Source: an uncultured Candidatus Saccharibacteria bacterium (GTDB lineage Bacteria > Patescibacteriota > Minisyncoccia > Phycocordibacterales > WO2-35-19). Taken from it: 64,000 bases of DNA. A model generated the notes under the pieces. The model was not told the DNA's origin. It saw nothing but the letters and a program-made list of their open reading frames with translations, and made no database searches. The position numbers and the translations under genes were made by a program. The stretch is from NCBI GenBank assembly GCA_964534305.1, contig CAZHPR010000002.1:27986-91985 (forward strand), given 5' to 3'. This document shows, piece after piece, positions 1-64,000 of this stretch (the stretch's first letter is position 1; every line of letters starts with the position of its first letter).

Positions 1-536
1 GGAAAAGTAGCTTATGCAAAATTTTGAAGAAAGAGTCTAAGCTTTACGAACATATAAAATTAGACAATTACTTTAAATCCCCTAAAACATTTCCCAAAAA
101 ATTCGGATTTCCAAATTGGGAATTACCATCAAACTTAAAATTTGGCAGATTATTTGCTGATCTGAATAAACTTAAGGCTGGAAAAATTGTAAAGACGAAA
201 GATTTTCCAAAGAGAAAAGGAGAAAAACGAAAACCAATAACTCTGTATCCCAAAAAATACATTTTGGTAGAAGGATTCATGCTTTTTAAAGATAAGGAGG
301 TTCGGAACTTTCTTGATAAGAAAATTTATCTTGAACTGCCAAAAGAGAAAATAATTGAGAGAAGAAAGATCAGATTCGGGCAAGATCATTTGAATGATTA
401 TGATACCAAAGTAGCTATTCCTGAATTTTTGAAATACGGAGTTACTCAAAAGAAATTTGCAGATTACATTGTAGACGCAAACAGACTACAAGAAAAAGTT
501 ATAAAAGAAGTTCAAAATATTATAGAAACCAAATGA
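1..536 (+). CDS. uridine kinase / phosphoribulokinase-family nucleoside kinase, 5'-truncated at the window edge
   Basis: The reading frame is open from the window start with no in-frame stop before the TTG at 24, so the N-terminal P-loop is expected upstream. The C-terminal part (LVEGFMLF... IYLELPKEKIIERRKIR) resembles the uridine kinase core after the P-loop. Confidence 0.5.
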   Translation, partial: KSSLCKILKKESKLYEHIKLDNYFKSPKTFPKKFGFPNWELPSNLKFGRLFADLNKLKAGKIVKTKDFPKRKGEKRKPITLYPKKYILVEGFMLFKDKEVRNFLDKKIYLELPKEKIIERRKIRFGQDHLNDYDTKVAIPEFLKYGVTQKKFADYIVDANRLQEKVIKEVQNIIETK

Positions 537-767
537 GACCACGTGCTCAAGACCTGTCGTTTTTAATTCTGAAAAAATGTTAAAATAACCTTACCTTGTA
601 ATGAACCGCACGGTTCTAACACGAGACGGCCAGCCCGAAATTTTAATGACTGAAAGGAATATAAAATTTCAATGTCCTGGGCGGAGCGAAGGGTTGAGGG
701 AGAAATTCAAAATCCGGGAATATTGACAAAATATAATAAATTTTGTATTTTTTATTCGGAGGAAATT

Positions 768-1082
768 ATGGGAAAAGTTATTCCCTTCGGAAAACCAACA
801 AAACTACAACCTTGCGTTGAACTACAAAAAGCGATCACTGATTTGATTCCCGGCTTGGAGAAGGTAGGTATCGAGATTGATCCGGTACTAAAAATTCAAG
901 CATACCTTTCCACACTAAGGGGAGTCATTTCGAAAAGTGCTATTGCTACTGGTCGGCAAAACTTAAGGTTGATGAGTACTGAAGACCTGAAAGCAATTGC
1001 ACGAAACAGCAACGAACGCCAATGGAAAACTCGACCAGGATATTTTCGAGCACTGGTCGATGAGATTCGATCGCGCTTATGA
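768..1082 (+). CDS. hypothetical protein (GC-richer than its surroundings)
   Basis: The ORF-track frame runs 672..1082, but the internal ATG at 768 is preceded by GGAGG and by TTGACA...TATAAT-like promoter hexamers. No recognisable domain. Local GC is well above the flanks. Confidence 0.4.
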   Translation: MGKVIPFGKPTKLQPCVELQKAITDLIPGLEKVGIEIDPVLKIQAYLSTLRGVISKSAIATGRQNLRLMSTEDLKAIARNSNERQWKTRPGYFRALVDEIRSRL

Positions 1083-1179
1083 ACCCATCAAACAGAGGCC
1101 TGCTCTGCGTTGGTGGGTTTTCTGTTATAGTTCAGTCAGTTCTGTTCTAATATCTTCCTAGGCGGCCAGCTGTTTTCTC

Positions 1180-1247
1180 TATTTGATTTCAATCTCGTGG
1201 AGGTATAGAGTTATGGTGTATTAGTATCTAGCCAAAATATATGGAAA
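1180..1247 (+). repeat. 68-bp direct repeat, copy 1 (includes the start codon of the downstream gene)
   Basis: The sequence tatttgatttcaatctcgtggaggtatagagttatggtgtattagtatctagccaaaatatatggaaa matches 3022..3089 with one mismatch. Confidence 0.9.
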
Positions 1248-1906
1248 AATTAGAAAAAACTTCAGAGGCCGATACTAATATAGGATATTGGGAAAAGGTT
1301 CTGGGTGATCCAACTCCCGCATATCAGGAATTATTTGATGCTGAAAAAGAATATTTGGTAAGCCACATTCCAAACGGTTCCAGAGTTTTAGATATCGGGT
1401 GTGGAGAGGGTAGAAATATGAAAAGTATTTTGGAAGCGACCCGCAACGTTTACGGGGTTGATATGGATACCAAAGCCGTAGAAGATGCTAAAAATAACTT
1501 TAAAGATGTAGAAGGTGTTCGGGTTGTCCAAGGAGAAGCAAAAGCCTTACCTTTTGAGGATAAATCATTTGATGTGGCTACTCTTTTGATGATTTTGCCC
1601 AATTTGGATAATGATAAAGAAGCCTCTTTCAAAGAAGCCGCTAGAGTTCTCAAAGATAATGGTTTTATAGTAGTTAGCACTTTTGCCGAAACCGCTTTTG
1701 ATGAAAGAATGAAGGTATACAAGCAAGTTAATGTACCCATTGAAAAAATTGACGGAACAAAATTTATATTTAAAAATGGAGTAATTTCTGAACAATTTTC
1801 ATTGGAAGAAATTGAAAATTTGGCAAAATCAGCAGGACTTATAATTTCTGAACATCAGAAAGTTGGGACTATAGCTTATATTTGTAAGTTGGTAAAAAAT
1901 CATTAG
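1241..1906 (+). CDS. class I SAM-dependent methyltransferase
   Basis: Motif I VLDIGCGEGRN plus an acidic motif II/post-I pattern. Size (221 aa) is typical of small-molecule MTases. Confidence 0.75.
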   Translation: MEKLEKTSEADTNIGYWEKVLGDPTPAYQELFDAEKEYLVSHIPNGSRVLDIGCGEGRNMKSILEATRNVYGVDMDTKAVEDAKNNFKDVEGVRVVQGEAKALPFEDKSFDVATLLMILPNLDNDKEASFKEAARVLKDNGFIVVSTFAETAFDERMKVYKQVNVPIEKIDGTKFIFKNGVISEQFSLEEIENLAKSAGLIISEHQKVGTIAYICKLVKNH

Positions 1907-1929
1907 CCACTACCTATTTTTGATAAAGA

Positions 1930-2559
1930 ATGAAAGAATTTGATGCAAAAACATATAAAGATGGAAAAGGAGATTTTAATAACGAGGATGAAAACTTATT
2001 AATCTCCCTTCTTAAAACAGACCAAAATCCAAAAAGGATGCTTGATATTGGATGCGGCGATGGAAAATTGACGAAGCGAATAAAAAATCAATTTCCCAAC
2101 ATTGAGATAGTCGCTATAGATAACTCTTCCGACCAAATTGAGATGGCTACCTCTGAACCAAGCGAAATCAGTTTTCAGTTAGTAGACATAGTGGATTATT
2201 CTCCCGAATTAAAATTTGATTGTACATATTCTTTTTATGTTTTTCCTCATATACCAAAAAGTGAGTTGCTACTGGCGCTCAAATCTGTAAAAGAATTGCT
2301 TGAAAAAGAAGGGGTATTTTATCTCTTCACTAATATATGTCTTTTTGATACTTCCAAAGCTACTCTGGAAGATCAGGAAGCTTGTGATATTGTATTTCTA
2401 AACAACTGGCCATCTCAAATAAATCTGGTAGATATGGACGAAATGAAGAAGATGATTACTGGCGCTGGATTTGAAATTATTCAGGATAAAAGATTAGAAA
2501 CTGGAGCCAAGGTTAAGGATTACGGAGATATGATTTCTTGGATGTTTGTTTTAAGATAA
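1930..2559 (+). CDS. class I SAM-dependent methyltransferase (second, paralogous)
   Basis: Motif I MLDIGCGDGKLT. It lies 24 bp after the previous MTase. Confidence 0.7.
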   Translation: MKEFDAKTYKDGKGDFNNEDENLLISLLKTDQNPKRMLDIGCGDGKLTKRIKNQFPNIEIVAIDNSSDQIEMATSEPSEISFQLVDIVDYSPELKFDCTYSFYVFPHIPKSELLLALKSVKELLEKEGVFYLFTNICLFDTSKATLEDQEACDIVFLNNWPSQINLVDMDEMKKMITGAGFEIIQDKRLETGAKVKDYGDMISWMFVLR

Positions 2560-2563
2560 ATAT

Positions 2564-3010
2564 ATGGAAAATTCAGAAGAAAAGATTTGTTTTTATGAAA
2601 GAGAGTTTTACCCGCTTTCTAACTTCTCCTCATTTGCTTTGGAGTGGAAAGGGGTGCTCTATATGACTTCCGAACATGCCTACCACAGCGAGAAATTTAC
2701 TGATCCGGATATAATAGAAAAGATAAAAAACGCGAGATCGGCTCATGATGCTTTTAAGCTCTCAAGAGAATACGAAGATAAAGTGAGGCCGGATTGGCTG
2801 GATGTGCGAGTAGTCGTCATGGAAGAAATAATCAGAGCAAAGGTTGATCAGCATCCATATGTAAAAAAGAAGTTGCTTGAAACTGGAGACAAAGAAATTG
2901 TGGAGGATTCTTGGAGAGATGATTTTTGGGGTTGGGGTCCAAATAAAGATGGACAAAACCAGCTAGGAAAGATTTGGATGAAGGTGAGGGAAGATATAAA
3001 ATCAAAGTAA
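2564..3010 (+). CDS. NADAR (DUF1768, YbiA-like) domain protein
   Basis: FYxxxFYPLSNFS...TSEHAYHSEKF...DW...VMEEIIRAKVDQHP...WGWGPNKDGQNQLGKIWMKVR matches the NADAR signature (LSNF, EH, WG.G.dG.N.LG). Confidence 0.8.
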   Translation: MENSEEKICFYEREFYPLSNFSSFALEWKGVLYMTSEHAYHSEKFTDPDIIEKIKNARSAHDAFKLSREYEDKVRPDWLDVRVVVMEEIIRAKVDQHPYVKKKLLETGDKEIVEDSWRDDFWGWGPNKDGQNQLGKIWMKVREDIKSK

Positions 3011-3021
3011 ATTTATATTTG

Positions 3022-3089
3022 TATTTGATTTCAATCTCGTGGAGGTATAGAGTTATGGGGTATTAGTATCTAGCCAAAATATATGGAAA
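3022..3089 (+). repeat. 68-bp direct repeat, copy 2 (includes the start codon of the SPFH gene)
   Basis: 67/68 identical to 1180..1247. Confidence 0.9.
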
Positions 3090-3829
3090 TAACAATTGGG
3101 ATTATAATCCTTATGATTGTGCTTGTAAGCATCAAGCAGGTCAATCAATATGAGAGGGGGGTTCGCTTTACTCTAGGCAAATTTACAAATATTATGGAGC
3201 CAGGATGGAGACTGGTACTTCCAATATTTCAGTCTTATCAGAAGGTTGATATGCGTGTAAAGGCAGTAGATGTGCCAGACCAAAATGCAATCACCAGAGA
3301 CAATGTCTCTGTTGCGGTCAATGCCGTTATTTATTACAAAGTATCTTCGGCAGAGAAAGCGATTATCGAAGTAGAAGACTTTTATTATGCGGTGTCTCAG
3401 TATGCTCAGACAACAATGAGAAATATTGTTGGAGAAGTTACGCTAGACGAGCTTCTTGCTGGCAGGGAAAAGATTGCAGACAGGATAAGGGAAATCGTAG
3501 ACAAGGAGACGGACGCTTGGGGTCTCAAGGTCAACAATGTTGAACTCAAAGATATAAAGCTTCCAGAGACAATGGAGCGTACAATAGCAAAGCAGGCTGA
3601 AGCAGAGAGGGAGAAGAGAGCGGTCATCATAACTTCAGAAGGAGAGCTCGCCGCAGCGCAAAACATGGCCGGGGCGGCAAAGATACTCGCAGCTTCCGAT
3701 GGAGCTTTGCACCTAAGGACACTTCAGGCTATAAATGATATCTCTTCTGATCAGTCAAATACGGTAGTCTTTACTCTCCCTCTTGAGATAGTGAAGGCAT
3801 TTACAGGTTATAAAAAGGAAGAAAAATAA
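3083..3829 (+). CDS. SPFH/band-7 (stomatin/prohibitin-like) membrane protein
   Basis: An N-terminal TM helix is followed by YERGVRFTLGKF and an AEAEREKRA coiled region typical of SPFH domains. Confidence 0.8.
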   Translation: MEITIGIIILMIVLVSIKQVNQYERGVRFTLGKFTNIMEPGWRLVLPIFQSYQKVDMRVKAVDVPDQNAITRDNVSVAVNAVIYYKVSSAEKAIIEVEDFYYAVSQYAQTTMRNIVGEVTLDELLAGREKIADRIREIVDKETDAWGLKVNNVELKDIKLPETMERTIAKQAEAEREKRAVIITSEGELAAAQNMAGAAKILAASDGALHLRTLQAINDISSDQSNTVVFTLPLEIVKAFTGYKKEEK

Positions 3830-3836
3830 TTAAACA

Positions 3837-4733
3837 ATGAGAAAGTCTCTCTTTTTAATCTTTGTTTTGTTGGTGTTTGGAGCTTTCGCTATTTACTCTT
3901 ATGGTGATGGAGAGGCGAGGGTGTTTTTTGTGGGGGATATTTCTCTCGATAGACATATAAGGGTGGTGGCAGAGAAAAGAGGAGGAGACTTCTTGTTTTC
4001 TTGCATCGGAGACTTTTTGAAAGAAGCTGATGTGGTTGTTGGCAATCTCGAGGGGCCCATTACAGAAAAAGAATCTATAAGCAAAGGTTCTGCTATCGGT
4101 AGTCCCCAAAACTTTATTTTTACATTTCCGACGACGACAGCGAAGCTTTTGCATAAATACAATATAAGGTTGGTAAATCTTGGTAATAATCACTCTGACG
4201 ATTTTGGTAAAGAAGGTCTTCTTTCTACCCAAAAATATTTAGATGATGCTGGTATAAAATACTTTGGTGGTGTATTCGGATTAGAGCCGATCGTTTACAA
4301 AAATATTGGCGGTATTGATTTTGTATTCATTTCTTACAACCAGTTTGGCGGTTTATCCAGAGAGGAAGTGGCAAAAATTATCAAAAAAGAAAAAACAGAT
4401 GAGAACAAGATTGTTGTTTATACTCACTGGGGTGAAGAATATGTCCCGCCAAGTCAGTCAATAAAGGATACGGCAAGATTGTTTGCAGAGAGCGGCGCGG
4501 ATTTTGTAATAGGCTCTCATCCGCACGTGGTGCTAGAGAGAGAATCTATCAATCTTAGTAAGGACAAAAAAACATTTGTTTATTATTCTCTTGGCAACTT
4601 CTTATTTGACCAATACTGGAACAGCGATGTCTCTACCGGTCTTGTCTTGGAGCTTAATATAAAAAATAAAAAAATTGCTATTGCTGAACACAAAGTCTCT
4701 CTTGGTCGCGACGGCCGCACCTGCCTCAAATAA
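3837..4733 (+). CDS. CapA/PGA-cap family metallophosphatase-like protein
   Basis: Signal/TM helix, then the motifs GDISLDR, GNLEGPIT, NLGNNHSDDFG, YTHWGEEY and GSHPHV, characteristic of the CapA family. Confidence 0.75.
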   Translation: MRKSLFLIFVLLVFGAFAIYSYGDGEARVFFVGDISLDRHIRVVAEKRGGDFLFSCIGDFLKEADVVVGNLEGPITEKESISKGSAIGSPQNFIFTFPTTTAKLLHKYNIRLVNLGNNHSDDFGKEGLLSTQKYLDDAGIKYFGGVFGLEPIVYKNIGGIDFVFISYNQFGGLSREEVAKIIKKEKTDENKIVVYTHWGEEYVPPSQSIKDTARLFAESGADFVIGSHPHVVLERESINLSKDKKTFVYYSLGNFLFDQYWNSDVSTGLVLELNIKNKKIAIAEHKVSLGRDGRTCLK

Positions 4734-4786
4734 TTCCAAGGACCGTCCTTGGAAAAAATGAGGTCTTTAAAAATTAAAATTTATAT

Positions 4787-5041
4787 ATGCAAAAGATGTG
4801 GTTTAAAACAAAAAATTATGGGTGGGGTTGGGTACCAATATCTTGGGAGGGATGGGTTGCAACTACTTTTTATGTTCTGGGTATCGTTTATATTTTGTTG
4901 GAGAGAGACAGGGATGCATTGTTAGGTAATAATAGTTGGCTAAATCTTGCAATTAAATTTGTTTTAATAACCGTTATATTTTCAATTATTGCTTATAAGA
5001 AGGGGGGTAAACCAAAGTGGCAATGGGGAGAAGATAAATAA
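4787..5041 (+). CDS. hypothetical small membrane protein
   Basis: Two predicted TM helices, Trp-rich. Bounded by hairpins on both sides. Confidence 0.4.
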   Translation: MQKMWFKTKNYGWGWVPISWEGWVATTFYVLGIVYILLERDRDALLGNNSWLNLAIKFVLITVIFSIIAYKKGGKPKWQWGEDK

Positions 5042-5197
5042 CCCACCCTTACCTTTCCAAGGGTAGCCCTTGGAAAAAATGAGGGCTTTAGATAAGGGTT
5101 TTTGGAAGGTTGGAGTGATATCCACCTTTTTGTTTTTTGGCTGGCCTTTGGCGGTGGTATATTACAGAGTGTAAATTATAAATTGATAAATAGAGAT

Positions 5198-6847
5198 ATG
5201 GCAGTAAAAAAGAAGCACAAGTATATATTTGTAATCGGTGGAGTGATGTCCGGAGTCGGTAAAGGTATAACCACAGCATCTATCGGTACGGTTTTGGAGT
5301 CCAAAGGTTATAAAGTTTCTTTGATAAAAGCAGATCCATATCTCAACGTAGACGCAGGAACAATGAACCCCACTGAACACGGTGAGGTTTTTGTTATGGA
5401 CTCTGGACTAGAGACTGATCAGGATATGGGAAATTATGAAAGATTTCTCGGGCTCTCACTGCCGCCGGAGAATTATATGACAAACGGGATGGTATTTAAG
5501 TATGTTATAGACAAGGAACGAGCTCTCGGATACAAGGGCAAGTGTGTTGAGCCGGTCTACCATATCACAGAAGAGATTTTGAGGAGAATAAAGAAATCTG
5601 TAGACAAGACTGGAGCGGAAATCACTGTTTTTGAAATAGGTGGCACTGTCGGTGAATATCAAAATGCAATATTTATTGAAGCGGCAAGAATGCTCAAACT
5701 ACAAAACCCAAAAGATGTGCTCTTTGTATTGGTGAGCTATTTCCCAATACCTTCCAAGATTGGTGAGATGAAGACCAAGCCTACCCAAAATGCTGTTCGC
5801 CAACTCTCATCTTATGGTGTTAATGCGGACATTATCGTTGCAAGGAGCGAAGAGCCTTTAGACAACAAGAGAAAAGAAAAAGTTTCTCTTTCTTGTGGTA
5901 TACCAGTAGAAAACGTTATTTCTGCACCTGATATAGATTCTATATACGAGGTACCTATAAATTTTGATGAAGGGAGAATATCGGAGATAATCCTAAAATC
6001 ATTTAATCTCAAACCTAGAAAAAAAGATTTGGTAGAATGGCGATCTTTTGTAAATAAATTTAAGAATAGCAAGAAAGAAGTTAGGATCGGTATTGTCGGC
6101 AAATATTTTGATACTGGCAGTTTTGTACTTTCAGATGCTTACATTTCTGTGATTGAAGCGATAAAGATATCGGCTGCAAACCTCGGACTCAAGGCCAAAA
6201 TAGATTGGCTAAATGCAAAGGATTATGAAAAGGATAGTAAGTTGCTCGATAATCTCTCGCATTATCATGGGATACTTGTACCAGGTGGTTTTGGAGAAGC
6301 GGGGATTGAAGGGAAGATAAGAGCTATAAAGTTTTGTAGAGAAAACAAGATCCCTTTTTTTGGTCTCTGTTATGGTATGCAGCTTGCGGTTGTGGAGTTT
6401 GCACGATCTGTCTTGGGGCTTAAGGATGCAAACACAACTGAGATAAATCCAAAAACAAAAAATCCCATAATAGACATTTTGCCAGAACAGAAGAAGCTCT
6501 TAGAGCAGAGCAGAATGGGAGGCACCATGAGGCTTGGGTCTTATCCGTGTCTTTTGAAGAAAGGGACTATTGCCAGAAATGCTTACAATAGTGAGGTGGT
6601 AAGAGAGAGACACAGACACCGCTACGAGGTCAACCCTGAATTTATAGAAAAAATAGAAAAGGCAGGCATGGTCTTTTCTGGGATTTCTCCGGATGGTAGG
6701 CTTATGGAAATCGCAGAATTGCCCAAAGATGTGCATCCATTTTTCCTTGGTACTCAATTCCACCCAGAATTCCTCGCTCGCCCTCTCTCTCCGCACCCTC
6801 TCTTTACTCAATTTATAAAATCAGCAAATACAAGAAAAATTAAATAA
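5198..6847 (+). CDS. pyrG: CTP synthase
   Basis: GGVMSGVGKGITTASIG N-terminal synthetase motif and a C-terminal GATase domain (GLCYGMQ, HPEF). The start is taken at the internal ATG (MAVKKKHKYIFV), not the longer frame that begins at 5102. Confidence 0.9.
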   Translation: MAVKKKHKYIFVIGGVMSGVGKGITTASIGTVLESKGYKVSLIKADPYLNVDAGTMNPTEHGEVFVMDSGLETDQDMGNYERFLGLSLPPENYMTNGMVFKYVIDKERALGYKGKCVEPVYHITEEILRRIKKSVDKTGAEITVFEIGGTVGEYQNAIFIEAARMLKLQNPKDVLFVLVSYFPIPSKIGEMKTKPTQNAVRQLSSYGVNADIIVARSEEPLDNKRKEKVSLSCGIPVENVISAPDIDSIYEVPINFDEGRISEIILKSFNLKPRKKDLVEWRSFVNKFKNSKKEVRIGIVGKYFDTGSFVLSDAYISVIEAIKISAANLGLKAKIDWLNAKDYEKDSKLLDNLSHYHGILVPGGFGEAGIEGKIRAIKFCRENKIPFFGLCYGMQLAVVEFARSVLGLKDANTTEINPKTKNPIIDILPEQKKLLEQSRMGGTMRLGSYPCLLKKGTIARNAYNSEVVRERHRHRYEVNPEFIEKIEKAGMVFSGISPDGRLMEIAELPKDVHPFFLGTQFHPEFLARPLSPHPLFTQFIKSANTRKIK

Positions 6848-6873
6848 TTTTTCTGCTATAATCTGCTCTATCT

Positions 6874-8520
6874 ATGACCCAGAAGGAGGCTTTGGACATA
6901 CTCAAAAGTGGAGAAAATGTGTTTATTACCGGGGCGGCGGGAAGCGGTAAGACCTTTGTGTTGAATGAATATATAAAATATCTAAAGGAACACAATGTCG
7001 ATGTGGGTATCACAGCCTCCACAGGCATCGCAGCGACTCATATGGGCGGAGTTACCATCCACTCTTGGGCTGGTATGGGAATAAAAAACAAACTTACAAA
7101 TTCAGATATAGATGAGATAGTAGAAAAACAGTACTTAAAAAATAAATTAAAAAATGTGAGCGTCCTTGTGATAGATGAGATATCTATGCTGCATCACTTT
7201 CGACTTGATATGGTAGACAGGATACTAAGAAGAGCCAAAAACAAAGAAAGAGAACCATTTGGAGGTATCCAAGTTGTACTTTCTGGAGATTTTTTTCAGC
7301 TACCACCAGTGTCTAGGGCAGAAGAAGGTAAATCTTTTTTTGCCTATCATTCGGACGCTTGGAAGGAAGCCGGTTTTAAAATTTCTTATTTGCACGAGCA
7401 GTATAGACAAGAATCTTCTGATTATCTAAGAGTGCTCAATTCTATAAGAGATAACAATATTGATTCTTATGTTGTAAAGATGCTTGAGTCAAGGTTTAAC
7501 AAAGAGATAAAACATGATAGCTACACCAGGTTGTATTCTCATAACTCGAGTGTCGATACCGAAAACCACAAAGAATTGGAGAGGATATCTGGCAGATTTG
7601 TGGAGTATCAAATGAGAAGTCGGGGAAACAGAAACCTAGTCGAGCTCCTAAAGAAGAGCTGCCTGGCGCCAGAGAGACTTGTTTTGAAGGAGGGGGCAAG
7701 GGTGATGTTTGTAAAAAATAATTTTGAACTAGGCTTTGTGAACGGTACTTTGGGTGTGGTCGCAAAGTGTTCTGAGGATAGTATAAAAATTAGAACCCTA
7801 GAAGGTAAGTTTATAGATGTAGAAGAGGATTCTTGGACAATAGAAGAAGAGGGCAAGATAAAAGCAGAGATAGTACAATATCCGCTCCGGCTTGCCTGGG
7901 CTATCACAGTGCACAAGAGTCAGGGAATGTCTCTTGATGCCGCTGAGATTGATCTATCAAGTTCGTTTGAAAGTGGTATGGGCTACGTAGCTCTCTCTAG
8001 GGTCAGATCACTCGATGGTCTTTATCTAAAAGGTATAAACGATATAGCACTAAAGGTAAATGAGGAGGTGCTTGAATTTGATAGGAGTTTTAGAGAAGCC
8101 TCTGACTCTGCATCAAGCGAGCTAAGGAAAAACAAAAGAGCGCATATAGAAAGTAAACATAATGATTTTATAAAAAAAGTTGGAAATAAAAATAAAGGTA
8201 AAAAAGAGAAGATAGACACGGTTAGTATGACAAAGAATATGCTTTTAGAAGAGCTGTCCATAAAGGAGATCGCCGCACTCAGGAATCTAAAGGAAGAAAC
8301 AATAATCTCTCATATAGAAGAGATACTAGAGAAAGAACCAAATTTTAATATAAAGTTTTTGCAAAAAAGCATCTCTCATTCTCGGCTAGAAAAAATAATC
8401 TCTGCGTTCAGGAAAGTTGGAGTCCAGGAGGGTGGTAAAAGACCGCTCTCACCGGTCAAAAATATCCTAGGCCCCAGCTACTCTTTTAGTGAGATAAGGC
8501 TCGCAAGACTTTTTCTTTAA
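6874..8520 (+). CDS. PIF1/RecD-like P-loop DNA helicase
   Basis: Walker A GAAGSGKTF, ATSTGIAA, a DExx-like VIDEISML, and C-terminal TVHKSQG / YVALSR motifs of the PIF1/AAA_30-UvrD_C_2 family. Confidence 0.65.
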   Translation: MTQKEALDILKSGENVFITGAAGSGKTFVLNEYIKYLKEHNVDVGITASTGIAATHMGGVTIHSWAGMGIKNKLTNSDIDEIVEKQYLKNKLKNVSVLVIDEISMLHHFRLDMVDRILRRAKNKEREPFGGIQVVLSGDFFQLPPVSRAEEGKSFFAYHSDAWKEAGFKISYLHEQYRQESSDYLRVLNSIRDNNIDSYVVKMLESRFNKEIKHDSYTRLYSHNSSVDTENHKELERISGRFVEYQMRSRGNRNLVELLKKSCLAPERLVLKEGARVMFVKNNFELGFVNGTLGVVAKCSEDSIKIRTLEGKFIDVEEDSWTIEEEGKIKAEIVQYPLRLAWAITVHKSQGMSLDAAEIDLSSSFESGMGYVALSRVRSLDGLYLKGINDIALKVNEEVLEFDRSFREASDSASSELRKNKRAHIESKHNDFIKKVGNKNKGKKEKIDTVSMTKNMLLEELSIKEIAALRNLKEETIISHIEEILEKEPNFNIKFLQKSISHSRLEKIISAFRKVGVQEGGKRPLSPVKNILGPSYSFSEIRLARLFL

Positions 8521-8584
8521 AAACCCTCTTTTATTATTTTTTGTCAATACTTTGTTTTTGTAGCATAAATGATAAAATATCGTA

Positions 8585-9223
8585 ATGAAAAAAATACTTT
8601 GGATAGTGATAACTTTATTAGTTTTGGTCGGTCTTTATTTCCTTTTTTCTAGTGGGGCTCCGAAGATAGAGCCGAAGTTGGAAGCTGGTATTTTGCATCC
8701 ATTGGACAACGTAAAGGGTAATAGAGAGGCTAAGGTTGTGCTTATGGAGTACAGCGACTTCGAATGTCCTGCTTGTCGGAGCTATTATCTAGTAGTTAGA
8801 CAAATTATGGAGGAATATGGTGATAGAGTAGCCTTTGTCTATAGACATTTTCCACTTACGGGGATACACGCAAATGCTGAATTTGCGGCAAGAGCGGCTG
8901 AAGCTGCGGGTAAGCAGGGTAAGTTTTGGGAGATGCACGATCTGCTTTTTGAGAAGCAGTCTGAGTGGTCAAAATCTGCAAAAGCTCCGGAGATGTTTGA
9001 ATCCTATGCCAAGCTCCTTGATCTAAATGTAGAACAGTTCGTTATTGATTGGAAAAGCAAGGAGGTAAAAAACTTTGTTTCTGCCCAAAGAGTTCATTCT
9101 CTAAAGTCTGGTCTTCAAGGTACTCCAACATTCTTTATAAATGGAAAACAAATACAAAACCCAGATTCTGTTGAGCAGTTTAGAAAAATTATTTCTGAGG
9201 CAATTTCCAACACCTCAAATTAG
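8585..9223 (+). CDS. DsbA-family thiol:disulfide oxidoreductase (membrane-anchored)
   Basis: N-terminal TM helix and a thioredoxin fold with a CPAC active site (FECPACRSY). Confidence 0.75.
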   Translation: MKKILWIVITLLVLVGLYFLFSSGAPKIEPKLEAGILHPLDNVKGNREAKVVLMEYSDFECPACRSYYLVVRQIMEEYGDRVAFVYRHFPLTGIHANAEFAARAAEAAGKQGKFWEMHDLLFEKQSEWSKSAKAPEMFESYAKLLDLNVEQFVIDWKSKEVKNFVSAQRVHSLKSGLQGTPTFFINGKQIQNPDSVEQFRKIISEAISNTSN

Positions 9224-9280
9224 CTATAAATAATCAACAACTATATCTTTTATTGTTTCTTTTGGTGATATAATTGTTGC

Positions 9281-9577
9281 ATGGAAGAGATCTCTTATAT
9301 CGATACTTATTTTGCAGTAGCTTCTATTGCAACTATTGCTGTGGCTGGACTTCTTGTGATGATACTCTTTTATATCATCGCCGTTTTACGAGACATAAAA
9401 AAGCTTTCTGGTCTTGCAAGAAAAGAGGCAGAAATGATTGCGAGAAGTGTTCAAAAAGGAGCAGAAATATTCGGTAGTGAACTATCAAATGAGGCAGCAG
9501 GCTTTTTAAGGGCAGTATTTGCTCTGTTTATATCCAAAGTTTCGGCTCCTGCTAAGAGGCCTAGAAGAAAAATCTAA
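9281..9577 (+). CDS. hypothetical small membrane protein
   Basis: One TM helix followed by a charged coiled region. No recognised domain. Confidence 0.35.
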   Translation: MEEISYIDTYFAVASIATIAVAGLLVMILFYIIAVLRDIKKLSGLARKEAEMIARSVQKGAEIFGSELSNEAAGFLRAVFALFISKVSAPAKRPRRKI

Positions 9578-9578
9578 C

Positions 9579-10091
9579 ATGAACAATAGTGTAAAATATT
9601 TTATATATATTGCCGGCTCGGTACTAGTTTTCTTGTTTATTATAAAGAGTATGTATGGTCCTAGCTCTGTAAGTACAAATCAGGCTGTCGCCTTTGAGTG
9701 GGAGAAAGAAACCCAAGTCTATTTTTTGGATAGCAAAAAGATAAATGATAGCAATGATTGTTCTGAAGTTACTCCTGTTTATCGCAAGGTTTTGAATGCA
9801 GAGACTTTGGGGCCAGGTACTCTCGAGGCTTTGCTCCAAGGACCAACTGAAGAAGAACGGGTTTCTGGATTAATCACTTCTATAAACAAAGGAGTCCTTA
9901 TACAAAAGTTTGAAATAAAAAACGGAGTCGCTTATGTAGACTTTGATACTACCTTCAATAGTGGGGTAGCGGGTTCTTGTACTGTCTTGGCTATCCGTTC
10001 TCAAATAGAGAGCACTCTTAATGCTTTGCCAGATATTGATTCTGTAATAATCTCCGTAAATGGACAGTCTGAAGGTATCCTCGAGCCGTAA
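9579..10091 (+). CDS. GerMN (sporulation/germination-like) domain protein
   Basis: A TM anchor is followed by ...LEALLQGPTEEE...GLITSI.KGV...GVAYVDFDTTF...QIESTLNALPDIDSVIISVNGQ, which matches the GerMN domain pattern. The start is taken at the ATG of MNNSV. Confidence 0.6.
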   Translation: MNNSVKYFIYIAGSVLVFLFIIKSMYGPSSVSTNQAVAFEWEKETQVYFLDSKKINDSNDCSEVTPVYRKVLNAETLGPGTLEALLQGPTEEERVSGLITSINKGVLIQKFEIKNGVAYVDFDTTFNSGVAGSCTVLAIRSQIESTLNALPDIDSVIISVNGQSEGILEP

Positions 10092-10101
10092 ATAAAATAT
10101 T

Positions 10102-10473
10102 ATGGAAAATATACAAATTATCTCTAATCAAGAGAAAGAGTACGATCATCGCCTTGAAATGCTTTGGAATGAATATGGGTTTCCTGGGCAACCGCCAGTT
10201 ATGGGTAGTAAAGCAGAGAAAAGATTATTAGATTATTGTACAAGCTACTCAAGGTTTTTAACAAGTAACCACATCTCCAAGGATATAAAATCATCTGATA
10301 CAGAAAGAAGGACTTTACATAATCAGATCGCGATAATGGTTGTTGGCAAGCAGAGATCGGGTATGGAGTCTAGTCTTGCAGAGCATATCGCTGATTTTGC
10401 TTTTGAGTATGCTAAAGGTTTTAAATTAAGTGAATTTGAAAAATATAGTAATCAAAATGGCGGTGTCAATTGA
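10102..10473 (+). CDS. hypothetical protein
   Basis: ORF only. Its C-terminus is encoded within a 22-bp palindrome. Confidence 0.35.
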   Translation: MENIQIISNQEKEYDHRLEMLWNEYGFPGQPPVMGSKAEKRLLDYCTSYSRFLTSNHISKDIKSSDTERRTLHNQIAIMVVGKQRSGMESSLAEHIADFAFEYAKGFKLSEFEKYSNQNGGVN

Positions 10474-10480
10474 CACCGCC
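10459..10480. terminator. perfect 22-bp palindrome ggcggtgtcaattgacaccgcc, a bidirectional terminator-like hairpin between convergent ORFs
   Basis: Seen directly. Both convergent ORFs end in GGVN, encoded by the palindrome arms. Confidence 0.55.
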
Positions 10481-10696
10481 AGGGGTTATCCTCACGTTGG
10501 AAACATAGAGGAATGTTTTGTTTTTGAACACCAGGGAGCTTGAGAAGGTACCATCCCCATTGGAAATGTCCAGTTTTTTTAGTATCGCCGAGCCCTCATC
10601 CATGAGGGTGATGAATTCCTCCTTGTCTACTAGATACGATTCCCTGTCGTTCCCTGATTCGCTCGTTTTTTCTTCTAGTATTTGTTCGGGTGTCAT
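10466..10696 (-). CDS. hypothetical small acidic protein
   Basis: ORF only, convergent with 10102..10473. Confidence 0.3.
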   Translation of the reverse strand: MTPEQILEEKTSESGNDRESYLVDKEEFITLMDEGSAILKKLDISNGDGTFSSSLVFKNKTFLYVSNVRITPGGVN

Positions 10697-10720
10697 TCTT
10701 TTACGATTGTATCACGTTAT

Positions 10721-11860
10721 TTATTTAGTGTCAACTTTGGGGACAAACAATAATCCAGAGAGGGTGATAAGGGAGAGGACGATAAAGAGGCCGGAGTAGT
10801 CGGTAAAGTACAGGGCGGGTATTGCGACAAATGGAGAAATTATAAAAGAGAGAGGTGAGGTCGCCCTAAAGAGGCTTATTATCCCAGAATGCCTATCAGA
10901 AACCTTTTTGAAGAAATAGCTCTCGCTACCCATCTCAACAAAACTAGCTCCTACTCGGGTTGAGAAAAGTACTATTGCCCATACCCAAAAACTACTTTCT
11001 CCCAAGACTCCTAAGATGAACGTAGAAATTGATATAAAAATTATTCCAAAAATAATACCTTCTTTTTCACCAGTTTTTTTGTCATATATTTTACCAAGTG
11101 GTATTTCAAGTATGAGAAACGGAAGGATCATCACAGCAAGCATTTTACCGACGGTGCCCCAATCAAACCCAGCGGTTTTTATAAGAAGTAGAGGAAGATA
11201 AATAACCATTATTGCGTAAAACAGTTGTAACAAAAAGTTTATGCTGAGTATTCTAAATGTGTCCCTGTCTTCTTTTAAGAAATTTACAATATCTCTCAAT
11301 CTGAAAACTTTGTTTTTGTGAATGTGGGTATCAAATTTGTAGATTACAATAAGCGCCATCGGTATGAGAGACAGTGCCGATAGTAGATACATTATCCGCA
11401 AAGAATTTTGTGCAACCAAGGAAACAACAATTAAAGAAATGAGGATAGTGATATTTAGGGCGGTGAGAAAGAGAGCTCTCGCAAAACCAGTGTTTTTCTC
11501 ATCTTTGAGCTGGCTCTCCAAAAACAGATCAAGACAATAAAGCAGGAGTATTCCGATTGCTTGGTAGGTTATGAAAGAGATGATTATTGGGGTTGCGGTT
11601 TTGAATATTGAAAGACTAAGAATGGTAAGAAATTCTAAAAATGTTATTGAAATCAAAACAAACTTTGCATTTAGTTTGTTTAGTATTCTCGGAATTATAA
11701 ACAATAAGAAAACACTGAGTGTTGCTCCTATGGTATATAAAATATTTAGTTTTCCGTCGCTGAGGTATTTGGAAAGGAAGTTTGAGTTTATGTAGATTAT
11801 AAGGTAGTAGTGAAAGCCCAAAAACAGGTTCGCTAGGTATACGAAATATCTTTTATTCAT
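10721..11860 (-). CDS. polytopic membrane transporter, MFS-like
   Basis: Roughly 12 predicted TM helices and a basic loop after TM2 (IIPRILNKLNAKF) resembling MFS motif A. Tentative. Confidence 0.45.
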   Translation of the reverse strand: MNKRYFVYLANLFLGFHYYLIIYINSNFLSKYLSDGKLNILYTIGATLSVFLLFIIPRILNKLNAKFVLISITFLEFLTILSLSIFKTATPIIISFITYQAIGILLLYCLDLFLESQLKDEKNTGFARALFLTALNITILISLIVVSLVAQNSLRIMYLLSALSLIPMALIVIYKFDTHIHKNKVFRLRDIVNFLKEDRDTFRILSINFLLQLFYAIMVIYLPLLLIKTAGFDWGTVGKMLAVMILPFLILEIPLGKIYDKKTGEKEGIIFGIIFISISTFILGVLGESSFWVWAIVLFSTRVGASFVEMGSESYFFKKVSDRHSGIISLFRATSPLSFIISPFVAIPALYFTDYSGLFIVLSLITLSGLLFVPKVDTK

Positions 11861-11885
11861 CTATCAGATTATATCAGAATATTTT

Positions 11886-13868
11886 TTAAACTCCGAGTAC
11901 AACCGGTATAACGATAGGCCTCTTTGCTGTTTTTTGGAACAAGAATTTTGCTACAGCGTCAGTCACGTTTGATTTTACAAAGTCAAAGTTTATTGGATTC
12001 ATCCCTTTGGTAGTGTCTTCTATTGTTTTCTTTATGATGAGTCTGGTGTGCTGTAGCAATTCTTGGGATTCTCGTAGATAGACAAATCCTCTAGAAATAA
12101 GATCGGGGGATTTGCGGAGTTTGCCTGTCTTTAGATTAATCATCGCAACAATAACGAACATCCCATCATCAGAGAGCATTTTCCTATCTCGCATAACAAC
12201 TTCTTGAACATCAGCAATAGCAAACCCATCAACCATAACAGGAGATGAAGGAGCGGTGTCTTTGAGGGCTTTTATTTTCTCTCCTTTTTCTTGTATTTCT
12301 ACAATCATACCGTTGTCCGGTACTATTATGTTTTCTGCTGGCATGCCCAAAGATCTAGCAAGCTCTTCGTGGACCCGAAGCATATAGTGGTTGCCATGGA
12401 TCGGCATAAAGAATTTTGGCTTTATCTTTTTGTGTAGCCACTCAAGCTCACCCTTATTACCATGACCAGTAGAGTGGATATAAACATCGCTGGTTCGGTA
12501 ATGTATTATTTTTGCTCCCTGTCTTGCAAGGTTGTCTTTGAGTTTTTGTACAGCTCTTTCGTTGCCCGGTATTATAGAAGAAGATAGCAAAATAGTGTCT
12601 CGGTTGCTTATCTTTATGTATTTATGACTCTTGTTAGACATTCTCATAAGAGCCGCAAATTCATCTCCCTGGGCACCGGTAGCAAGGATTATAACTCTAT
12701 CCGGAGGTAGGTTATCCATTTCTTCTACAGTGACTATGGTGTTTTTGTTTACTTTGAGTCTGTCTAATGACCTTACGATTTCGATGTTTTGCTTCATACT
12801 TCTTCCTTCTACAACCACTTTTTTGCCATTTCTTTCAGCTGCTTCTATGATTGCGATGATTCTCTCTATTTGTGAAGCAAATGTTCCAATAATAAGTCTT
12901 CTTTTTGTGTTTTTTATTATTTCCTCCAGATTTTTGTGTACCAGTTTTTCTGGGGTCGAGAATCCTGGGTTTTCTACGTTTGTAGAATCCATCATAAGTA
13001 GTAGCACTTTTTCTTTTCCAAACCTTGCGTACTCTTCTTGTTCTCTATCGCTAGGTATGCCGTCAGTGTGTTCAAGCTTGATGTCTCCTGGGTTTACGAT
13101 TGATCCGTATGGTGTGTCTATAATGATTCCCATTGAGTCTGGTATTGTGTGTGTGACCGCAAAAAATCTTACTCTAACTTTGCCGAGCATTATTGTGTCT
13201 TCTTTTTCTACAACTCTGATGTCCAAGGTTGGTAGGTGGGGGAATTCTTCCTGCCTTTTCTTTATCATTACTGTTGTAAGAGCGCGGGAGTATAGGGGAG
13301 GGTTGCCGATTCTGTCCATTATATACGGTATGCCTCCTATGTGGTCTAGGTGTCCGTGAGTTATGAGTACCCCTCTTATTTTGTCCTTTCTTTCCTCGAG
13401 GTATTTTGTGTTTGGAAGTATATAGTCAACTCCTGGAGTATCTTCATCTCTAAATTGGAAACCAGCATCAACAACTATAATATCATCACCGATCTCGATT
13501 GCGGTCATGTTTTTGCCAATCTCTTCAACGCCTCCTAGGGGGATGATTCTTATATTGTCTCCTACGCTAGGAATGTTTAAGGTTTCGTTTGTTGGGGCTC
13601 TCTCTACTCTCGGGGCTTCAGGTCTCTTTGGGGCTCTTCTGCTAGAAATTCTAAGAGAAGGGCGGGCTCTCTTTGCTGAGTGACTATTTGCCCCGGAGAC
13701 AAAAGGAGCACGGTGAACTCGTCTTTCTGTGGAGACAGAATTTTTGGAATTCTCCGTTTGGTAGCTTGTTGAGTTTTTGGTCTCTACACTTCTAAAGCTT
13801 CTTATCCTGCTTCTGTTGTGAGGTGTAGATCTTCCACCAGAAGAATGAGACCTTTGATTTGGGTTCAT
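11886..13868 (-). CDS. rnj: ribonuclease J (metallo-beta-lactamase / beta-CASP) with an Arg/Ser-rich N-terminal extension
   Basis: VLITHGHLDHIGGIPYI (HxHxDH), the beta-CASP region and a C-terminal domain are present. The first ~110 aa are low-complexity and basic. Confidence 0.85.
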   Translation of the reverse strand: MNPNQRSHSSGGRSTPHNRSRIRSFRSVETKNSTSYQTENSKNSVSTERRVHRAPFVSGANSHSAKRARPSLRISSRRAPKRPEAPRVERAPTNETLNIPSVGDNIRIIPLGGVEEIGKNMTAIEIGDDIIVVDAGFQFRDEDTPGVDYILPNTKYLEERKDKIRGVLITHGHLDHIGGIPYIMDRIGNPPLYSRALTTVMIKKRQEEFPHLPTLDIRVVEKEDTIMLGKVRVRFFAVTHTIPDSMGIIIDTPYGSIVNPGDIKLEHTDGIPSDREQEEYARFGKEKVLLLMMDSTNVENPGFSTPEKLVHKNLEEIIKNTKRRLIIGTFASQIERIIAIIEAAERNGKKVVVEGRSMKQNIEIVRSLDRLKVNKNTIVTVEEMDNLPPDRVIILATGAQGDEFAALMRMSNKSHKYIKISNRDTILLSSSIIPGNERAVQKLKDNLARQGAKIIHYRTSDVYIHSTGHGNKGELEWLHKKIKPKFFMPIHGNHYMLRVHEELARSLGMPAENIIVPDNGMIVEIQEKGEKIKALKDTAPSSPVMVDGFAIADVQEVVMRDRKMLSDDGMFVIVAMINLKTGKLRKSPDLISRGFVYLRESQELLQHTRLIIKKTIEDTTKGMNPINFDFVKSNVTDAVAKFLFQKTAKRPIVIPVVLGV

Positions 13869-13900
13869 AATTTAATTATTTGTAATATATTTTCTAATTT

Positions 13901-15670
13901 TTACCTTTGAGCGAATATGTTCCAAACTTTATCAGTTTCTATAAACAATTTTTCTATATTCTGGAATCTTTCGTTTGGAGAAGAAACTGGTTTAAGGGAA
14001 ATATTTTTTATTTTTGATGTTGGTACATAAACGAAGTCTGGAGAAAAGAGGAATATCGCCGGCACATCTTTCTTTATTTCTTCAATGACCTCTCTCCTTT
14101 TTTCTTTTATCAGTTGCTGGTCGCTGGTTGATCTGATCTCTTCGAGCAGTTTGTCTGTCTTTATGTTTGCGTATAGTGCTACATTAAGTCCAGGATCGTT
14201 TCTTTGTGAAGAATGCCAGAATGGATAGAGATCTCCCTCAGATCCGATAACCTCACCAAAAAGTAGGGCGTCATACTTTCTTGGTCTGATGACATTCTGA
14301 TTTAAGTCTGATATTTCAAAAACCTTTATATCTACTACTGCTCCGATTTTCTCCCATTCTTCCTTTAGGATCTCAGCAGACCTTTTTAGCTCGGGTACTT
14401 CTGAAGTTGATAGAGAGAAACGTAGAGAAATTGTATCAGATCCTTTTTTCTTTTCAAGCACACCTTCTTCATTTAAAGACCAGCCGTTATTTTCTAGCAA
14501 ACTCTTTGCTTCGGCAATCGATTCTTCTTGGGTTTTGGTACTTTCATATATGTCTAAAGGTGTTGGTCCATCTATTTTTTTACCGAAGCCCATAAGTATT
14601 TCTTGCACAATCCTCTCTCTGGGAGCTGATATGCTGAGCGCCTGACGAACTTCTTTGTTTAGAAATAGGGCAGATTGGTTTTGGTTTAAGAATAGTCCAA
14701 AAACTCTAGGCAGAGAAGATACTACTGTCTTTTTGCCATTGTCCTCAAGTCTCTTGGCTATATTTTGGGATATATTGCTTATACTGTCTATTTCCCCGTT
14801 CTCAAAAGCTTTTATAAGATCATTCTCGTTGTTAAAAAATTTGAACGTTATATTTTTTATAAGAGGTCGTCCTTGGGTGTATTTGTTGTAGCTTTCTAAC
14901 TTTATATTTACAGGGATACCACCGGAATTTCTTTTCAAATCCTTTATTTTGTATGGTCCAGAACCTACTGGTGTTATATTGAATTCACTAAAGGCAAATT
15001 CTTCGGAAGTTACATTTTGCCAGATATGTTTTGGCAAAATCCCTAGTGTTGCGACTTCACTAAACATGGAATAAGGTTTCCTTAGAATAAATCTTATGTT
15101 TTTTTCATCTATCTTTTCTATTGATACTCCTTCCCAACTAGCTCTCTTCGGACTTTTTATTACAGGATCCAAGACTTTTTCAATTGTAAATATTATATCG
15201 TCAGAAGTTACCGGCTTTCCGTCGTGGAAAAAGGCATCATTTCTTATACGAAAATCATAAACAATACCGTCGCTTGATATAGAAAATGATTCGGCCAGAT
15301 CTCCCTCAAACTCACCCGATTCACTCTGCTTTAGAAGTCCTGAATATATAATTTCTACCAAATCTTTGTCCGTGTCCCCGAGTGAGAGTACTGGGTTTAT
15401 AAACCGGGGACTTCCTACCATCCCTTCAGAAAAGGAGCCTCCAAACTTTGGCATTTCTGTTGTAAACACACCTTGTGTTTGCCAGAGCATCAATATACTT
15501 GTCACAGAAAATATGATTGCAAGGACAAAGAAAGCAACCCTTGTTGATGGCCCCATCGATCCTACCGATCTTTCAATCCAAGAAATTATCTTTATTTTTC
15601 TTGTCCTTATAAAAAGAACATCAAAAAAAGATATTATTTTTTCGTAAGTTTTCATTTTAATTACACACAC
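13901..15670 (-). CDS. ABC-type substrate-binding protein, family 5 (peptide/nickel-binding-like)
   Basis: An N-terminal TM/signal is followed by a large periplasmic domain with VRQALSISAPRERIVQEIL and other SBP_bac_5-like blocks. Confidence 0.55.
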   Translation of the reverse strand: MCVIKMKTYEKIISFFDVLFIRTRKIKIISWIERSVGSMGPSTRVAFFVLAIIFSVTSILMLWQTQGVFTTEMPKFGGSFSEGMVGSPRFINPVLSLGDTDKDLVEIIYSGLLKQSESGEFEGDLAESFSISSDGIVYDFRIRNDAFFHDGKPVTSDDIIFTIEKVLDPVIKSPKRASWEGVSIEKIDEKNIRFILRKPYSMFSEVATLGILPKHIWQNVTSEEFAFSEFNITPVGSGPYKIKDLKRNSGGIPVNIKLESYNKYTQGRPLIKNITFKFFNNENDLIKAFENGEIDSISNISQNIAKRLEDNGKKTVVSSLPRVFGLFLNQNQSALFLNKEVRQALSISAPRERIVQEILMGFGKKIDGPTPLDIYESTKTQEESIAEAKSLLENNGWSLNEEGVLEKKKGSDTISLRFSLSTSEVPELKRSAEILKEEWEKIGAVVDIKVFEISDLNQNVIRPRKYDALLFGEVIGSEGDLYPFWHSSQRNDPGLNVALYANIKTDKLLEEIRSTSDQQLIKEKRREVIEEIKKDVPAIFLFSPDFVYVPTSKIKNISLKPVSSPNERFQNIEKLFIETDKVWNIFAQR

Positions 15671-15697
15671 AAAGAAAACTCTTTATATATGTATTTA

Positions 15698-15913
15698 TTA
15701 ATATAGTAAGTTAACCAAAGCAAATACAACAAAAAGTACTGCTATAAATATTGTAAGTCTAAAAACAATAAGTTCTGCACCTCTCCTTGTTCTGGTATTG
15801 CCGGCAAAGTCACCACCGCCAAAAGCGCTTCCGAGAGAGCCTTCGGACTGTTGTAGTAATATGAGTGCTCCTAGAAAAACACTAAGGATTATCTGAATAT
15901 AAGACAATATCAT
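15698..15913 (-). CDS. secG: preprotein translocase subunit SecG
   Basis: MILSYIQIILSVFLGALILLQQSEGSLGSAFGGG... is the SecG signature (LLQ..G.GLG.AFGG). The start is taken at the internal ATG 15913, directly behind a TTGCAA-17-TATAAT promoter. Confidence 0.75.
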   Translation of the reverse strand: MILSYIQIILSVFLGALILLQQSEGSLGSAFGGGDFAGNTRTRRGAELIVFRLTIFIAVLFVVFALVNLLY

Positions 15914-15922
15914 TGTTTTTGG

Positions 15923-15951
15923 TATTATAGCATAGCATTTGTTTCTTGCAA
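15923..15951 (-). promoter_or_regulatory. sigma70-like promoter TTGCAA-17-TATAAT for secG (near-leaderless)
   Basis: Hexamers read on the minus strand. The -10 element ends ~10 nt before the secG ATG. Confidence 0.5.
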
Positions 15952-16022
15952 CAGTTGGTATATAATATTGCCGCGACCATGCAAAATGGTGCAAAACTAA
16001 TTACAATTAAATAAAAAAGAGT

Positions 16023-16361
16023 ATGAAGAAGAATCAAAAGACAAAAAAGACTGCAAATCCTCGGACGGAGCTTCTTCCTCTGGGGGATAGGGTAATCATA
16101 AGACCTCTTTCTGTAGAGGAAGTTAGCAAGACTTACTCCGGCATAATAATCCCTGATACGGTAAGCAAGGAGAGATCTGAGCAGGGAGAAGTTATCGCTG
16201 TGGGTGAAGGTAGATTGCAGGATGGCAAGAGGGTACCGGTTTCTGTAAAAAAAGGAGATAGGGTGGTCTTTTCAAAATATGGTTATGATGAAGTAAAAAT
16301 AGACGAAAAAGAGTACTACATTCTTAGAGAAGAAAACATTTTGGCAGTGATAAAAAACTAA
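16023..16361 (+). CDS. groES: co-chaperonin GroES
   Basis: LPLGDRVIIRP...GIIIPDT...GEVIAVGEG is the classic GroES pattern. There is a ~17-aa basic N-terminal extension. Confidence 0.9.
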   Translation: MKKNQKTKKTANPRTELLPLGDRVIIRPLSVEEVSKTYSGIIIPDTVSKERSEQGEVIAVGEGRLQDGKRVPVSVKKGDRVVFSKYGYDEVKIDEKEYYILREENILAVIKN

Positions 16362-16387
16362 ACTAATTTCTAATTATTCTAATTTAA

Positions 16388-18034
<1,647 letters not shown>

Positions 18035-18276
18035 GGAACTACCTCACCCTTCTTCTCGCTTAAGCAGCTACCTCATCCCCAGCCCTTCCTTACAGGAACT
18101 GTCCACTCATTGGATTTTTATTAAAAAATCTCAATGAGCCTTACGAAGCTCCAAGTATTCGCTTCTCACCCCTTGCAAAGGGGAAGGGAGAAGAGAAAAA
18201 CAATGTATTTTTTGGTACCCCCTCTCCTCTTGCAAGGAGAGGGGGATAGGGGGTGAGGTAGATTTCATAGCTTCAT

Positions 18277-18307
18277 GAAAAAACGGCTTATTTAAGCCGT
18301 TTTTTGA
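18277..18307 (+). terminator. intrinsic terminator after groEL (aaaaaacggcttatttaagccgttttttg)
   Basis: GC stem with a T-tract; the A/T tracts are symmetric, so it is bidirectional-capable. Confidence 0.7.
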
Positions 18308-18336
18308 TACTTACTCCAAACAAAATGAAATTTCCC

Positions 18337-18364
18337 TTGACAAAAAATACAGTTATGCTATACT
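18337..18364 (+). promoter_or_regulatory. strong sigma70-like promoter TTGACA-16-TATACT
   Basis: Consensus -35 element and a near-consensus -10 element immediately upstream of a high-GC block. Confidence 0.6.
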
Positions 18365-18371
18365 TATATAC

Positions 18372-18735
18372 AGATGGTTCGACGGAACCTTCCGTACGAC
18401 TCTCTAAGCTTCGTGTTTAGAGAGAAGTACAACACAGTGCGCGCGCAATAGCGCGGCGTTCTGGGGAATCCGACACCCGGTTGATGTTTTAGGGCTCGGA
18501 CACGTCCCGTGCAAAGGACGCCGCATAGTCCCCGCTTTCGCTAGCCGGTTTTTTATCGGTTGGCCGGCAGCGTCGCGAGCGGGTTGGTGGGGCCGCCTGA
18601 GGCTGTGCCCCTTGAGGCCGGTGTGCGGATGTGGAGATCGTCGCAGGCTCCCTTCCGCCACCGGCTCGAAAGTTCTTTTAAGATAATATGATCGCCACTC
18701 ACAATCATTCATTTGGGGTTGAGTGGCGGTTTTTC
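18372..18735 (+). ncRNA. unidentified structured RNA (~365 nt, high GC) with its own promoter and terminator
   Basis: GC content is far above the genome average. It is flanked by a promoter (18337-18364) and a hairpin plus T-tract terminator (gccactca...tgagtggcggttttt, ~18696-18735). The only ORF across it is an R/P-rich artefact on the minus strand. Identity not established. Confidence 0.45.
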
Positions 18736-18794
18736 TTTTTATAATCTATTCTTTTTAATTTTTATTTTTGCATTTTTAATTTATAATTATCCCC

Positions 18795-19313
18795 ATGGAT
18801 ATTTTTGCACACGCTGCTTGGACCAATATTGTTTTTTACAAAAAATACAAGAATGAAAGATTGAACAGGTTCTTAGCAATAATTTTTGGAGTCTTGCCTG
18901 ATCTTGCTTCTTTTGCCCCCGTTTTTATTTACGGGATTTTTAGTCGCAAGGAATTTTTTGATCTTATAGGTTCAAATATCTGGGTGGTCAACTTTGCCAG
19001 CGAGTCTTACAAATACACTCACAGTATAGTGGTTTTTGTTTTTGTAGTTTTGGTAATTGCGGTAGTCAGAAAATTTTTGAACAAAAATCTAATCTACTGG
19101 CCAATGTTTGGTTGGGCTCTCCATATTCTAATTGATATACCCACACATAAAAATTTCTATGAGACTCCGTTTCTTTTCCCTCTTTCTGGTTATAAGTTTG
19201 GGCACGGTATCTCTTGGGGGCACCCCACCTTTATGATAATCAACTATTCGGTGCTTGCTCTCTTCTATATTGCCTGGGTTTTGTATAGAAATAAAAGGTT
19301 AAGTAGACCTTGA
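18795..19313 (+). CDS. membrane protein, possibly a YdjM/DUF457-like metal-dependent hydrolase
   Basis: 4-5 predicted TM helices with conserved His residues (HAAW, HILIDIPTH). Weak assignment. Confidence 0.35.
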   Translation: MDIFAHAAWTNIVFYKKYKNERLNRFLAIIFGVLPDLASFAPVFIYGIFSRKEFFDLIGSNIWVVNFASESYKYTHSIVVFVFVVLVIAVVRKFLNKNLIYWPMFGWALHILIDIPTHKNFYETPFLFPLSGYKFGHGISWGHPTFMIINYSVLALFYIAWVLYRNKRLSRP

Positions 19314-19514
19314 CATTTTTTTTGGTTTTTGTATTATATACGCAGTCTCGCCCTTGAGCCCAATCGACGGGCCGTCCCGGGGCGATAGGAGAGGACCTTA
19401 CCCTCCGAAGGGGTCCTCTCCCCGCGCGCGCGGTCTGTGCATCTCACCTCCCTCCAAGGTGACACAGTCGCGCGCTTTTAATTTGCCTATTTTTTGTGAT
19501 ACAATACAGCCATT

Positions 19515-20069
19515 ATGGAAACATCACTAATCATTTTAATATTACTAGCAGTACTAATTTTTTGGTTCATAATCTCTTACAACAGGTTTGTAAGGCTTGT
19601 AACTAGAGCAAAGGAAGCTCTTTCTGATATAGAAGTGCAGATGAAGAGAAGGTATGACCTCATACCCAATTTGGTAGAGACGGTAAAGGGTTATGCTTCT
19701 CATGAACAGGCTACCTTTGAAAAGGTGATCAATGCCCGCAATATAGCAATGTCTTCAAGGGGGGCAAAGGCAGAAGGGGAGGCGAACAATATGATTACTG
19801 AGAGCCTCAAGTCTATCTTTGCTCTATCAGAAAATTATCCAGATCTAAAGGCAAATCAAAACTTCCTAGAGCTACAAAGAGAACTTTCTGATACCGAAAA
19901 CAAAATACAGGCTTCAAGAAGGTTTTATAACACAAACGTAAGAGATCTAAATATCGGCATAGATTCCTTCCCAGGCAATATTGTTGCAAAGATGTTTAGT
20001 TTCTCAAAGATGGAGTTTTTTGAGACTGATAATGAAGCTGAAAAAGAACCAGTCAAAGTACAATTCTAA
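19515..20069 (+). CDS. LemA family protein
   Basis: N-terminal TM helix, then YNRFVRL...QMKRRYDLIPNLVETVKGYASHEQ...ARN...NYPDLKAN, which is LemA-family typical. Confidence 0.8.
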   Translation: METSLIILILLAVLIFWFIISYNRFVRLVTRAKEALSDIEVQMKRRYDLIPNLVETVKGYASHEQATFEKVINARNIAMSSRGAKAEGEANNMITESLKSIFALSENYPDLKANQNFLELQRELSDTENKIQASRRFYNTNVRDLNIGIDSFPGNIVAKMFSFSKMEFFETDNEAEKEPVKVQF

Positions 20070-20094
20070 ATTTAAAAAATAATCCAAATGCAAC

Positions 20095-20328
20095 ATGAAA
20101 GAAGTAACAATATACTCAACACCAACCTGCCACTTTTGTCACCTTGCCAAAGAGTTTTTTAAAGAAAACGGGGTTTCTTATACAGAATATGATGTTCTAA
20201 GTAACCTAGAAAAGAGACAAGAGATGGTAGAGAAAAGCGGTGGGCTCGGGGTACCGGTTATAGTTATAAACGGGGAAGTCATTGTTGGTTTTGATCAAGG
20301 GAGAATAATGTCTCTTTTAGGTATCTAA
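20095..20328 (+). CDS. glutaredoxin-like / NrdH-like small thioredoxin-fold protein
   Basis: 77 aa with CxxC (TCHFCHLAK) at the N-terminus and a GVPVIVINGEVIVGFD C-terminal motif. Confidence 0.75.
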   Translation: MKEVTIYSTPTCHFCHLAKEFFKENGVSYTEYDVLSNLEKRQEMVEKSGGLGVPVIVINGEVIVGFDQGRIMSLLGI

Positions 20329-20341
20329 TTTAAAATATTTT

Positions 20342-20599
20342 ATGGACCAAGAGATGAAAGATTTGAAAGAGATGCTCCGCAAGAACCTTGAGCTCTCTGC
20401 TGAGAACAATAAGATGCTTCACTCTATCAAGCGAGGCATATTGCTTTCTAGGATAATGCGAATTGTATACTGGGTTATAATCCTTGGCGTTGGTGTTGGT
20501 ATCTACTATTACATAGAACCTTACGTAGATAGCGCTATAGGCGCTTACGGAGATGTAAAAGGGGACCTCCAAGGCTTCAAAGAAGTCTTCACACAATAA
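20342..20599 (+). CDS. hypothetical small membrane protein
   Basis: Coiled N-terminus plus one TM helix. Same strand and tightly spaced after the glutaredoxin gene, so preferred over the antisense ORF 20330..20596. Confidence 0.4.
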   Translation: MDQEMKDLKEMLRKNLELSAENNKMLHSIKRGILLSRIMRIVYWVIILGVGVGIYYYIEPYVDSAIGAYGDVKGDLQGFKEVFTQ

Positions 20600-20607
20600 G
20601 TTGTTTG

Positions 20608-20681
20608 GTGCTGAGAGCCGGGTTCGAACCGGCGACCCTTCCCTCTTCAGGGGAATGCTCTACCAACTGAGCTATCTCAGC
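20608..20681 (-). tRNA. tRNA-Phe (GAA), CCA encoded
   Basis: Cloverleaf read by eye: acceptor GCTGAGA/TCTCAGC, D-arm AGCTCAGTTGGTAGAGC, anticodon loop CTGAAGA, T-arm GGTTCGAACCC. Confidence 0.85.
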
Positions 20682-20722
20682 ATTTTTGGTGTAGATAATT
20701 ATACACAAAAATATAAAATTTC

Positions 20723-21178
20723 CTAATTACCCCTTACTTTTAAGCGGGTGGAGCGGTTTTTGTCTAGTTTTGGAAGACGGATTATGAGAAGACCATGCTT
20801 TTCTATCGCTTCTGAAGCATCTACGTCTATTTCTTGTGGAAGTACAATTGTCCTCGAGAAACTACCCCAGTACAACTCTCGATGGAAGTAATCCTCATCG
20901 CTTATCGTCTTTTCATTCTCTCTTTTGCCTTTGATCGTTACCATATCTCTTGAGATAGAAACATCTAGGTCTTCTGGCTTTACTCCCGATACCATGGTCT
21001 TTATAATTATTTCGTTTTGATTTTGGTATACGTCAACAGAGAGCTCACCCTCTTCTGGGGCCATCCAATCATCTTCTCTTGGGTTTGTGTTGTTGTTTTG
21101 AAAGCTTACCTCAGTCTCTACTTCTTCCGGTATTGTTATTGAGCCGGTTAGTCTTTCAAAAAAAGATCTTTTTGCCAT
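20723..21178 (-). CDS. Hsp20/alpha-crystallin family small heat-shock protein
   Basis: The alpha-crystallin domain pattern is present, including YHRELYWGSFSRTIVLP and the surrounding ...V.VY...I.I....GV..E.L.....D..TI.G blocks. Confidence 0.8.
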   Translation of the reverse strand: MAKRSFFERLTGSITIPEEVETEVSFQNNNTNPREDDWMAPEEGELSVDVYQNQNEIIIKTMVSGVKPEDLDVSISRDMVTIKGKRENEKTISDEDYFHRELYWGSFSRTIVLPQEIDVDASEAIEKHGLLIIRLPKLDKNRSTRLKVRGN

Positions 21179-21188
21179 TTTTTTATAT

Positions 21189-21875
21189 TTATATATGAGT
21201 CTTTTTTACCTTCTCTATTGCGACGATAATAAATGTTACAACTATCCACACACCAGAGAAAACAAAAAATATCTTATCGCCACTTTCAATTATAAGTAAA
21301 TTGAAGATTGTGTGCAATATGATTGATGTAGATATTCCTACAAAAATAAACAGGTTTTTTACGGTTCTGCTTAGGTAAAATGATAGTCCGTACATTATAC
21401 CTATTGTCGCAGAAGAGGCTGTGTGTAGAAGCGTCGCACCCAAAAATCTCATATTGCCGGTTATTACACTCTCAGCGAAGTGCCCTCCACTGATCAAGTT
21501 TGATAAGAAAAGAGAGTTTTCTAAAGCGGAAAATCCAAGGGCAACTGTTATCATATAAATTACCGCATCTATCGGTTCGTCATTTTCGCGCATTCTTAGG
21601 GCCAGTATGTATGCGGCTCCAAATTTGAAAAGTTCTTCTACGGTAGACCAATAAAATATCGTCAGAGTGTTTATTTCTCCACCCTGCAAAGAAAACAAAA
21701 TTTTTTCTATCGGTAATACAAGGATTACTGCCAAAGCACCACCAAAAAATGTAAGAGCCAGTCTCCATCTAGGTTCTGGGTGCAGCTTGTCTTCTCTGGT
21801 CCAAAACCATAGCCAGAGAAGCGCAGGCATAATGCCTCCGAGTAAAGATAGAAATATTGTCAAAGAAGCATTCAT
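21189..21875 (-). CDS. PrsW/CPBP-like intramembrane metalloprotease
   Basis: Polytopic, with an EExxK-type motif (VEELFKFGAAY) and a distal HxxxN (LHTIFNLL). Confidence 0.5.
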   Translation of the reverse strand: MNASLTIFLSLLGGIMPALLWLWFWTREDKLHPEPRWRLALTFFGGALAVILVLPIEKILFSLQGGEINTLTIFYWSTVEELFKFGAAYILALRMRENDEPIDAVIYMITVALGFSALENSLFLSNLISGGHFAESVITGNMRFLGATLLHTASSATIGIMYGLSFYLSRTVKNLFIFVGISTSIILHTIFNLLIIESGDKIFFVFSGVWIVVTFIIVAIEKVKKTHI

Positions 21876-21883
21876 TTATATTT

Positions 21884-24097
21884 TTAATATTTTGGCCAAG
21901 ATTCGATCATCAATAATTTTTTGTTATTAACCAAGATTTGCCATAACTTTTCTGTAATAAACGGCATAAATGGGTGAAGTATTTTTAGTTGTTCTTTAAG
22001 TAAAAATAATAACATATTTTTTCTTGAAGACGATTTTTGTTCTGATTCTTTAAAAATAGTTTTACTTTCTTCTATAATAATGTCCGCAAAAGTATGCCAA
22101 GCGTAGTGATAGATTTTTTCGGCTGCAAGATAAAACCTAAAATTATCCATATCAGAAGTTATATCCTTGGCGATATTTTCAAACTCAGCTACCAGTTTCT
22201 TGTCTGTTTCTTCTGTTACCTTTTCTTTATCACCGTCTATCCCTTCGGTATTTTCAACTACAAATCTGGATATATTCCAAAGCTTGTTTGCGAAGTGTTT
22301 GTAAGCTTTGAATTTGTCCTCTGAAATTTTGCTATCATTCCCCGGTCCAGTGCCTACTATCATAGCCATACGTAGTGCGTCTGCGCCATACTTTTCTACT
22401 ATCTCAACCGGATCTACGTTGTTTCCTAGGGACTTGCTTATTTTTCTCCCTTGATTATCCCTTACTAATCCATGGAGATAGACCTTACCAAAAGGTACTT
22501 CTCCTGTGAGGTAGGTGGACATTAGGATCATCCTGGCTACCCAGAAGAAAAGTATGTCGTAGCCAGTCTCTAAAACAGTAGTAGGGTGATAATTTTTTAG
22601 ATCGTCTGTTTTTTCTGGCCAACCCAGAGTAGAGAACGTCCAAAGACCTGATGAGAACCAAGTATCTAGTGTATCACTGTCTTGTAACCAACCCTGGCCT
22701 TCTGGCGCTTCAACGCCAACGTAAGTCTCCTCACTCTCTGTTGTAGATGGATCGGATCGGTACCAAACAGGAATTCTGTGGCCGTACCATATTTGTCTAC
22801 TTATACACCAGTCTCGAAGGTTGTTTATCCAATTTGTGTAAACTCGTTCAAATCTTTCTGGGATTATTTCAATATTTTTATTCTGAACAACAGAAAGCAT
22901 TAATTTTTTTAGTGTAACCTTTTCTCCTTTTTTTATGCCTGGCAACGTATCAAACTGGTATTCAAATTCCTTGTTTACATTTACAAACCATTGCAACTTT
23001 GGAAGCGGCTCCACGATACCTCCTGTACGTTCTGCTGTTGATATATTTTGGACGATTTCCTCTTCTTTTAACAACAGACCTTCTTTTTTAAGCCAATCTA
23101 CTATTATTTCTCTAGCCTCCAAAACTTTTTTGTTTGAAAGTAGTGGAGAGTCAACTGACATTTTGGCGTATTCATTTATAACTGGTTTAATATCTAAGTT
23201 ATGCCTCTCTGAAATCTCCCAATCTATTGCGCTATGAGCGGGGGTTACACCGAGTGCTCCTGTTCCAAATTCTGGATCTACCGATGAATCAGCGATTATC
23301 TTGATAGACAATCTTTCTCCAGCAAAATTTTCAATGTTGAATATTTTACCGATATATTCTTTGTAGCGTGAGTCTTCGGGGTGTACGGCAACTGCTGTAT
23401 CACCAACTTTTGTTTCTGGTCTTGTGGTAGAGATATAGATAGGAAAATCTTTCGAATATTTAAATGTGTATAGCACCGCTTTTCTTTCTTCGTAAACAAT
23501 CTCATCATCTGATATTGTCGTTTGTCCCTTTGGGTCCCAGTTAACTATCCTATGACCACGATAAATTATTCCATCGTCGTACATCCTCTTAAATGCAGTT
23601 TTTACGGCCAGATTCCTTTTTTCATCAAGAGTAAATGCTTCTCTAGACCAATCTAGGGAGCTACCAATCCTCTTCGTTTGGTCTACTATTATGTCGTGAC
23701 TATTCTTTGCAAAATCTTGAATTCTTTTTAAAAATTCTTCTCTTCCTAGGTCATGCCTGTTTTTACCTTCTTCTTTTTGAATTATTTTTTCTACCTTTGA
23801 CTGGGTGGCTATCGCAGCGTGGTCAGTTCCAGGGATCCAAAGTGTTTTTTTACCAAGCATCCTATTGTATCTAACCATGATGTCCTCAATGGTCAACATA
23901 AAGGCACTACCCATATGAAGGTTGCCGGTGACATTTGGTGGGGGAAGAACGATAGAGAAAAATTCAGAATCCTTATTTGTGACACCTTTTTCTATACAAA
24001 TATCAGGGTTAAAAAAGCCACTTTCCTCCCAGGTCTTGTAAATACTAGACTCTGTTGACTTTGGGTCGTATGGTTTTTTCAGCTCATCATTCATCAT
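21884..24097 (-). CDS. valS: class I aminoacyl-tRNA synthetase, most likely valyl-tRNA synthetase (compact form)
   Basis: PPPNVTGNLHMGSA (HIGH region, ValRS-typical) and KISKS (KMSKS). Shorter than canonical ValRS. Confidence 0.7.
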   Translation of the reverse strand: MMNDELKKPYDPKSTESSIYKTWEESGFFNPDICIEKGVTNKDSEFFSIVLPPPNVTGNLHMGSAFMLTIEDIMVRYNRMLGKKTLWIPGTDHAAIATQSKVEKIIQKEEGKNRHDLGREEFLKRIQDFAKNSHDIIVDQTKRIGSSLDWSREAFTLDEKRNLAVKTAFKRMYDDGIIYRGHRIVNWDPKGQTTISDDEIVYEERKAVLYTFKYSKDFPIYISTTRPETKVGDTAVAVHPEDSRYKEYIGKIFNIENFAGERLSIKIIADSSVDPEFGTGALGVTPAHSAIDWEISERHNLDIKPVINEYAKMSVDSPLLSNKKVLEAREIIVDWLKKEGLLLKEEEIVQNISTAERTGGIVEPLPKLQWFVNVNKEFEYQFDTLPGIKKGEKVTLKKLMLSVVQNKNIEIIPERFERVYTNWINNLRDWCISRQIWYGHRIPVWYRSDPSTTESEETYVGVEAPEGQGWLQDSDTLDTWFSSGLWTFSTLGWPEKTDDLKNYHPTTVLETGYDILFFWVARMILMSTYLTGEVPFGKVYLHGLVRDNQGRKISKSLGNNVDPVEIVEKYGADALRMAMIVGTGPGNDSKISEDKFKAYKHFANKLWNISRFVVENTEGIDGDKEKVTEETDKKLVAEFENIAKDITSDMDNFRFYLAAEKIYHYAWHTFADIIIEESKTIFKESEQKSSSRKNMLLFLLKEQLKILHPFMPFITEKLWQILVNNKKLLMIESWPKY

Positions 24098-24360
24098 TTA
24101 TAAAAATAATACCCTAAAATTAGTAAATCTAGAAATCAAACAAATTGTAAAGGACAAAATATACTATAATCCGAGATCTATTTTTGTCCTTTATGGTCTT
24201 ATACAATATTTTAAACAAAAAAAAGACATATAAAGGACAAATACTAAAAAACCTTTAAAATAAAGCTTTTTTGACCTATAAAACCTTGACATTCTCATTA
24301 AAATATGAGAAGCTTTGGTCGTCAAGTTTAATAAAAATCATACAGAATAAAACAAATTCT

Positions 24361-27300
24361 ATGGAAAATAATATGAATATGAAAAAAATATTGAATTCCG
24401 CGCTTTCATTAGTGTTTATTTTTGTAATGATTTTTTCTAATTTTGCTGCTTTGCCTGTAAAGGTATCTGCTGAAGATGAAGCCTTTGTCCAAGAAAATAT
24501 GTTTTTTGGAGCACAGGAAGAAAGCAATACTGAAGTCGTTGTTAACAACAATAATACAGAAAGTGCCGGTGATTTGACTACTGATTTATCTGTTGCAGAT
24601 CAGACAAGTGGGGCAGCTGAACAGACAGAGACTATCTCCACAGAAGAAGTGAATAGTAATGTAAACTTTTCTACATCAGAAACAGAGCAAAGATCTTCAC
24701 AAGAAAATTTGTTTTCTACCTCTTCGTCTGGCGCTGATAATAATCAATCACTTCTTTCTATAGATAAGTTTGTTAAAAATGTTACAGATAGTACAGATTA
24801 TTCAAAACAAGTAGACGCAAACTTTGATGAAATAGTTAGATTTAAATTAGTTATCACTAATATTGGAACAGCCAATCTTAGTGATTTGTATGTTTCTGAT
24901 ACTTTGCCAGAGAAACTTTCTTATGTAGATGGTAGTCTATCTGTCCCAGAGCCTGTATATGGAGGCAATATATTTTCTACTCAAGGGCTCAATGTTCACG
25001 ACCTAAATCCTGGACAATCTATCACTATAACTTTTGATGCTAAAGTTTCTGGATCAAGCAGTTTTGGTTTTGGCGAGACCATACTTACCAATAATGCTAG
25101 TTCGGTTGAAATAGGTGGTACGCCTGCAAGTCCAGACACTGATTCTGCATCCGTTAGAGTTTTTAAGCAGCAAGAGACCACTCCGCCTCCAGTTAATGTT
25201 TGTAATGAAATAAAAGATAAAACTGGTTGGTATGGAAAATACTATGACTACAACTCTAGTCATCCAAATATGGAGGAGGTTACTTCTACCTGGAATACCT
25301 ACTATGGGGACCCACTAAGCAATGATGTTGCTTGGACAGCAGATTGGTATGACTCAAAATATTTTAAACTTGGTAGGGTAGATAGCAATCTTATTTTTAA
25401 TAACAACTTTTTCCCTCTAGATTCTGTTTCTGGTGCAGAGATTATAAACGGACACAACTACCACTTCGGTGTTCACTGGAAGGCTGTTGTGACAGCATCA
25501 AGTTCAGCTAATTATGGATTTAGGATTGATTCTGACGATGATGCTTGGGTTTATGTTGATGGTGATTTGATAAAAGATAACAGAGGGGTACACCCAGTGT
25601 TGTCCAAGACCGGTTCAGTTTATTTAACAAAGGGTGATCATATTGTAGATATTTTCTTTGCTGAGAGACACACAACACATTCAAATATGTACTTCAAGTT
25701 TAATGATACATCTCTAGTCATAAAACCTTTTGTTGATGGATGTACTTCAGTAAATACTCCACCGGTTATAACTCTAATCGGTAACAACCCACTATTTCTA
25801 ACAGTTGGTGATATATTCGTTGATCCAGGGGCAACATCTACCGATGCACAAGACGGAGATCTTACATCAAGCATTGTAAAAACTGGAACAGTTAACACCT
25901 CAGCTGTTAGCACAACAACACTAACTTATTCAGTTACTGACTCCGGTGGACTCTCTGCTTCTACTACAAGATTGGTAGTGGTTAAGCCAAAGGTTACTCC
26001 TCCTGGAAATGGTGGCGGCTCTACGAATACTCCACCGGTGATAACTCTAATTGGCAATAATCCTTTGAATATATTTATAGGTAGTACTTTTGTTGACCCG
26101 GGCGCAACAGCAACCGACGCACAAGACGGCAACCTTACTTCAAGCATAATAGTATCTGGTACTGTTGCTACCTCTACACTAGGTACATCAACTCTTACTT
26201 ACTCTGTCTACGATTCAGGCGGACTTGGCGCAACTACTACAAGGGAAGTTGTGGTACTTGCAACAACTACTCCGCCGGTAGTCAAACCACAGTGTTCTGA
26301 TGGTTTGGATAACGATGGAGATGGCAAGATTGATTCTCTAGACCCTGGCTGTCATAGCGATGGGAATGTAGAGAATGGTAGTTCTTTTGATCCAAATGAC
26401 GACAGTGAAGTCGATGTTCCTTCTAATCCTCCTAGCGATGGTGGTGGTAATGGCGGCGGAGGCGGTGGTGGTAGTTCTTTGAGTGGTAGAAGACGAGACG
26501 TAAGCAACCTCTTTGCAAGCGGGGGCGAGATTCTCGGTGCTTCAAGTTGTTCTTATCTTAGGGATTACCTGAGAATTGATTGGGCTAATGATAGAGTAGA
26601 AGTCCTAAAACTTCAGTCTTTCTTGAATATTTATGATGGAGCAAAATTAAACATGACAGGTGTCTTTGATCAAAACACACTTGTTGCTGTAAATAATTTC
26701 CAGAATAAATATGAGAGTGACATACTTACTCCTTGGGGGCACGATGCACCTACTGGATTTGTATACATTCTTACTAAGAAAAAGATAAATGAGATTTATT
26801 GCAACACTACTTATCCTCTAACTAGCGAACAAGCAGAGGAGATAAGAGAATTTAGAAGTTTCCTTGACGGTCTAAAGAGTTCTAACCCTGGCGCAACTTA
26901 TGATGCTGGTGGTATAGGAGGTGATCTAGAGGGAGCAATAAAGGGCGTTGTTGTATTAGATCAAAATGGTGAAGTTGTTGATACTGCTACCACAAGTGTA
27001 GTAGATCTTGTAAAGGACGATTCATTCTCCAGCTCAGTTCTCAGAAACGCTGCAGTTTCTATATTTGCAGTCCCAGATAGTACAACCGAGACACTAAGAT
27101 GTCTTATCGCTTTCCTCATAATACTTCTTGTTATGTATATAGTGTCTGGAATACTTGCAAACGGTACAAGAGAGAGGAGGATAGTATTTTTGATACTTTC
27201 TGTTATTGCGATAATTGTCTCTATAATTATAAACTTCTATTGTGTCGTCGCGCCGCTACTACTTGCACTTATAATCTCTGCGCTTCTCATAATCTTTGAT

Positions 27301-27525
27301 AATAAAAATGGCGATAGCGGAGACTCTAACCTTGAACAACCAAAGAATACCAATTCTTCAGAGGTAGAAGACAAAGCTCCAGAAAATCTACCTGCGCAGA
27401 CAGACTTACCAACGAAAGAAGAAGCTTCTAGTGTTATAGAAATGCCAGGAGAAATAGTTGTTGAGAATGACGAGGAAGAGGTGATAGAACCGTCTACTAT
27501 AGACTCAGAAAAAACAAACAACTAA
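24361..27525 (+). CDS. large secreted/membrane-anchored surface protein with DUF11-like, PA14, 2x DUF5011 (Ig-like) domains, a Gly-rich linker and C-terminal TM helices
   Basis: Signal peptide (MKKILNSALSLVFIFVMIF...AEDE). PA14-like block (DWYDSKYF...YGFRIDSDDDAWVYVDGDLI...TKGDHIVDIFFAERH). Two near-identical ~85-aa repeats (TPPVITLIGNNPL...VDPGAT.TDAQDG.LTSSI...TLTYSV.DSGGL). The start is taken at the internal ATG of MENNMNMKK; the ORF-track frame begins at 24271. Confidence 0.7.
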   Translation: MENNMNMKKILNSALSLVFIFVMIFSNFAALPVKVSAEDEAFVQENMFFGAQEESNTEVVVNNNNTESAGDLTTDLSVADQTSGAAEQTETISTEEVNSNVNFSTSETEQRSSQENLFSTSSSGADNNQSLLSIDKFVKNVTDSTDYSKQVDANFDEIVRFKLVITNIGTANLSDLYVSDTLPEKLSYVDGSLSVPEPVYGGNIFSTQGLNVHDLNPGQSITITFDAKVSGSSSFGFGETILTNNASSVEIGGTPASPDTDSASVRVFKQQETTPPPVNVCNEIKDKTGWYGKYYDYNSSHPNMEEVTSTWNTYYGDPLSNDVAWTADWYDSKYFKLGRVDSNLIFNNNFFPLDSVSGAEIINGHNYHFGVHWKAVVTASSSANYGFRIDSDDDAWVYVDGDLIKDNRGVHPVLSKTGSVYLTKGDHIVDIFFAERHTTHSNMYFKFNDTSLVIKPFVDGCTSVNTPPVITLIGNNPLFLTVGDIFVDPGATSTDAQDGDLTSSIVKTGTVNTSAVSTTTLTYSVTDSGGLSASTTRLVVVKPKVTPPGNGGGSTNTPPVITLIGNNPLNIFIGSTFVDPGATATDAQDGNLTSSIIVSGTVATSTLGTSTLTYSVYDSGGLGATTTREVVVLATTTPPVVKPQCSDGLDNDGDGKIDSLDPGCHSDGNVENGSSFDPNDDSEVDVPSNPPSDGGGNGGGGGGGSSLSGRRRDVSNLFASGGEILGASSCSYLRDYLRIDWANDRVEVLKLQSFLNIYDGAKLNMTGVFDQNTLVAVNNFQNKYESDILTPWGHDAPTGFVYILTKKKINEIYCNTTYPLTSEQAEEIREFRSFLDGLKSSNPGATYDAGGIGGDLEGAIKGVVVLDQNGEVVDTATTSVVDLVKDDSFSSSVLRNAAVSIFAVPDSTTETLRCLIAFLIILLVMYIVSGILANGTRERRIVFLILSVIAIIVSIIINFYCVVAPLLLALIISALLIIFDNKNGDSGDSNLEQPKNTNSSEVEDKAPENLPAQTDLPTKEEASSVIEMPGEIVVENDEEEVIEPSTIDSEKTNN

Positions 27526-28739
27526 ATATCTAGATTGCCGTCCGCCTTTAGTTCATACTCCTTGCTCTCCTTTCTGAGAGAGTCTATATAAGCTGATATC
27601 GCTATCATTGTTGCGTTGTCTGTAGTCAAACTTTTTTCTGGAATATAGACCTTAGGCCATAGAAAACTATTCTCAAGTTCCAAAATTTTCTCTCTTATTA
27701 GTTTGTTTGCTATAACTCCTCCTCCAACGATAATACTTTTTGGAGAGAATTCTTGGATTGCCTTTTTTGTTTTTGAAAGCAAAACCTCAACTACGGCATC
27801 TTCGAATTCTCTGGCAATTTCTTTCTTTTGATTTTCTGATAGTTTTGGTAGATCTTCTTTGGCCCCACCCCCTGCCCCCTCCCCTAAGGGGAGGGGGTTT
27901 GGGGGAGGGGATGTGTTATCTTTTCCTTTGCTTATTAAGTCCCGGATATAATACAAAACAGAAGTTTTAAGACCAGAAAATGAAAAGTTGTAATCTTTTG
28001 AGTGAAGCATCGGTCTAGGGAAATTCTTTTCTTGTTGGATACCTTCTTTTCTTGCTTCTTCTGCTAGTCTGCTTATCTCTGGCCCTCCTGGATAAGGGAG
28101 GTCAAGCATCCTGGCAACCTTATCAAAAGCTTCTCCTACTGCGTCGTCTAATGTCTCACCAATCTTTTTTTTATCGTGCCAGCTTTCCATGAGTACAAGC
28201 TCTGTGTGCCCACCGGAAATAAGTAGGGCAAGCGCAGGAAACTCAACACCTTGATTCATGATTCTTGATTCATGATTCTGCGCCAGTAGTACTGATGCAA
28301 TATGTCCTTCCATATGATTTGCACCGACAACTTTTACCCCCCAATTTTTACCAAGCTCTTCTGCGAACTTTATACCAGTCCAGAGAGCTGGCTCAAGCCC
28401 GGGCCCCACTGTTACCGCGATCATGTCAATGGGAAATTTTTTGCCTGGTTTGTTTTTTTCCCATAATTCATAATTCATAATTCCTAATTCATCTTCAAAA
28501 CCTGCTTCCTTTAGTGCTTCTTCCAAGACTATAGGTAAGTTTTTCTCATGCTCTCTTTTTGCAAGAGTGGGGAAGACACCGCCATACTCTTTGTGTATGT
28601 CTATCTGACTATTTACAGCACTTCCGAGTAGCTTGAAAGAGAGAGAATTTATGTCTCCTTCTGCTTCTACTATGCTTATTGCTGTTTCGTCACAACTAGT
28701 CTCTATCCCAAGTATTCTCATCACAACAATATACAACAA
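27522..28739 (-). CDS. tsaD: tRNA N6-adenosine threonylcarbamoyltransferase TsaD, with an internal low-complexity insertion
   Basis: MRILGIETSCDETAISIV, HMEGHI and LISGGHTEL motifs. Carries an inserted PPPNPLPLGEGAGGG segment encoded by a GC palindrome. Confidence 0.85.
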   Translation of the reverse strand: MLYIVVMRILGIETSCDETAISIVEAEGDINSLSFKLLGSAVNSQIDIHKEYGGVFPTLAKREHEKNLPIVLEEALKEAGFEDELGIMNYELWEKNKPGKKFPIDMIAVTVGPGLEPALWTGIKFAEELGKNWGVKVVGANHMEGHIASVLLAQNHESRIMNQGVEFPALALLISGGHTELVLMESWHDKKKIGETLDDAVGEAFDKVARMLDLPYPGGPEISRLAEEARKEGIQQEKNFPRPMLHSKDYNFSFSGLKTSVLYYIRDLISKGKDNTSPPPNPLPLGEGAGGGAKEDLPKLSENQKKEIAREFEDAVVEVLLSKTKKAIQEFSPKSIIVGGGVIANKLIREKILELENSFLWPKVYIPEKSLTTDNATMIAISAYIDSLRKESKEYELKADGNLDI

Positions 28740-28933
28740 TATTTTAATTTATCCACTTATTTATATATTATGTAAGTTAGCCTTTGTTATAATATAAAAA
28801 TCGCCCATGCAAGGAGGCACTTCGCGTCTAGAGCTAAACAGGTGGCTGAATAGCAATAGCCGGAGTGCCTCGCAAAATCCAAGCTCCTTTATGAGGAGCT
28901 TTCTGTAAAATAAAATAATTGAAAGACCCCGCG

Positions 28934-29101
28934 CTACTCACAGCGCAGGGCCTGTCTTGTCTTGGAGATCATAAGCAAGACCAACCCTCCTACCATCAAA
29001 AGAGAGATCAGGATGGTGAGTCCTGCCTTGAATATGACTTCTGCTACCGGCATCGTGTACTTTGAGATGCCGTCGTACGAAGAACAGTCCAGGTTTTCCA
29101 T
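28934..29101 (-). CDS. small (55 aa) membrane protein, hypothetical
   Basis: Not in the ORF track (<60 aa). The ATG at 29101 is preceded by AAGGAGG, there is one TM helix, and GC is higher than the surroundings. Confidence 0.35.
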   Translation of the reverse strand: MENLDCSSYDGISKYTMPVAEVIFKAGLTILISLLMVGGLVLLMISKTRQALRCE

Positions 29102-29245
29102 GTCCGCCTCCTTTTTTAATATATCATAAAATTCTGTATGGAGAATCGGTCGCGAATAAATTTGCTAGTGCAAATTTTTCTCGACCCCGACTCCCTCGCT
29201 TTGCTCAGTCCGTCTTTCGATTCTCGCCATACTAGGCGATCATGT

Positions 29246-29288
29246 GCCAAAAATAAAATACCAGCTGAACTGGTATTTTATTTTTGGC
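29246..29288. terminator. long perfect hairpin (gccaaaaataaaataccagctgaactggtattttatttttggc) abutting the tRNA-Glu 3' end
   Basis: A 17-bp stem flanked by A/T tracts, seen directly. Confidence 0.6.
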
Positions 29289-29289
29289 A

Positions 29290-29361
29290 TGACCCTACGG
29301 GGAATCGAACCCCGATTACCGCCTTGAAAAGGCGATGTCCTAACCGTTAGACGATAGGGCC
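29290..29361 (-). tRNA. tRNA-Glu (UUC)
   Basis: Cloverleaf read by eye: acceptor GGCCCTA/TAGGGTC, anticodon loop TTTTCAA, T-arm GGGGTTCGATTCCCC. CCA is not encoded. Confidence 0.8.
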
Positions 29362-29597
29362 GCAATACTTCACCCCGCTTATAGCGGAGTTTCGTAGGGC
29401 TTACCTACAATATGAAGTATTACGCAAAATAATAACACCATTTTTGTATAATGCAAAATCTGGATTATTCTATGTTAAAATTTATAAAGATAGCCTTCAT
29501 GGCTAGCTAGAGAGGAGTAGAGGAGTAATTCCCAAGAGCCCTTCGCAGGAGGGGCTCTAAATATTTACTCAATTTTATATTATACTTCGTTTGTATT

Positions 29598-29685
29598 GGA
29601 GGGTTGGCAGAGTGGTCTAATGCGCCGCACTCGAAACGCGGTTTCCGCCCAAAGCGGATCAAGAGTTCAAATCTCTTACCCTCCG
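29598..29685 (+). tRNA. tRNA-Ser (CGA), type II with a long variable arm
   Basis: Acceptor GGAGGGT/ACCCTCC, D-arm GCA..TGC, anticodon loop CTCGAAA, variable arm TTTCCGCCCAAAGCGGATC, T-arm AAGAGTTCAAATCTCTT. Confidence 0.8.
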
Positions 29686-29689
29686 CAAA

Positions 29690-29930
29690 ATAAGGAGTCG
29701 CGTCAGCGACGACTATATTTTGCGAGAGTCCTGAGCAAAGCGAAGGGCAACCCGCAAAAACCCACTATATTTTGCGAGAGTTCCATTCGAGCCTTGCTCT
29801 CAGGACCTACGGCCTCAGCGCAGTGAAGGGCAGTCGCAAAATGCGAGAGTTCCATTCGAGCTCCGCTCTCAGGACTTGCAGCCTGAGGCTTGCAGAAGGG
29901 CAACCCGCAAAGACAAAATAAACGTGTTAT
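29690..29930 (+). repeat. complex nested/tandem repeat region downstream of tRNA-Ser
   Basis: actatattttgcgagag appears twice, ttccattcgagc twice, ctctcaggac twice and gaagggcaacccgcaaa twice within ~240 bp. Confidence 0.7.
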
Positions 29931-29939
29931 AATTTGGGC

Positions 29940-30566
29940 ATGAAAAAGACCTATTATTTTGTGATATTTGGCGCTATAATCCTAATTATGTTTTCATTTC
30001 TAAATTTTTTTAAGGACAAGAATGATCGTGATGATGTTTTACCCAAAGGTGATGATAAAAAGGTTTTACTGAACGAAGAGTTTGAACTACAAGAGGGAGG
30101 CAGAGCTTCTATGGGAGGGTTAGATATCGCTTACAGAAGTACAACACTACCTCCAGATTCTTATACTGGAGACAGGGAAGAGTTTACCTATCCTCAAATA
30201 GAGTTGAGTGAGAATGACGATACTCTCAGGTTTCCAATAAATAAAAAATTTCCAACAAGATTATTTCATAAGTATGAAATACAGCTCATAAATATGATCG
30301 TAAACAGCTCAGAAAGAACGGTTGTCCTAAAAGTTGTTACAAAAGAAGTGAACGCCAGAGTGCTAGAAGAAGATGCGGTGAAGATTGCTCTCAAAGAGGC
30401 AGAAGAGAACGGATTAGAAGACGGCGAGGCGATAAATAGGGTACTGGAATATGGTCTTTGGAAAATTGAAGTCTCGTCCCCTTCCGGCGGTGACTTATAT
30501 ATAATGGTAGAAATTGATGCGAACACTGGGGCAGTGAGGAATTCTTACAAAGAAAATAGAGCTTAA
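29940..30566 (+). CDS. PepSY domain membrane-anchored protein
   Basis: N-terminal TM helix and a C-terminal PepSY-like block (EDAVKIALKEAEENG...YGLWKIEV...YIMVEIDANTGAV). Confidence 0.55.
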   Translation: MKKTYYFVIFGAIILIMFSFLNFFKDKNDRDDVLPKGDDKKVLLNEEFELQEGGRASMGGLDIAYRSTTLPPDSYTGDREEFTYPQIELSENDDTLRFPINKKFPTRLFHKYEIQLINMIVNSSERTVVLKVVTKEVNARVLEEDAVKIALKEAEENGLEDGEAINRVLEYGLWKIEVSSPSGGDLYIMVEIDANTGAVRNSYKENRA

Positions 30567-30608
30567 AATCAAGTTCCAATTTGATTTTTTTGTGGTAGGA
30601 TACTATAT

Positions 30609-31256
30609 ATGATTATTTCTTATCAGGGTATACAGTCATTTAAGGTGCAGTTTGGAGACACGGTCTTGGCCTTTAATCCTGTATCAAAATCTTCAAAATT
30701 TAAGGCTGGTAGTTTTGGGGCTGATGTTGCTCTGATTACCAACAATCATCCAGATATGAATGGAGGCGATCAGGCAAGCCGGGGTGAGAAGAAAGCCTTT
30801 GTTATAAATGGTCCGGGGGAGTATGAAGTAGAAGGAGTATTTATAAAAGGTGCTCCAGGGACAACAAATTATGGTGGGGAGACGCTTATCAATACAATTT
30901 ATTCTGTAAATCTTGAAAACATTAATCTCTGTTTCCTTGGTTCTTTGGGAGAGACCAATCTTTCTACGGAAGCAAAAGAAACTCTTGATGGAATAGACAT
31001 ACTTTTTGTGCCAATAGGAGGGGATGGAGTACTTGACGCAAGTGAGGCTTACAAGTTTGCTGTATCTCTAGAACCTAGCATCATAATACCTATGCATTTC
31101 CCATCTGGTAACTATGATGTTGGAGAGAAAGATGCTCTAAAGAAATTTCTAAAAGAAGCTGGCGCAGAGGGGACTAAACCGATAGACAAACTAACAATAA
31201 AGAAAAAGGATTTGGAAGGAAAGGAGGCTGAGGTTGTAGTACTAAACTCAGAGTAG
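30609..31256 (+). CDS. MBL-fold metallo-hydrolase (Lactamase_B_3 / UlaG-like)
   Basis: A ~215-aa protein whose MIISYQG..F.V.FGD.VLAFNP.......ITNNHPD...G and ...ILFVPIGGD....EA.....L.P.IIIPMHF blocks are typical of this family. Confidence 0.55.
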   Translation: MIISYQGIQSFKVQFGDTVLAFNPVSKSSKFKAGSFGADVALITNNHPDMNGGDQASRGEKKAFVINGPGEYEVEGVFIKGAPGTTNYGGETLINTIYSVNLENINLCFLGSLGETNLSTEAKETLDGIDILFVPIGGDGVLDASEAYKFAVSLEPSIIIPMHFPSGNYDVGEKDALKKFLKEAGAEGTKPIDKLTIKKKDLEGKEAEVVVLNSE

Positions 31257-31266
31257 TGATATAATT

Positions 31267-31635
31267 TTGTTGATATTTTTTCTAAAGAATAAAATGATCA
31301 ACCAAACTATAGATCGCATAAACAAAAGAGACGAAGAGTATAGGCGCAAGTTAGCCTTCTTCAGTTCTCTCATTGTTTTGCTGTTGGTATTTAGTGTTTG
31401 GTCTATAGAGAGAGATATTTTTGAGCTAAAATCTAAGGGTAATAATCTTTCTCTGTCAAACAGATCTGGTCAGCTTGCTTCTGTAGCAAGCGCCCCTTCA
31501 CCTATAGATAGCTCAAAACAAGCACTTGATTCAGTCTGGTCCGAAGTCGGGAAAAGTTTTAATGACTTCAAAGAGTCACTATCAAACGTGTTTGTGCCCT
31601 TTTTTACAGGAATAGAAGTTTACGAGAGGAAATAA
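31267..31635 (+). CDS. hypothetical membrane-anchored protein
   Basis: ORF with one TM helix and no recognised domain. Confidence 0.35.
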   Translation: MLIFFLKNKMINQTIDRINKRDEEYRRKLAFFSSLIVLLLVFSVWSIERDIFELKSKGNNLSLSNRSGQLASVASAPSPIDSSKQALDSVWSEVGKSFNDFKESLSNVFVPFFTGIEVYERK

Positions 31636-31643
31636 TTGCAAAG

Positions 31644-31772
31644 ACCCTCCCAAATCATTTTTGCTCGTTAGGTCATAAGGATTAAGGCTCTCGCAAAAAT
31701 GATTTGGGAGGGTCTGGTATTTCATAAAAATGTTTTGAGCGACTTTAAGAGGCTCTCGCAAAAATGATTTGG
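31644..31772. repeat. 22-bp perfect inverted repeat (gaccctcccaaatcatttttgc / gcaaaaatgatttgggagggtc) plus a third direct copy of ggctctcgcaaaaatgatttgggag
   Basis: Seen directly. It shares the TTTTGCGAGAG core, in reverse complement, with the 29690-29930 repeats. Confidence 0.75.
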
Positions 31773-31839
31773 GAGATTTTTAAAAATAAACTTTTTGCTT
31801 GAAAAGAGCTTCTGTTTTTGCTATAATAGATAAATAATT

Positions 31840-34302
31840 ATGGCAAAAAGCTCAGAAAAAGAGTCTCAAAATAACGGCGGTACGGGTGTCTTGCCTCGTT
31901 CTATAGTGAGCGAAATGAAGAAGTCTTTTATAGACTATGCGATGTCTGTAATTACAGACAGAGCCCTCCCTGATGTTCGTGATGGTCTAAAGCCGGTGCA
32001 CCGAAGGATACTTTATGCGATGCATACCATGGGTCTAGGCCCTTCTAGCAAGACTCGTAAATCAGCTACGGTAGTGGGAGAGGTGCTCGGTCACTTCCAT
32101 CCTCATGGTGATACAGCCGCTTATGATGCGATGGTAAAGATGGCGCAAGATTTTTCTATGCGCTATCCGCTTATAATAGGTCAAGGAAACTTTGGTTCAA
32201 TAGATGGAGATGGAGCTGCGGCAATGCGTTATACCGAAGCAAAGATGAGTAGGGTTGGAGCTGAGCTTTTGCGTGATATACACAAGGATACGGTAGATTT
32301 TATCCCAAACTTTGATGGTACTGATAAGGAACCAAAAGTTTTGCCTGCTGCTGTGCCTCAGCTTTTACTCAATGGGACTTTGGGTATTGCGGTAGGTATG
32401 GCAACAAATGTTCCTCCTCACAACTTGCGTGAGGTTATAGATGCAACCGCATATCTTATAGACAACAAAGATGCAACAACAGAAGATTTACTTCAATTTA
32501 TACAAGGACCGGACTTCCCTCTTGGGGGCATAATATTCAACCAGAAAGATATACACCACGCTTACACCACTGGAAGAGGCGGTATAGTGTGTAGGGGTGT
32601 AGCTGAAATTGTAGAAGAAAAAAATCTATCCCAGATAGTCATAACCTCAATCCCATACAGGGTCAACAAGCAGACTCTGGTTGAAAAGATTGCCGAACTT
32701 GTACGTGACAAAAAACTCGAAGGGGTAAAGGGACTTAGAGATGAATCAACAAAGGATATAAGAGTTGTGATCGACCTCAAAGGAGGTAGCCATCCGCAAA
32801 GAGTCCTAAACTTTTTGTACAAACACACCCAACTCGAAGAAACATTCCACCTCAACCTGGTGGCGCTCGTTGATGGCGTACCCCAGACACTTTCTCTCAA
32901 GGGTATTATTCAAGAATTTATAAACCATAGGCAGGTTGTCATAAAAAGAAGGACAGAGTTTGATCTGAGGGAGGCAGAAGCAAGAGAGCATATACTCCTT
33001 GGTCTCAAGAAAGCTCTTGATCACATAGATGAGATCATAAAACTCATAAAGAAAAGCAAGGATGTTGAGACAGCCAGAGACAACCTCATGAAGCAGTTCA
33101 AGTTTTCTCTTATACAAGCAAATGCGATACTAGAGATGAGACTACAAAAGCTCGCTGGTCTTGAGAGACAAAAAATAGAAGACGAGCTAAAGGCGGTCCA
33201 AGCTATCATCAAAGAGCTAAAAGATATTCTTGCTAACCCAAAAAAGATTTTTACTATAATAAAGAAAGAACTATCAGAAATAGCAGAAAAGTATGGCGAT
33301 GACAGGAGGACGAAGTTGATAAAGGGTGGTGTAAAGGTGCTCTCTGTTGAAGATTTGATACCAAATGAAGAAAACACCCTTATCCTTACTGCCGGCGGTT
33401 ATATAAAGCGCACCAACCCAGATGAATACAAGAAGCAAAAACGTGGTGGGGTAGGAGTAGTCGATCTGGATACAAAAGAAGAAGATTTCGTTACAAACTT
33501 CCTCACAGCTGAGACTCATTCAGACCTACTATTCTTTACTGATAAGGGTAAGGCTTATCAAATAAAGATGTACGACATCCCAGAGGGCAAGAGAGCAACA
33601 AGAGGTAAGTCTATAATGAACTTTCTCTCTCTTTCTGATGATGAAAAAGTCACCTCAATCCTCCCGATGCCTAAGAATCTCAAAGACAACAAAGACCTTT
33701 CCCTACTTATGATTACAGAACAAGGGGTAGGCAAAAAAGTTTCTGCAAGTAGCTTCCATGATGTACGAAGTAGTGGAATTATTGCTATCAAGCTTCAAGC
33801 TGGAGACAGGTTGGTTTCTGTTTGTCAGACGGCGAAAGGTGATTCTTGTATGCTTATAACCGCAAAGGGTCAGTCAATCAGGTTCAAAGAAAATGATATA
33901 AGAGAGATGGGTAGAACAGCTGGAGGAGTAAGAGCCATGAAGCTAGGCAAGGGAGATAGAATAGTTGGTGCTCACACAATACACAAAGAAATAGAAAAGG
34001 AGGCTAGTATCCTAACTGTCGGTGCAAATGGTTATGGCAAAAAGACTCCTCTCAAGGAATACAAGATTCAAAAACGCGGTGGCTCCGGTATAAAAACATC
34101 AAGTGTCACTACAAAGACAGGTGAAATAATGTCTTCAGAGATAGTTGTGGGTTCTGAGGCAGAAGTAGTCGCAATGTCAAAGAAGAGTCAGGTCATAAGG
34201 CTAGAACTAAATGAGATACCTACACTCGGCAGATCTACTCAAGGTGTCCGGATAATGAAGCTTCGAGAAGGCGACTCCCTCGCTTCTCTCATCTGTCTCT
34301 AG
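31840..34302 (+). CDS. gyrA: DNA gyrase subunit A
   Basis: The N-terminal GyrA signature ([40 protein letters not shown]) with the active-site Tyr region, and a C-terminal beta-pinwheel region. Confidence 0.9.
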
Positions 34303-34362
34303 TTCTGTTAGCAATCCACGCTTTTGTAGATAAGCAAAATTTGTTTTTGCTATAATTAAGAC

Positions 34363-35649
34363 ATGTCAACAAAGTTTCAGATAATCCTAACTGGTGTATT
34401 TGCTCTTTTTATTGTTGTGGGAGTTATTGTATTTTCTATGTACAGAGGCTCTCAGGGTCAGGTTAGTAATGTAATTGTTTGGGGTACTATAGAGCAAACC
34501 GATTTCTCTCAGATACTTATGGCGACTGGTCTCGCTCAGAGCAAAGAATACTCAGTCCAGTATGTAAAGAAAGCAGAAGAAACTTTTGATAATGATCTAG
34601 TAGAGGCGATCGCTGCTGGTGAGGGCCCAGACGTCTTCTTTTTGCCTAGTGACAAGATAATAAAAAATATGAACAAGACGTTTATAATACCTTACAACGT
34701 CTTTACCGAGAGGAATTTTAAAGACTCTTTTATAGAGGGTGCCGAAATATTTATGTTGCCGGAGGGTGTTGTTGCGATGCCGTTTGTGGTTGATCCGCTG
34801 GTGATGTATTGGAACAGAGCTATATTCAATGATTCAAAGATAACCGTACCTCCAAAATATTGGGATCAATTCTTCAATCTGGCTTCAGTTATTTCTATAA
34901 AGGATGGTAGTCTCAATATTTTGAGAAGTGCTGTCGCGCTTGGAGAGTTTTCAAACATATCACATGCAAAGGAGATAATCTCTACCCTTGCAATGCAAGC
35001 CGGTACCCCTATAACTTATTGGAGCGGTGGTAAACCAATGAGCAGCTTCTCTCTTAGACTAGACAAACCGACAATACCAGCAGAGGCCGCGGTAAACTTT
35101 TATACAGAATTTTCAAATCCAGCAAAAACATCATACTCCTGGAACAGATCAATAGTCTCTTCTACAAATTATTTTCTGGGAGGAGATCTCGCTATGTATT
35201 TTGGTTTTGCAAGCGAGATTGCTGGTATACAATCAAAAAACCCAAATCTAAACTTTGATGTTGCTCCTATGCCGCTTTCTAGAGAGGGTGGCAATGACTC
35301 TATCTTTGGTAGGTTTTATGGTTTGGCGATAACAAAAACTTCCAAAAATCCTAACGCCGCCTTTGGTGTAGTTTCAATACTTACTTCTACTCAAGGCTCA
35401 AAAGCTTTTGCAGAGATACTAAGGCTTCCTCCAGTGAGACGCGACCTCCTAGCCGAGAGACCTACCGGCGCGTATCTTAGTGTGTTTTATGATAGCGCAA
35501 TAAGGGCTAGAGGATGGCTTGATCCAGATAGGGTAGAGACCAATATTATATTTAGAAATATGATAGAGTCAGTTACAAGCGGAAGATCTAGGGTAAGTGA
35601 GGCGGTTGCAAGGGCAAACAGAGAAATATCAAATCTTTTACAAAAATGA
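34363..35649 (+). CDS. TM-anchored extracellular solute-binding-like protein (SBP_bac_1-like); function uncertain
   Basis: N-terminal TM helix plus a ~400-aa periplasmic-type domain. Its stop overlaps the start of the first small-protein gene (ATGA). Confidence 0.4.
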   Translation: MSTKFQIILTGVFALFIVVGVIVFSMYRGSQGQVSNVIVWGTIEQTDFSQILMATGLAQSKEYSVQYVKKAEETFDNDLVEAIAAGEGPDVFFLPSDKIIKNMNKTFIIPYNVFTERNFKDSFIEGAEIFMLPEGVVAMPFVVDPLVMYWNRAIFNDSKITVPPKYWDQFFNLASVISIKDGSLNILRSAVALGEFSNISHAKEIISTLAMQAGTPITYWSGGKPMSSFSLRLDKPTIPAEAAVNFYTEFSNPAKTSYSWNRSIVSSTNYFLGGDLAMYFGFASEIAGIQSKNPNLNFDVAPMPLSREGGNDSIFGRFYGLAITKTSKNPNAAFGVVSILTSTQGSKAFAEILRLPPVRRDLLAERPTGAYLSVFYDSAIRARGWLDPDRVETNIIFRNMIESVTSGRSRVSEAVARANREISNLLQK

Positions 35650-36050
35650 TATCGGGTTCTAAAAAAAATATATTTAATACATTTGTAACCATACTTTTGG
35701 TGTTTGTCCCTGTCTTGTCATTTGCGGCACCGCTCATCCCTTCTCCTGTTGTCCCTAATTGTCCAAATCCAGAAGGCTGTGGTTTTGTTGAATTTATAGA
35801 GCTTATAAACAATGTTGTTAGTTTGCTAATCGCATTGTCGTTCCCTATCGCTGCGGGAGTTATCGCTTGGGCAGGTTTTAATATGATTATGGATGGTGGT
35901 AATGGGGCAAAGAGGAAGGAGTCTATAGAGATGATAAAGAAAGTTGTTATCGGTTTTGTTATAATGCTCTCAGCTTGGATTGTAGTCTCTACCTTGCTAA
36001 ACGCACTAATATCAAGTCAATTTAAAGACGCGGTACAAATAGTAAAATAA
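35646..36050 (+). CDS. small two-TM membrane protein, paralog 1 (VirB2/TrbC-pilin-like architecture)
   Basis: Signal peptide (VPVLSFAAP). A Cys pair (CPNPEGC). SLLIALSFPIAAGVIAWAGFNMIM, then a basic loop (GGNGAKRKES), then a second TM helix. Confidence 0.6.
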   Translation: MISGSKKNIFNTFVTILLVFVPVLSFAAPLIPSPVVPNCPNPEGCGFVEFIELINNVVSLLIALSFPIAAGVIAWAGFNMIMDGGNGAKRKESIEMIKKVVIGFVIMLSAWIVVSTLLNALISSQFKDAVQIVK

Positions 36051-36054
36051 TAAA

Positions 36055-36477
36055 ATGTTTAATAAAACAAAATTTTCAAAACTTTTAATCTTCACTCTTT
36101 CTCTCTTTATTGCACTTTCTCCTGTTTTTGTTTTTGCAGTCGATGATACCGGTAATAACCCTAAACCAGATGATGTTGGTAAAAATCCAACTCCTGTCTC
36201 TTATCAAATAAAAATAACAAACCCATTCAAATCAAACAGCGTAGAGGGTTTGTTAAAAGCGATAGTCAATGAAATATTGATACCAATAGGAAGCGTTGTT
36301 GCCGCTATTATGGTTATATATGCAGGCTTTTTGTTTGTAACTGCAAGAGGGGACGCTGGCCAGATAAAGACCGCAAAACAAGCCCTGTTGTATGCAGTTA
36401 TAGGAGCAGCGATACTTCTCGGTGCTTGGGTTATTATAAACGCGATAAGTGCGACAATAGACAAACTAAGAGTATAA
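36055..36477 (+). CDS. small two-TM membrane protein, paralog 2 (VirB2/TrbC-pilin-like)
   Basis: Signal peptide (SPVFVFAVDD). ILIPIGSVVAAIMVIYAGFLFVTARGD, a loop, then LLYAVIGAAILLGAWVII. This resembles the P.G...R hairpin of TrbC/VirB2. Confidence 0.6.
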   Translation: MFNKTKFSKLLIFTLSLFIALSPVFVFAVDDTGNNPKPDDVGKNPTPVSYQIKITNPFKSNSVEGLLKAIVNEILIPIGSVVAAIMVIYAGFLFVTARGDAGQIKTAKQALLYAVIGAAILLGAWVIINAISATIDKLRV

Positions 36478-36481
36478 AATT

Positions 36482-36757
36482 ATGGATCTTGCTGGTTTAA
36501 TAAAAATGTTTACAGATATGGGGCTTAGGGTGATACCCTTTATTGGCTCTATCGCCTTTCTTGCATTTGTCTGGGGGATTGCAAGATTTATAAAGTCTAG
36601 TGGTAGTGAGGCAGAGATGAAAAAGAGCAAGGAGTTCCTTATCTGGGGTGTCATTGGGATCTTTGTACTTGCGACAATATGGGGCATTATCTCTTTTATA
36701 AGAGGTGAATTCGGGTTTAGTGGTACCTTCGGTATCCCACAGATAAGAGTAAAATAA
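36482..36757 (+). CDS. small two-TM membrane protein, paralog 3
   Basis: VIPFIGSIAFLAFVWGIARFIKS, the loop SGSEAEMKKSKEF, then LIWGVIGIFVLATIWGIISFIRGE. Confidence 0.6.
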   Translation: MDLAGLIKMFTDMGLRVIPFIGSIAFLAFVWGIARFIKSSGSEAEMKKSKEFLIWGVIGIFVLATIWGIISFIRGEFGFSGTFGIPQIRVK

Positions 36758-36765
36758 AAAATATT

Positions 36766-37041
36766 ATGGGATTAATGAAATTATTAGAAGCGGCACAGGG
36801 GATAGTCACAGGAATACTTATTCCACTTGCCTTTGCCCTTGCTCTCCTGTACTTCTTTTGGGGGGTTGCAAAGTATATAAACTCTGGGGCTGGTGGCGAG
36901 AAGGCGGCAGAGGAGGGTAAGAGAGTTATGATTTGGGGTATAGTAGCCCTCTTTATTGCAACATCAATATGGGGTATAGTTAACTTTATAAAATCAGAAC
37001 TTGGGTTGCCGGGTATACAAAAAGTGAATATCCAAAATTAA
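36766..37041 (+). CDS. small two-TM membrane protein, paralog 4
   Basis: ILIPLAFALALLYFFWGVAKYINS, the loop GAGGEKAAEEGKRVM, then IWGIVALFIATSIWGIVNFIKSE. Confidence 0.6.
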   Translation: MGLMKLLEAAQGIVTGILIPLAFALALLYFFWGVAKYINSGAGGEKAAEEGKRVMIWGIVALFIATSIWGIVNFIKSELGLPGIQKVNIQN

Positions 37042-37060
37042 TTTAATAAATTAAAATAAT

Positions 37061-37486
37061 ATGAAAGAAAAAATAAAATATATAGTAGGTCTTGCACTTT
37101 TATCTCCAGTTTTTGCTTCTGCTCAATTAACACAGACTAGAACTTTGCTGCAAAGTGCAATGAATATAGTTACTCAGATTCTAATACCCCTAGTATTTAC
37201 CCTTGCTCTTTTGTTTTTCTTTTGGGGAATTGCAAAGTATATAAGGTCAGAGGGCACTGGTAAGGAGGAGGGTAAGAAAATAATGATCTGGGGAGTTGTT
37301 GCACTATTCGTAATGTCTACAATTTGGGGGTTAGTTTCTTTTATAAGGGGAGAACTTTTGGGTAATACTAGCGCTCCTATATCTCAACCTGTTCCTACAA
37401 TTGGTGCCGGGGCTGGTGGGGGAGCTTCTATTCCTGGTCAAGATCCTGGTAGTGGTTATATATCAGGGCTGCCTGCAGGATTCTAA
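37061..37486 (+). CDS. small two-TM membrane protein, paralog 5 (signal peptide plus a Gly-rich C-terminal tail)
   Basis: Signal peptide SPVFASAQ. ILIPLVFTLALLFFFWGIAKYIRSEGTGKEEGKKIMIWGVVALFVMSTIWGLVSFIRGE, then a GAGAGGGASIPGQDPGSG tail. Confidence 0.6.
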   Translation: MKEKIKYIVGLALLSPVFASAQLTQTRTLLQSAMNIVTQILIPLVFTLALLFFFWGIAKYIRSEGTGKEEGKKIMIWGVVALFVMSTIWGLVSFIRGELLGNTSAPISQPVPTIGAGAGGGASIPGQDPGSGYISGLPAGF

Positions 37487-37509
37487 AATTATCTGTGGAT
37501 AAGGATTTG

Positions 37510-37538
37510 TTGAAAATAAACTAAAATATTGGTATAAT
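37510..37538 (+). promoter_or_regulatory. sigma70-like internal promoter TTGAAA-17-TATAAT inside the small-protein array
   Basis: It lies in the only ~100-bp gap of the array, upstream of paralog 6. Confidence 0.5.
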
Positions 37539-37585
37539 TAACAGGTAAAAAATTGGTCGTTTAATTATTAATTTTTGCAAAAATT

Positions 37586-37933
37586 ATGAAAAAAATAGCT
37601 ATAATCGGCGTTGCTTCATTGCTTCCAGTGTTTGCTTCAGCTCAGGATCTGAGCAATATCCAGACACTTGTACAATCTATAGGTAATATTATAAACATAG
37701 CAATACCTATAGTCTTTGCTTTGGCAATGCTATTCTTCTTCTGGGGTCTTGCAAAGTACATCCTAGGCTCAGAGCACGACAAGGATGCGGCGAAGAAGAC
37801 TATGATCTGGGGAGTTGTTGCACTATTCGTGATGGCTGCTGTATGGGGCCTTGTAAGCTTCATAAGTAGGGCTGTTGGTGTAAACTCTCAGGGTCCTGGA
37901 TTTACTCCAAGCAGCTTGGTTCCAAGAGGCTAG
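37586..37933 (+). CDS. small two-TM membrane protein, paralog 6
   Basis: Signal peptide LLPVFASAQ. AIPIVFALAMLFFFWGLAKYILGSEHDKDAAKKTMIWGVVALFVMAAVWGLVSFISRA. Confidence 0.6.
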   Translation: MKKIAIIGVASLLPVFASAQDLSNIQTLVQSIGNIINIAIPIVFALAMLFFFWGLAKYILGSEHDKDAAKKTMIWGVVALFVMAAVWGLVSFISRAVGVNSQGPGFTPSSLVPRG

Positions 37934-38013
37934 AGATATTCCAAAATCTATATAGAAAAAGAAAATCCCCATCCTTTTTAGGTGGGGGATTTTCTTTGTG
38001 ATAAAATGCTTTT

Positions 38014-38271
38014 ATGGATGTAAAGATGCTACTTGGTAAAATAGCAGAGCTTATAATAAATCCTATTATAATTTTGGGATTTGTTATTGCGACTATTTAC
38101 TTCTTTTACGGTATTTTTGAGCTTATTTACAAAGCAGACGAGGGGAAGGATGAACACAAAAAGAATTTGATATACGGTATTATCGGTCTCTTTGTAATGT
38201 TTTCTGTTTATGGAATTTTGAATATTGTCTTAGATACTTTTGGTATTACTAACAAAGGTCTCATACCTTAA
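38014..38271 (+). CDS. small two-TM membrane protein, paralog 7 (divergent, no signal peptide)
   Basis: IINPIIILGFVIATIYFFYGIFELIYKADEGKDEHKKNLIYGIIGLFVMFSVYGILNIV follows the same hairpin plan. Confidence 0.5.
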   Translation: MDVKMLLGKIAELIINPIIILGFVIATIYFFYGIFELIYKADEGKDEHKKNLIYGIIGLFVMFSVYGILNIVLDTFGITNKGLIP

Positions 38272-38303
38272 TTTTTTATGAAAAAAGGGGATCTTGCGAT
38301 CCC

Positions 38304-39764
38304 CTAGAAAAATATCACCAGAACCTTGACTGGTTCTTTCTCTCTGGATTTTAGTCTAAACTTGTAGACCTCTTTGGGTTTTTTGGAGTCCTCTTCTCGG
38401 GGTAGTTTTTCCTCAACCGTGTCGTTCCAGAGTACGACGTACTTTTTACCACCTCCATCAAGGGAGTGATTTCCTCCATTGCGAGGTATATTAACCTCTC
38501 TTCCAAACTCATTAACTGGCGCCTCAACGTGTAATACAACTGGGATCCTTGTTGGGCCTAGAGAGGTCATTCCTGCAAGGACTGGTTCCCAGCAGTACCG
38601 CGACGCTTCCCAAGGGTGCTCTTTGTAAGCGCTTGGGTTGGCAAGGTACCTCTCGAGGATGACCTTGCCCAGGCGGTAGTTGTCCTCTTTGGACTTCGCC
38701 GGGTCAATACCCGTCTCCTTGATCAAGTCGGCGTGGATACGCGTGTTGATCTGGAGTGCCCCCGTGTCGTCGGGGTCTTTCTTACCCTTGACGGGGATCT
38801 TCTTCTCCTCGTCTTGCCACTGCTTGCCCCCCGGTTCCCCAGGCGACTCGCAGTTGCCGTACTCGGTGAGCTGGTCGTCGAGACTAGCAGCAATTGGCCG
38901 GTAGGTCGGGGAGTTAGCAGTGCCAGCTCGTGGCTCTGTAAACCCCGGCAAGGGGCGCCAGTAGATGTTGAAGGCGAGAATTACTATTGTTGCAACCATC
39001 ACAAACCTCCTTAGAGATTTTGCAAATGGTTTTATCTCGCTTTTCTCGTTGCGATAGCTGGTGAGTATGCAGACAAACAGTAGTCCCAGGTTGAAAACCC
39101 AAAAAAACTGCTTGTCGCTGTAGTACCAATTCCAGTACCTAGGCTGTACCGAGGTTCCAAAGTAGCCGATAAGGTTTAGAGAAATCAGACCAAGGCAAGA
39201 AAGAACTATCATCGCAGTATCGGGTGCGTACTCCTTGCCGGGTATTTTTTCCAAACTAACCTTGCCCTTTAGTCTGCGAATTAGGAACCAAAGCAAGACG
39301 GATCCGACGATGATTGCGAGTATCCACTTTACCACATCAATGTGAATCAGTGTGGTAGCAATTATTGCAACAACCATCGGTACGAAGAAAATTGCTGTAT
39401 TTGATCTTGGTGGTTTTCCATCACGCTCTGTCATTCTTGGAAAGATAGACAGTAGTAAAATGGTGAACACCAGGGCTTCAGCCCAGACAAGTCCAGTTAT
39501 GGACATCCGGGAGAAGAAGAAAACAAGAATTGGTAGGGGAAGGACCAGTAATACAAAAACCCACCTAGCTGGTTTTATTGATCCAGCTTTTCTCCCCGTG
39601 CTTTTGGCTAGTTTCCCAAGCCAGTTTTTCATTGATTCAGGTGAAATCTCACGAATAGTCCAAAATGAGAAATGGCCTGTCAGTACCAGTGCAAGCACCA
39701 GTGCTAAAATCGAAAGGCTGTATCCAAGGTAGCCAACCGTTTTCCCAAAGAGTGCTTCGAGCAT
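38304..39764 (-). CDS. polytopic membrane protein (~10 TM) with a C-terminal soluble domain that is GC-rich and weakly SLT/lytic-transglycosylase-like
   Basis: An AAAAAGGAGAG RBS precedes the ATG. The N-terminal 320 aa are hydrophobic helices. The C-terminal ~160 aa are encoded by ~58% GC DNA and carry ES...P...GALQI...NYRLG..ILE, with wider spacing than canonical SLT. Confidence 0.5.
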   Translation of the reverse strand: MLEALFGKTVGYLGYSLSILALVLALVLTGHFSFWTIREISPESMKNWLGKLAKSTGRKAGSIKPARWVFVLLVLPLPILVFFFSRMSITGLVWAEALVFTILLLSIFPRMTERDGKPPRSNTAIFFVPMVVAIIATTLIHIDVVKWILAIIVGSVLLWFLIRRLKGKVSLEKIPGKEYAPDTAMIVLSCLGLISLNLIGYFGTSVQPRYWNWYYSDKQFFWVFNLGLLFVCILTSYRNEKSEIKPFAKSLRRFVMVATIVILAFNIYWRPLPGFTEPRAGTANSPTYRPIAASLDDQLTEYGNCESPGEPGGKQWQDEEKKIPVKGKKDPDDTGALQINTRIHADLIKETGIDPAKSKEDNYRLGKVILERYLANPSAYKEHPWEASRYCWEPVLAGMTSLGPTRIPVVLHVEAPVNEFGREVNIPRNGGNHSLDGGGKKYVVLWNDTVEEKLPREEDSKKPKEVYKFRLKSREKEPVKVLVIFF

Positions 39765-39828
39765 CTCAACTCTCCTTTTTCAAATATCGTTGTCCTGTCG
39801 GATTATATCATATTTAATATAAAAAAGC

Positions 39829-39868
39829 AACCCCAGTTCCTGCAGCCGTAGCCTATAGGAACCGGGGT
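39829..39868 (-). terminator. intrinsic terminator hairpin (aaccccagttcc...ggaaccggggtt plus a T-tract on the minus strand)
   Basis: Seen directly downstream of the 39888..40946 gene. Confidence 0.6.
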
Positions 39869-39887
39869 TTTCTGGGGGCTTTTGCCC

Positions 39888-40946
39888 TTATGGTTTTGGA
39901 GGATCCTGCTGGTTGGCGATGAGTGAAGTATTTGCTCCACCCTCGACAAGGGTTGTGAGTTTTCCACCCACCATCCTTTGTCGTAGAAGGTCTTTGTAAT
40001 TCTCACCCGCCGCATTTTTTTCTGCTGTAATTCTTGAGGACTCACCTTCTCCAAGGAGGATTAATTCCCTCTTTTTCCCCTCAGCTATAGTGATTGTTGC
40101 GTCCCTCTCGGCTTGAGCCCTGGTTCTCTCGACGTCGGCGTCCCTCTCGGCTTCTGCGCGCCTGATATTTGCAGCTTCGTACTCCTTGTTGGGTGTGATT
40201 CCAGATATCGAGATATGCAGGATATCAACACCAACTTGTTCCTCGAGCAACCTTCTGAAGTCGCTCACATTTCCTTGCTTGCCGATAATGTAATCGGTGA
40301 AATCCTTGGATATGCTCTTGCGTGCTTCTCTCACCATGTTTTCATAGGTGAAATCACCACAGAAATCCTTGAGCTCTGCTTGGAGTCTGGGCACGAGCGC
40401 TCCACCGAACCAGTCGCCTCGGTTTTGCATCAAGGCAATCATCGGCCGAACGATCCTCACCCTGAAGGTGAGTTCAAAACCGATCGGAATTAATGGTTGT
40501 TTGGCGTCTGGATCTCTGACTTCACCGCGCATCTCGATTCCTTTGAATGGTAGTGCATACTGCGATTCAAATGGTGTGATGTAGATGATCTCTGGTGCGT
40601 GAGCGATGACGCTATGTGAAGCGTCGCCGTCATCTATTTGGTATTTTGACCAGGAGAACTTATAGCGGTACATTCCCTGGAATGGCGGTACCCCGACAAA
40701 ATGGTAGCCAAGTTGGTCTTGACAAAGTTCGTCAAAAAAACCAATTGGTTGCCGGTCCCCGGTATCCTTGACGAAAACAAAGTCTTCGTTCACGCCCCAA
40801 CCACGGACGTTGTGAATGATCCGGCGAAGTTTTTCACCTCTTACGATTAGGATAAAGCGCTCTTGTGGGCAGGTTGTAAACAGTGAATACTTTGGTAGTA
40901 TCCTTGCTTCTTCCTGCTGGGGAATAGTTTTTGTTGCTGAAGCCAT
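39888..40946 (-). CDS. SPFH/band-7 domain protein (flotillin/stomatin-like), GC-rich
   Basis: AAGGAGG RBS. An SPFH core is followed by an AEAERDADVERTRAQAERDA coiled-coil region. GC is ~50%, against ~37% for the neighbours. Confidence 0.65.
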   Translation of the reverse strand: MASATKTIPQQEEARILPKYSLFTTCPQERFILIVRGEKLRRIIHNVRGWGVNEDFVFVKDTGDRQPIGFFDELCQDQLGYHFVGVPPFQGMYRYKFSWSKYQIDDGDASHSVIAHAPEIIYITPFESQYALPFKGIEMRGEVRDPDAKQPLIPIGFELTFRVRIVRPMIALMQNRGDWFGGALVPRLQAELKDFCGDFTYENMVREARKSISKDFTDYIIGKQGNVSDFRRLLEEQVGVDILHISISGITPNKEYEAANIRRAEAERDADVERTRAQAERDATITIAEGKKRELILLGEGESSRITAEKNAAGENYKDLLRQRMVGGKLTTLVEGGANTSLIANQQDPPKP

Positions 40947-41044
40947 GGGCTCCTCCTTACCTCTCTTATTTTTTCATCGATCTAGTCTACTTACAATTAT
41001 ATCACATTTGCAATATAAACGCAAATAGTATAGAATTGAGGCAG

Positions 41045-41380
41045 GTTTCCTTTCCGGATGGTTACTCCTCACTATAAAAATGGTGGGGGGAGGAAAGTCC
41101 GAACACAGCCCTATTTTTTAGGGAGCAGGTAATGGGTAACACCCATCGGGGTAATCCTAGAGATGCGAACAGAAACGACCCGGTTAAGTCCGGCTGAAAC
41201 GGCTAAATTCTTATCTCTGTGCAAGGCCGTACTCAAGTAGCAATACTTGTTTGTGCCGCTAAAATCTTTAGACTTGTTTTAGATTTTATCTTGAGCCTGT
41301 CGAAAGATGTGAGGTTGTCGGCAACGACAATCCCAGATAAATACCATTTAAACAGAATTCGGCTTATGAGAGAGGAGACC
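41045..41380 (+). ncRNA. rnpB: RNase P RNA (bacterial type A-like)
   Basis: P4 strands GGAGGAAAGTCCGAACAC and ACAGAATTCGGCTTAT. P1 pairing GGTTTCC/GGAGACC. An upstream TTGCAA-17-TAGAAT promoter and a downstream terminator at 41388-41420. Confidence 0.85.
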
Positions 41381-41387
41381 TAAAAGT

Positions 41388-41420
41388 GCAAAAGCCGCCC
41401 TAACGGGCGGCTTTTGCTAT
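41388..41420 (+). terminator. intrinsic terminator after rnpB (aaagccgccctaacgggcggcttttgc)
   Basis: GC stem plus a T-tract. Confidence 0.7.
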
Positions 41421-41485
41421 TATTAAAATAATTTTCAAACTTCTATTTTTTTGTATTTAAAGAAGGGGACGGCGTACCGTCCCCT

Positions 41486-42031
41486 TCAGGGTTGGAGCTC
41501 CCGGGTAAGTAAGGGTAAAACGTAGTCCCTGATCTTATCCCACGGATAAAGAATTTTTTTTGGGTCTCTTGCGTCGTCAGTGTGGTCACCGATTTTCTCG
41601 ATGGCGACTCCGAATTCTTTGACTACACATCGAGTCACGTAACGGTGTTGCATTATTGCCTCTTGCAGTTTAGCCTGAGAGCTTGGGCTCAATGGTTTGT
41701 TCAGTCTGAACAGAAGAAAGTTTTTTCCCGATAAAGGGGTAAACCTGTCCGATTCTGATTTCCCAAGTTCCTTGCTAGAGTTTTCGATCGACAGATCGTA
41801 TTTGACACCCTTTACTCCAGGGAGGTCATCTCCCTGAACTATCTTTATGGTGTCTACGATGGGCGCCTCTACGTTCTGTGTGTTTTGGTTTTTGAACAAC
41901 ACAGAAGCAACAACTACTATCAAAATTCCACAAACAAAAGCGATGGAAGCTCTTATGATTCTGGGTTTTTTGTACCATTTGACCCTCCGGCGTCTGCGAG
42001 AGACGGGAGGGTCATGGGATGGGGGACTCAT
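41486..42031 (-). CDS. hypothetical bitopic membrane protein (basic N-terminus, one TM, ~130-aa extracytoplasmic domain)
   Basis: The start is taken at the ATG of MSPPSH, which overlaps (ATGA) the stop of an upstream 32-aa ORF. The ORF-track frame extends to 42091. Confidence 0.45.
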   Translation of the reverse strand: MSPPSHDPPVSRRRRRVKWYKKPRIIRASIAFVCGILIVVVASVLFKNQNTQNVEAPIVDTIKIVQGDDLPGVKGVKYDLSIENSSKELGKSESDRFTPLSGKNFLLFRLNKPLSPSSQAKLQEAIMQHRYVTRCVVKEFGVAIEKIGDHTDDARDPKKILYPWDKIRDYVLPLLTRELQP

Positions 42032-42126
42032 TTTACCCCCAGGAACATCAGTGCGAACGTTGCTCCTGCGAAGAGCGGCAAGACAATCCAAATTGCCTCA
42101 CCCTTGATTACTGACAGTGTCCTCAT
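42028..42126 (-). CDS. 32-aa hydrophobic peptide, translationally coupled to the downstream gene
   Basis: AAGGAGGT RBS 6 nt upstream of the ATG at 42126. MRTLSVIKGEAIWIVLPLFAGATFALMFLGVK. Its TGA overlaps the next ATG. Confidence 0.4.
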   Translation of the reverse strand: MRTLSVIKGEAIWIVLPLFAGATFALMFLGVK

Positions 42127-42206
42127 AGAGGAACCTCCTTTCTTGTCCTTAACTATTATATACTATCCAAAACAATTTGTCCACTATCTATTTTGTAAAA
42201 TATGTG

Positions 42207-42287
42207 TGCCCAGGGTGGGACTTGAACCCACACTTCTTACGAAACTCGATCTTAAGTCGAGCGCGTCTACCATTCCGCCACCCGGGC
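42207..42287 (-). tRNA. tRNA-Leu (UAA), type II
   Basis: Acceptor GCCCGGG/CCTGGGC, anticodon loop CTTAAGA, long variable arm, T-arm GTGGGTTCAAGTCCCAC. Confidence 0.8.
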
Positions 42288-42291
42288 AATG

Positions 42292-42363
42292 AGGCCTAGG
42301 GCGGAATTGAACCGCCGTATATTCCTTTTGCAGAGGAATGCCTTACCACTTGGCTACTAGGCC
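42292..42363 (-). tRNA. tRNA-Cys (GCA)
   Basis: Acceptor GGCCTAG/CTAGGCC, anticodon loop CTGCAAA, T-arm GGCGGTTCAATTCCGCC. Confidence 0.8.
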
Positions 42364-42431
42364 TGATAATACTTAAATTAGCTTACCATAAAAATAGTTT
42401 TATGGTATATTCTTAGATACAAAATAATATA

Positions 42432-42504
42432 CCGCCCATAGCTCAGTTGGTAGAGCAGCTCCCTCTTAAGGAGATGGTCGTAGGTTCGACTCCTACTGGG
42501 CGGA
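42432..42504 (+). tRNA. tRNA-Lys (CUU)
   Basis: D-arm GCTCAGTTGGTAGAGC, anticodon loop CTCTTAA, T-arm GTAGGTTCGACTCCTAC. The acceptor begins with C (CCGCCCA/TGGGCGG), which is unusual. Confidence 0.7.
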
Positions 42505-42508
42505 CACT

Positions 42509-42591
42509 GCTGGGGTGGCGGAATTGGTATACGCGCTAGTCTTAGGAACTAGTTCCCTTGTGGATTAGGAGTTCAAGTCTCCTCCCCAGCA
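42509..42591 (+). tRNA. tRNA-Leu (UAG), type II
   Basis: Acceptor GCTGGGG/CCCCAGC, anticodon loop CTTAGGA, long variable arm, T-arm GGAGTTCAAGTCTCC. Confidence 0.8.
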
Positions 42592-42727
42592 CAAAAATGA
42601 GTCCAGCGAATTTTTGTGCTGGGGAGCGCATCTTTTTGCTTTGCAAAAAGGAGAAAGACTTGAAAGACGGAGGCTCTATGAGCCGAGTCGGGGTCGAGCA
42701 AAAATTCAACAGAATTTTATGCGTGAC

Positions 42728-42750
42728 CAAGTCTCCTCCCCAGCACAAAA
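42728..42750 (+). repeat. 23-bp direct duplicate of the tRNA-Leu(UAG) 3' end (caagtctcctccccagcacaaaa)
   Basis: Identical to 42574..42596. The 136 bp between the copies contain an inverted copy (tttgtgctgggga) that forms a hairpin with the tRNA 3' end. Confidence 0.8.
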
Positions 42751-42751
42751 T

Positions 42752-43078
42752 TTATTCACTTAATAACTCGTCGATGCGTTGACGGTTGCGTTCGCCTTGG
42801 TCTAGAAAAAACTTTATTTGTGGAGCAAAACCAAAGGCTCGTGTTTCTGTAAGATGTCTTCTAAAATCTCTGCTTTTTCTGTTCATAAATTCAAGTACCG
42901 ATTCTTCTTTGTTCTCTGGTAGTACCGTAAAAAATACTTTTGCATTTTTGCCTCTATTTTCTATTTCTGTTTTGGTGATGGTGATGAGGGCATCTCTATT
43001 TGACTCTATGTTGAAGTACTTTGAGGCCAACTCAGTAATAAGAGAAGACATTCTTTCGTCTTTGAAGTTATGTATCAT
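42752..43078 (-). CDS. rbfA: ribosome-binding factor A
   Basis: 108 aa immediately downstream of infB on the same strand, with KH-like RbfA pattern (RVFFTVLPENKEES...FRRHL). Confidence 0.75.
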   Translation of the reverse strand: MIHNFKDERMSSLITELASKYFNIESNRDALITITKTEIENRGKNAKVFFTVLPENKEESVLEFMNRKSRDFRRHLTETRAFGFAPQIKFFLDQGERNRQRIDELLSE

Positions 43079-43079
43079 T

Positions 43080-44567
43080 TTAGCCTTTTACTTTTGAAAC
43101 AGATTTTATAATATCTCCAGGCACTATCTCTATTTTTGATTCGATCATCATGCCAAACTCAGATCCTTCTAGTACCGAACTAGTTTTTACTTTTTGGTTT
43201 TGTAGTTCTTTTATTTTTCCATCGCCAATCTCGTTTTCTCTCCTTATAATTTTTATATTATCACCAACCTTTATTTCGCCAGTTATAACTCTACCTCCGG
43301 CAACATGTTTATCTTTGTTGGTACTAAAAGTTTTTAGTATCTTAGCTTCTCCGGTTGTGATCTCTACCATCTCGGTTGGAGTTTCTTCTATCAATCTCTC
43401 ACTTATCCAATCCTTGAGATCGTATATGATGTTAAATTTTTTTATTTGCACTGAGTCCCTTTGAGAGAGCACCTCAGCATTCTTGTCAGAGTCAACATTG
43501 AAGCCTACAAGATAAGCCTTGCCGGCGGAAGCACTTTTAACGTCTTTTTCTGTTATATTACCAACACCTTGACTTATGACTCTTACATGGATTCTTTCGT
43601 TTTTTAGTTTTTTTAACTCATAGATTATCGCATCCAGTGATCCAATGGTGTCCGCCTTTATTATAACGTTTAAACTTTTGGTATTTAGATCGTCTTCTAG
43701 GTCATGAGGGTTTACAGTTATTTTTCTTGAGGAGAATTCCTCGGCTTCCTTTTTTGTTTTAAAGGATGTGAACTCGCTTCCGACTATCGGCATATTGTTC
43801 CACCCTACAATACGCACTGGGCTAGAGAAAGAAGCTGAGTTTATATTTTTACCCATAAAGTTTTCTATATTTCTTACTGGAGCAAAGGCACCTTCGGTCG
43901 CAACAAAATGACCTTTTTCTAAAGTTCCATTTTTGATGATAAGGGAGGCAGAGATTCCTTTTTTTGGATCAAGGTTGCTCTCTATTACAAATCCATGAGC
44001 CAATTCACCGCTCTCTCCTTGCAGTTCAAGAAGATCTGCTTGTAAGACAATCATCTCCAAAAGTTCTGGTACCCCAGTTCCGTGTTTTGCTGATATAGGG
44101 ACTACTGGTACTATACCACCCCAACCCTCTACAAAAATTTCATTTTCGGCCAAGTTCTGTTTTGTTTTGTCTACGTTTGCTCCCGGCTTGTCTATTTTGT
44201 TGATGGCGATTATAAAAGGTAGGCAATCAGCTTTGATACAACCGAGCGCTTCTAGGGTTTGTGGCTTCACGCCGTCCTCGCCAGAGACGACAAGTACCGC
44301 AATGTCTGCAACCCTAGAACCTCGTTCTCTTACTTTGCAAAAAGCTTCATGCCCCGGGGTATCAAGGAAGGTGATGGTTCTTTTGTTTTCTCCTTCTTCA
44401 ACGAGAACTTCATAAGCAGAAATATGCTGGGTTATACCGCCAGCTTCGCCTTCTACCACCTTGGTCTTTCTTATATAATCAAGCAGAGTTGATTTACCGT
44501 GGTCAATATGACCCATAACAACCACGACAGGTGGGCGCGCTATTTTTTTGTTCGCGTTTTTATCCAT
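43080..44567 (-). CDS. infB: translation initiation factor IF-2 (short form, G domain onward)
   Basis: VVVMGHIDHGKSTLLD (G1), DTPGH, NKID, plus the C-terminal beta-barrel domains. Confidence 0.85.
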   Translation of the reverse strand: MDKNANKKIARPPVVVVMGHIDHGKSTLLDYIRKTKVVEGEAGGITQHISAYEVLVEEGENKRTITFLDTPGHEAFCKVRERGSRVADIAVLVVSGEDGVKPQTLEALGCIKADCLPFIIAINKIDKPGANVDKTKQNLAENEIFVEGWGGIVPVVPISAKHGTGVPELLEMIVLQADLLELQGESGELAHGFVIESNLDPKKGISASLIIKNGTLEKGHFVATEGAFAPVRNIENFMGKNINSASFSSPVRIVGWNNMPIVGSEFTSFKTKKEAEEFSSRKITVNPHDLEDDLNTKSLNVIIKADTIGSLDAIIYELKKLKNERIHVRVISQGVGNITEKDVKSASAGKAYLVGFNVDSDKNAEVLSQRDSVQIKKFNIIYDLKDWISERLIEETPTEMVEITTGEAKILKTFSTNKDKHVAGGRVITGEIKVGDNIKIIRRENEIGDGKIKELQNQKVKTSSVLEGSEFGMMIESKIEIVPGDIIKSVSKVKG

Positions 44568-44583
44568 AACCTTTTATCTTTAC

Positions 44584-45048
44584 TTACTTTTGTTTGCCTA
44601 GAGATTTTTGTTCTTCATCTGAAAGATCATGCGTACTTTTCCAACCCTGTACTGGTTTTACGAATATGTTGGTCCTTTCTCTAGTATGAATACTAGAGAG
44701 TATAGACCCATTGCCTTCTTCGTCAACCAGGGCAACAGAGAAGCTGTTGTTGCCGCCTACACTACCATCATCAAACGGATTAAATCTTATTGCTTGTTTA
44801 CTGGAGACCTTTTCTCTTATTCGGCTATCAACCTTTTTGAAATAGTCTACCGCGCTGTTTCTAAACTCTATAAGCTCTTCTATTACTGAACCATGTTTGC
44901 CGATTACGCTCTCTAGGCTCTTACCGTCTCCACTTCGGAGTAGTTTGTTTATCCTTGATAGGATGTATATAAAAAGTCCTATATTTATAAACCCCAAAAG
45001 GAGGGAAAGAAGGAGAGCAACGTTGTTTGGTGTAGGTTCTATATTCAT
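44584..45048 (-). CDS. membrane-anchored protein, DUF4446-like
   Basis: N-terminal TM helix, then RFNPFDDGSVGGNNSFSVALVDEEGNGSILSSIHTRE, which resembles the DUF4446 core. Tentative. Confidence 0.35.
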   Translation of the reverse strand: MNIEPTPNNVALLLSLLLGFINIGLFIYILSRINKLLRSGDGKSLESVIGKHGSVIEELIEFRNSAVDYFKKVDSRIREKVSSKQAIRFNPFDDGSVGGNNSFSVALVDEEGNGSILSSIHTRERTNIFVKPVQGWKSTHDLSDEEQKSLGKQK

Positions 45049-45126
45049 ATAACTTATGTAAATGAATTACTTGACCATTCTACATTTTTTGTTGTTAATT
45101 TGCAAAATTTGAGGTAGAAATAGGTT

Positions 45127-46317
45127 GTGGCCAAAAAGATAAACCAAAAAAGAATATACCTTGATTATGCCGCAAGCACCCCTATAGACAAGAGGGTTTC
45201 TTTGGTTATGAGTAGAGCTGAGTCCAAGTTTTGGGCAAACCCAGCTTCGCTTCATGCTGAAGGGGATTTGGCAAAGAACGCTTTAGAAGATTGTAGAAAA
45301 AGAGCCGCAAGAATATTGCACTCTAGAAGTAGCGAAATATTTTTTACATCTGGCGGTACTGAAGGTCTCAATATTGCGATCCAAGGAATTGTAAAAAAAG
45401 CTTTGGATAAAAAAAAGACGGTTCACGTTGTAGTAAGCAGTATCGAACATCCAGCCGTACTTGAACCAATAAAAAACCTTTTGGAGAAAAAGCTTGTAGA
45501 AGTTTCTTTCGTTGTACCCGGTGAGAACGGTTTAGTAAAACCTGCTTCAATCCAAAAGGAGTTGCGGGATAATACGGTCCTTGTTGCCTTGATGCATTCA
45601 AACAACGAAATAGGTACTATACAACCAGTAAGCAAAATCTCTTCTATAATAAAAGAATTTAGAAAAGGCAAAGACAAAAATAACTTCTCTACAATCGATT
45701 ACCCTTATTTGTTGGTAGATGCATCTCAGTCTGTTGTCTATGAGGATGTTTCGATAGAAAGACTGGGTGCTGATATCTTGGTGATTGATGGTATAAAAAT
45801 GTATGGTCCTAGGGGGGCGGGGATTATGTGTATAAAAAATGGGATAGACCTAGACCCTCTTACCTTTGGTGGTGGACAAGAGTCTGGCAAAAGACCAGGT
45901 ACTCAAAATGTTATCAGTATTATGGGTATGATAGAAGCTCTAGAAATTGCAGAAAAGGAAAGAGAGAAAGAATCAAAAAGAATTTTAAAAATAAGAGATT
46001 ATGCGATAAATAAGATCCTAAAAGAAGTACCTGGCTCGTCTTTGAATGGTGGTCTGGAGAGTAGGCTACCGAATAATATAAATATTTGTATAGAGGGAAC
46101 CGATAGTGAATTTTTGGTTATCAAGCTAGATACCCTAGGGTTTGCAGTTTCAGCCGCTTCTGCTTGTAGTAGTTTGTCTCTGGAAAATTCTTCTTATGTG
46201 ATAGAGGCTCTTGGCAAAAAGGGTTGCGGTTCATCATCACTTAGATTTACTCTTGGTAAAGGTACAAAAAAATCTGACGTTGACAAACTCATATCAACAC
46301 TAAAAAGAATAATTTAA
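45127..46317 (+). CDS. cysteine desulfurase (class V aminotransferase; IscS/NifS-like)
   Basis: DYAASTP, SSIEHPAV, a PLP-Lys region, and the SAASACSS active-site Cys loop. GTG start. Confidence 0.8.
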   Translation: MAKKINQKRIYLDYAASTPIDKRVSLVMSRAESKFWANPASLHAEGDLAKNALEDCRKRAARILHSRSSEIFFTSGGTEGLNIAIQGIVKKALDKKKTVHVVVSSIEHPAVLEPIKNLLEKKLVEVSFVVPGENGLVKPASIQKELRDNTVLVALMHSNNEIGTIQPVSKISSIIKEFRKGKDKNNFSTIDYPYLLVDASQSVVYEDVSIERLGADILVIDGIKMYGPRGAGIMCIKNGIDLDPLTFGGGQESGKRPGTQNVISIMGMIEALEIAEKEREKESKRILKIRDYAINKILKEVPGSSLNGGLESRLPNNINICIEGTDSEFLVIKLDTLGFAVSAASACSSLSLENSSYVIEALGKKGCGSSSLRFTLGKGTKKSDVDKLISTLKRII

Positions 46318-46349
46318 ATTGTTTTTGTTTTTTGTTTTTGATAAAATAA

Positions 46350-47165
46350 TTGCAAATGGAAGATCTCACTAAACATCAACTAATATTGCTCACCCTGCTG
46401 GTAAGCTTTGTGACTTCTATTGCGACAGGCATCATTACTTATACATTGTTGCAGGAAGCTCCAGTTGAGGTAACTCAAACCATCAATCGTGTGGTAGAAA
46501 AGACCATAGAAAGAGTTGTGCCTGAAGAGGGTGGTGGCGGAGAGACCATAAAGGAGGTTACTACAGTTGTAAGTGAAGAAGACTTGGTCCTTGATTCTAT
46601 AGATAAGAATTCAAAATCTATAGTTAGATTAAAGACAGTTGGATTTGATGGTTCGGAGATATTTTCTGGTATAGGCATCGTTGTTTCTGATAGTGGAGTT
46701 ATTGCTGTAGATAGCGACAGCTTTGTCTCCGGTAATTACAGCGCAACTTTTTATGACGGAGCGATCTATAACATTTCAAAAAGCTACAAGGATTCAATTT
46801 CAGGATTTACATTTCTAAAGATAGGCAAGGCGGCAAGCGATACTTACAAGTTTTATCCAGTATCATTCGGTAATCCGAACTCATTAAGACTTGGTCAAAC
46901 TGTTATAGCAATATACGGTAGAGACAGAAACGCCGTCTCTATCGGTAGGGTTTCAGATCTAAAAAAGAATGATAACGGGGCGATAACGCAGATAGGTACT
47001 GATATAAAGTTTTTAAAACAAAACCTGGGAAGTCCGATAGTCAATCTTTCTGGAGATGTTATCGGTATAGAGAAAAAAGAGGATGATGTTTTTGCTCACT
47101 CCTATATCCCAATCATAGATCTGCAAAAATCCATAAAAACAGCCGTTACCGAGCTCTCAAAATAA
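46350..47165 (+). CDS. membrane-anchored trypsin-like (S1C/HtrA-like) peptidase domain protein, catalytic motif degenerate
   Basis: TM helix then a trypsin-like fold. GSPIVNLSGDVIGI sits in place of GNSGGPL, so catalytic competence is uncertain. Confidence 0.45.
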   Translation: MQMEDLTKHQLILLTLLVSFVTSIATGIITYTLLQEAPVEVTQTINRVVEKTIERVVPEEGGGGETIKEVTTVVSEEDLVLDSIDKNSKSIVRLKTVGFDGSEIFSGIGIVVSDSGVIAVDSDSFVSGNYSATFYDGAIYNISKSYKDSISGFTFLKIGKAASDTYKFYPVSFGNPNSLRLGQTVIAIYGRDRNAVSIGRVSDLKKNDNGAITQIGTDIKFLKQNLGSPIVNLSGDVIGIEKKEDDVFAHSYIPIIDLQKSIKTAVTELSK

Positions 47166-47230
47166 TCTTGATTTTGCAATCCAAATAGTGTATAATAATC
47201 GAAGTTATTATTGAAAAATAAAGGTATTTT

Positions 47231-49912
47231 ATGACCCCATTTAATCAATTTACAACAAAAGCAAAGGAAGTGATAAGGAGAGCTCATGAGCTCGTTATTG
47301 AACGTGGCCAAAATCATGTCGGCCCACTACATCTTTTGACCGCTCTTATTTTGCAGGAAGAAAGTATGGTTGCTTCTATTTTAGATCGACTTGAGGTTGA
47401 TACCATATTACTCACAGACTCTTTGCTCGAGGCGATGGAGACTGGTACAACTGGCAGCACAATGTCTCCTTCTTATCAGATATATCTGACTCCAGAGCTG
47501 GCTCACATAATAGACAACTCTTCAAAGGTTGCTTCGTCTATGAATGATGAGTTTGTTTCTACTGAACATCTCTTCCTTTCTTGTCTTGATGTTCCAAGTA
47601 GCGCAAAGGATATGCTTTCTAAATTTAAGATAGAGAAAGAGAAAGTAATGTTTGTGATTCAAGAAATAAAACAGGGCAAGACTGTAGAAAGTAAGCCGGT
47701 AACAAAAAACAAAAACATAATAAAATACACGAGATCACTTACCAAACTAGCAGAAGACAATAAATTAGACCCTGTCGTTGGTAGGGACGATGAGATTTCT
47801 AGAATAATCCAAATTCTTTCAAGGAGGACCAAGAATAATCCTATCCTTATTGGAGAAGCAGGAGTGGGTAAAACCGCGATTGCAGAAGGTCTTGCAATGC
47901 GTATCGCTTCTGGCAACGTACCAGAGTCACTAAAGGGTAAGGAGCTCGTCTCTCTTGATTTGGGACTCCTTGTTGCTGGTACCAAATATAGAGGTGAATT
48001 TGAAGAGAGACTGAAAAATATAATCAAGGAGATAGAAAAGTCAGAGGGTAAAATAATCTTGTTTATTGATGAGATACACACCATCGTCGGTGCGGGCTCT
48101 GCTGAAGGCTCTCTCGATGCTTCAAACATGCTAAAGCCACCTCTTGCTAGAGGCGAACTTCGTGCGATAGGAGCGACAACCCTCAAGGAATATCAAAAGC
48201 ATATTGAGAAAGATCCAGCTCTTACAAGGAGATTTCAACCTGTTATGGTTGCAGAACCTTCGGTTGAGGACGCCATTACAATCCTAAGAGGTCTCAAAGA
48301 AAAATACGAGTTATATCACGGAGTGCATATTACAGATGATGCGATAAAGGCTGCCGTAAACCTCTCGTCTAGGTATATCACCGATAGATTTTTGCCGGAT
48401 AAGGCAGTAGATCTTATTGATGAAGCTGCGAGCCACCTCAAGATTTCTCTAGAAAATATGCCGCCGATACTCCAAGAGACAAATTCAAAAATTGTAAAAC
48501 TTGAAATAGAAAGAGAAGCTCTCAAAAAAGAAAACGGCAAAAATGCAAAAGCCAAAGCCAGACTCAAGGAGATAGAAAAGGAGATTGCTGATCTCAGAGA
48601 AAAAACTTCGGAGATAGATTTGAAGTGGAAGAATGAAAAAGAAACAGTAAATGAAATAAAATCTCTCAAAAAAGAATTGGAAAACGCGCGTCTTGAAGCA
48701 GAGTCTGCTGAGGCTCATGTTGATCTCTCAAGAGCGGCTGAAATAAGATATGGCAAGATTCCAGAACTACAAAAAGATCTTGATACAAATATGAAGAAAC
48801 TCAAAAAGCTTCAGAGTTCAAGACAGATACTTCGAGAAGAGATTACCGAAAATGATATTGCATCCATTGTTGCAAAATGGACAGGTATACCTGTGAGCAG
48901 AATGCTTGAAGAAGAAGCTGGTAAGCTTTTGCGAATGGAAGAAGAACTCAAAAAGAGGATTGTTGGTCAGGATGAAGCCGTACAAAAAATCTCGGACACT
49001 ATAAAGAGAAGTAGAGCTGGTATTGGCGATCCGAACAAGCCGATAGGTTCTTTTATCTTCCTAGGACCTACTGGAGTTGGTAAGACAGAACTTACAAAGG
49101 CCTTGGCTGAATTTATGTTCAATGATGAAAAGGCGCTTATAAGAGTAGATATGTCAGAGTTTATGGAAAAGCACAGCGTCTCAAAGCTTATCGGTGCTCC
49201 TCCTGGTTATGTTGGTTTTGATGACGCTGGTGGTATTACCGAAATGGTAAGACATAGACCGTACTCAATAGTTCTCTTTGATGAGATAGAAAAGGCACAC
49301 CCAGAAGTGTTCAACGTGCTTCTACAAGTATTGGATAATGGTAGACTCACTGACTCAAAGGGTAGAACTGTAAACTTCAAAAACAGCATCATAATAATGA
49401 CCTCAAATATCGGAGCTCAGTTTATAGAAAAGATGGAAAGAATGGGTTTTGGTGAAAGAGGGGAGACAAAAGAATATGAAAATGTGAAGGATAAGGTTTT
49501 GGAAGCCCTCAAGGATTACTTTAGACCTGAGTTTCTAAACAGGGTAGATGATATTGTTGTCTTTGACGTGCTTCCGAAAGAGGCTATTAGGGATATTGTT
49601 AGGATCCAGATTGGTCTTGTGGAAGAGAGGCTCAAGGAAAAGGAGATAGAGCTCGTTGTTTCTAATGAGGCGCTTGATTATCTTGCAAAAGAAGGATACA
49701 ACCCTCAGTACGGTGCAAGACCTCTCAAGAGACTTATCCAAAACAAGATACTCAACAAGGTTGCTTCTCTTATCATCTCAAAGTCTATTGTGAGAGGTGG
49801 TTCTGTTTTGGTTGGGCTTAAAGATAATGATCTCACTTTTGAAGTAAAAAAGGGAAGGAAGGGTTCAATCATTGAAGCAAGTATCTTAGACGTTGGAGTG
49901 CCTACAAACTAA
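47231..49912 (+). CDS. clpB: ATP-dependent chaperone ClpB
   Basis: Clp N-domain, two AAA modules (GEAGVGKTAIAEGLA; GPTGVGKTELTKALA) and the long coiled-coil M-domain between them. Confidence 0.9.
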   Translation: MTPFNQFTTKAKEVIRRAHELVIERGQNHVGPLHLLTALILQEESMVASILDRLEVDTILLTDSLLEAMETGTTGSTMSPSYQIYLTPELAHIIDNSSKVASSMNDEFVSTEHLFLSCLDVPSSAKDMLSKFKIEKEKVMFVIQEIKQGKTVESKPVTKNKNIIKYTRSLTKLAEDNKLDPVVGRDDEISRIIQILSRRTKNNPILIGEAGVGKTAIAEGLAMRIASGNVPESLKGKELVSLDLGLLVAGTKYRGEFEERLKNIIKEIEKSEGKIILFIDEIHTIVGAGSAEGSLDASNMLKPPLARGELRAIGATTLKEYQKHIEKDPALTRRFQPVMVAEPSVEDAITILRGLKEKYELYHGVHITDDAIKAAVNLSSRYITDRFLPDKAVDLIDEAASHLKISLENMPPILQETNSKIVKLEIEREALKKENGKNAKAKARLKEIEKEIADLREKTSEIDLKWKNEKETVNEIKSLKKELENARLEAESAEAHVDLSRAAEIRYGKIPELQKDLDTNMKKLKKLQSSRQILREEITENDIASIVAKWTGIPVSRMLEEEAGKLLRMEEELKKRIVGQDEAVQKISDTIKRSRAGIGDPNKPIGSFIFLGPTGVGKTELTKALAEFMFNDEKALIRVDMSEFMEKHSVSKLIGAPPGYVGFDDAGGITEMVRHRPYSIVLFDEIEKAHPEVFNVLLQVLDNGRLTDSKGRTVNFKNSIIIMTSNIGAQFIEKMERMGFGERGETKEYENVKDKVLEALKDYFRPEFLNRVDDIVVFDVLPKEAIRDIVRIQIGLVEERLKEKEIELVVSNEALDYLAKEGYNPQYGARPLKRLIQNKILNKVASLIISKSIVRGGSVLVGLKDNDLTFEVKKGRKGSIIEASILDVGVPTN

Positions 49913-49936
49913 GAATAAGGAGGTAAAAGCAAAATT

Positions 49937-49959
49937 AAAACAGGCTTTACGCCTGTTTT
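49937..49959 (+). terminator. intrinsic terminator after clpB (aaaacaggctttacgcctgtttt)
   Basis: Seen directly. Confidence 0.7.
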
Positions 49960-49971
49960 AATTTTGCCCTG

Positions 49972-50053
49972 TGCGCCGAGAGGGACTCGCACCCCCGAAG
50001 GCCGAAGCCGCGAGATTTACAGTCTCGTGTAATTGCTACTATACGATCGGCGC
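49972..50053 (-). tRNA. tRNA-Tyr (GUA), type II
   Basis: Acceptor GCGCCGA/TCGGCGC, anticodon loop CTGTAAA, long variable arm CGGCTTCGGCC. The T-loop is atypical (TGCGAGT), so the call is moderately confident. Confidence 0.6.
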
Positions 50054-50156
50054 ATTTTATTAGGACAAAAAGATTTTAGCAGATTTCTCTCAATTTTTCA
50101 AAAATTGCTTATTTTGTTATAAGTAGTATAAATAAAAATAGAAAGGTGGGTTTAGC

Positions 50157-50450
50157 ATGATTCTTTTTAGTAACACCGAGCAGGATTGGCCGGAAGCTGT
50201 AAGAAACGTTTATTTTGCCCGTGTTCTGGGCTTTGATGGGCAGCGTCCGTACAAAGATGTTTATCCGTGGTTTGATGAAGAGATTGAATTCATCAGACGA
50301 CGTTTCGGTCACAAACTCACTGGTGATGAGTGTAAAAAGATCTTGACCCAGATGATCAGTGACGGTCTGCTTACTCATGAAGGCGGTATACTGAAGATCA
50401 CCGAACTCGGTCGTGAGAAAGCTAGAGAATATATCACGGTCTTGAGTTGA
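50157..50450 (+). CDS. hypothetical protein
   Basis: GGTGGG RBS and moderately elevated GC. No recognised domain. Confidence 0.35.
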   Translation: MILFSNTEQDWPEAVRNVYFARVLGFDGQRPYKDVYPWFDEEIEFIRRRFGHKLTGDECKKILTQMISDGLLTHEGGILKITELGREKAREYITVLS

Positions 50451-50529
50451 CGACAACGACATGAAAGGTCGGCGTAATCAGTCGCTGACCTTTTATCTTT
50501 GTGTTATATTTAAAAAAGGAAAGGGGACT

Positions 50530-50643
50530 ATGAAGTTATCTTTTGTTATTTTCGTTTTGATTATCGTGGCTATCGGATGCACAGCTATTTCATCAAGCAA
50601 GAAACCAAAAAGCTGGTCGCAAGACACGGAGTCAAAGAAATAA
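50530..50643 (+). CDS. small putative lipoprotein (37 aa)
   Basis: MKLSFVIFVLIIVAIGCTAISS carries a lipobox-like AIGC. A GGAAAGGGGA RBS precedes it. Internal start of ORF-track 50461..50643. Confidence 0.3.
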   Translation: MKLSFVIFVLIIVAIGCTAISSSKKPKSWSQDTESKK

Positions 50644-50703
50644 GTAGTGGTTTGTAAAAACTGTAGTAGCTCGGGATGCACAAGTTGCGCCCGGGTTTGT
50701 TTT

Positions 50704-52011
50704 TTATAAAAGTTTCTTGGTCCAGGTGTAGATATTGCCGGCGCCCATAAGGACGACGCAGAGAGGTTTGCCCGCCTGCACTGATGGGTCTGTTTTTATA
50801 TTTTCTAATTTTTGTTTCAATTCCTCAACGTTTTCTACCGTTTCTGCGAGCTCTTTGTTGCTGTTTTTGTTTATAGCGTCGCTAAGTAGGGTGTTTGTGA
50901 TAGTCGGGTCAAACTCTTCTCTTACTGTAAGTATGGGGGCGAGGTAGACTTTGTCTGAGAGAGATAGGGCTTGTATAAAGTCATTGAACAAAAGTTTTGT
51001 TCTACTCTGCTGGTGAGCCTCAAAGACACAGACTATTTCTCTCTCTGGATACTTTTGTTTGAGTGCAAGGAGAGAAGCTCTTATCTCTGTTGGGTGATGA
51101 GCGTAGTCGTCGTAGTACACTGTATTATCCTTCTCGCCTTTGTATTCAAGTCTCCTCCAGGTGCCGTGGAAACTTTTTATGTACTCAAAACACTTTTCTT
51201 TTTCTACTCCAAGAGATTCTAGTGTTTTGATTGCGGCCTTTGCATTATCTTGATTGTGTTCTCCTGGTAATTTTATTTCCAGATTTTCTTTTATATCTTT
51301 ATAGTTTATTACTTTTGCTTTTGCTTCCATCAAACAGTCTTGTATATTTTGGCTTTCTAAGTCAGTTATGATAAATCCATCCTCTGGCACCTTGTTTGCT
51401 ATTTCTCTAAAAGCATTTTTTATATCCTCAAGGTCTTTGTAATAATCAAGATGGTCTGCCTCAATGTTTGTTATCACAAGTATTTGGGGTGAGAGGTTTA
51501 GGAAAGATCTTTTGTATTCACAAGCCTCCACAACAAGATAGTTGCTTTTGCCGGATAAGAAGTTGCTATTTTTGCCGTTTAGTTTTGATCCGATTATTAC
51601 TGTCGGATCTAGTCCGGCTTCTTTCATAATATGCGAGATCATGCCGGTCGTTGTTGTCTTACCGTGAGTTCCAGAGATTGCGACTGTATACATCTCTTTT
51701 GAAATCTCACCAAGTGCTTCTGGATAGGTTTTGCATACAATACCTCTATTTCTCGCTTCCAAGAGTTCTGGATTATTCTCTGGTATTGCAATCGTGTATA
51801 TAACCATCTCAGTATCTTCTTTTATATTTTCAGCTTTTTGTCCGATGTTTATTTTTATACCTGTTTTTTCTAGGTCTTCTGTTATCTCAGATTTGCTTGA
51901 GTCTGATCCGGACACATTTTTGCCCTTTTCTTTGAGCATTCTGGCGATAGCAGAAACGCCAATTCCACCTATTCCTATAAAATAATAATTTTGGTAATCA
52001 AATAATTTCAT
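50704..52011 (-). CDS. murC: UDP-N-acetylmuramate--L-alanine ligase
   Basis: YFIGIGGIGVSAIA, GTHGKTTTT and DDYAHHPTEI. Confidence 0.9.
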   Translation of the reverse strand: MKLFDYQNYYFIGIGGIGVSAIARMLKEKGKNVSGSDSSKSEITEDLEKTGIKINIGQKAENIKEDTEMVIYTIAIPENNPELLEARNRGIVCKTYPEALGEISKEMYTVAISGTHGKTTTTGMISHIMKEAGLDPTVIIGSKLNGKNSNFLSGKSNYLVVEACEYKRSFLNLSPQILVITNIEADHLDYYKDLEDIKNAFREIANKVPEDGFIITDLESQNIQDCLMEAKAKVINYKDIKENLEIKLPGEHNQDNAKAAIKTLESLGVEKEKCFEYIKSFHGTWRRLEYKGEKDNTVYYDDYAHHPTEIRASLLALKQKYPEREIVCVFEAHQQSRTKLLFNDFIQALSLSDKVYLAPILTVREEFDPTITNTLLSDAINKNSNKELAETVENVEELKQKLENIKTDPSVQAGKPLCVVLMGAGNIYTWTKKLL

Positions 52012-52060
52012 TGTTTGATTATCTCATATATGGTATAAAAAAGCAGGAAGGAGGTGCTTC

Positions 52061-52252
52061 TTGCGCCAAAGGAATAGACGTTTTTTGATTGGAAGGATCA
52101 TCCGTTGTTTTGAGAGGAAACAGCGGTTGCCCCGTAGACTTTCGTTGCTGCCGCCGTCTCTCATCGAAGAAATGATCGACGGAGTGCCTGAGAATAAGGG
52201 GGGTGTAATCAATGCACTCAGGGATATTTTGAGAGCGCAAGGGGTGTTATGA
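52061..52252 (+). CDS. hypothetical small basic protein, coupled (ATGA) to the downstream dipeptidase gene
   Basis: 63-aa ORF, GC-rich. Its stop overlaps the next start. Confidence 0.3.
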   Translation: MRQRNRRFLIGRIIRCFERKQRLPRRLSLLPPSLIEEMIDGVPENKGGVINALRDILRAQGVL

Positions 52253-52977
52253 TCTACCATCCCTACATGGATGTTAAGATACCAGACCTTTCGTACCTAA
52301 GGGCGCGGAAGGATGGGTATAAGTCTGTGCCGATAAGACCTGTTGCAGAGGAGTGTGTTGTTGTAAATGACAGATTCTTGTGCAGAAGCTACTATTGGCA
52401 TTATGACCCCAGGCCTCCTGGCGCGATGGAGGAGATCCTGCTCAGAACTTCTGTTGTGGAGAAGCTTCTCAGGATTGAGAGGCAGTTACTACCACTTGGT
52501 CTGAGACTTATCATTCAGGAGGGTTACAGGCCAATTTCTGTGCAAGATTTTGTGCAGGGTTACTCTGTCACTAAACAGCTCAGGAAAGAAAACCCCAATT
52601 TAAGTGATGGGCAGATTGTTGAGCTCGCAAAGCAATTTGCAGCTTCAGCTAACGGCAACGTACAGACTTCTCCTCCGCCACATCTGACTGGCGGTGCAGT
52701 TGATCTGAATTTGGTTTATATCGATAGCTACGAGCAAGTCAATATGGCCAAAAAACTCGGTCTTTTTAGTACCGCGTATCCCGATTCTCTCGAAAGCATG
52801 GACGCTGAGGGGATTGAGGAGGCGCGCAGGTTCAGAAGGCTCCTTTACTGGATGCTCTTTTATGAGAACATGGTCACCAACCCGACAGAGTGGTGGCATG
52901 CCTCATGCGGCGATCAACTATGGGCCTCGGTCAAGTGTAGGCCTTATGCTCACTTTGGTCCTGCGAGGTTCGATTGA
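52249..52977 (+). CDS. peptidase M15 family D-Ala-D-Ala dipeptidase-like protein (VanX/DdpX-like)
   Basis: PPPHLTGGAVDL (H..G.AVD) and PTEWWHAS (EWWH) are the zinc-ligand motifs of VanX-type dipeptidases. GC is ~50%. Confidence 0.6.
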   Translation: MIYHPYMDVKIPDLSYLRARKDGYKSVPIRPVAEECVVVNDRFLCRSYYWHYDPRPPGAMEEILLRTSVVEKLLRIERQLLPLGLRLIIQEGYRPISVQDFVQGYSVTKQLRKENPNLSDGQIVELAKQFAASANGNVQTSPPPHLTGGAVDLNLVYIDSYEQVNMAKKLGLFSTAYPDSLESMDAEGIEEARRFRRLLYWMLFYENMVTNPTEWWHASCGDQLWASVKCRPYAHFGPARFD

Positions 52978-53021
52978 GCGGGCTCTAGAGATGGAGCCCG
53001 CTTTCTAATTTATGTTATTAT

Positions 53022-54368
53022 ATGCAAATGCAAATAAAAGGTAAAAAAGTGCTTCTTATGGGGCTTGGTATATTAGGTGGTGGGGTTGCAACAGCAGAAT
53101 GGCTCTTGGAACAAGGAGCAGCTTTGACTATAACAGACATGAAGGACGCAGAGGCACTCAAGGTTTCTTTGGAAAAATTAGATAAACATAAAAAAAATAT
53201 AAAATTTGTACTTGGAGAACACAGAGAAGAAGATTTTTTGAATAATGAAATAATTGTAGTAAATCCAGATGTACCGATAGATAACAAGTTTGTAAAATTT
53301 GCAAAAGAGAATGGCAAGGTTATAGAAAATGAGCTAAGTCTTTTTTATAAACTTTGTAATACTATAAACACAGTGGGTATAACAGGTACGAGAGGTAAGA
53401 CGACCACCGTCAATTGGACCGCCCATCTTTTGGAAGCGCCTATCGTTGGTAACTCTCCAGATAATCCATTTTTGGGGGATCGGGTTTCCCAAAACCTTGA
53501 AAGATTAGTGCTAGAAATACCCTCTTTTCAACTTGAACTTGTGGGAGAGTATACAGATAGTTTGGATTACAAGCTCTCTCCTCACGTTGCCGTTATTACA
53601 AACCTGTACAGAGATCATATAAACAGACACAAGACTATGGAGGGCTATGCGCTTGCAAAAGCAAATATATTTAAATATCAAGATGAAAACGACTATCTTA
53701 TTTTAAACAAAGATAATGAATGGACGGATTTTTTCTTGCAGCAAAAACCAAAGTCAAAAGTAATCTTGTTTTCCAAAGAAGATAATTTTGATTTTTTGGA
53801 TAAAGATAATTTTGTTGCAAAGTGGGGAGAACACAATCTTGCAAACCTTGTTGTCGCGATACGGGTAGCAAAGATTTTTGGTATTGCTGATGACAAGATA
53901 AAGGAGAGGATAGAAACCTTGCCGCAGATAAAATTTAGGCAAGAAAAAGTTTTTGATAATGGAGAAATTGAAATATATAATGATACCTCAGCAACTTCTC
54001 CAGAAGCTACAATCGCCGCAGTAGAAAGGTTTAAAGTTTCTGAAAATTTGATACTTATATCTGGTGGTACAGATAAAGAATTAGAATTTGATGGTTTTGC
54101 AAAGGAGATCAGGAATATGATCAAGCCAGAAAATATGATACTACTTTCTGGTAGCGCGACAGAAAAGATGAAAAAAGAATTAAATCTTGATTCTTATAAT
54201 GAATTCGATACCCTTGAAGACTGTGTCAAAAAAGCTCTTGATTTGGCAAAAAGCTTGATAGGCAAAAAGGTTATACTGTTTTCTCCTGCTTCAAAAAGTT
54301 TTGAGAAGTTTAAAAATGAGTTTGACAGGGGAGAGAAGTTTAATGTTATAGTTAAAGAATTGATATGA
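53022..54368 (+). CDS. murD: UDP-N-acetylmuramoylalanine--D-glutamate ligase
   Basis: KKVLLMGLGILGGGVATAEWLLEQGA (N-terminal Rossmann), VGITGTRGKTTT, and Mur ligase C-terminal blocks. Confidence 0.85.
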   Translation: MQMQIKGKKVLLMGLGILGGGVATAEWLLEQGAALTITDMKDAEALKVSLEKLDKHKKNIKFVLGEHREEDFLNNEIIVVNPDVPIDNKFVKFAKENGKVIENELSLFYKLCNTINTVGITGTRGKTTTVNWTAHLLEAPIVGNSPDNPFLGDRVSQNLERLVLEIPSFQLELVGEYTDSLDYKLSPHVAVITNLYRDHINRHKTMEGYALAKANIFKYQDENDYLILNKDNEWTDFFLQQKPKSKVILFSKEDNFDFLDKDNFVAKWGEHNLANLVVAIRVAKIFGIADDKIKERIETLPQIKFRQEKVFDNGEIEIYNDTSATSPEATIAAVERFKVSENLILISGGTDKELEFDGFAKEIRNMIKPENMILLSGSATEKMKKELNLDSYNEFDTLEDCVKKALDLAKSLIGKKVILFSPASKSFEKFKNEFDRGEKFNVIVKELI

Positions 54369-55213
54369 ATCCATATTGTTTTCTAAATGGACAAATATTG
54401 CCACTGAGTGAGGCAAAGGTTTCTATAAACGATATTGGGCTTTTGAGAGGCTTTGGTATCTACGATGGGCTTGCGGTTTTTAGCGGTAAGCCGTTTAGGT
54501 TTGCTGATCACTTCAAAAGATTTTTAGATGGAGCTCATGCTTTGAATCTAAACGTACCTATCACAGAAGAAAAAGCCGAAAAGGTCATAATAGAAATAGC
54601 TGAGAAGTCTGACCTAGCTTCCCCGGGCAGTAGGGCTAATGTAAGGATGATACTTACAGGAGGAGAGACAATAGGGGGCATAGAGTATGATTTTGATAAA
54701 CCAACATTTTATATAATTATAGAAAAGTTTGAACCACTACCAAAAGAACTCTATGAAAAGGGTAGTAAGCTCATTACTTATAGGTATAAAAGAGAGTTGC
54801 CAGAGCACAAGACAATAAACTATATAACCGCGGTAAATTTGCAGAATTACAAAAAGGATCAGGGCGCGGTAGAAATACTTTATGTCTATGATGGAGAAGT
54901 TTTGGAATGTAGCACCAGCAATATTTTTTTGGTAAAGGACAACAAACTCATTACTCCACTCGATGGCGTCTTAGAAGGTATTACAAAGAAGGTTGTACTA
55001 GAGATCGCAAAGCAAGAGGGGATAGAAATAGAAGAGAGGGTTGTTTATGAGGAGGAGCTTGGTACGTCAGATGAAGTTTTTATCACCTCTTCCTTTAAGG
55101 ATCTGGTGCCGATTGTAAAGGTTGATGATTTTGTTGTTGGGAATGAAAATATCGGTGAGATGACAAAGAAGCTAATGCTCAAATTTGAGCAATATATTGC
55201 AAATTTTTCCTAA
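54365..55213 (+). CDS. class IV (D-amino acid / branched-chain) aminotransferase
   Basis: ~280 aa with the fold-type IV layout. It lies next to murD, so a D-Ala/D-Glu aminotransferase is plausible. Confidence 0.55.
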   Translation: MNPYCFLNGQILPLSEAKVSINDIGLLRGFGIYDGLAVFSGKPFRFADHFKRFLDGAHALNLNVPITEEKAEKVIIEIAEKSDLASPGSRANVRMILTGGETIGGIEYDFDKPTFYIIIEKFEPLPKELYEKGSKLITYRYKRELPEHKTINYITAVNLQNYKKDQGAVEILYVYDGEVLECSTSNIFLVKDNKLITPLDGVLEGITKKVVLEIAKQEGIEIEERVVYEEELGTSDEVFITSSFKDLVPIVKVDDFVVGNENIGEMTKKLMLKFEQYIANFS

Positions 55214-55279
55214 TGTGTTAGTATTGTTTTGCTTACAACTTTTGTAACAATTCGTTAATTAATTCGTTATTTTGTATTT

Positions 55280-55435
55280 ATGTCACAAGATCAGCTTATA
55301 AAACTAGTACACAAAGACACTGGAGAGGTGTATTGGACACGCAAAAATAAGCGCAAAGTAGAGCGCAAAATCGAGCTAAAGAAGTACTCAAAGAAGCTCA
55401 AGAAAAGGGTGGTTTTTAAGGAAGCGAAGAAATAA
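55280..55435 (+). CDS. rpmG: 50S ribosomal protein bL33 (51 aa; missing from the ORF track)
   Basis: MSQDQLIKLVHKDTGEVYWTRKNKRKVERKIELKKYSKKLKKRVVFKEAKK matches the bL33 C-terminal pattern Y.T.KNKR....LELKKY...KH..HKE.K. Confidence 0.7.
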   Translation: MSQDQLIKLVHKDTGEVYWTRKNKRKVERKIELKKYSKKLKKRVVFKEAKK

Positions 55436-55535
55436 TTGCTTTGCAATTATTTCAGTAGCTAGTAGCAAGAATCCAGTATCGAGGTAGTAACAAAAATTCG
55501 CCAAAACGGCGAATTTTTGTTAAGTTATAACACAA

Positions 55536-55606
55536 GGGTGATTAGTTAAATGGTATAACAGCGGTCTCCAAAACCGCGGTTGGGGGTCCGATTCCTCCAT
55601 CACCCG
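55536..55606 (+). tRNA. tRNA-Trp (CCA)
   Basis: Acceptor GGGTGAT/ATCACCC, anticodon loop CTCCAAA, T-arm GGGGGTCCGATTCCTCC. Confidence 0.8.
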
Positions 55607-55612
55607 CAAAAA

Positions 55613-56632
55613 TTATCTTAAAAATTTTTTGACTTCTTTTTGTACCAAACTAGATTTTGGTGGGAGCCAGATGATACTCTTGTCCTTCTTGAAATAAGTC
55701 ATTTGGCGTTTTGCATAATGCCAGATTTCTTTTTGCAACCTATCTATCATTTCTAGCTTGGTTATTTTTTTATCCAAAAGGTCTGCCATTGCTCCATATT
55801 CAAGACCAAGCCCTCTCATTCTTTTGTAACTTAAACCTTTCTTGTAAAGTCTCTTTGCTTCTTGTATCATCCCTGATTTTATTCTTTTTTCTAACCTTTT
55901 GTTTATTCTTTTCCTCAACTTCTCTTCATCTAAAAAATAACTCACCCTGCCCTCTCTTACTACAAGAGAGGGTTCTGGGAGCCCCTTCCTATTGTTGTAA
56001 GAGGAAGGGGTGGGGGATGGAGTTATCGGCGCAACACCAATCTTCAAAACATCATATTTCCTAGATGCTAGGTACTGGCTACTAGCTACTTGCTTCGGGA
56101 CTTTTCCCAAAGCTTTGCAGATTTCTATCGCCCGCACTAGTCTCCTTGGATTTTTGCTATCAATGTTTGAAGCTCTTTCTGGATCAAGTTTTTGTAAAAT
56201 TTTAAAAAGTTCTTCTGTGGTCTTTTGTTCTAATTCTTTTCTTAACTCCAAATTGGGTGGGACTTCTGGAATAATTTTTTCTCCCAAAAAAGCGTCTATA
56301 TAAAAACCTGTTCCTCCACATATGATGGGTATTTTTTTCTTGTTAACAATTTGGACGGTCGTCTTATTTGTTAATGAGACAAAATCAGAAGCGGTAAAAA
56401 CTTTTTTTGGAGAGCAGACATCGAGTAGGTGGTGGGGGACACCCTGCATTTCTTTTTTGGTAATTTTGCCGGTACCAATATTTAGACCTTTATAAACTTG
56501 TCTTGAGTCAGCAGAGATTACCTCTCCGCCAAACTTTTTGGCAATTTGTACAGCCAAGTCGCTCTTGCCACTTGCAGTAGGTCCTAGGATTACAATTGTT
56601 TTGGGTAAGTTATTTTTCTCTGACATAGGCAA
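55613..56632 (-). CDS. miaA: tRNA dimethylallyltransferase, with a C-terminal extension/insert
   Basis: IVILGPTASGKSDLAVQIAKKFGGEVISADSRQVYKGLNIGTGK P-loop signature. 339 aa, with an inserted ITPSPTPSS segment. Confidence 0.85.
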   Translation of the reverse strand: MPMSEKNNLPKTIVILGPTASGKSDLAVQIAKKFGGEVISADSRQVYKGLNIGTGKITKKEMQGVPHHLLDVCSPKKVFTASDFVSLTNKTTVQIVNKKKIPIICGGTGFYIDAFLGEKIIPEVPPNLELRKELEQKTTEELFKILQKLDPERASNIDSKNPRRLVRAIEICKALGKVPKQVASSQYLASRKYDVLKIGVAPITPSPTPSSYNNRKGLPEPSLVVREGRVSYFLDEEKLRKRINKRLEKRIKSGMIQEAKRLYKKGLSYKRMRGLGLEYGAMADLLDKKITKLEMIDRLQKEIWHYAKRQMTYFKKDKSIIWLPPKSSLVQKEVKKFLR

Positions 56633-56846
56633 ATCTCGGTCCTTTGTATCCGATTTCAGGCTTGTCTATCTTCTCTAGAAACATAGCAATAGGTCTCACC
56701 CACATTGTGTTTGCCTCCTTTCCTTTCATAGGATCAGGGTGTATATAAACAACCATTTGTTCCTGTGTTTCGCTGTGTAGAGCGACCCCGATTACCTCAA
56801 CTTCTGTTCCTTTAAAATATCTGTAAATACCCTTTTTGATTTCCAT
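56610..56846 (-). CDS. DUF1653 domain protein
   Basis: YRYFKGTEVEVIGVALHSETQEQMVVY...WVRPIAMF matches the DUF1653 core. Confidence 0.6.
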   Translation of the reverse strand: MEIKKGIYRYFKGTEVEVIGVALHSETQEQMVVYIHPDPMKGKEANTMWVRPIAMFLEKIDKPEIGYKGPRFAYVREK

Positions 56847-56928
56847 TTTTGTTTTGGTCTGTATTGATTTTAGACCTATTTATAGTAAAGTTGATTATAG
56901 GATAAAGATTTAAAGTTATCAATTAATG

Positions 56929-57009
56929 CCGGAGTGGCGGAATGGTAGACGCGCACGACTCAAAATCGTGTCTCGCAAGGGGTGAGAGTTCAAGTCTCTC
57001 CTCCGGCAC
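56929..57009 (+). tRNA. tRNA-Leu (CAA), type II
   Basis: Acceptor GCCGGAG/CTCCGGC, anticodon loop CTCAAAA, long variable arm, T-arm GAGAGTTCAAGTCTCTC. Confidence 0.8.
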
Positions 57010-57101
57010 AACGAAAAGGTTTGCAATTAATAATAAAAAGCTACATGCATACATAGTTGGCATGGTTCTTGGTGATATAAATCCATAAAACAATTAATGG
57101 A

Positions 57102-57815
57102 TTAAATTTTTACAGTCTTTTGATTGCTTACAAATTCATACCACGGTCCAGCCAAAAATCCCCAAGTAAATCCCCAAATCATCTCTGTCAAAGGGATGTC
57201 TACTATTCGTATATCTAGTCTTGAGTTGTATAGTAACCAGCCTTTTGATAATAGTTCTTCACTGTTAGCAACGAAATTGTATAGGAATATATAACATACA
57301 AACATAACCAACATTACTCCAAATCCGCTACCAACAGCATTAATAAATAGATCATGCCTTATTATGATAATAACCAAAGCTGTAATTCCAAAGGCTATTG
57401 CGGAAGCATATATTGAATTTAAACCCAATTTTAATGATATCAAAAGGAAAATAGTAAAAGTTAACGCTAAATATATAGATTTGACAGCATGTTTTGAATT
57501 TTTTGAAAACTTAGAAAGTTTTTTCCTAAATAATATCTCATAAACTATCGCTGATATTCCTCCGATAGAAAATCCAAAAATAATATCTTCTACCATTAAA
57601 GGGAATTTGCCTATAAAAATAGGAAAAATACTTTCAGGAAGCCAGTAATCTCTAAAATATATTATTTCACTAAATGGGCCTAATATTGCTGCTATATAGC
57701 TCATTCTGAGTTGTTCTTTTCGGGTGTCTTTTCTAATAAGAAAGAGCAGTATCCATACTAAAATAAATGGAATTGTTAGAACTATATACCCATACTGAAA
57801 GGGTAGATTAATCAC
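57102..57815 (-). CDS. polytopic membrane protein with two lycopene-cyclase-domain-like repeats
   Basis: 6-7 TM helices. Two copies of a P-L-x-x-E-(D/M) motif (FPLMVEDIIFGF; IPLTEMIWGF) as in CrtYcd-type lycopene cyclase domains. Tentative. Confidence 0.4.
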   Translation of the reverse strand: MINLPFQYGYIVLTIPFILVWILLFLIRKDTRKEQLRMSYIAAILGPFSEIIYFRDYWLPESIFPIFIGKFPLMVEDIIFGFSIGGISAIVYEILFRKKLSKFSKNSKHAVKSIYLALTFTIFLLISLKLGLNSIYASAIAFGITALVIIIIRHDLFINAVGSGFGVMLVMFVCYIFLYNFVANSEELLSKGWLLYNSRLDIRIVDIPLTEMIWGFTWGFLAGPWYEFVSNQKTVKI

Positions 57816-57881
57816 TGTTTTATTTTATCATACTAAATTAACCTTTTATATTTATTCAAAATAATTTTATGGTAATATGGT

Positions 57882-58913
57882 TTGGTAATGAATAGCAATT
57901 CAAATTTTTATCAGAATTCAATATTTTGGGTTGAGGTAGATAAGATAAAGCCAAACCCTTTTCAACCAAGGCGAGAGTTTGATCCTGTTGCGCTGCAAGC
58001 TCTGGCCGACTCTATAAAACAGTATGGGGTACTTCAGGCCTTAGTTGTAACTCGCAAAGAATTTCAAAAAGAGGATGGTCTTGGGGTAGAATACGAACTG
58101 ATTGCTGGAGAAAGAAGACTCCGCGCCTCAAAGCTTGCTGGCCTTTCTCAGGTGCCGGTGCTTATAAGGATGGGTGATGATAACAAAGCAGATGATGACC
58201 TAATGAAATTGGAGCTAGCAATAATAGAAAATGTCCAAAGAGAAGATCTAAATCCGGTAGAGAGAGCTAGAGCTTTCAAAAAGCTAGCAGATGAATTTGG
58301 TTTTAAACACCATCAGATTGCACAAAAGATAGGCAAGAGCAGAGTCTATGTGACTAACACAATGCGCATTTTGGACTTGCCGGAAGAGATGCTCACCGCC
58401 CTTTCTGAAGGCAAGATAACAGAAGGACACACAAGACCACTCCTTATGCTTATAGAAAGACCTGAGGAACAAAAAGTTTTGTTCAAAGATATCTTGCTTC
58501 ACAAGATGAATGTACGTGATGCAGAGACTGCTGCAAGGAAGATTGCAATAGAAAGGGTAAGACGATTCAAATCAGATATTGACCCGACAATCTCCGCTTT
58601 TGAAGAGAAGTTTACAGAAAGTTTGGGTACCAGAGTTCAAATAGAAAAGAGAGACAATGGCGGCAAATTGATGATTGAGTTCTTTTCTTATGATGATTTG
58701 GAAGATTTGTTAAAACAGCTTAAGGGCGAGATTTCTAATGCTGTAGAAAGTGCCAACAGCGCTCAAACTCCTGATACCGCGCCAGAACAAAATCCAATTG
58801 ACGATAGGATGCCAGAGGACGTAAAGAAGCTTGAAGATACCCCGATACCAACAGAAGAAGAGGTTGCAAACTCAGACGATGATCTATATTCAATAAAAAA
58901 TTTCAGTATCTAG
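57882..58913 (+). CDS. parB: ParB/Spo0J chromosome partitioning protein with a long acidic C-terminal tail
   Basis: ParB box II GERRLRASKLAGL, an HTH (IAQKIGKSRVYVTN), and C-terminal dimerisation plus a low-complexity tail. Confidence 0.85.
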   Translation: MVMNSNSNFYQNSIFWVEVDKIKPNPFQPRREFDPVALQALADSIKQYGVLQALVVTRKEFQKEDGLGVEYELIAGERRLRASKLAGLSQVPVLIRMGDDNKADDDLMKLELAIIENVQREDLNPVERARAFKKLADEFGFKHHQIAQKIGKSRVYVTNTMRILDLPEEMLTALSEGKITEGHTRPLLMLIERPEEQKVLFKDILLHKMNVRDAETAARKIAIERVRRFKSDIDPTISAFEEKFTESLGTRVQIEKRDNGGKLMIEFFSYDDLEDLLKQLKGEISNAVESANSAQTPDTAPEQNPIDDRMPEDVKKLEDTPIPTEEEVANSDDDLYSIKNFSI

Positions 58914-60316
58914 ACCAAATTCCTTATATGCTTTCTGGCAAGGCTCGTTTTTACATAATCGAGCCATTTGCGCTTTGGCTTTGCGTTTTTGTTGGTGATT
59001 ATCTCTACAATATCTCCACTCTTTAATTCTGTTTCTAGAGATGACATTTTGTTGTTTATCTTTGCTCCGGCGGTATGATTGCCTATGTCTGAATGTATCG
59101 CATAAGCAAAATCAAGCACCGAAGAACCCAGAGGCAGATCTACGACGTCTCCTTTTGGTGTAAATACAAAAATCTTGTCACTCAGAAGTTCTTCTTTCAT
59201 TTCTCTCAGACTGTTTTCTGTCATATTCCTTATCCAAGAAAAAACTTCTTTTTTATTTTTGTTTTGAGTTTTGTATATAATATGTGAAGCGACTCCGTAT
59301 TCAGCTTCCTTGTGCATGTCTTCTGTCCTTATTTGTACCTCAACGATATCACCATTACCGGTAAAGACCGTAGTGTGCAAGCTTTGGTAGCCGTTTTTCT
59401 TTGGAAAGGCTATATAATCTTTTATCCTGCCGGGCATTGGTTTCCAGTTTGAGTGAATAACACCAAGTAGTTTGTAACACTCGGACTGATCTTTTATTGT
59501 TATCCTGATTGCGAGGATATCGTATATTCGGTCAAAGTCTTTTTTGTTTTTTATATATTTTTTATAAAGACTATAGGTACCTTTTACCCTATAATCAATT
59601 TTGAAATCTTTGAATCCAGATTTTACCAACTCTTTTGCAACTGATCTTCTAAATTTGTCTAGTGATTCAAGCCTTTCTTTTTCTCCTATCTTTAGTAGTG
59701 ATGTTATTTCATCGAAGCCTTCTTTGTTGACGTATGGGAATGAGAGATCCTCTAGCTCTCTAGATAATTTTCTTATTCCAAGTCTGTAAGCAATAGGGGC
59801 GTATATTTCTAAAGTTTCCATCGCTATCCGGTGTTGCTTTTCTTTTGGGACAAACTCAAGTGTCCTCATGTTGTGTAGTCTGTCGCAGAGCTTTACTATC
59901 AGAACTCTGATATCTTCTCCGGTAGCTATAAGTAATTTGCGTAGAGATTCGTTGTGTTTGTCAGCACCATGATAGCGCAAGGTTCCTATTTTTGTAACTC
60001 CTTCAACAATAAACCTTATTTCTTCCCCAAACTCTTTTTCCAGATCTTCTTTTTTTGTCTCTGTGTCTTCGAGTACATCATGCAAAAAACCAGCAGCTAC
60101 CGCCTTGCTGTCCATACCAAGTTCTGCAATATTTTTTGCTGTTTCAAATAGGTGATAGTAGTAAGGCTCTCCACTGTTTCTCTTTTGGTCACCGTGAGCT
60201 GTTTTTGCAAAATTATAAGCCTTTTCCAAGAGAAATTTCTCTTCGGGGGTGATATTTTTTATGATAGAAATTATGTTTTGAATATCGTATTTCTCCATAA
60301 AAGAATAATACAACAA
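58910..60316 (-). CDS. rel: bifunctional (p)ppGpp synthetase/hydrolase of the RelA/SpoT family (short, HD + synthetase + TGS)
   Basis: HD motif HLFETA...HDVLEDT. Synthetase block (DILAIRI...YQSLHTTV). TGS-like VFTPKGDVVDLPLGSSVLDFAY. Confidence 0.8.
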   Translation of the reverse strand: MLYYSFMEKYDIQNIISIIKNITPEEKFLLEKAYNFAKTAHGDQKRNSGEPYYYHLFETAKNIAELGMDSKAVAAGFLHDVLEDTETKKEDLEKEFGEEIRFIVEGVTKIGTLRYHGADKHNESLRKLLIATGEDIRVLIVKLCDRLHNMRTLEFVPKEKQHRIAMETLEIYAPIAYRLGIRKLSRELEDLSFPYVNKEGFDEITSLLKIGEKERLESLDKFRRSVAKELVKSGFKDFKIDYRVKGTYSLYKKYIKNKKDFDRIYDILAIRITIKDQSECYKLLGVIHSNWKPMPGRIKDYIAFPKKNGYQSLHTTVFTGNGDIVEVQIRTEDMHKEAEYGVASHIIYKTQNKNKKEVFSWIRNMTENSLREMKEELLSDKIFVFTPKGDVVDLPLGSSVLDFAYAIHSDIGNHTAGAKINNKMSSLETELKSGDIVEIITNKNAKPKRKWLDYVKTSLARKHIRNLV

Positions 60317-60347
60317 AAAACAATTTTTTCAATATTCTGAATTATAT

Positions 60348-62531
60348 CTATTCAGTCTTCTTTTTTCTCCTTGCAAACCTACTTTTCTTTGGCTCTTTGA
60401 GTATCTCTAGGGCTCTTTCAAGCGTTATGGTGTAAACATTATCTTCTTTTATAGAACGAAAATCATCTTGATGAACGATGTATGGACCAAACCTACCTAT
60501 GTTTGCGGTAATCATTTCTCCAGTTTCTGGATGCTTACCCAATTCTCTCGGTAGGCTAAGGTAATGTAGAGCATCTTCAAGAGTTACTTCATTTGGATCC
60601 TTATCTTTGGGTATACTAGCTCTCCTTGGCTTTTTGTTTTTATCATCTTTGTTGCCGACTTGTACATACGGACCAAACCTGCCGTCCATTACAAATATTG
60701 GCATACGAGTAGCCGGGTCTTCTCCTATCGGCTCTGCTTCTTTTATCTCTTCTCCATTTATATTTCTCATCCCCTTACATTCTGGAAATTTTTCACAAGA
60801 AAGAAATTTGCCACCACGTCCGAGTTTTACAACCATACCACTTCCACAAAGAGGACATTTGTAATCCTTGTCTGCTTCTCCTAGGGTTGTTAGCTTGTCT
60901 ATTTTTTCTTTTGATTTTACTTCCTTTAGGAATGGCGTATAGAATTCTTTTAAAGTTTTTATATACTCTGCTTTGCCTTCAGCTATTTTGTCTAGCTGGT
61001 CTTCCATTTCTGCGGTAAAGTTGTCGCTTATGTACGACTCAAAATTGTTTTCTAAGAAAGTGGAGACAACATCTCCAGTGTCGGTCGGTACCAAAGCCTT
61101 ATTGTCTTTTATCACATATTCTCTATCTACCAACGTTTTTATAATTGATGCATAAGTAGAAGGTCTGCCGATGCCTCTCTTTTCTAACTCCTTGACTAGA
61201 CCCGCTTCAGAGTACCTGTTTGGTGGCTGTGTTTGTTTGCCCTCACTTTCTATTTTTTTCAAAGTTAAGGTATCTCCCTTTTCTGTCTTTGGTAGTTCTA
61301 CATCTTCTCCTCTAGCTCGTGGATCTGCTTTGAGCCAACCTTCATAAATAACCCTCTGGCCGTTTGAAGAAAAGTTCGGTATACCTTCGTCTTCTATATT
61401 TGCTTCTATCTTGGTGCGTAGCATTGTTGCGTCCTTCATCTGGCTAGCAACAGTCCTCGCCCAGATAAGATTGTAAAGTTTTTTTTGCTCCTCGGTATGT
61501 CCTAGGGATTCTTTGTTCAAATTTGTTGGTCTTATCGCTTCATGCGCTTCTTGGGCGTTTTTTGCTTTTTTTGAAAATAGTCTTACTTGAAAAAGATTTG
61601 GTCCATATTTGCTCTCTACGACATTTCGTATTTGACCAATTGCATTTTGTGAAAGGTTTGTTGAATCCGTACGCATATAAGTTATGTAGCCGGCCTCGTA
61701 TAATTTTTGGGCAATACCCATAGTTCTAGAAGGTGAAAATCCTAATCTAGAAGAGGCTGCTTGTTGCAATGTTGATGTTATAAAAGGTGGGCGAGGCGAT
61801 CTCTTTACTTCCGTTTCTGTGATGTCGACAATTTTCCATTTACCAGCCTTTCCTTTTTCTACAATTCTCTCTGCCTCAACCGCTGTCTTTGGTTCTTCGT
61901 TGCAGACAAAGGGCATCTCTACATTTGCTTTGTTTGAAAGGTTTGCGGTAATTACCCAAAAATCTTCTGGTTTGAAATTTCTTATTTCTCTTTCTCTTTC
62001 CATTATTATTCGCAAAGCGGGGGATTGTACTCTGCCGGCGGAGAGTCCGTATCTTACCTTTTTCCAAATAAGGCCCGAGAGATCGTAGCCGACTAGTCGG
62101 TCCAAAACTCTTCTCGCTTCTTGCGCCTCCTTTAGATTCTCATCAATTTTTCTTGGGTGCTTCAGTGCTTCTTCTATCGCTTCTTTTGTAATCTCGTGAT
62201 AGGTGACTCTCTTTATCTTTGATTTGTCTACGCCGCCCCTTATAAGTTCAGAAAGGTGCCAGGCGATGGCTTCTCCTTCTCTGTCGGGGTCGGTTGCAAG
62301 CAATACTTCGTCGGCTTTCTTTGCGAGTGACTTTATTTCTTCTACCACTCTTTCCTTGCCTTTGCTTATTTCATAGTGCGGGATGAAGCCCCCTTCTATA
62401 TCTATCGCTTTCTTGTTGCTCTTGGGCAAATCTCTTATATGCCCAACAGAGGCGACCACTTTATAATCGCCTCCCAAGTATTTTGAAATTGTTTTTGATT
62501 TTGCAGGGGACTCTACGATTAATAGACGCAT
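60348..62531 (-). CDS. topA: DNA topoisomerase I
   Basis: TOPRIM N-terminus MRLLIVESPAKSKTI...GHIRDLP, the active-site Tyr region, and a C-terminal C4 zinc ribbon (CPLCGSGMVVK...CEKFPEC). Confidence 0.9.
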   Translation of the reverse strand: MRLLIVESPAKSKTISKYLGGDYKVVASVGHIRDLPKSNKKAIDIEGGFIPHYEISKGKERVVEEIKSLAKKADEVLLATDPDREGEAIAWHLSELIRGGVDKSKIKRVTYHEITKEAIEEALKHPRKIDENLKEAQEARRVLDRLVGYDLSGLIWKKVRYGLSAGRVQSPALRIIMEREREIRNFKPEDFWVITANLSNKANVEMPFVCNEEPKTAVEAERIVEKGKAGKWKIVDITETEVKRSPRPPFITSTLQQAASSRLGFSPSRTMGIAQKLYEAGYITYMRTDSTNLSQNAIGQIRNVVESKYGPNLFQVRLFSKKAKNAQEAHEAIRPTNLNKESLGHTEEQKKLYNLIWARTVASQMKDATMLRTKIEANIEDEGIPNFSSNGQRVIYEGWLKADPRARGEDVELPKTEKGDTLTLKKIESEGKQTQPPNRYSEAGLVKELEKRGIGRPSTYASIIKTLVDREYVIKDNKALVPTDTGDVVSTFLENNFESYISDNFTAEMEDQLDKIAEGKAEYIKTLKEFYTPFLKEVKSKEKIDKLTTLGEADKDYKCPLCGSGMVVKLGRGGKFLSCEKFPECKGMRNINGEEIKEAEPIGEDPATRMPIFVMDGRFGPYVQVGNKDDKNKKPRRASIPKDKDPNEVTLEDALHYLSLPRELGKHPETGEMITANIGRFGPYIVHQDDFRSIKEDNVYTITLERALEILKEPKKSRFARRKKKTE

Positions 62532-62624
62532 GGGTTAAAAATTAAAAGTTATGGATTTAAGAATAAAGAATAAAACCAAAAATTGCAAAAACTTCTCCTC
62601 ACACTCTCTACTTATAGTGGTGTG

Positions 62625-62677
62625 CCAAGGGGCGCCCTTGGCAGATGGTGACGGGGGTGTCAAAGGGCGCCTTTGAC
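62625..62677. promoter_or_regulatory. pair of related perfect palindromes (ccaaggggcgcccttgg; gtcaaagggcgcctttgac) upstream of topA
   Basis: Seen directly, with a shared GGGCGCC core. Candidate operator or terminator elements. Confidence 0.4.
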
Positions 62678-62777
62678 ATATGCGAGGGGAGACACGGGCG
62701 GGATAAATCAAAAGGCTCCGGGGCTGTGAGTGGGTATCTCTACCACACATCACAACTCCGGAGCTGTAGTCCGAGAA

Positions 62778-62999
62778 TCATTGATTCTTCTTCATCTCGG
62801 CGTGAAGGTCGTTGCATCCTCTTAGCGACCCGTGGCCGCCAAGGGAGGTTCTCGCGTCGCACTCGGCGACAGCAATACCTCTCCTGACTTCACTCACAAT
62901 TTTGTTGGCGGCCTCGACCATCAGGGGGACGGCATTAATTAATCCCCACCAGATAATCAAGGAAAAAAATACCAGAGGAACTATTGGGTGTTTCAACAT
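62778..62999 (-). CDS. small (73 aa) membrane-anchored hypothetical protein, GC-rich
   Basis: An AAGGAG RBS lies 7 nt before the ATG at 62999 (internal start of ORF-track 62778..63068). One TM helix. Confidence 0.4.
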   Translation of the reverse strand: MLKHPIVPLVFFSLIIWWGLINAVPLMVEAANKIVSEVRRGIAVAECDARTSLGGHGSLRGCNDLHAEMKKNQ

Positions 63000-63092
63000 A
63001 CTCCTTATATTAAAACATATTTGTATGTAAAAAGCAAAAGGCCCTGGGTGCTCGTAGTGAGCTCCCAAGGGCCTTGGTTTCCAAGACGATGC

Positions 63093-63230
63093 CTATGGCA
63101 TCGTCTTGATCAGAGCGAAGAGGGGCGCGAAGCCCGTCTCCGCAATCTTTTTTACTGCGGGGTCCATGATGGTCCCGGCAGCGATGGCAGCAAGTGCCCA
63201 CATCGCCGCCAAAGTAACGAGTCTGCTCAT
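63093..63230 (-). CDS. small (45 aa) hydrophobic hypothetical protein
   Basis: A GGAGGA RBS precedes the ATG. Not in the ORF track. GC-rich. Confidence 0.3.
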   Translation of the reverse strand: MSRLVTLAAMWALAAIAAGTIMDPAVKKIAETGFAPLFALIKTMP

Positions 63231-63317
63231 GCCGTCCTCCTGCTATATATTATAGCATACTCTTATAAAAATTGCAATATATCAGCCGATGAGGTGGGGT
63301 GGAAAATGTTCAGGTCG

Positions 63318-64000
63318 TCAAACAAGCCTTATTTCACCGAGCTTTTCTTCTATCAGGCCTTTTATTTCTAGGAGGGTGAGGAGGGTCTGGATTTCGGATA
63401 CGGGTAATTGCGCTGAGGCGGTGCGGATAAGCAAGTCTCTCTCCATGGGGGTTTCTAGTATCTTTATCAAAAATATTTCTTTCTCACTACACTCACTATA
63501 TTTGTTATTTATGTCTTTATCTTGAATCTTTAATCTTACATCGTAATTCATATCCAAGGTGCTTATATGTAATGCCTCGAGGATATCGTCGGAGTTTCTG
63601 ATCGGTGTTGCCCCGAGTTTGAGAAGCAGGTGTGGCCCGTCTGAATTGGGAGAAAATATTGAACCAGGAACTACGAGCACATCTCGGTTGTACCCCGTGG
63701 CAAGCTTGGCGGTGATGAGGGTTCCTGATTTTGTCTCTGCCTCTACGATGAGCACTGCGTGGCACATCCCAGCCATTATCCTATTGCGTTGTGGAAAGCT
63801 CCACTGCGTTGCTTTAAAATCATTTTCGTATTCTGAGATAAGCGTCCCACCACTTCCGACGATTTCTTCTGCAAGGGAGACGTGTGTTGATGGGTGTAGG
63901 GCCACAGGCGAGAGTCCTGATCCGGGGACAGCAATCGTTGGCAATTTATTTTTGATAGCGGCTCTGTGAGAGAGCGAGTCGATGCCGAGCGCAAGCCCAG
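63318..64000 (-). CDS. dprA: DNA processing protein DprA (Smf), N-terminus beyond the window edge
   Basis: FPQRNRIMAGMCHAVLIVEAETKSGTLITA and RDVLVVPGSIFSPNSDGPHLLLKLGA are DprA Rossmann-domain hallmarks. The frame is open to position 64000. Confidence 0.75.
   Translation of the reverse strand, partial: GLALGIDSLSHRAAIKNKLPTIAVPGSGLSPVALHPSTHVSLAEEIVGSGGTLISEYENDFKATQWSFPQRNRIMAGMCHAVLIVEAETKSGTLITAKLATGYNRDVLVVPGSIFSPNSDGPHLLLKLGATPIRNSDDILEALHISTLDMNYDVRLKIQDKDINNKYSECSEKEIFLIKILETPMERDLLIRTASAQLPVSEIQTLLTLLEIKGLIEEKLGEIRLV

Follow-up and report, generated by a model that had tools for sequence, protein, structure and literature searches.

A membrane-tethered lysozyme-like protein convergent with a VirB2-type pilin array in a Zambryskibacteria-like bacterium

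On the chromosome of a Zambryskibacteria-like bacterium (an ultra-small bacterium of the Parcubacteria group, Patescibacteria), seven VirB2/TrbC-like pilin genes headed by the gene for a solute-binding protein (SBP) converge on an operon that encodes a divergent SPFH/Band-7 protein and a membrane protein, called X here, whose outward-facing part carries a lysozyme-like domain. The pilin cluster is of an already known kind; the SPFH-X operon, a hypervariable and compositionally odd mosaic, is a new observation. X is best read as a specialised peptidoglycan hydrolase, tethered to the membrane and playing the part of VirB1, a plausible but unproven pilus helper; our judgement of this reading is evenly balanced.

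Two convergent transcription units

The locus is made up of two convergent transcription units. An ORF check recovered the SBP, pilin and X genes where a preliminary description had placed them. Coordinates are those of the window, that is, the whole 64-kb stretch of DNA analysed.

34363-38271, +: unit 1, SBP gene and seven pilin genes
34327..34356, +: sigma-70-like promoter candidate just 5' of the SBP gene, TAGATA-18-TATAAT, TG-extended (consensus scan; weak)
34363-35649, +: SBP, 428 aa, heading the pilin operon (Pfam)
35646..36050, +: pilin p1, 134 aa, Sec-type leader and two hydrophobic helices (PF18895, 39.9 bits)
36055..36477, +: pilin p2, 140 aa, leader and two helices (PF18895, 33.1 bits; PF04956 TrbC/VirB2, 29.7 bits)
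36482..36757, +: pilin p3, 91 aa, without leader (PF18895, 33.4 bits; alignment)
36766..37041, +: pilin p4, 91 aa, without leader (PF18895, 33.0 bits; alignment)
37061..37486, +: pilin p5, 141 aa, leader, Gly/Pro-rich C-terminal tail (PF18895, 32.5 bits; alignment)
37510..37538, +: internal promoter candidate, TTGAAA-17-TATAAT, 11/12, TG-extended (consensus scan)
37586..37933, +: pilin p6, 115 aa, leader (PF18895, 48.2 bits, E 1.2e-12)
37966..37988, +: terminator-like hairpin 3' of p6 (consensus scan)
38014..38271, +: pilin p7, 85 aa, without leader (PF18895, 29.6 bits)
40946-38304, -: unit 2, SPFH-like gene and X
38286..38305, -: intrinsic terminator of the X gene, GC-rich hairpin and T-run, between the convergent operons (sequence and scan)
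38304-39764, -: X, 486 aa, convergent with the pilins
38307..38543, -: X residues ~408-486, C-terminal beta-sandwich of ~80 aa, type T1 (AF2 pLDDT 91, strands only)
38553..38891, -: X residues ~292-404, lysozyme-like catalytic domain (AF2 model, profiles, Foldseek)
38949..39764, -: X residues 1-272, variable polytopic membrane anchor, 8 predicted TM helices (hydropathy, loop charge)
39888..40946, -: divergent SPFH/Band-7 protein, 352 aa, without TM segment (Band_7, 41 bits; cutoff 23.6)

All seven small ORFs (35646-38271, +) exceed the gathering score of PF18895 T4SS_pilin (29.6-48.2 bits; cutoff 26.6), and p2 also that of PF04956 TrbC/VirB2 (cutoff 27.9 bits). Sec-type leaders are present on four of them (p1, p2, p5 and p6); a cleavable Sec leader is also carried by VirB2. 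Every paralog has a 1:1 positional orthologue in relatives, 55-80% identical in the case of p7, and we regard the seven as anciently differentiated VirB2/TrbC-like paralogs. The top PF18895 scorer, p6, is probably the major subunit, with promoter-like and terminator-like sites of its own: the internal promoter candidate falls in the ~100-bp spacer 5' of the gene, and by their coordinates comparable spacers flank the p6 orthologues in loci L001, L002, L003 and L009.

Patescibacteria, the same phylum-level group, hold 441 VirB2-like PF18895 arrays of 2-11 genes each in 383 assemblies, and these are likewise tandem runs of sequence-divergent two-helix pilins that pass PF18895 and TrbC. VirB2-like arrays are essential in Southlakia epibionticum, whose T4SS cluster includes a lysozyme-like hydrolase (PMC10633639); its six-pilin array thus has such an enzyme nearby, as here. 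The present array differs in that virB4 and virB6 lie farther away than the window reaches, in having an SBP gene at its head, and in paralogs conserved 1:1 across relatives where other arrays vary freely. SBP, X and SPFH neighbours of arrays are unmentioned in the literature examined, and PMC12102498 has 0 occurrences of ‘sbp’ or ‘solute-binding’.

The preliminary description had an SBP-like protein with an N-terminal TM anchor, translationally coupled to the first pilin, and both points hold. The protein matches SBP_bac_1 (61.7 bits; cutoff 26) and SBP_bac_8 (59.9 bits), and hydropathy gives a single N-terminal hydrophobic segment (aa ~1-30). Its stop codon and the p1 start share 4 bp (aaaATGAtat; ATG at 35646, TGA at 35647-35649), an overlap kept in six of the eight other loci with a visible junction (L001, L003 and L009-L012). 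The nearest solved relatives are MBP1 (4r9f), the chitin-oligosaccharide-binding NagB2 (7eho) and a maltodextrin-binding protein (1elj), at E 5e-6 to 2e-4. By class it is a membrane-anchored, MalE-like oligosaccharide-binder; orthologues at the matching position in relatives are 60-77% identical.

The 64-kb window yielded neither a permease nor an ATPase that could serve the SBP. Together with the translational coupling, this might suggest that the small two-helix proteins are the membrane parts of an unconventional SBP-dependent uptake system, with X supplying the substrate. A sub-threshold TctB match of p7 (E 5e-4) and the 1:1 retention of seven paralogs, as if in a fixed hetero-oligomer, point the same way. 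We consider it very improbable nevertheless: seven of seven exceed the T4SS_pilin threshold and p2 that of TrbC/VirB2, four have cleavable-looking, VirB2-style Sec leaders, and homologous arrays lie within the S. epibionticum T4SS cluster (PMC10633639).

The lysozyme-like domain and anchor of X

The preliminary description also noted, downstream of the array, a convergent 486-aa polytopic protein with ES...P, GALQI and NYRLG motifs in an SLT-like C-terminus. The protein and its motifs are there (E306-S307-P308, G335-A-L-Q-I339 and N362-Y-R-L-G366), and the motifs are not a matter of chance, since they are conserved across 102 family members: E306, G335 and Q338 never vary, and conservation is at least 90% at S307, I339, N362, W385 and W392. 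Other subfamilies have Ala in place of Asp333. In the AF2 model of the domain (pLDDT 95, pTM 0.87), helix 1 has Glu306 at its C-terminal end, and Asp333 and GALQIN belong to a beta-hairpin, with Asp333 and QIN on strands, in the manner of lysozyme. When the family profile was compared with PDB sequences, every one of the best 60 was a C-type lysozyme or EtgA (best E 1.3e-3), and the alignment with EtgA, the T3SS lytic transglycosylase, brings the catalytic ES motifs into register. A direct hhalign comparison with hen lysozyme gave a probability of 73% and E 3e-5, over 54 columns only. In Foldseek searches, eight of nine PDB matches were lysozyme-like, all at E > 3, and ~30 of the top 50 in BFVD were named SLT, LT_GEWL, lysozyme or endolysin (best E 9e-4). 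Weak Pfam matches occur in some family members (PF18896 SLT_3, n=9; PF01464 SLT, n=3); on X itself none of the curated models (Pfam SLT, SLT_3, Lys) reaches threshold. Named matches are thus nearly all lysozyme-like and individually weak: taken one at a time, no similarity to lysozyme or lytic transglycosylase reaches strong significance, and the SLT-like assignment is upheld by the invariant catalytic Glu, the C-type lysozyme/EtgA profile matches and the Foldseek results taken together.

C-type (GH22) lysozymes such as that of hen egg-white are the best sequence-profile matches. They share with X the Glu-Ser, the Asp on strand 2, the G-x-L-Q-I-N (X, DDTGALQINTRIH; hen lysozyme, TDYGILQINSRWW) and a conserved Trp after the next helix; X carries a hen-lysozyme-like DDTGALQIN strand. 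Unlike them, X is bacterial, membrane-bound, below the Pfam Lys threshold and without the four disulfides, and the Asp is not kept across the whole X family. The ES-to-GALQI spacing, which had been called wider than canonical, is indeed 29 residues in X, a family-specific insertion; it is 23 in short relatives and 19 in hen lysozyme.

Loops rich in K/R alternate sides along the anchor, which by the positive-inside rule puts the C-terminus outside. Peak-picking on hydropathy gives 8 TM helices, rather than the ~10 of the preliminary description, and positional orthologues have 2-8; the TM region is unalignable except for the last helices, preceded in long forms by a retained W-rich loop motif. 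The soluble, outward-facing C-terminal region comprises two domains, not one.

This anchor bears on a proposal that goes back to the preliminary description: SBP, pilins and X, the last a VirB6-like body fused to a VirB1-like domain, would form a compact, self-contained, envelope-spanning secretion apparatus. The three envelope gene types are always co-located, ‘extended VirB6’ proteins with hydrophilic C-terminal domains are on record (PMC12857230), and one of the 102 family members has a weak TraG_N match (E 0.008). X, however, has no TrbL/VirB6 Pfam match, and the proposal is largely refuted because several positional orthologues have only two TM helices, so the VirB6-like body must be given up. 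Nor does the window hold an energising component: T4SS ATPase and channel families (VirB4, VirD4, VirB6) had no match among its ORFs of at least 379 aa or the others scanned, and the operon that holds X is a separate one, convergent with that of the pilins. We hold self-sufficiency to be the least probable reading of the locus; VirB4 and the partners that assemble the pilins must be encoded elsewhere.

A mosaic operon in a conserved neighbourhood

In all of roughly 20 Zambryskibacteria-like loci whose contig extends far enough, gyrA, SBP and 6-8 pilins follow one another in this order and converge on X, which is preceded by the SPFH-like gene. The loci covered are W, L001-L006, L009-L015, L019/L020 and L021-L033. 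SBP, pilin array and X occur together in every related locus examined, down to identities of ~80% for GyrA, ~60% for SBP and 24-40% for X, and despite altered flanks on the SBP side: gyrA is missing in L003, and a gap of ~0.8 kb precedes it in L009. A neighbourhood conserved in relatives and a lysozyme-like domain are therefore what was found, rather than an isolated arrangement and an unrelated fold. The adjacency is embedded in a longer block of ~20 kb, collinear in relatives (MBL-fold gene, gyrA, SBP, pilins, X, SPFH, rbfA, infB, clpB), and since these include unrelated housekeeping genes it could be inherited gene order only; functional linkage of SBP, pilins and X is for this reason suggestive only.

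Within this stable order the SPFH-X operon is anything but stable. The beta-sandwich, for which Foldseek returned weak, non-significant matches only, exists in at least five sequence types whose distribution follows neither SBP nor lysozyme-domain similarity: close relatives have swapped it. Over 38304-38583 the closest relative gives no nucleotide match, and GC3 of the lysozyme domain is 0.75 vs ~0.34. The preliminary description had called the C-terminal domain foreign; it is anomalous, but so, in composition and evolution, is the whole SPFH-X operon. Sequence relatives of X were undetectable in 50,697 phage records, 72,556 plasmid records and PHROGs.

The SPFH-like gene, which the preliminary description did not mention, lies upstream of X in the same direction across a 123-bp gap. 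Its product has no hydrophobic segment. A homologue is upstream of X in 11/11 loci tested and in 11 further metagenome loci, several of the orthologues being so divergent as to fall below the Pfam threshold.

Perspectives on the role of X

Local cleavage of peptidoglycan is the task of specialised hydrolases of the VirB1, EtgA and PrgK type. In the perspective we prefer, X would do likewise. The variable anchor of 2-8 helices holds it in the membrane, and on the outer face comes first the lysozyme-like domain, whose Glu306/Asp333 active site is of the C-type-lysozyme/EtgA kind, and then the interchangeable beta-sandwich, which would be a targeting or binding module. Most likely X makes local cuts in the glycan strands of its own cell's peptidoglycan, and the opening would let a pilin-based structure through. 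The SPFH protein, as a cytoplasmic scaffold, may organise or restrain X in the membrane. VirB1 is undetectable in most VirB2-bearing genomes, and other glycosidases have been proposed as substitutes (PMC12102498).

The likeness to secretion-system hydrolases, VirB1 (T4SS), EtgA/IagB/IpgF (T3SS) and PrgK/TraG (Gram-positive T4SS), extends to the lysozyme-like domain with Glu-Ser ending helix 1, the N-x-D-G-x-x-D-x-G-x-x-Q-I-N beta-hairpin (EtgA aligns over exactly that region), the adjoining VirB2-type filament genes and, for PrgK and TraG, membrane tethering. X differs from them in falling below the SLT, SLT_3 and Lys thresholds, in a 10-residue PGEPGGKQ insertion between Glu and hairpin, in its polytopic anchor of variable length, swappable beta-sandwich and SPFH partner gene, and in sharing no operon with VirB4 or another T4SS core gene. 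Against a hydrolase helper count the individually weak similarities, the ~20-kb syntenic block, the lack of VirB4, VirD4 and VirB6 matches in the window and the Ala that replaces Asp333 elsewhere in the family. Moreover, X is not co-transcribed with the pilins, and it is not obvious how an own-wall housekeeping role would account for a beta-sandwich and an SPFH partner that are both hypervariable and exchanged between lineages.

A second perspective makes X a general wall-remodelling enzyme, an autolysin of growth or division, its place beside the pilins being inherited and functionally meaningless. In its favour are the collinear stretch from the MBL-fold gene to clpB and the placing of X and pilins in opposite units, each with its own terminator; genes of peptidoglycan synthesis (Mur ligases and a D-Ala-D-Ala dipeptidase) share the 64-kb window, and the linker of only ~20 residues between last TM helix and catalytic domain suggests action on the cell's own wall. 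We rate this as unlikely: the adjacency survives sequence divergence and changed SBP flanks in every locus seen, and a hypervariable mosaic whose C-terminal module is swapped would be unusual for a housekeeping autolysin. Phage endolysins and Gram-positive autolysins do share the plan of a catalytic domain followed by an independently exchanged module; X differs in being an integral membrane protein whose beta-sandwich matches no known wall-binding domain.

The mosaic itself invites a third perspective, in which the tethered muramidase faces a host: the beta-sandwich would recognise the host wall, opened at the contact site, the SBP would capture released oligosaccharides, and the pilins would be conduit or adhesin. 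Proteins at interfaces between organisms typically show the module swapping and the accelerated, incongruent evolution seen in SPFH-X, the SBP's nearest solved relatives bind beta-linked oligosaccharides, chitin oligomers among them, and it has been proposed that lytic transglycosylases of Patescibacteria compromise the envelopes of hosts (PMC11665869). The same short linker, however, makes another cell's wall geometrically hard to reach, no permease or ATPase to go with the SBP turned up in the window, and beyond the mosaic structure all is inference; we think this improbable.

To return to the tethered helper, its scaffold would have a counterpart in HflK/C with FtsH, an SPFH/Band-7 scaffold paired with a membrane enzyme: here, too, an SPFH gene lies directly upstream of, and co-directional with, that of a membrane-embedded enzyme, although this SPFH protein is very divergent and has no TM segment, and its partner is a putative glycan hydrolase rather than a protease.

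The pilin array and its neighbours

VirB2-like arrays of 2-11 genes have been catalogued in Patescibacteria, 441 of them spread over 383 assemblies. According to the same survey, VirB1 goes undetected in most genomes with VirB2, and other glycosidases may substitute for it; neighbouring solute-binding proteins are not mentioned there (PMC12102498). Southlakia epibionticum carries an essential six-pilin array within a T4SS cluster in which genes for a VirB6-like protein and a lysozyme-like/Cys-protease hydrolase are also found (PMC10633639). The pilin array itself is thus of a known kind; its companions here, a solute-binding protein (SBP), a convergent membrane protein (X) and an SPFH protein, are undescribed in the literature searched, as is the family of X. 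The genes and signals of the locus are as follows.

34363-35649, + strand: SBP, 428 aa, SBP_bac_1/SBP_bac_8 (Pfam scan), with a single N-terminal hydrophobic segment
35646-38271, + strand: seven small pilin ORFs, p1-p7, PF18895 T4SS_pilin, all above the curated threshold
37510-37538: promoter-like site of p6, 11/12, TG-extended (scan)
37966-37988: terminator-like hairpin of p6 (scan)
38286-38305: GC-rich hairpin and T-run, terminator of X between the convergent units (sequence and scan)
38304-39764, - strand: X, 486 aa (ORF listing)
39888-40946, - strand: SPFH/Band-7 protein, 352 aa (Pfam), absent from the preliminary description

The seven paralogs score 29.6-48.2 bits against PF18895 (cutoff 26.6), and p2 also exceeds the PF04956 TrbC/VirB2 threshold (29.7 vs 27.9); their alignment shows a helix-loop-helix core, two hydrophobic helices with a short charged loop between. 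The SBP is a gathering-threshold match to SBP_bac_1 (61.7 bits, cutoff 26). Its stop and the p1 start share the sequence ATGA, a 4-bp overlap that recurs in 6 of the 8 other loci that show the junction. No BPD_transp or ABC_tran partner for the SBP was matched among the window ORFs scanned, and the pilins lie directly downstream of it; set beside the pilin-family scores, a reading of the small proteins as components of a non-pilus transporter strikes us as very improbable.

Every paralog has a one-to-one positional orthologue in relatives. For p7 the identity to its orthologue is 55-80%, whereas different paralogs mostly share 27-54%; hence the array is an old one, made up of differentiated members rather than copies that vary freely. 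Copy number in this otherwise one-to-one array changes occasionally, with eight pilins instead of seven at loci L009, L010/L025 and L023, and six at L028. Spacers of about 100 bp separate p6 from the tightly packed p1-p5 (37486-38014), and in L001, L002, L003 and L009 its orthologues have comparable spacers on either side. It has the highest PF18895 score within the array and may be a separately and highly expressed major subunit.

The candidate lysozyme-like domain and the membrane region of X

At threshold, X is outside every curated family: Pfam and NCBIfam gave no family match, and SLT (PF01464), SLT_3 (PF18896) and Lys (PF00062) gave none at E <= 0.1. Word-indexed searching brought up no more than 7 relatives; when their C-terminal regions were used for an exhaustive profile search, 383 clusters were returned at E <= 1e-3, so that at least 383 sequence clusters of the X family are missed by current Pfam and NCBIfam models. 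Among the matches listed, most of the better-scoring members have a variable TM region followed by domain 1 and domain 2; some forty short proteins (90-220 aa) consist of domain 1 alone. Sub-threshold Pfam matches, to SLT_3 in 9 and to SLT in 3 of 102 members, reach 17-18 bits in the best relatives against cutoffs of 21.3 and 27. A literature search on PF18896 returned no paper.

AlphaFold2 models (42 and 66 homologues) reached pLDDT 91 for the two domains together, and pLDDT 95 with pTM 0.87 for domain 1. As modelled, domain 1 (aa ~292-404) is a helix, a small beta-sheet holding Asp333 and G335-ALQIN, then three more helices. E306, invariant among 102 family members, closes helix 1 in the pLDDT-95 model, and S307 is at least 90% conserved; the predicted arrangement is that of the lysozyme superfamily, in which the catalytic Glu ends an alpha-helix and Ser or Thr usually follows.

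The lysozyme signal emerged only with profiles of 42-66 sequences. Against PDB sequences, X as a single sequence gave TM noise only and a 7-sequence family profile gave nothing; with the 66-sequence profile, the best 60 matches were all C-type lysozymes or EtgA, the best at a borderline E of 1.3e-3. The alignment to EtgA, a T3SS lytic transglycosylase, matches its catalytic ES motif and D-x-G-x-x-QIN hairpin to those of the X family. Hhalign against hen lysozyme covered 54 columns, with a probability of 73% and E 3e-5. Of nine PDB matches to domain 1 by Foldseek, eight were to Slt, MltF, lambda lysozyme or RpfB/C, all at E > 3; against BFVD, one match reached E 9e-4, and some 30 of the best 50 carry the names transglycosylase, LT_GEWL, lysozyme or endolysin. 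The supporting results are several, independent and individually weak; taking them together, we accept domain 1 as very probably lysozyme-like, and the SLT-like C-terminal assignment of the preliminary description stands with the same assurance, the profile, HHalign and structure searches leading, weakly, almost always to lysozymes or lytic transglycosylases. The wide ES-to-GALQI spacing that it had held against its own assignment is real, at 29 residues vs 23 in short relatives, and is a clade-specific 10-residue PGEPGGKQ insertion. No pilin was found near the short single-domain relatives P0040, P0085 and P0119 on their contigs of 1.8-3.4 kb.

Hydropathy gives X eight TM helices in place of the ten or so first counted. 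Loops rich in Lys and Arg (8, 4, 6 and 6) alternate with loops holding 0-2, and the C-terminal domains are therefore placed outside the membrane, with only about 20 residues between the last helix and domain 1. Helix number in positional orthologues runs 2, 2, 2, 2, 3, 4, 5, 5, 5, 5, 6, 6 and 8. The N-terminal region aligns poorly; the last helices alone align, with a W-rich loop motif, and in long forms only. This motif, approximately W-x-W-x-x-W-D-x-Q-x-x-F-W-x-x-N, is common to P0044, P0067, P0072, P0132 and X (aa 205-225); it is placed in an outward loop ahead of the last helices, is missing from 2-TM forms, and may have a conserved function in the anchor.

It had been proposed that SBP, pilins and X form a compact envelope-spanning apparatus with X as its VirB6-like polytopic body. 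The neighbours do keep company, as set out below; yet a VirB6-like channel is unsupported, and was rejected, because helix number varies from 2 to 8, little of the region aligns, and X has no match to PF04610 (TrbL/VirB6). A conserved core of at least five helices is absent. We find the VirB6-containing apparatus barely credible; judged by sequence, the membrane region behaves as a variable anchor.

Exchange within the SPFH-X operon

In the AlphaFold2 model, domain 2 (aa ~408-486) folds as a sandwich built of beta-strands alone. Foldseek with the two-domain model gave nothing beyond weak matches to beta-sandwiches (the GGCX lumenal domain, cupins, GOLD), the best at E 2e-3 and none at E <= 0.001; the domain is without a convincing structural relative. 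Its sequence goes its own way within the family. The lysozyme domain of X is 90% identical to that of P0002 and 79% to that of P0003, whose beta-sandwiches are unrelated to it in sequence (alignment scores 52 and 29); P0021 and P0032 carry the beta-sandwich type of the window (58% and 52% identity, score 208) on lysozyme domains merely 38% and 26% identical. The disagreement between the two domains shows module swapping. By clustering, there are five or more beta-sandwich types, and their distribution is at odds with SBP similarity: the two relatives closest to the window in SBP have types T3 and T2, the window T1.

The mosaic extends beyond domain 2. As a protein, X is 24-51% identical to its counterparts, vs 60-77% for the SBP, 34-80% for the pilins and 79-90% for GyrA. 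Against L019/L020, nucleotide identity is 84-87% over 38584-41428, which takes in the SPFH gene, the intergenic region and two-thirds of X from its 5' end, and 71-74% over gyrA through p5; the beta-sandwich DNA (38304-38583) has no nucleotide match. The breakpoint lies close to residue 394 (window position ~38584), directly after a conserved CWEP motif. Against L001, the lysozyme-domain DNA alone aligns, the TM region, beta-sandwich and SPFH gene do not, and the gyrA-to-p7 flank is 73.6% identical.

Composition is anomalous as well. GC3 is 0.75 in the lysozyme domain, 0.54 in X overall and 0.50 in the SPFH gene, vs ~0.31-0.38 in housekeeping genes of the window and 0.25-0.41 in the pilin genes; the DNA of the lysozyme-like domain (38550-38909) has a GC of 0.59 in a genome of 0.40. 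The orthologous segments have GC3 0.43-0.63 in most relatives, a smaller offset than that of the window. Exchange with higher-GC relatives and selection are both possibilities. A spurious 132-aa antisense ORF at 38616-39014 stems from the high GC of this DNA.

A recent mobile-element insertion was considered for the GC-rich 38-42-kb stretch, which lies beside a tRNA cluster, and rejected: it occupies the same position in all relatives, tblastn against phage and plasmid collections and PADLOC gave no match, and PHROG gave a marginal match for the SPFH protein only. The comparisons are read instead as parts of the SPFH-X operon having been repeatedly exchanged among related lineages. Together, the swapping and the compositional anomaly single out an envelope component that is evolving fast, in organisms whose interactions with hosts are otherwise hard to study.

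Relatives of the SBP and of X carry the label Candidatus Zambryskibacteria or Patescibacteria group. One could take the exchange further and see in the SPFH-X operon a specificity cassette driven by recombination in Zambryskibacteria-like episymbionts: X would be a membrane-tethered muramidase whose interchangeable beta-sandwich, of at least five types, chooses the wall, and with the adjacent seven-paralog filament and the oligosaccharide-binding SBP the wall would be breached and its sugars captured. We think this quite unlikely. If true, it would be an undescribed module for host access or nutrient harvest that also provides the 'missing VirB1' of Patescibacteria arrays.

Gene order, function and the rest of the window

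Neighbourhoods were compared in contigs encoding X relatives, six GTDB genomes and thirteen metagenome contigs, scanned with HMMs built from the window genes; a pattern scan of GTDB genomes with alignment A2 had found no relative, and one with alignment A6 succeeded, yielding the GTDB genomes and metagenome contigs. The order SPFH-like gene, X, convergent with 6-8 pilins, SBP and usually gyrA is kept in all of about 20 distinct loci whose contig reaches far enough, with SBP identities of 60-77% among loci compared pairwise; the neighbourhood is thus conserved in relatives, and the lack of conservation that would have told against the preliminary description is not seen. Wherever the contig reaches far enough, two-domain X stands tail-to-tail with the array in this lineage.

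The collinearity also covers an MBL-fold gene, gyrA, rbfA, infB and clpB, and no locus compared has X and array relocated together into a new context. Synteny is therefore indistinguishable here from functional linkage; the evidence for linkage is suggestive only, and the adjacency could be inherited gene order. A general autolysin, beside the array by synteny only, would fit this pattern; against it stands the constancy of the tail-to-tail arrangement, and we consider it somewhat unlikely. Were it so, a well-defined new lysozyme-like family would still have been found, and the 'compact apparatus' idea corrected.

We give about an even chance to X being an outward-facing, membrane-tethered enzyme that cleaves peptidoglycan glycan in the service of the adjacent VirB2-like structure. 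It would most likely act on the producer's own wall, since the tether is short, and would aid the structure in the manner of VirB1, EtgA or PrgK-type enzymes. On this reading the SPFH protein would organise X in the membrane, binding would fall to the interchangeable beta-sandwich, and the assembly ATPase would be encoded elsewhere. The alternative of a wall opener that faces the host, coupled to SBP-mediated capture of wall sugars, we judge unlikely; the short tether speaks for the producer's wall. The locus supplies a concrete candidate for the missing VirB1 wall hydrolase of pilin-array genomes. Only one patescibacterium is genetically tractable, and in it VirB2-like arrays are essential.

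VirB2-like genes alone adjoin X: virB4 and other T4SS core genes are not found around it in the window, and VirB4, VirD4 and VirB6/TrbL have no match among window ORFs of at least 379 aa, all of which Pfam placed in other families except infB, identified by eye. The window otherwise carries housekeeping genes (CTP synthase, RNase J, GroEL, LeuRS, GyrA, IF2, ClpB, Mur ligases, ParB, RelA/SpoT, topoisomerase I and ten tRNAs).

Iterative search places an SPFH-like gene ahead of X in all 11 loci tested, and 11 further metagenome loci show one there as well. The window copy (39888-40946) matches Band_7 at 41 bits (cutoff 23.6); its orthologues often fall below the threshold, yet are tied to it by the iterative search. 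A second, canonical SPFH/Band-7 gene (3083-4733 region, E 2.7e-41) is directly followed by a PGA_cap capsule-synthesis-type gene, which makes the divergent copy beside X an additional, specialised one. Upstream of the latter, 40947-41485 includes about 440 bp without a convincing ORF, 84% identical to L020 and without an Rfam match; it ends in a perfect 13-bp-stem hairpin (41388-41417), which looks like a bidirectional terminator and stands after the gene for a 201-aa TM protein (41486-42091). That protein has an Arg-rich N-terminus, one TM helix and no family match; its gene sits between the SPFH-X operon and a four-tRNA cluster (42206-42592), with a homologue (32% identity) at the closest syntenic locus, L001, only.

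A 589-aa SBP_bac_5 protein (peptide/nickel type, 13901-15670) is likewise without a nearby permease or ATPase gene; orphan SBPs seem a trait of this genome. A 1084-aa surface protein with PA14, bacterial Ig-like and DUF11 domains is encoded within 24271-28739, the 3' end of its gene overlapping the end of convergent tsaD (27522-28739) by 4 bp. A PIF1-like helicase with a C-terminal HTH_40 domain (6874-8520) and the DNA-processing competence gene dprA (63318-63944, cut by the window edge) are consistent with the enrichment of natural-competence genes reported for Patescibacteria.
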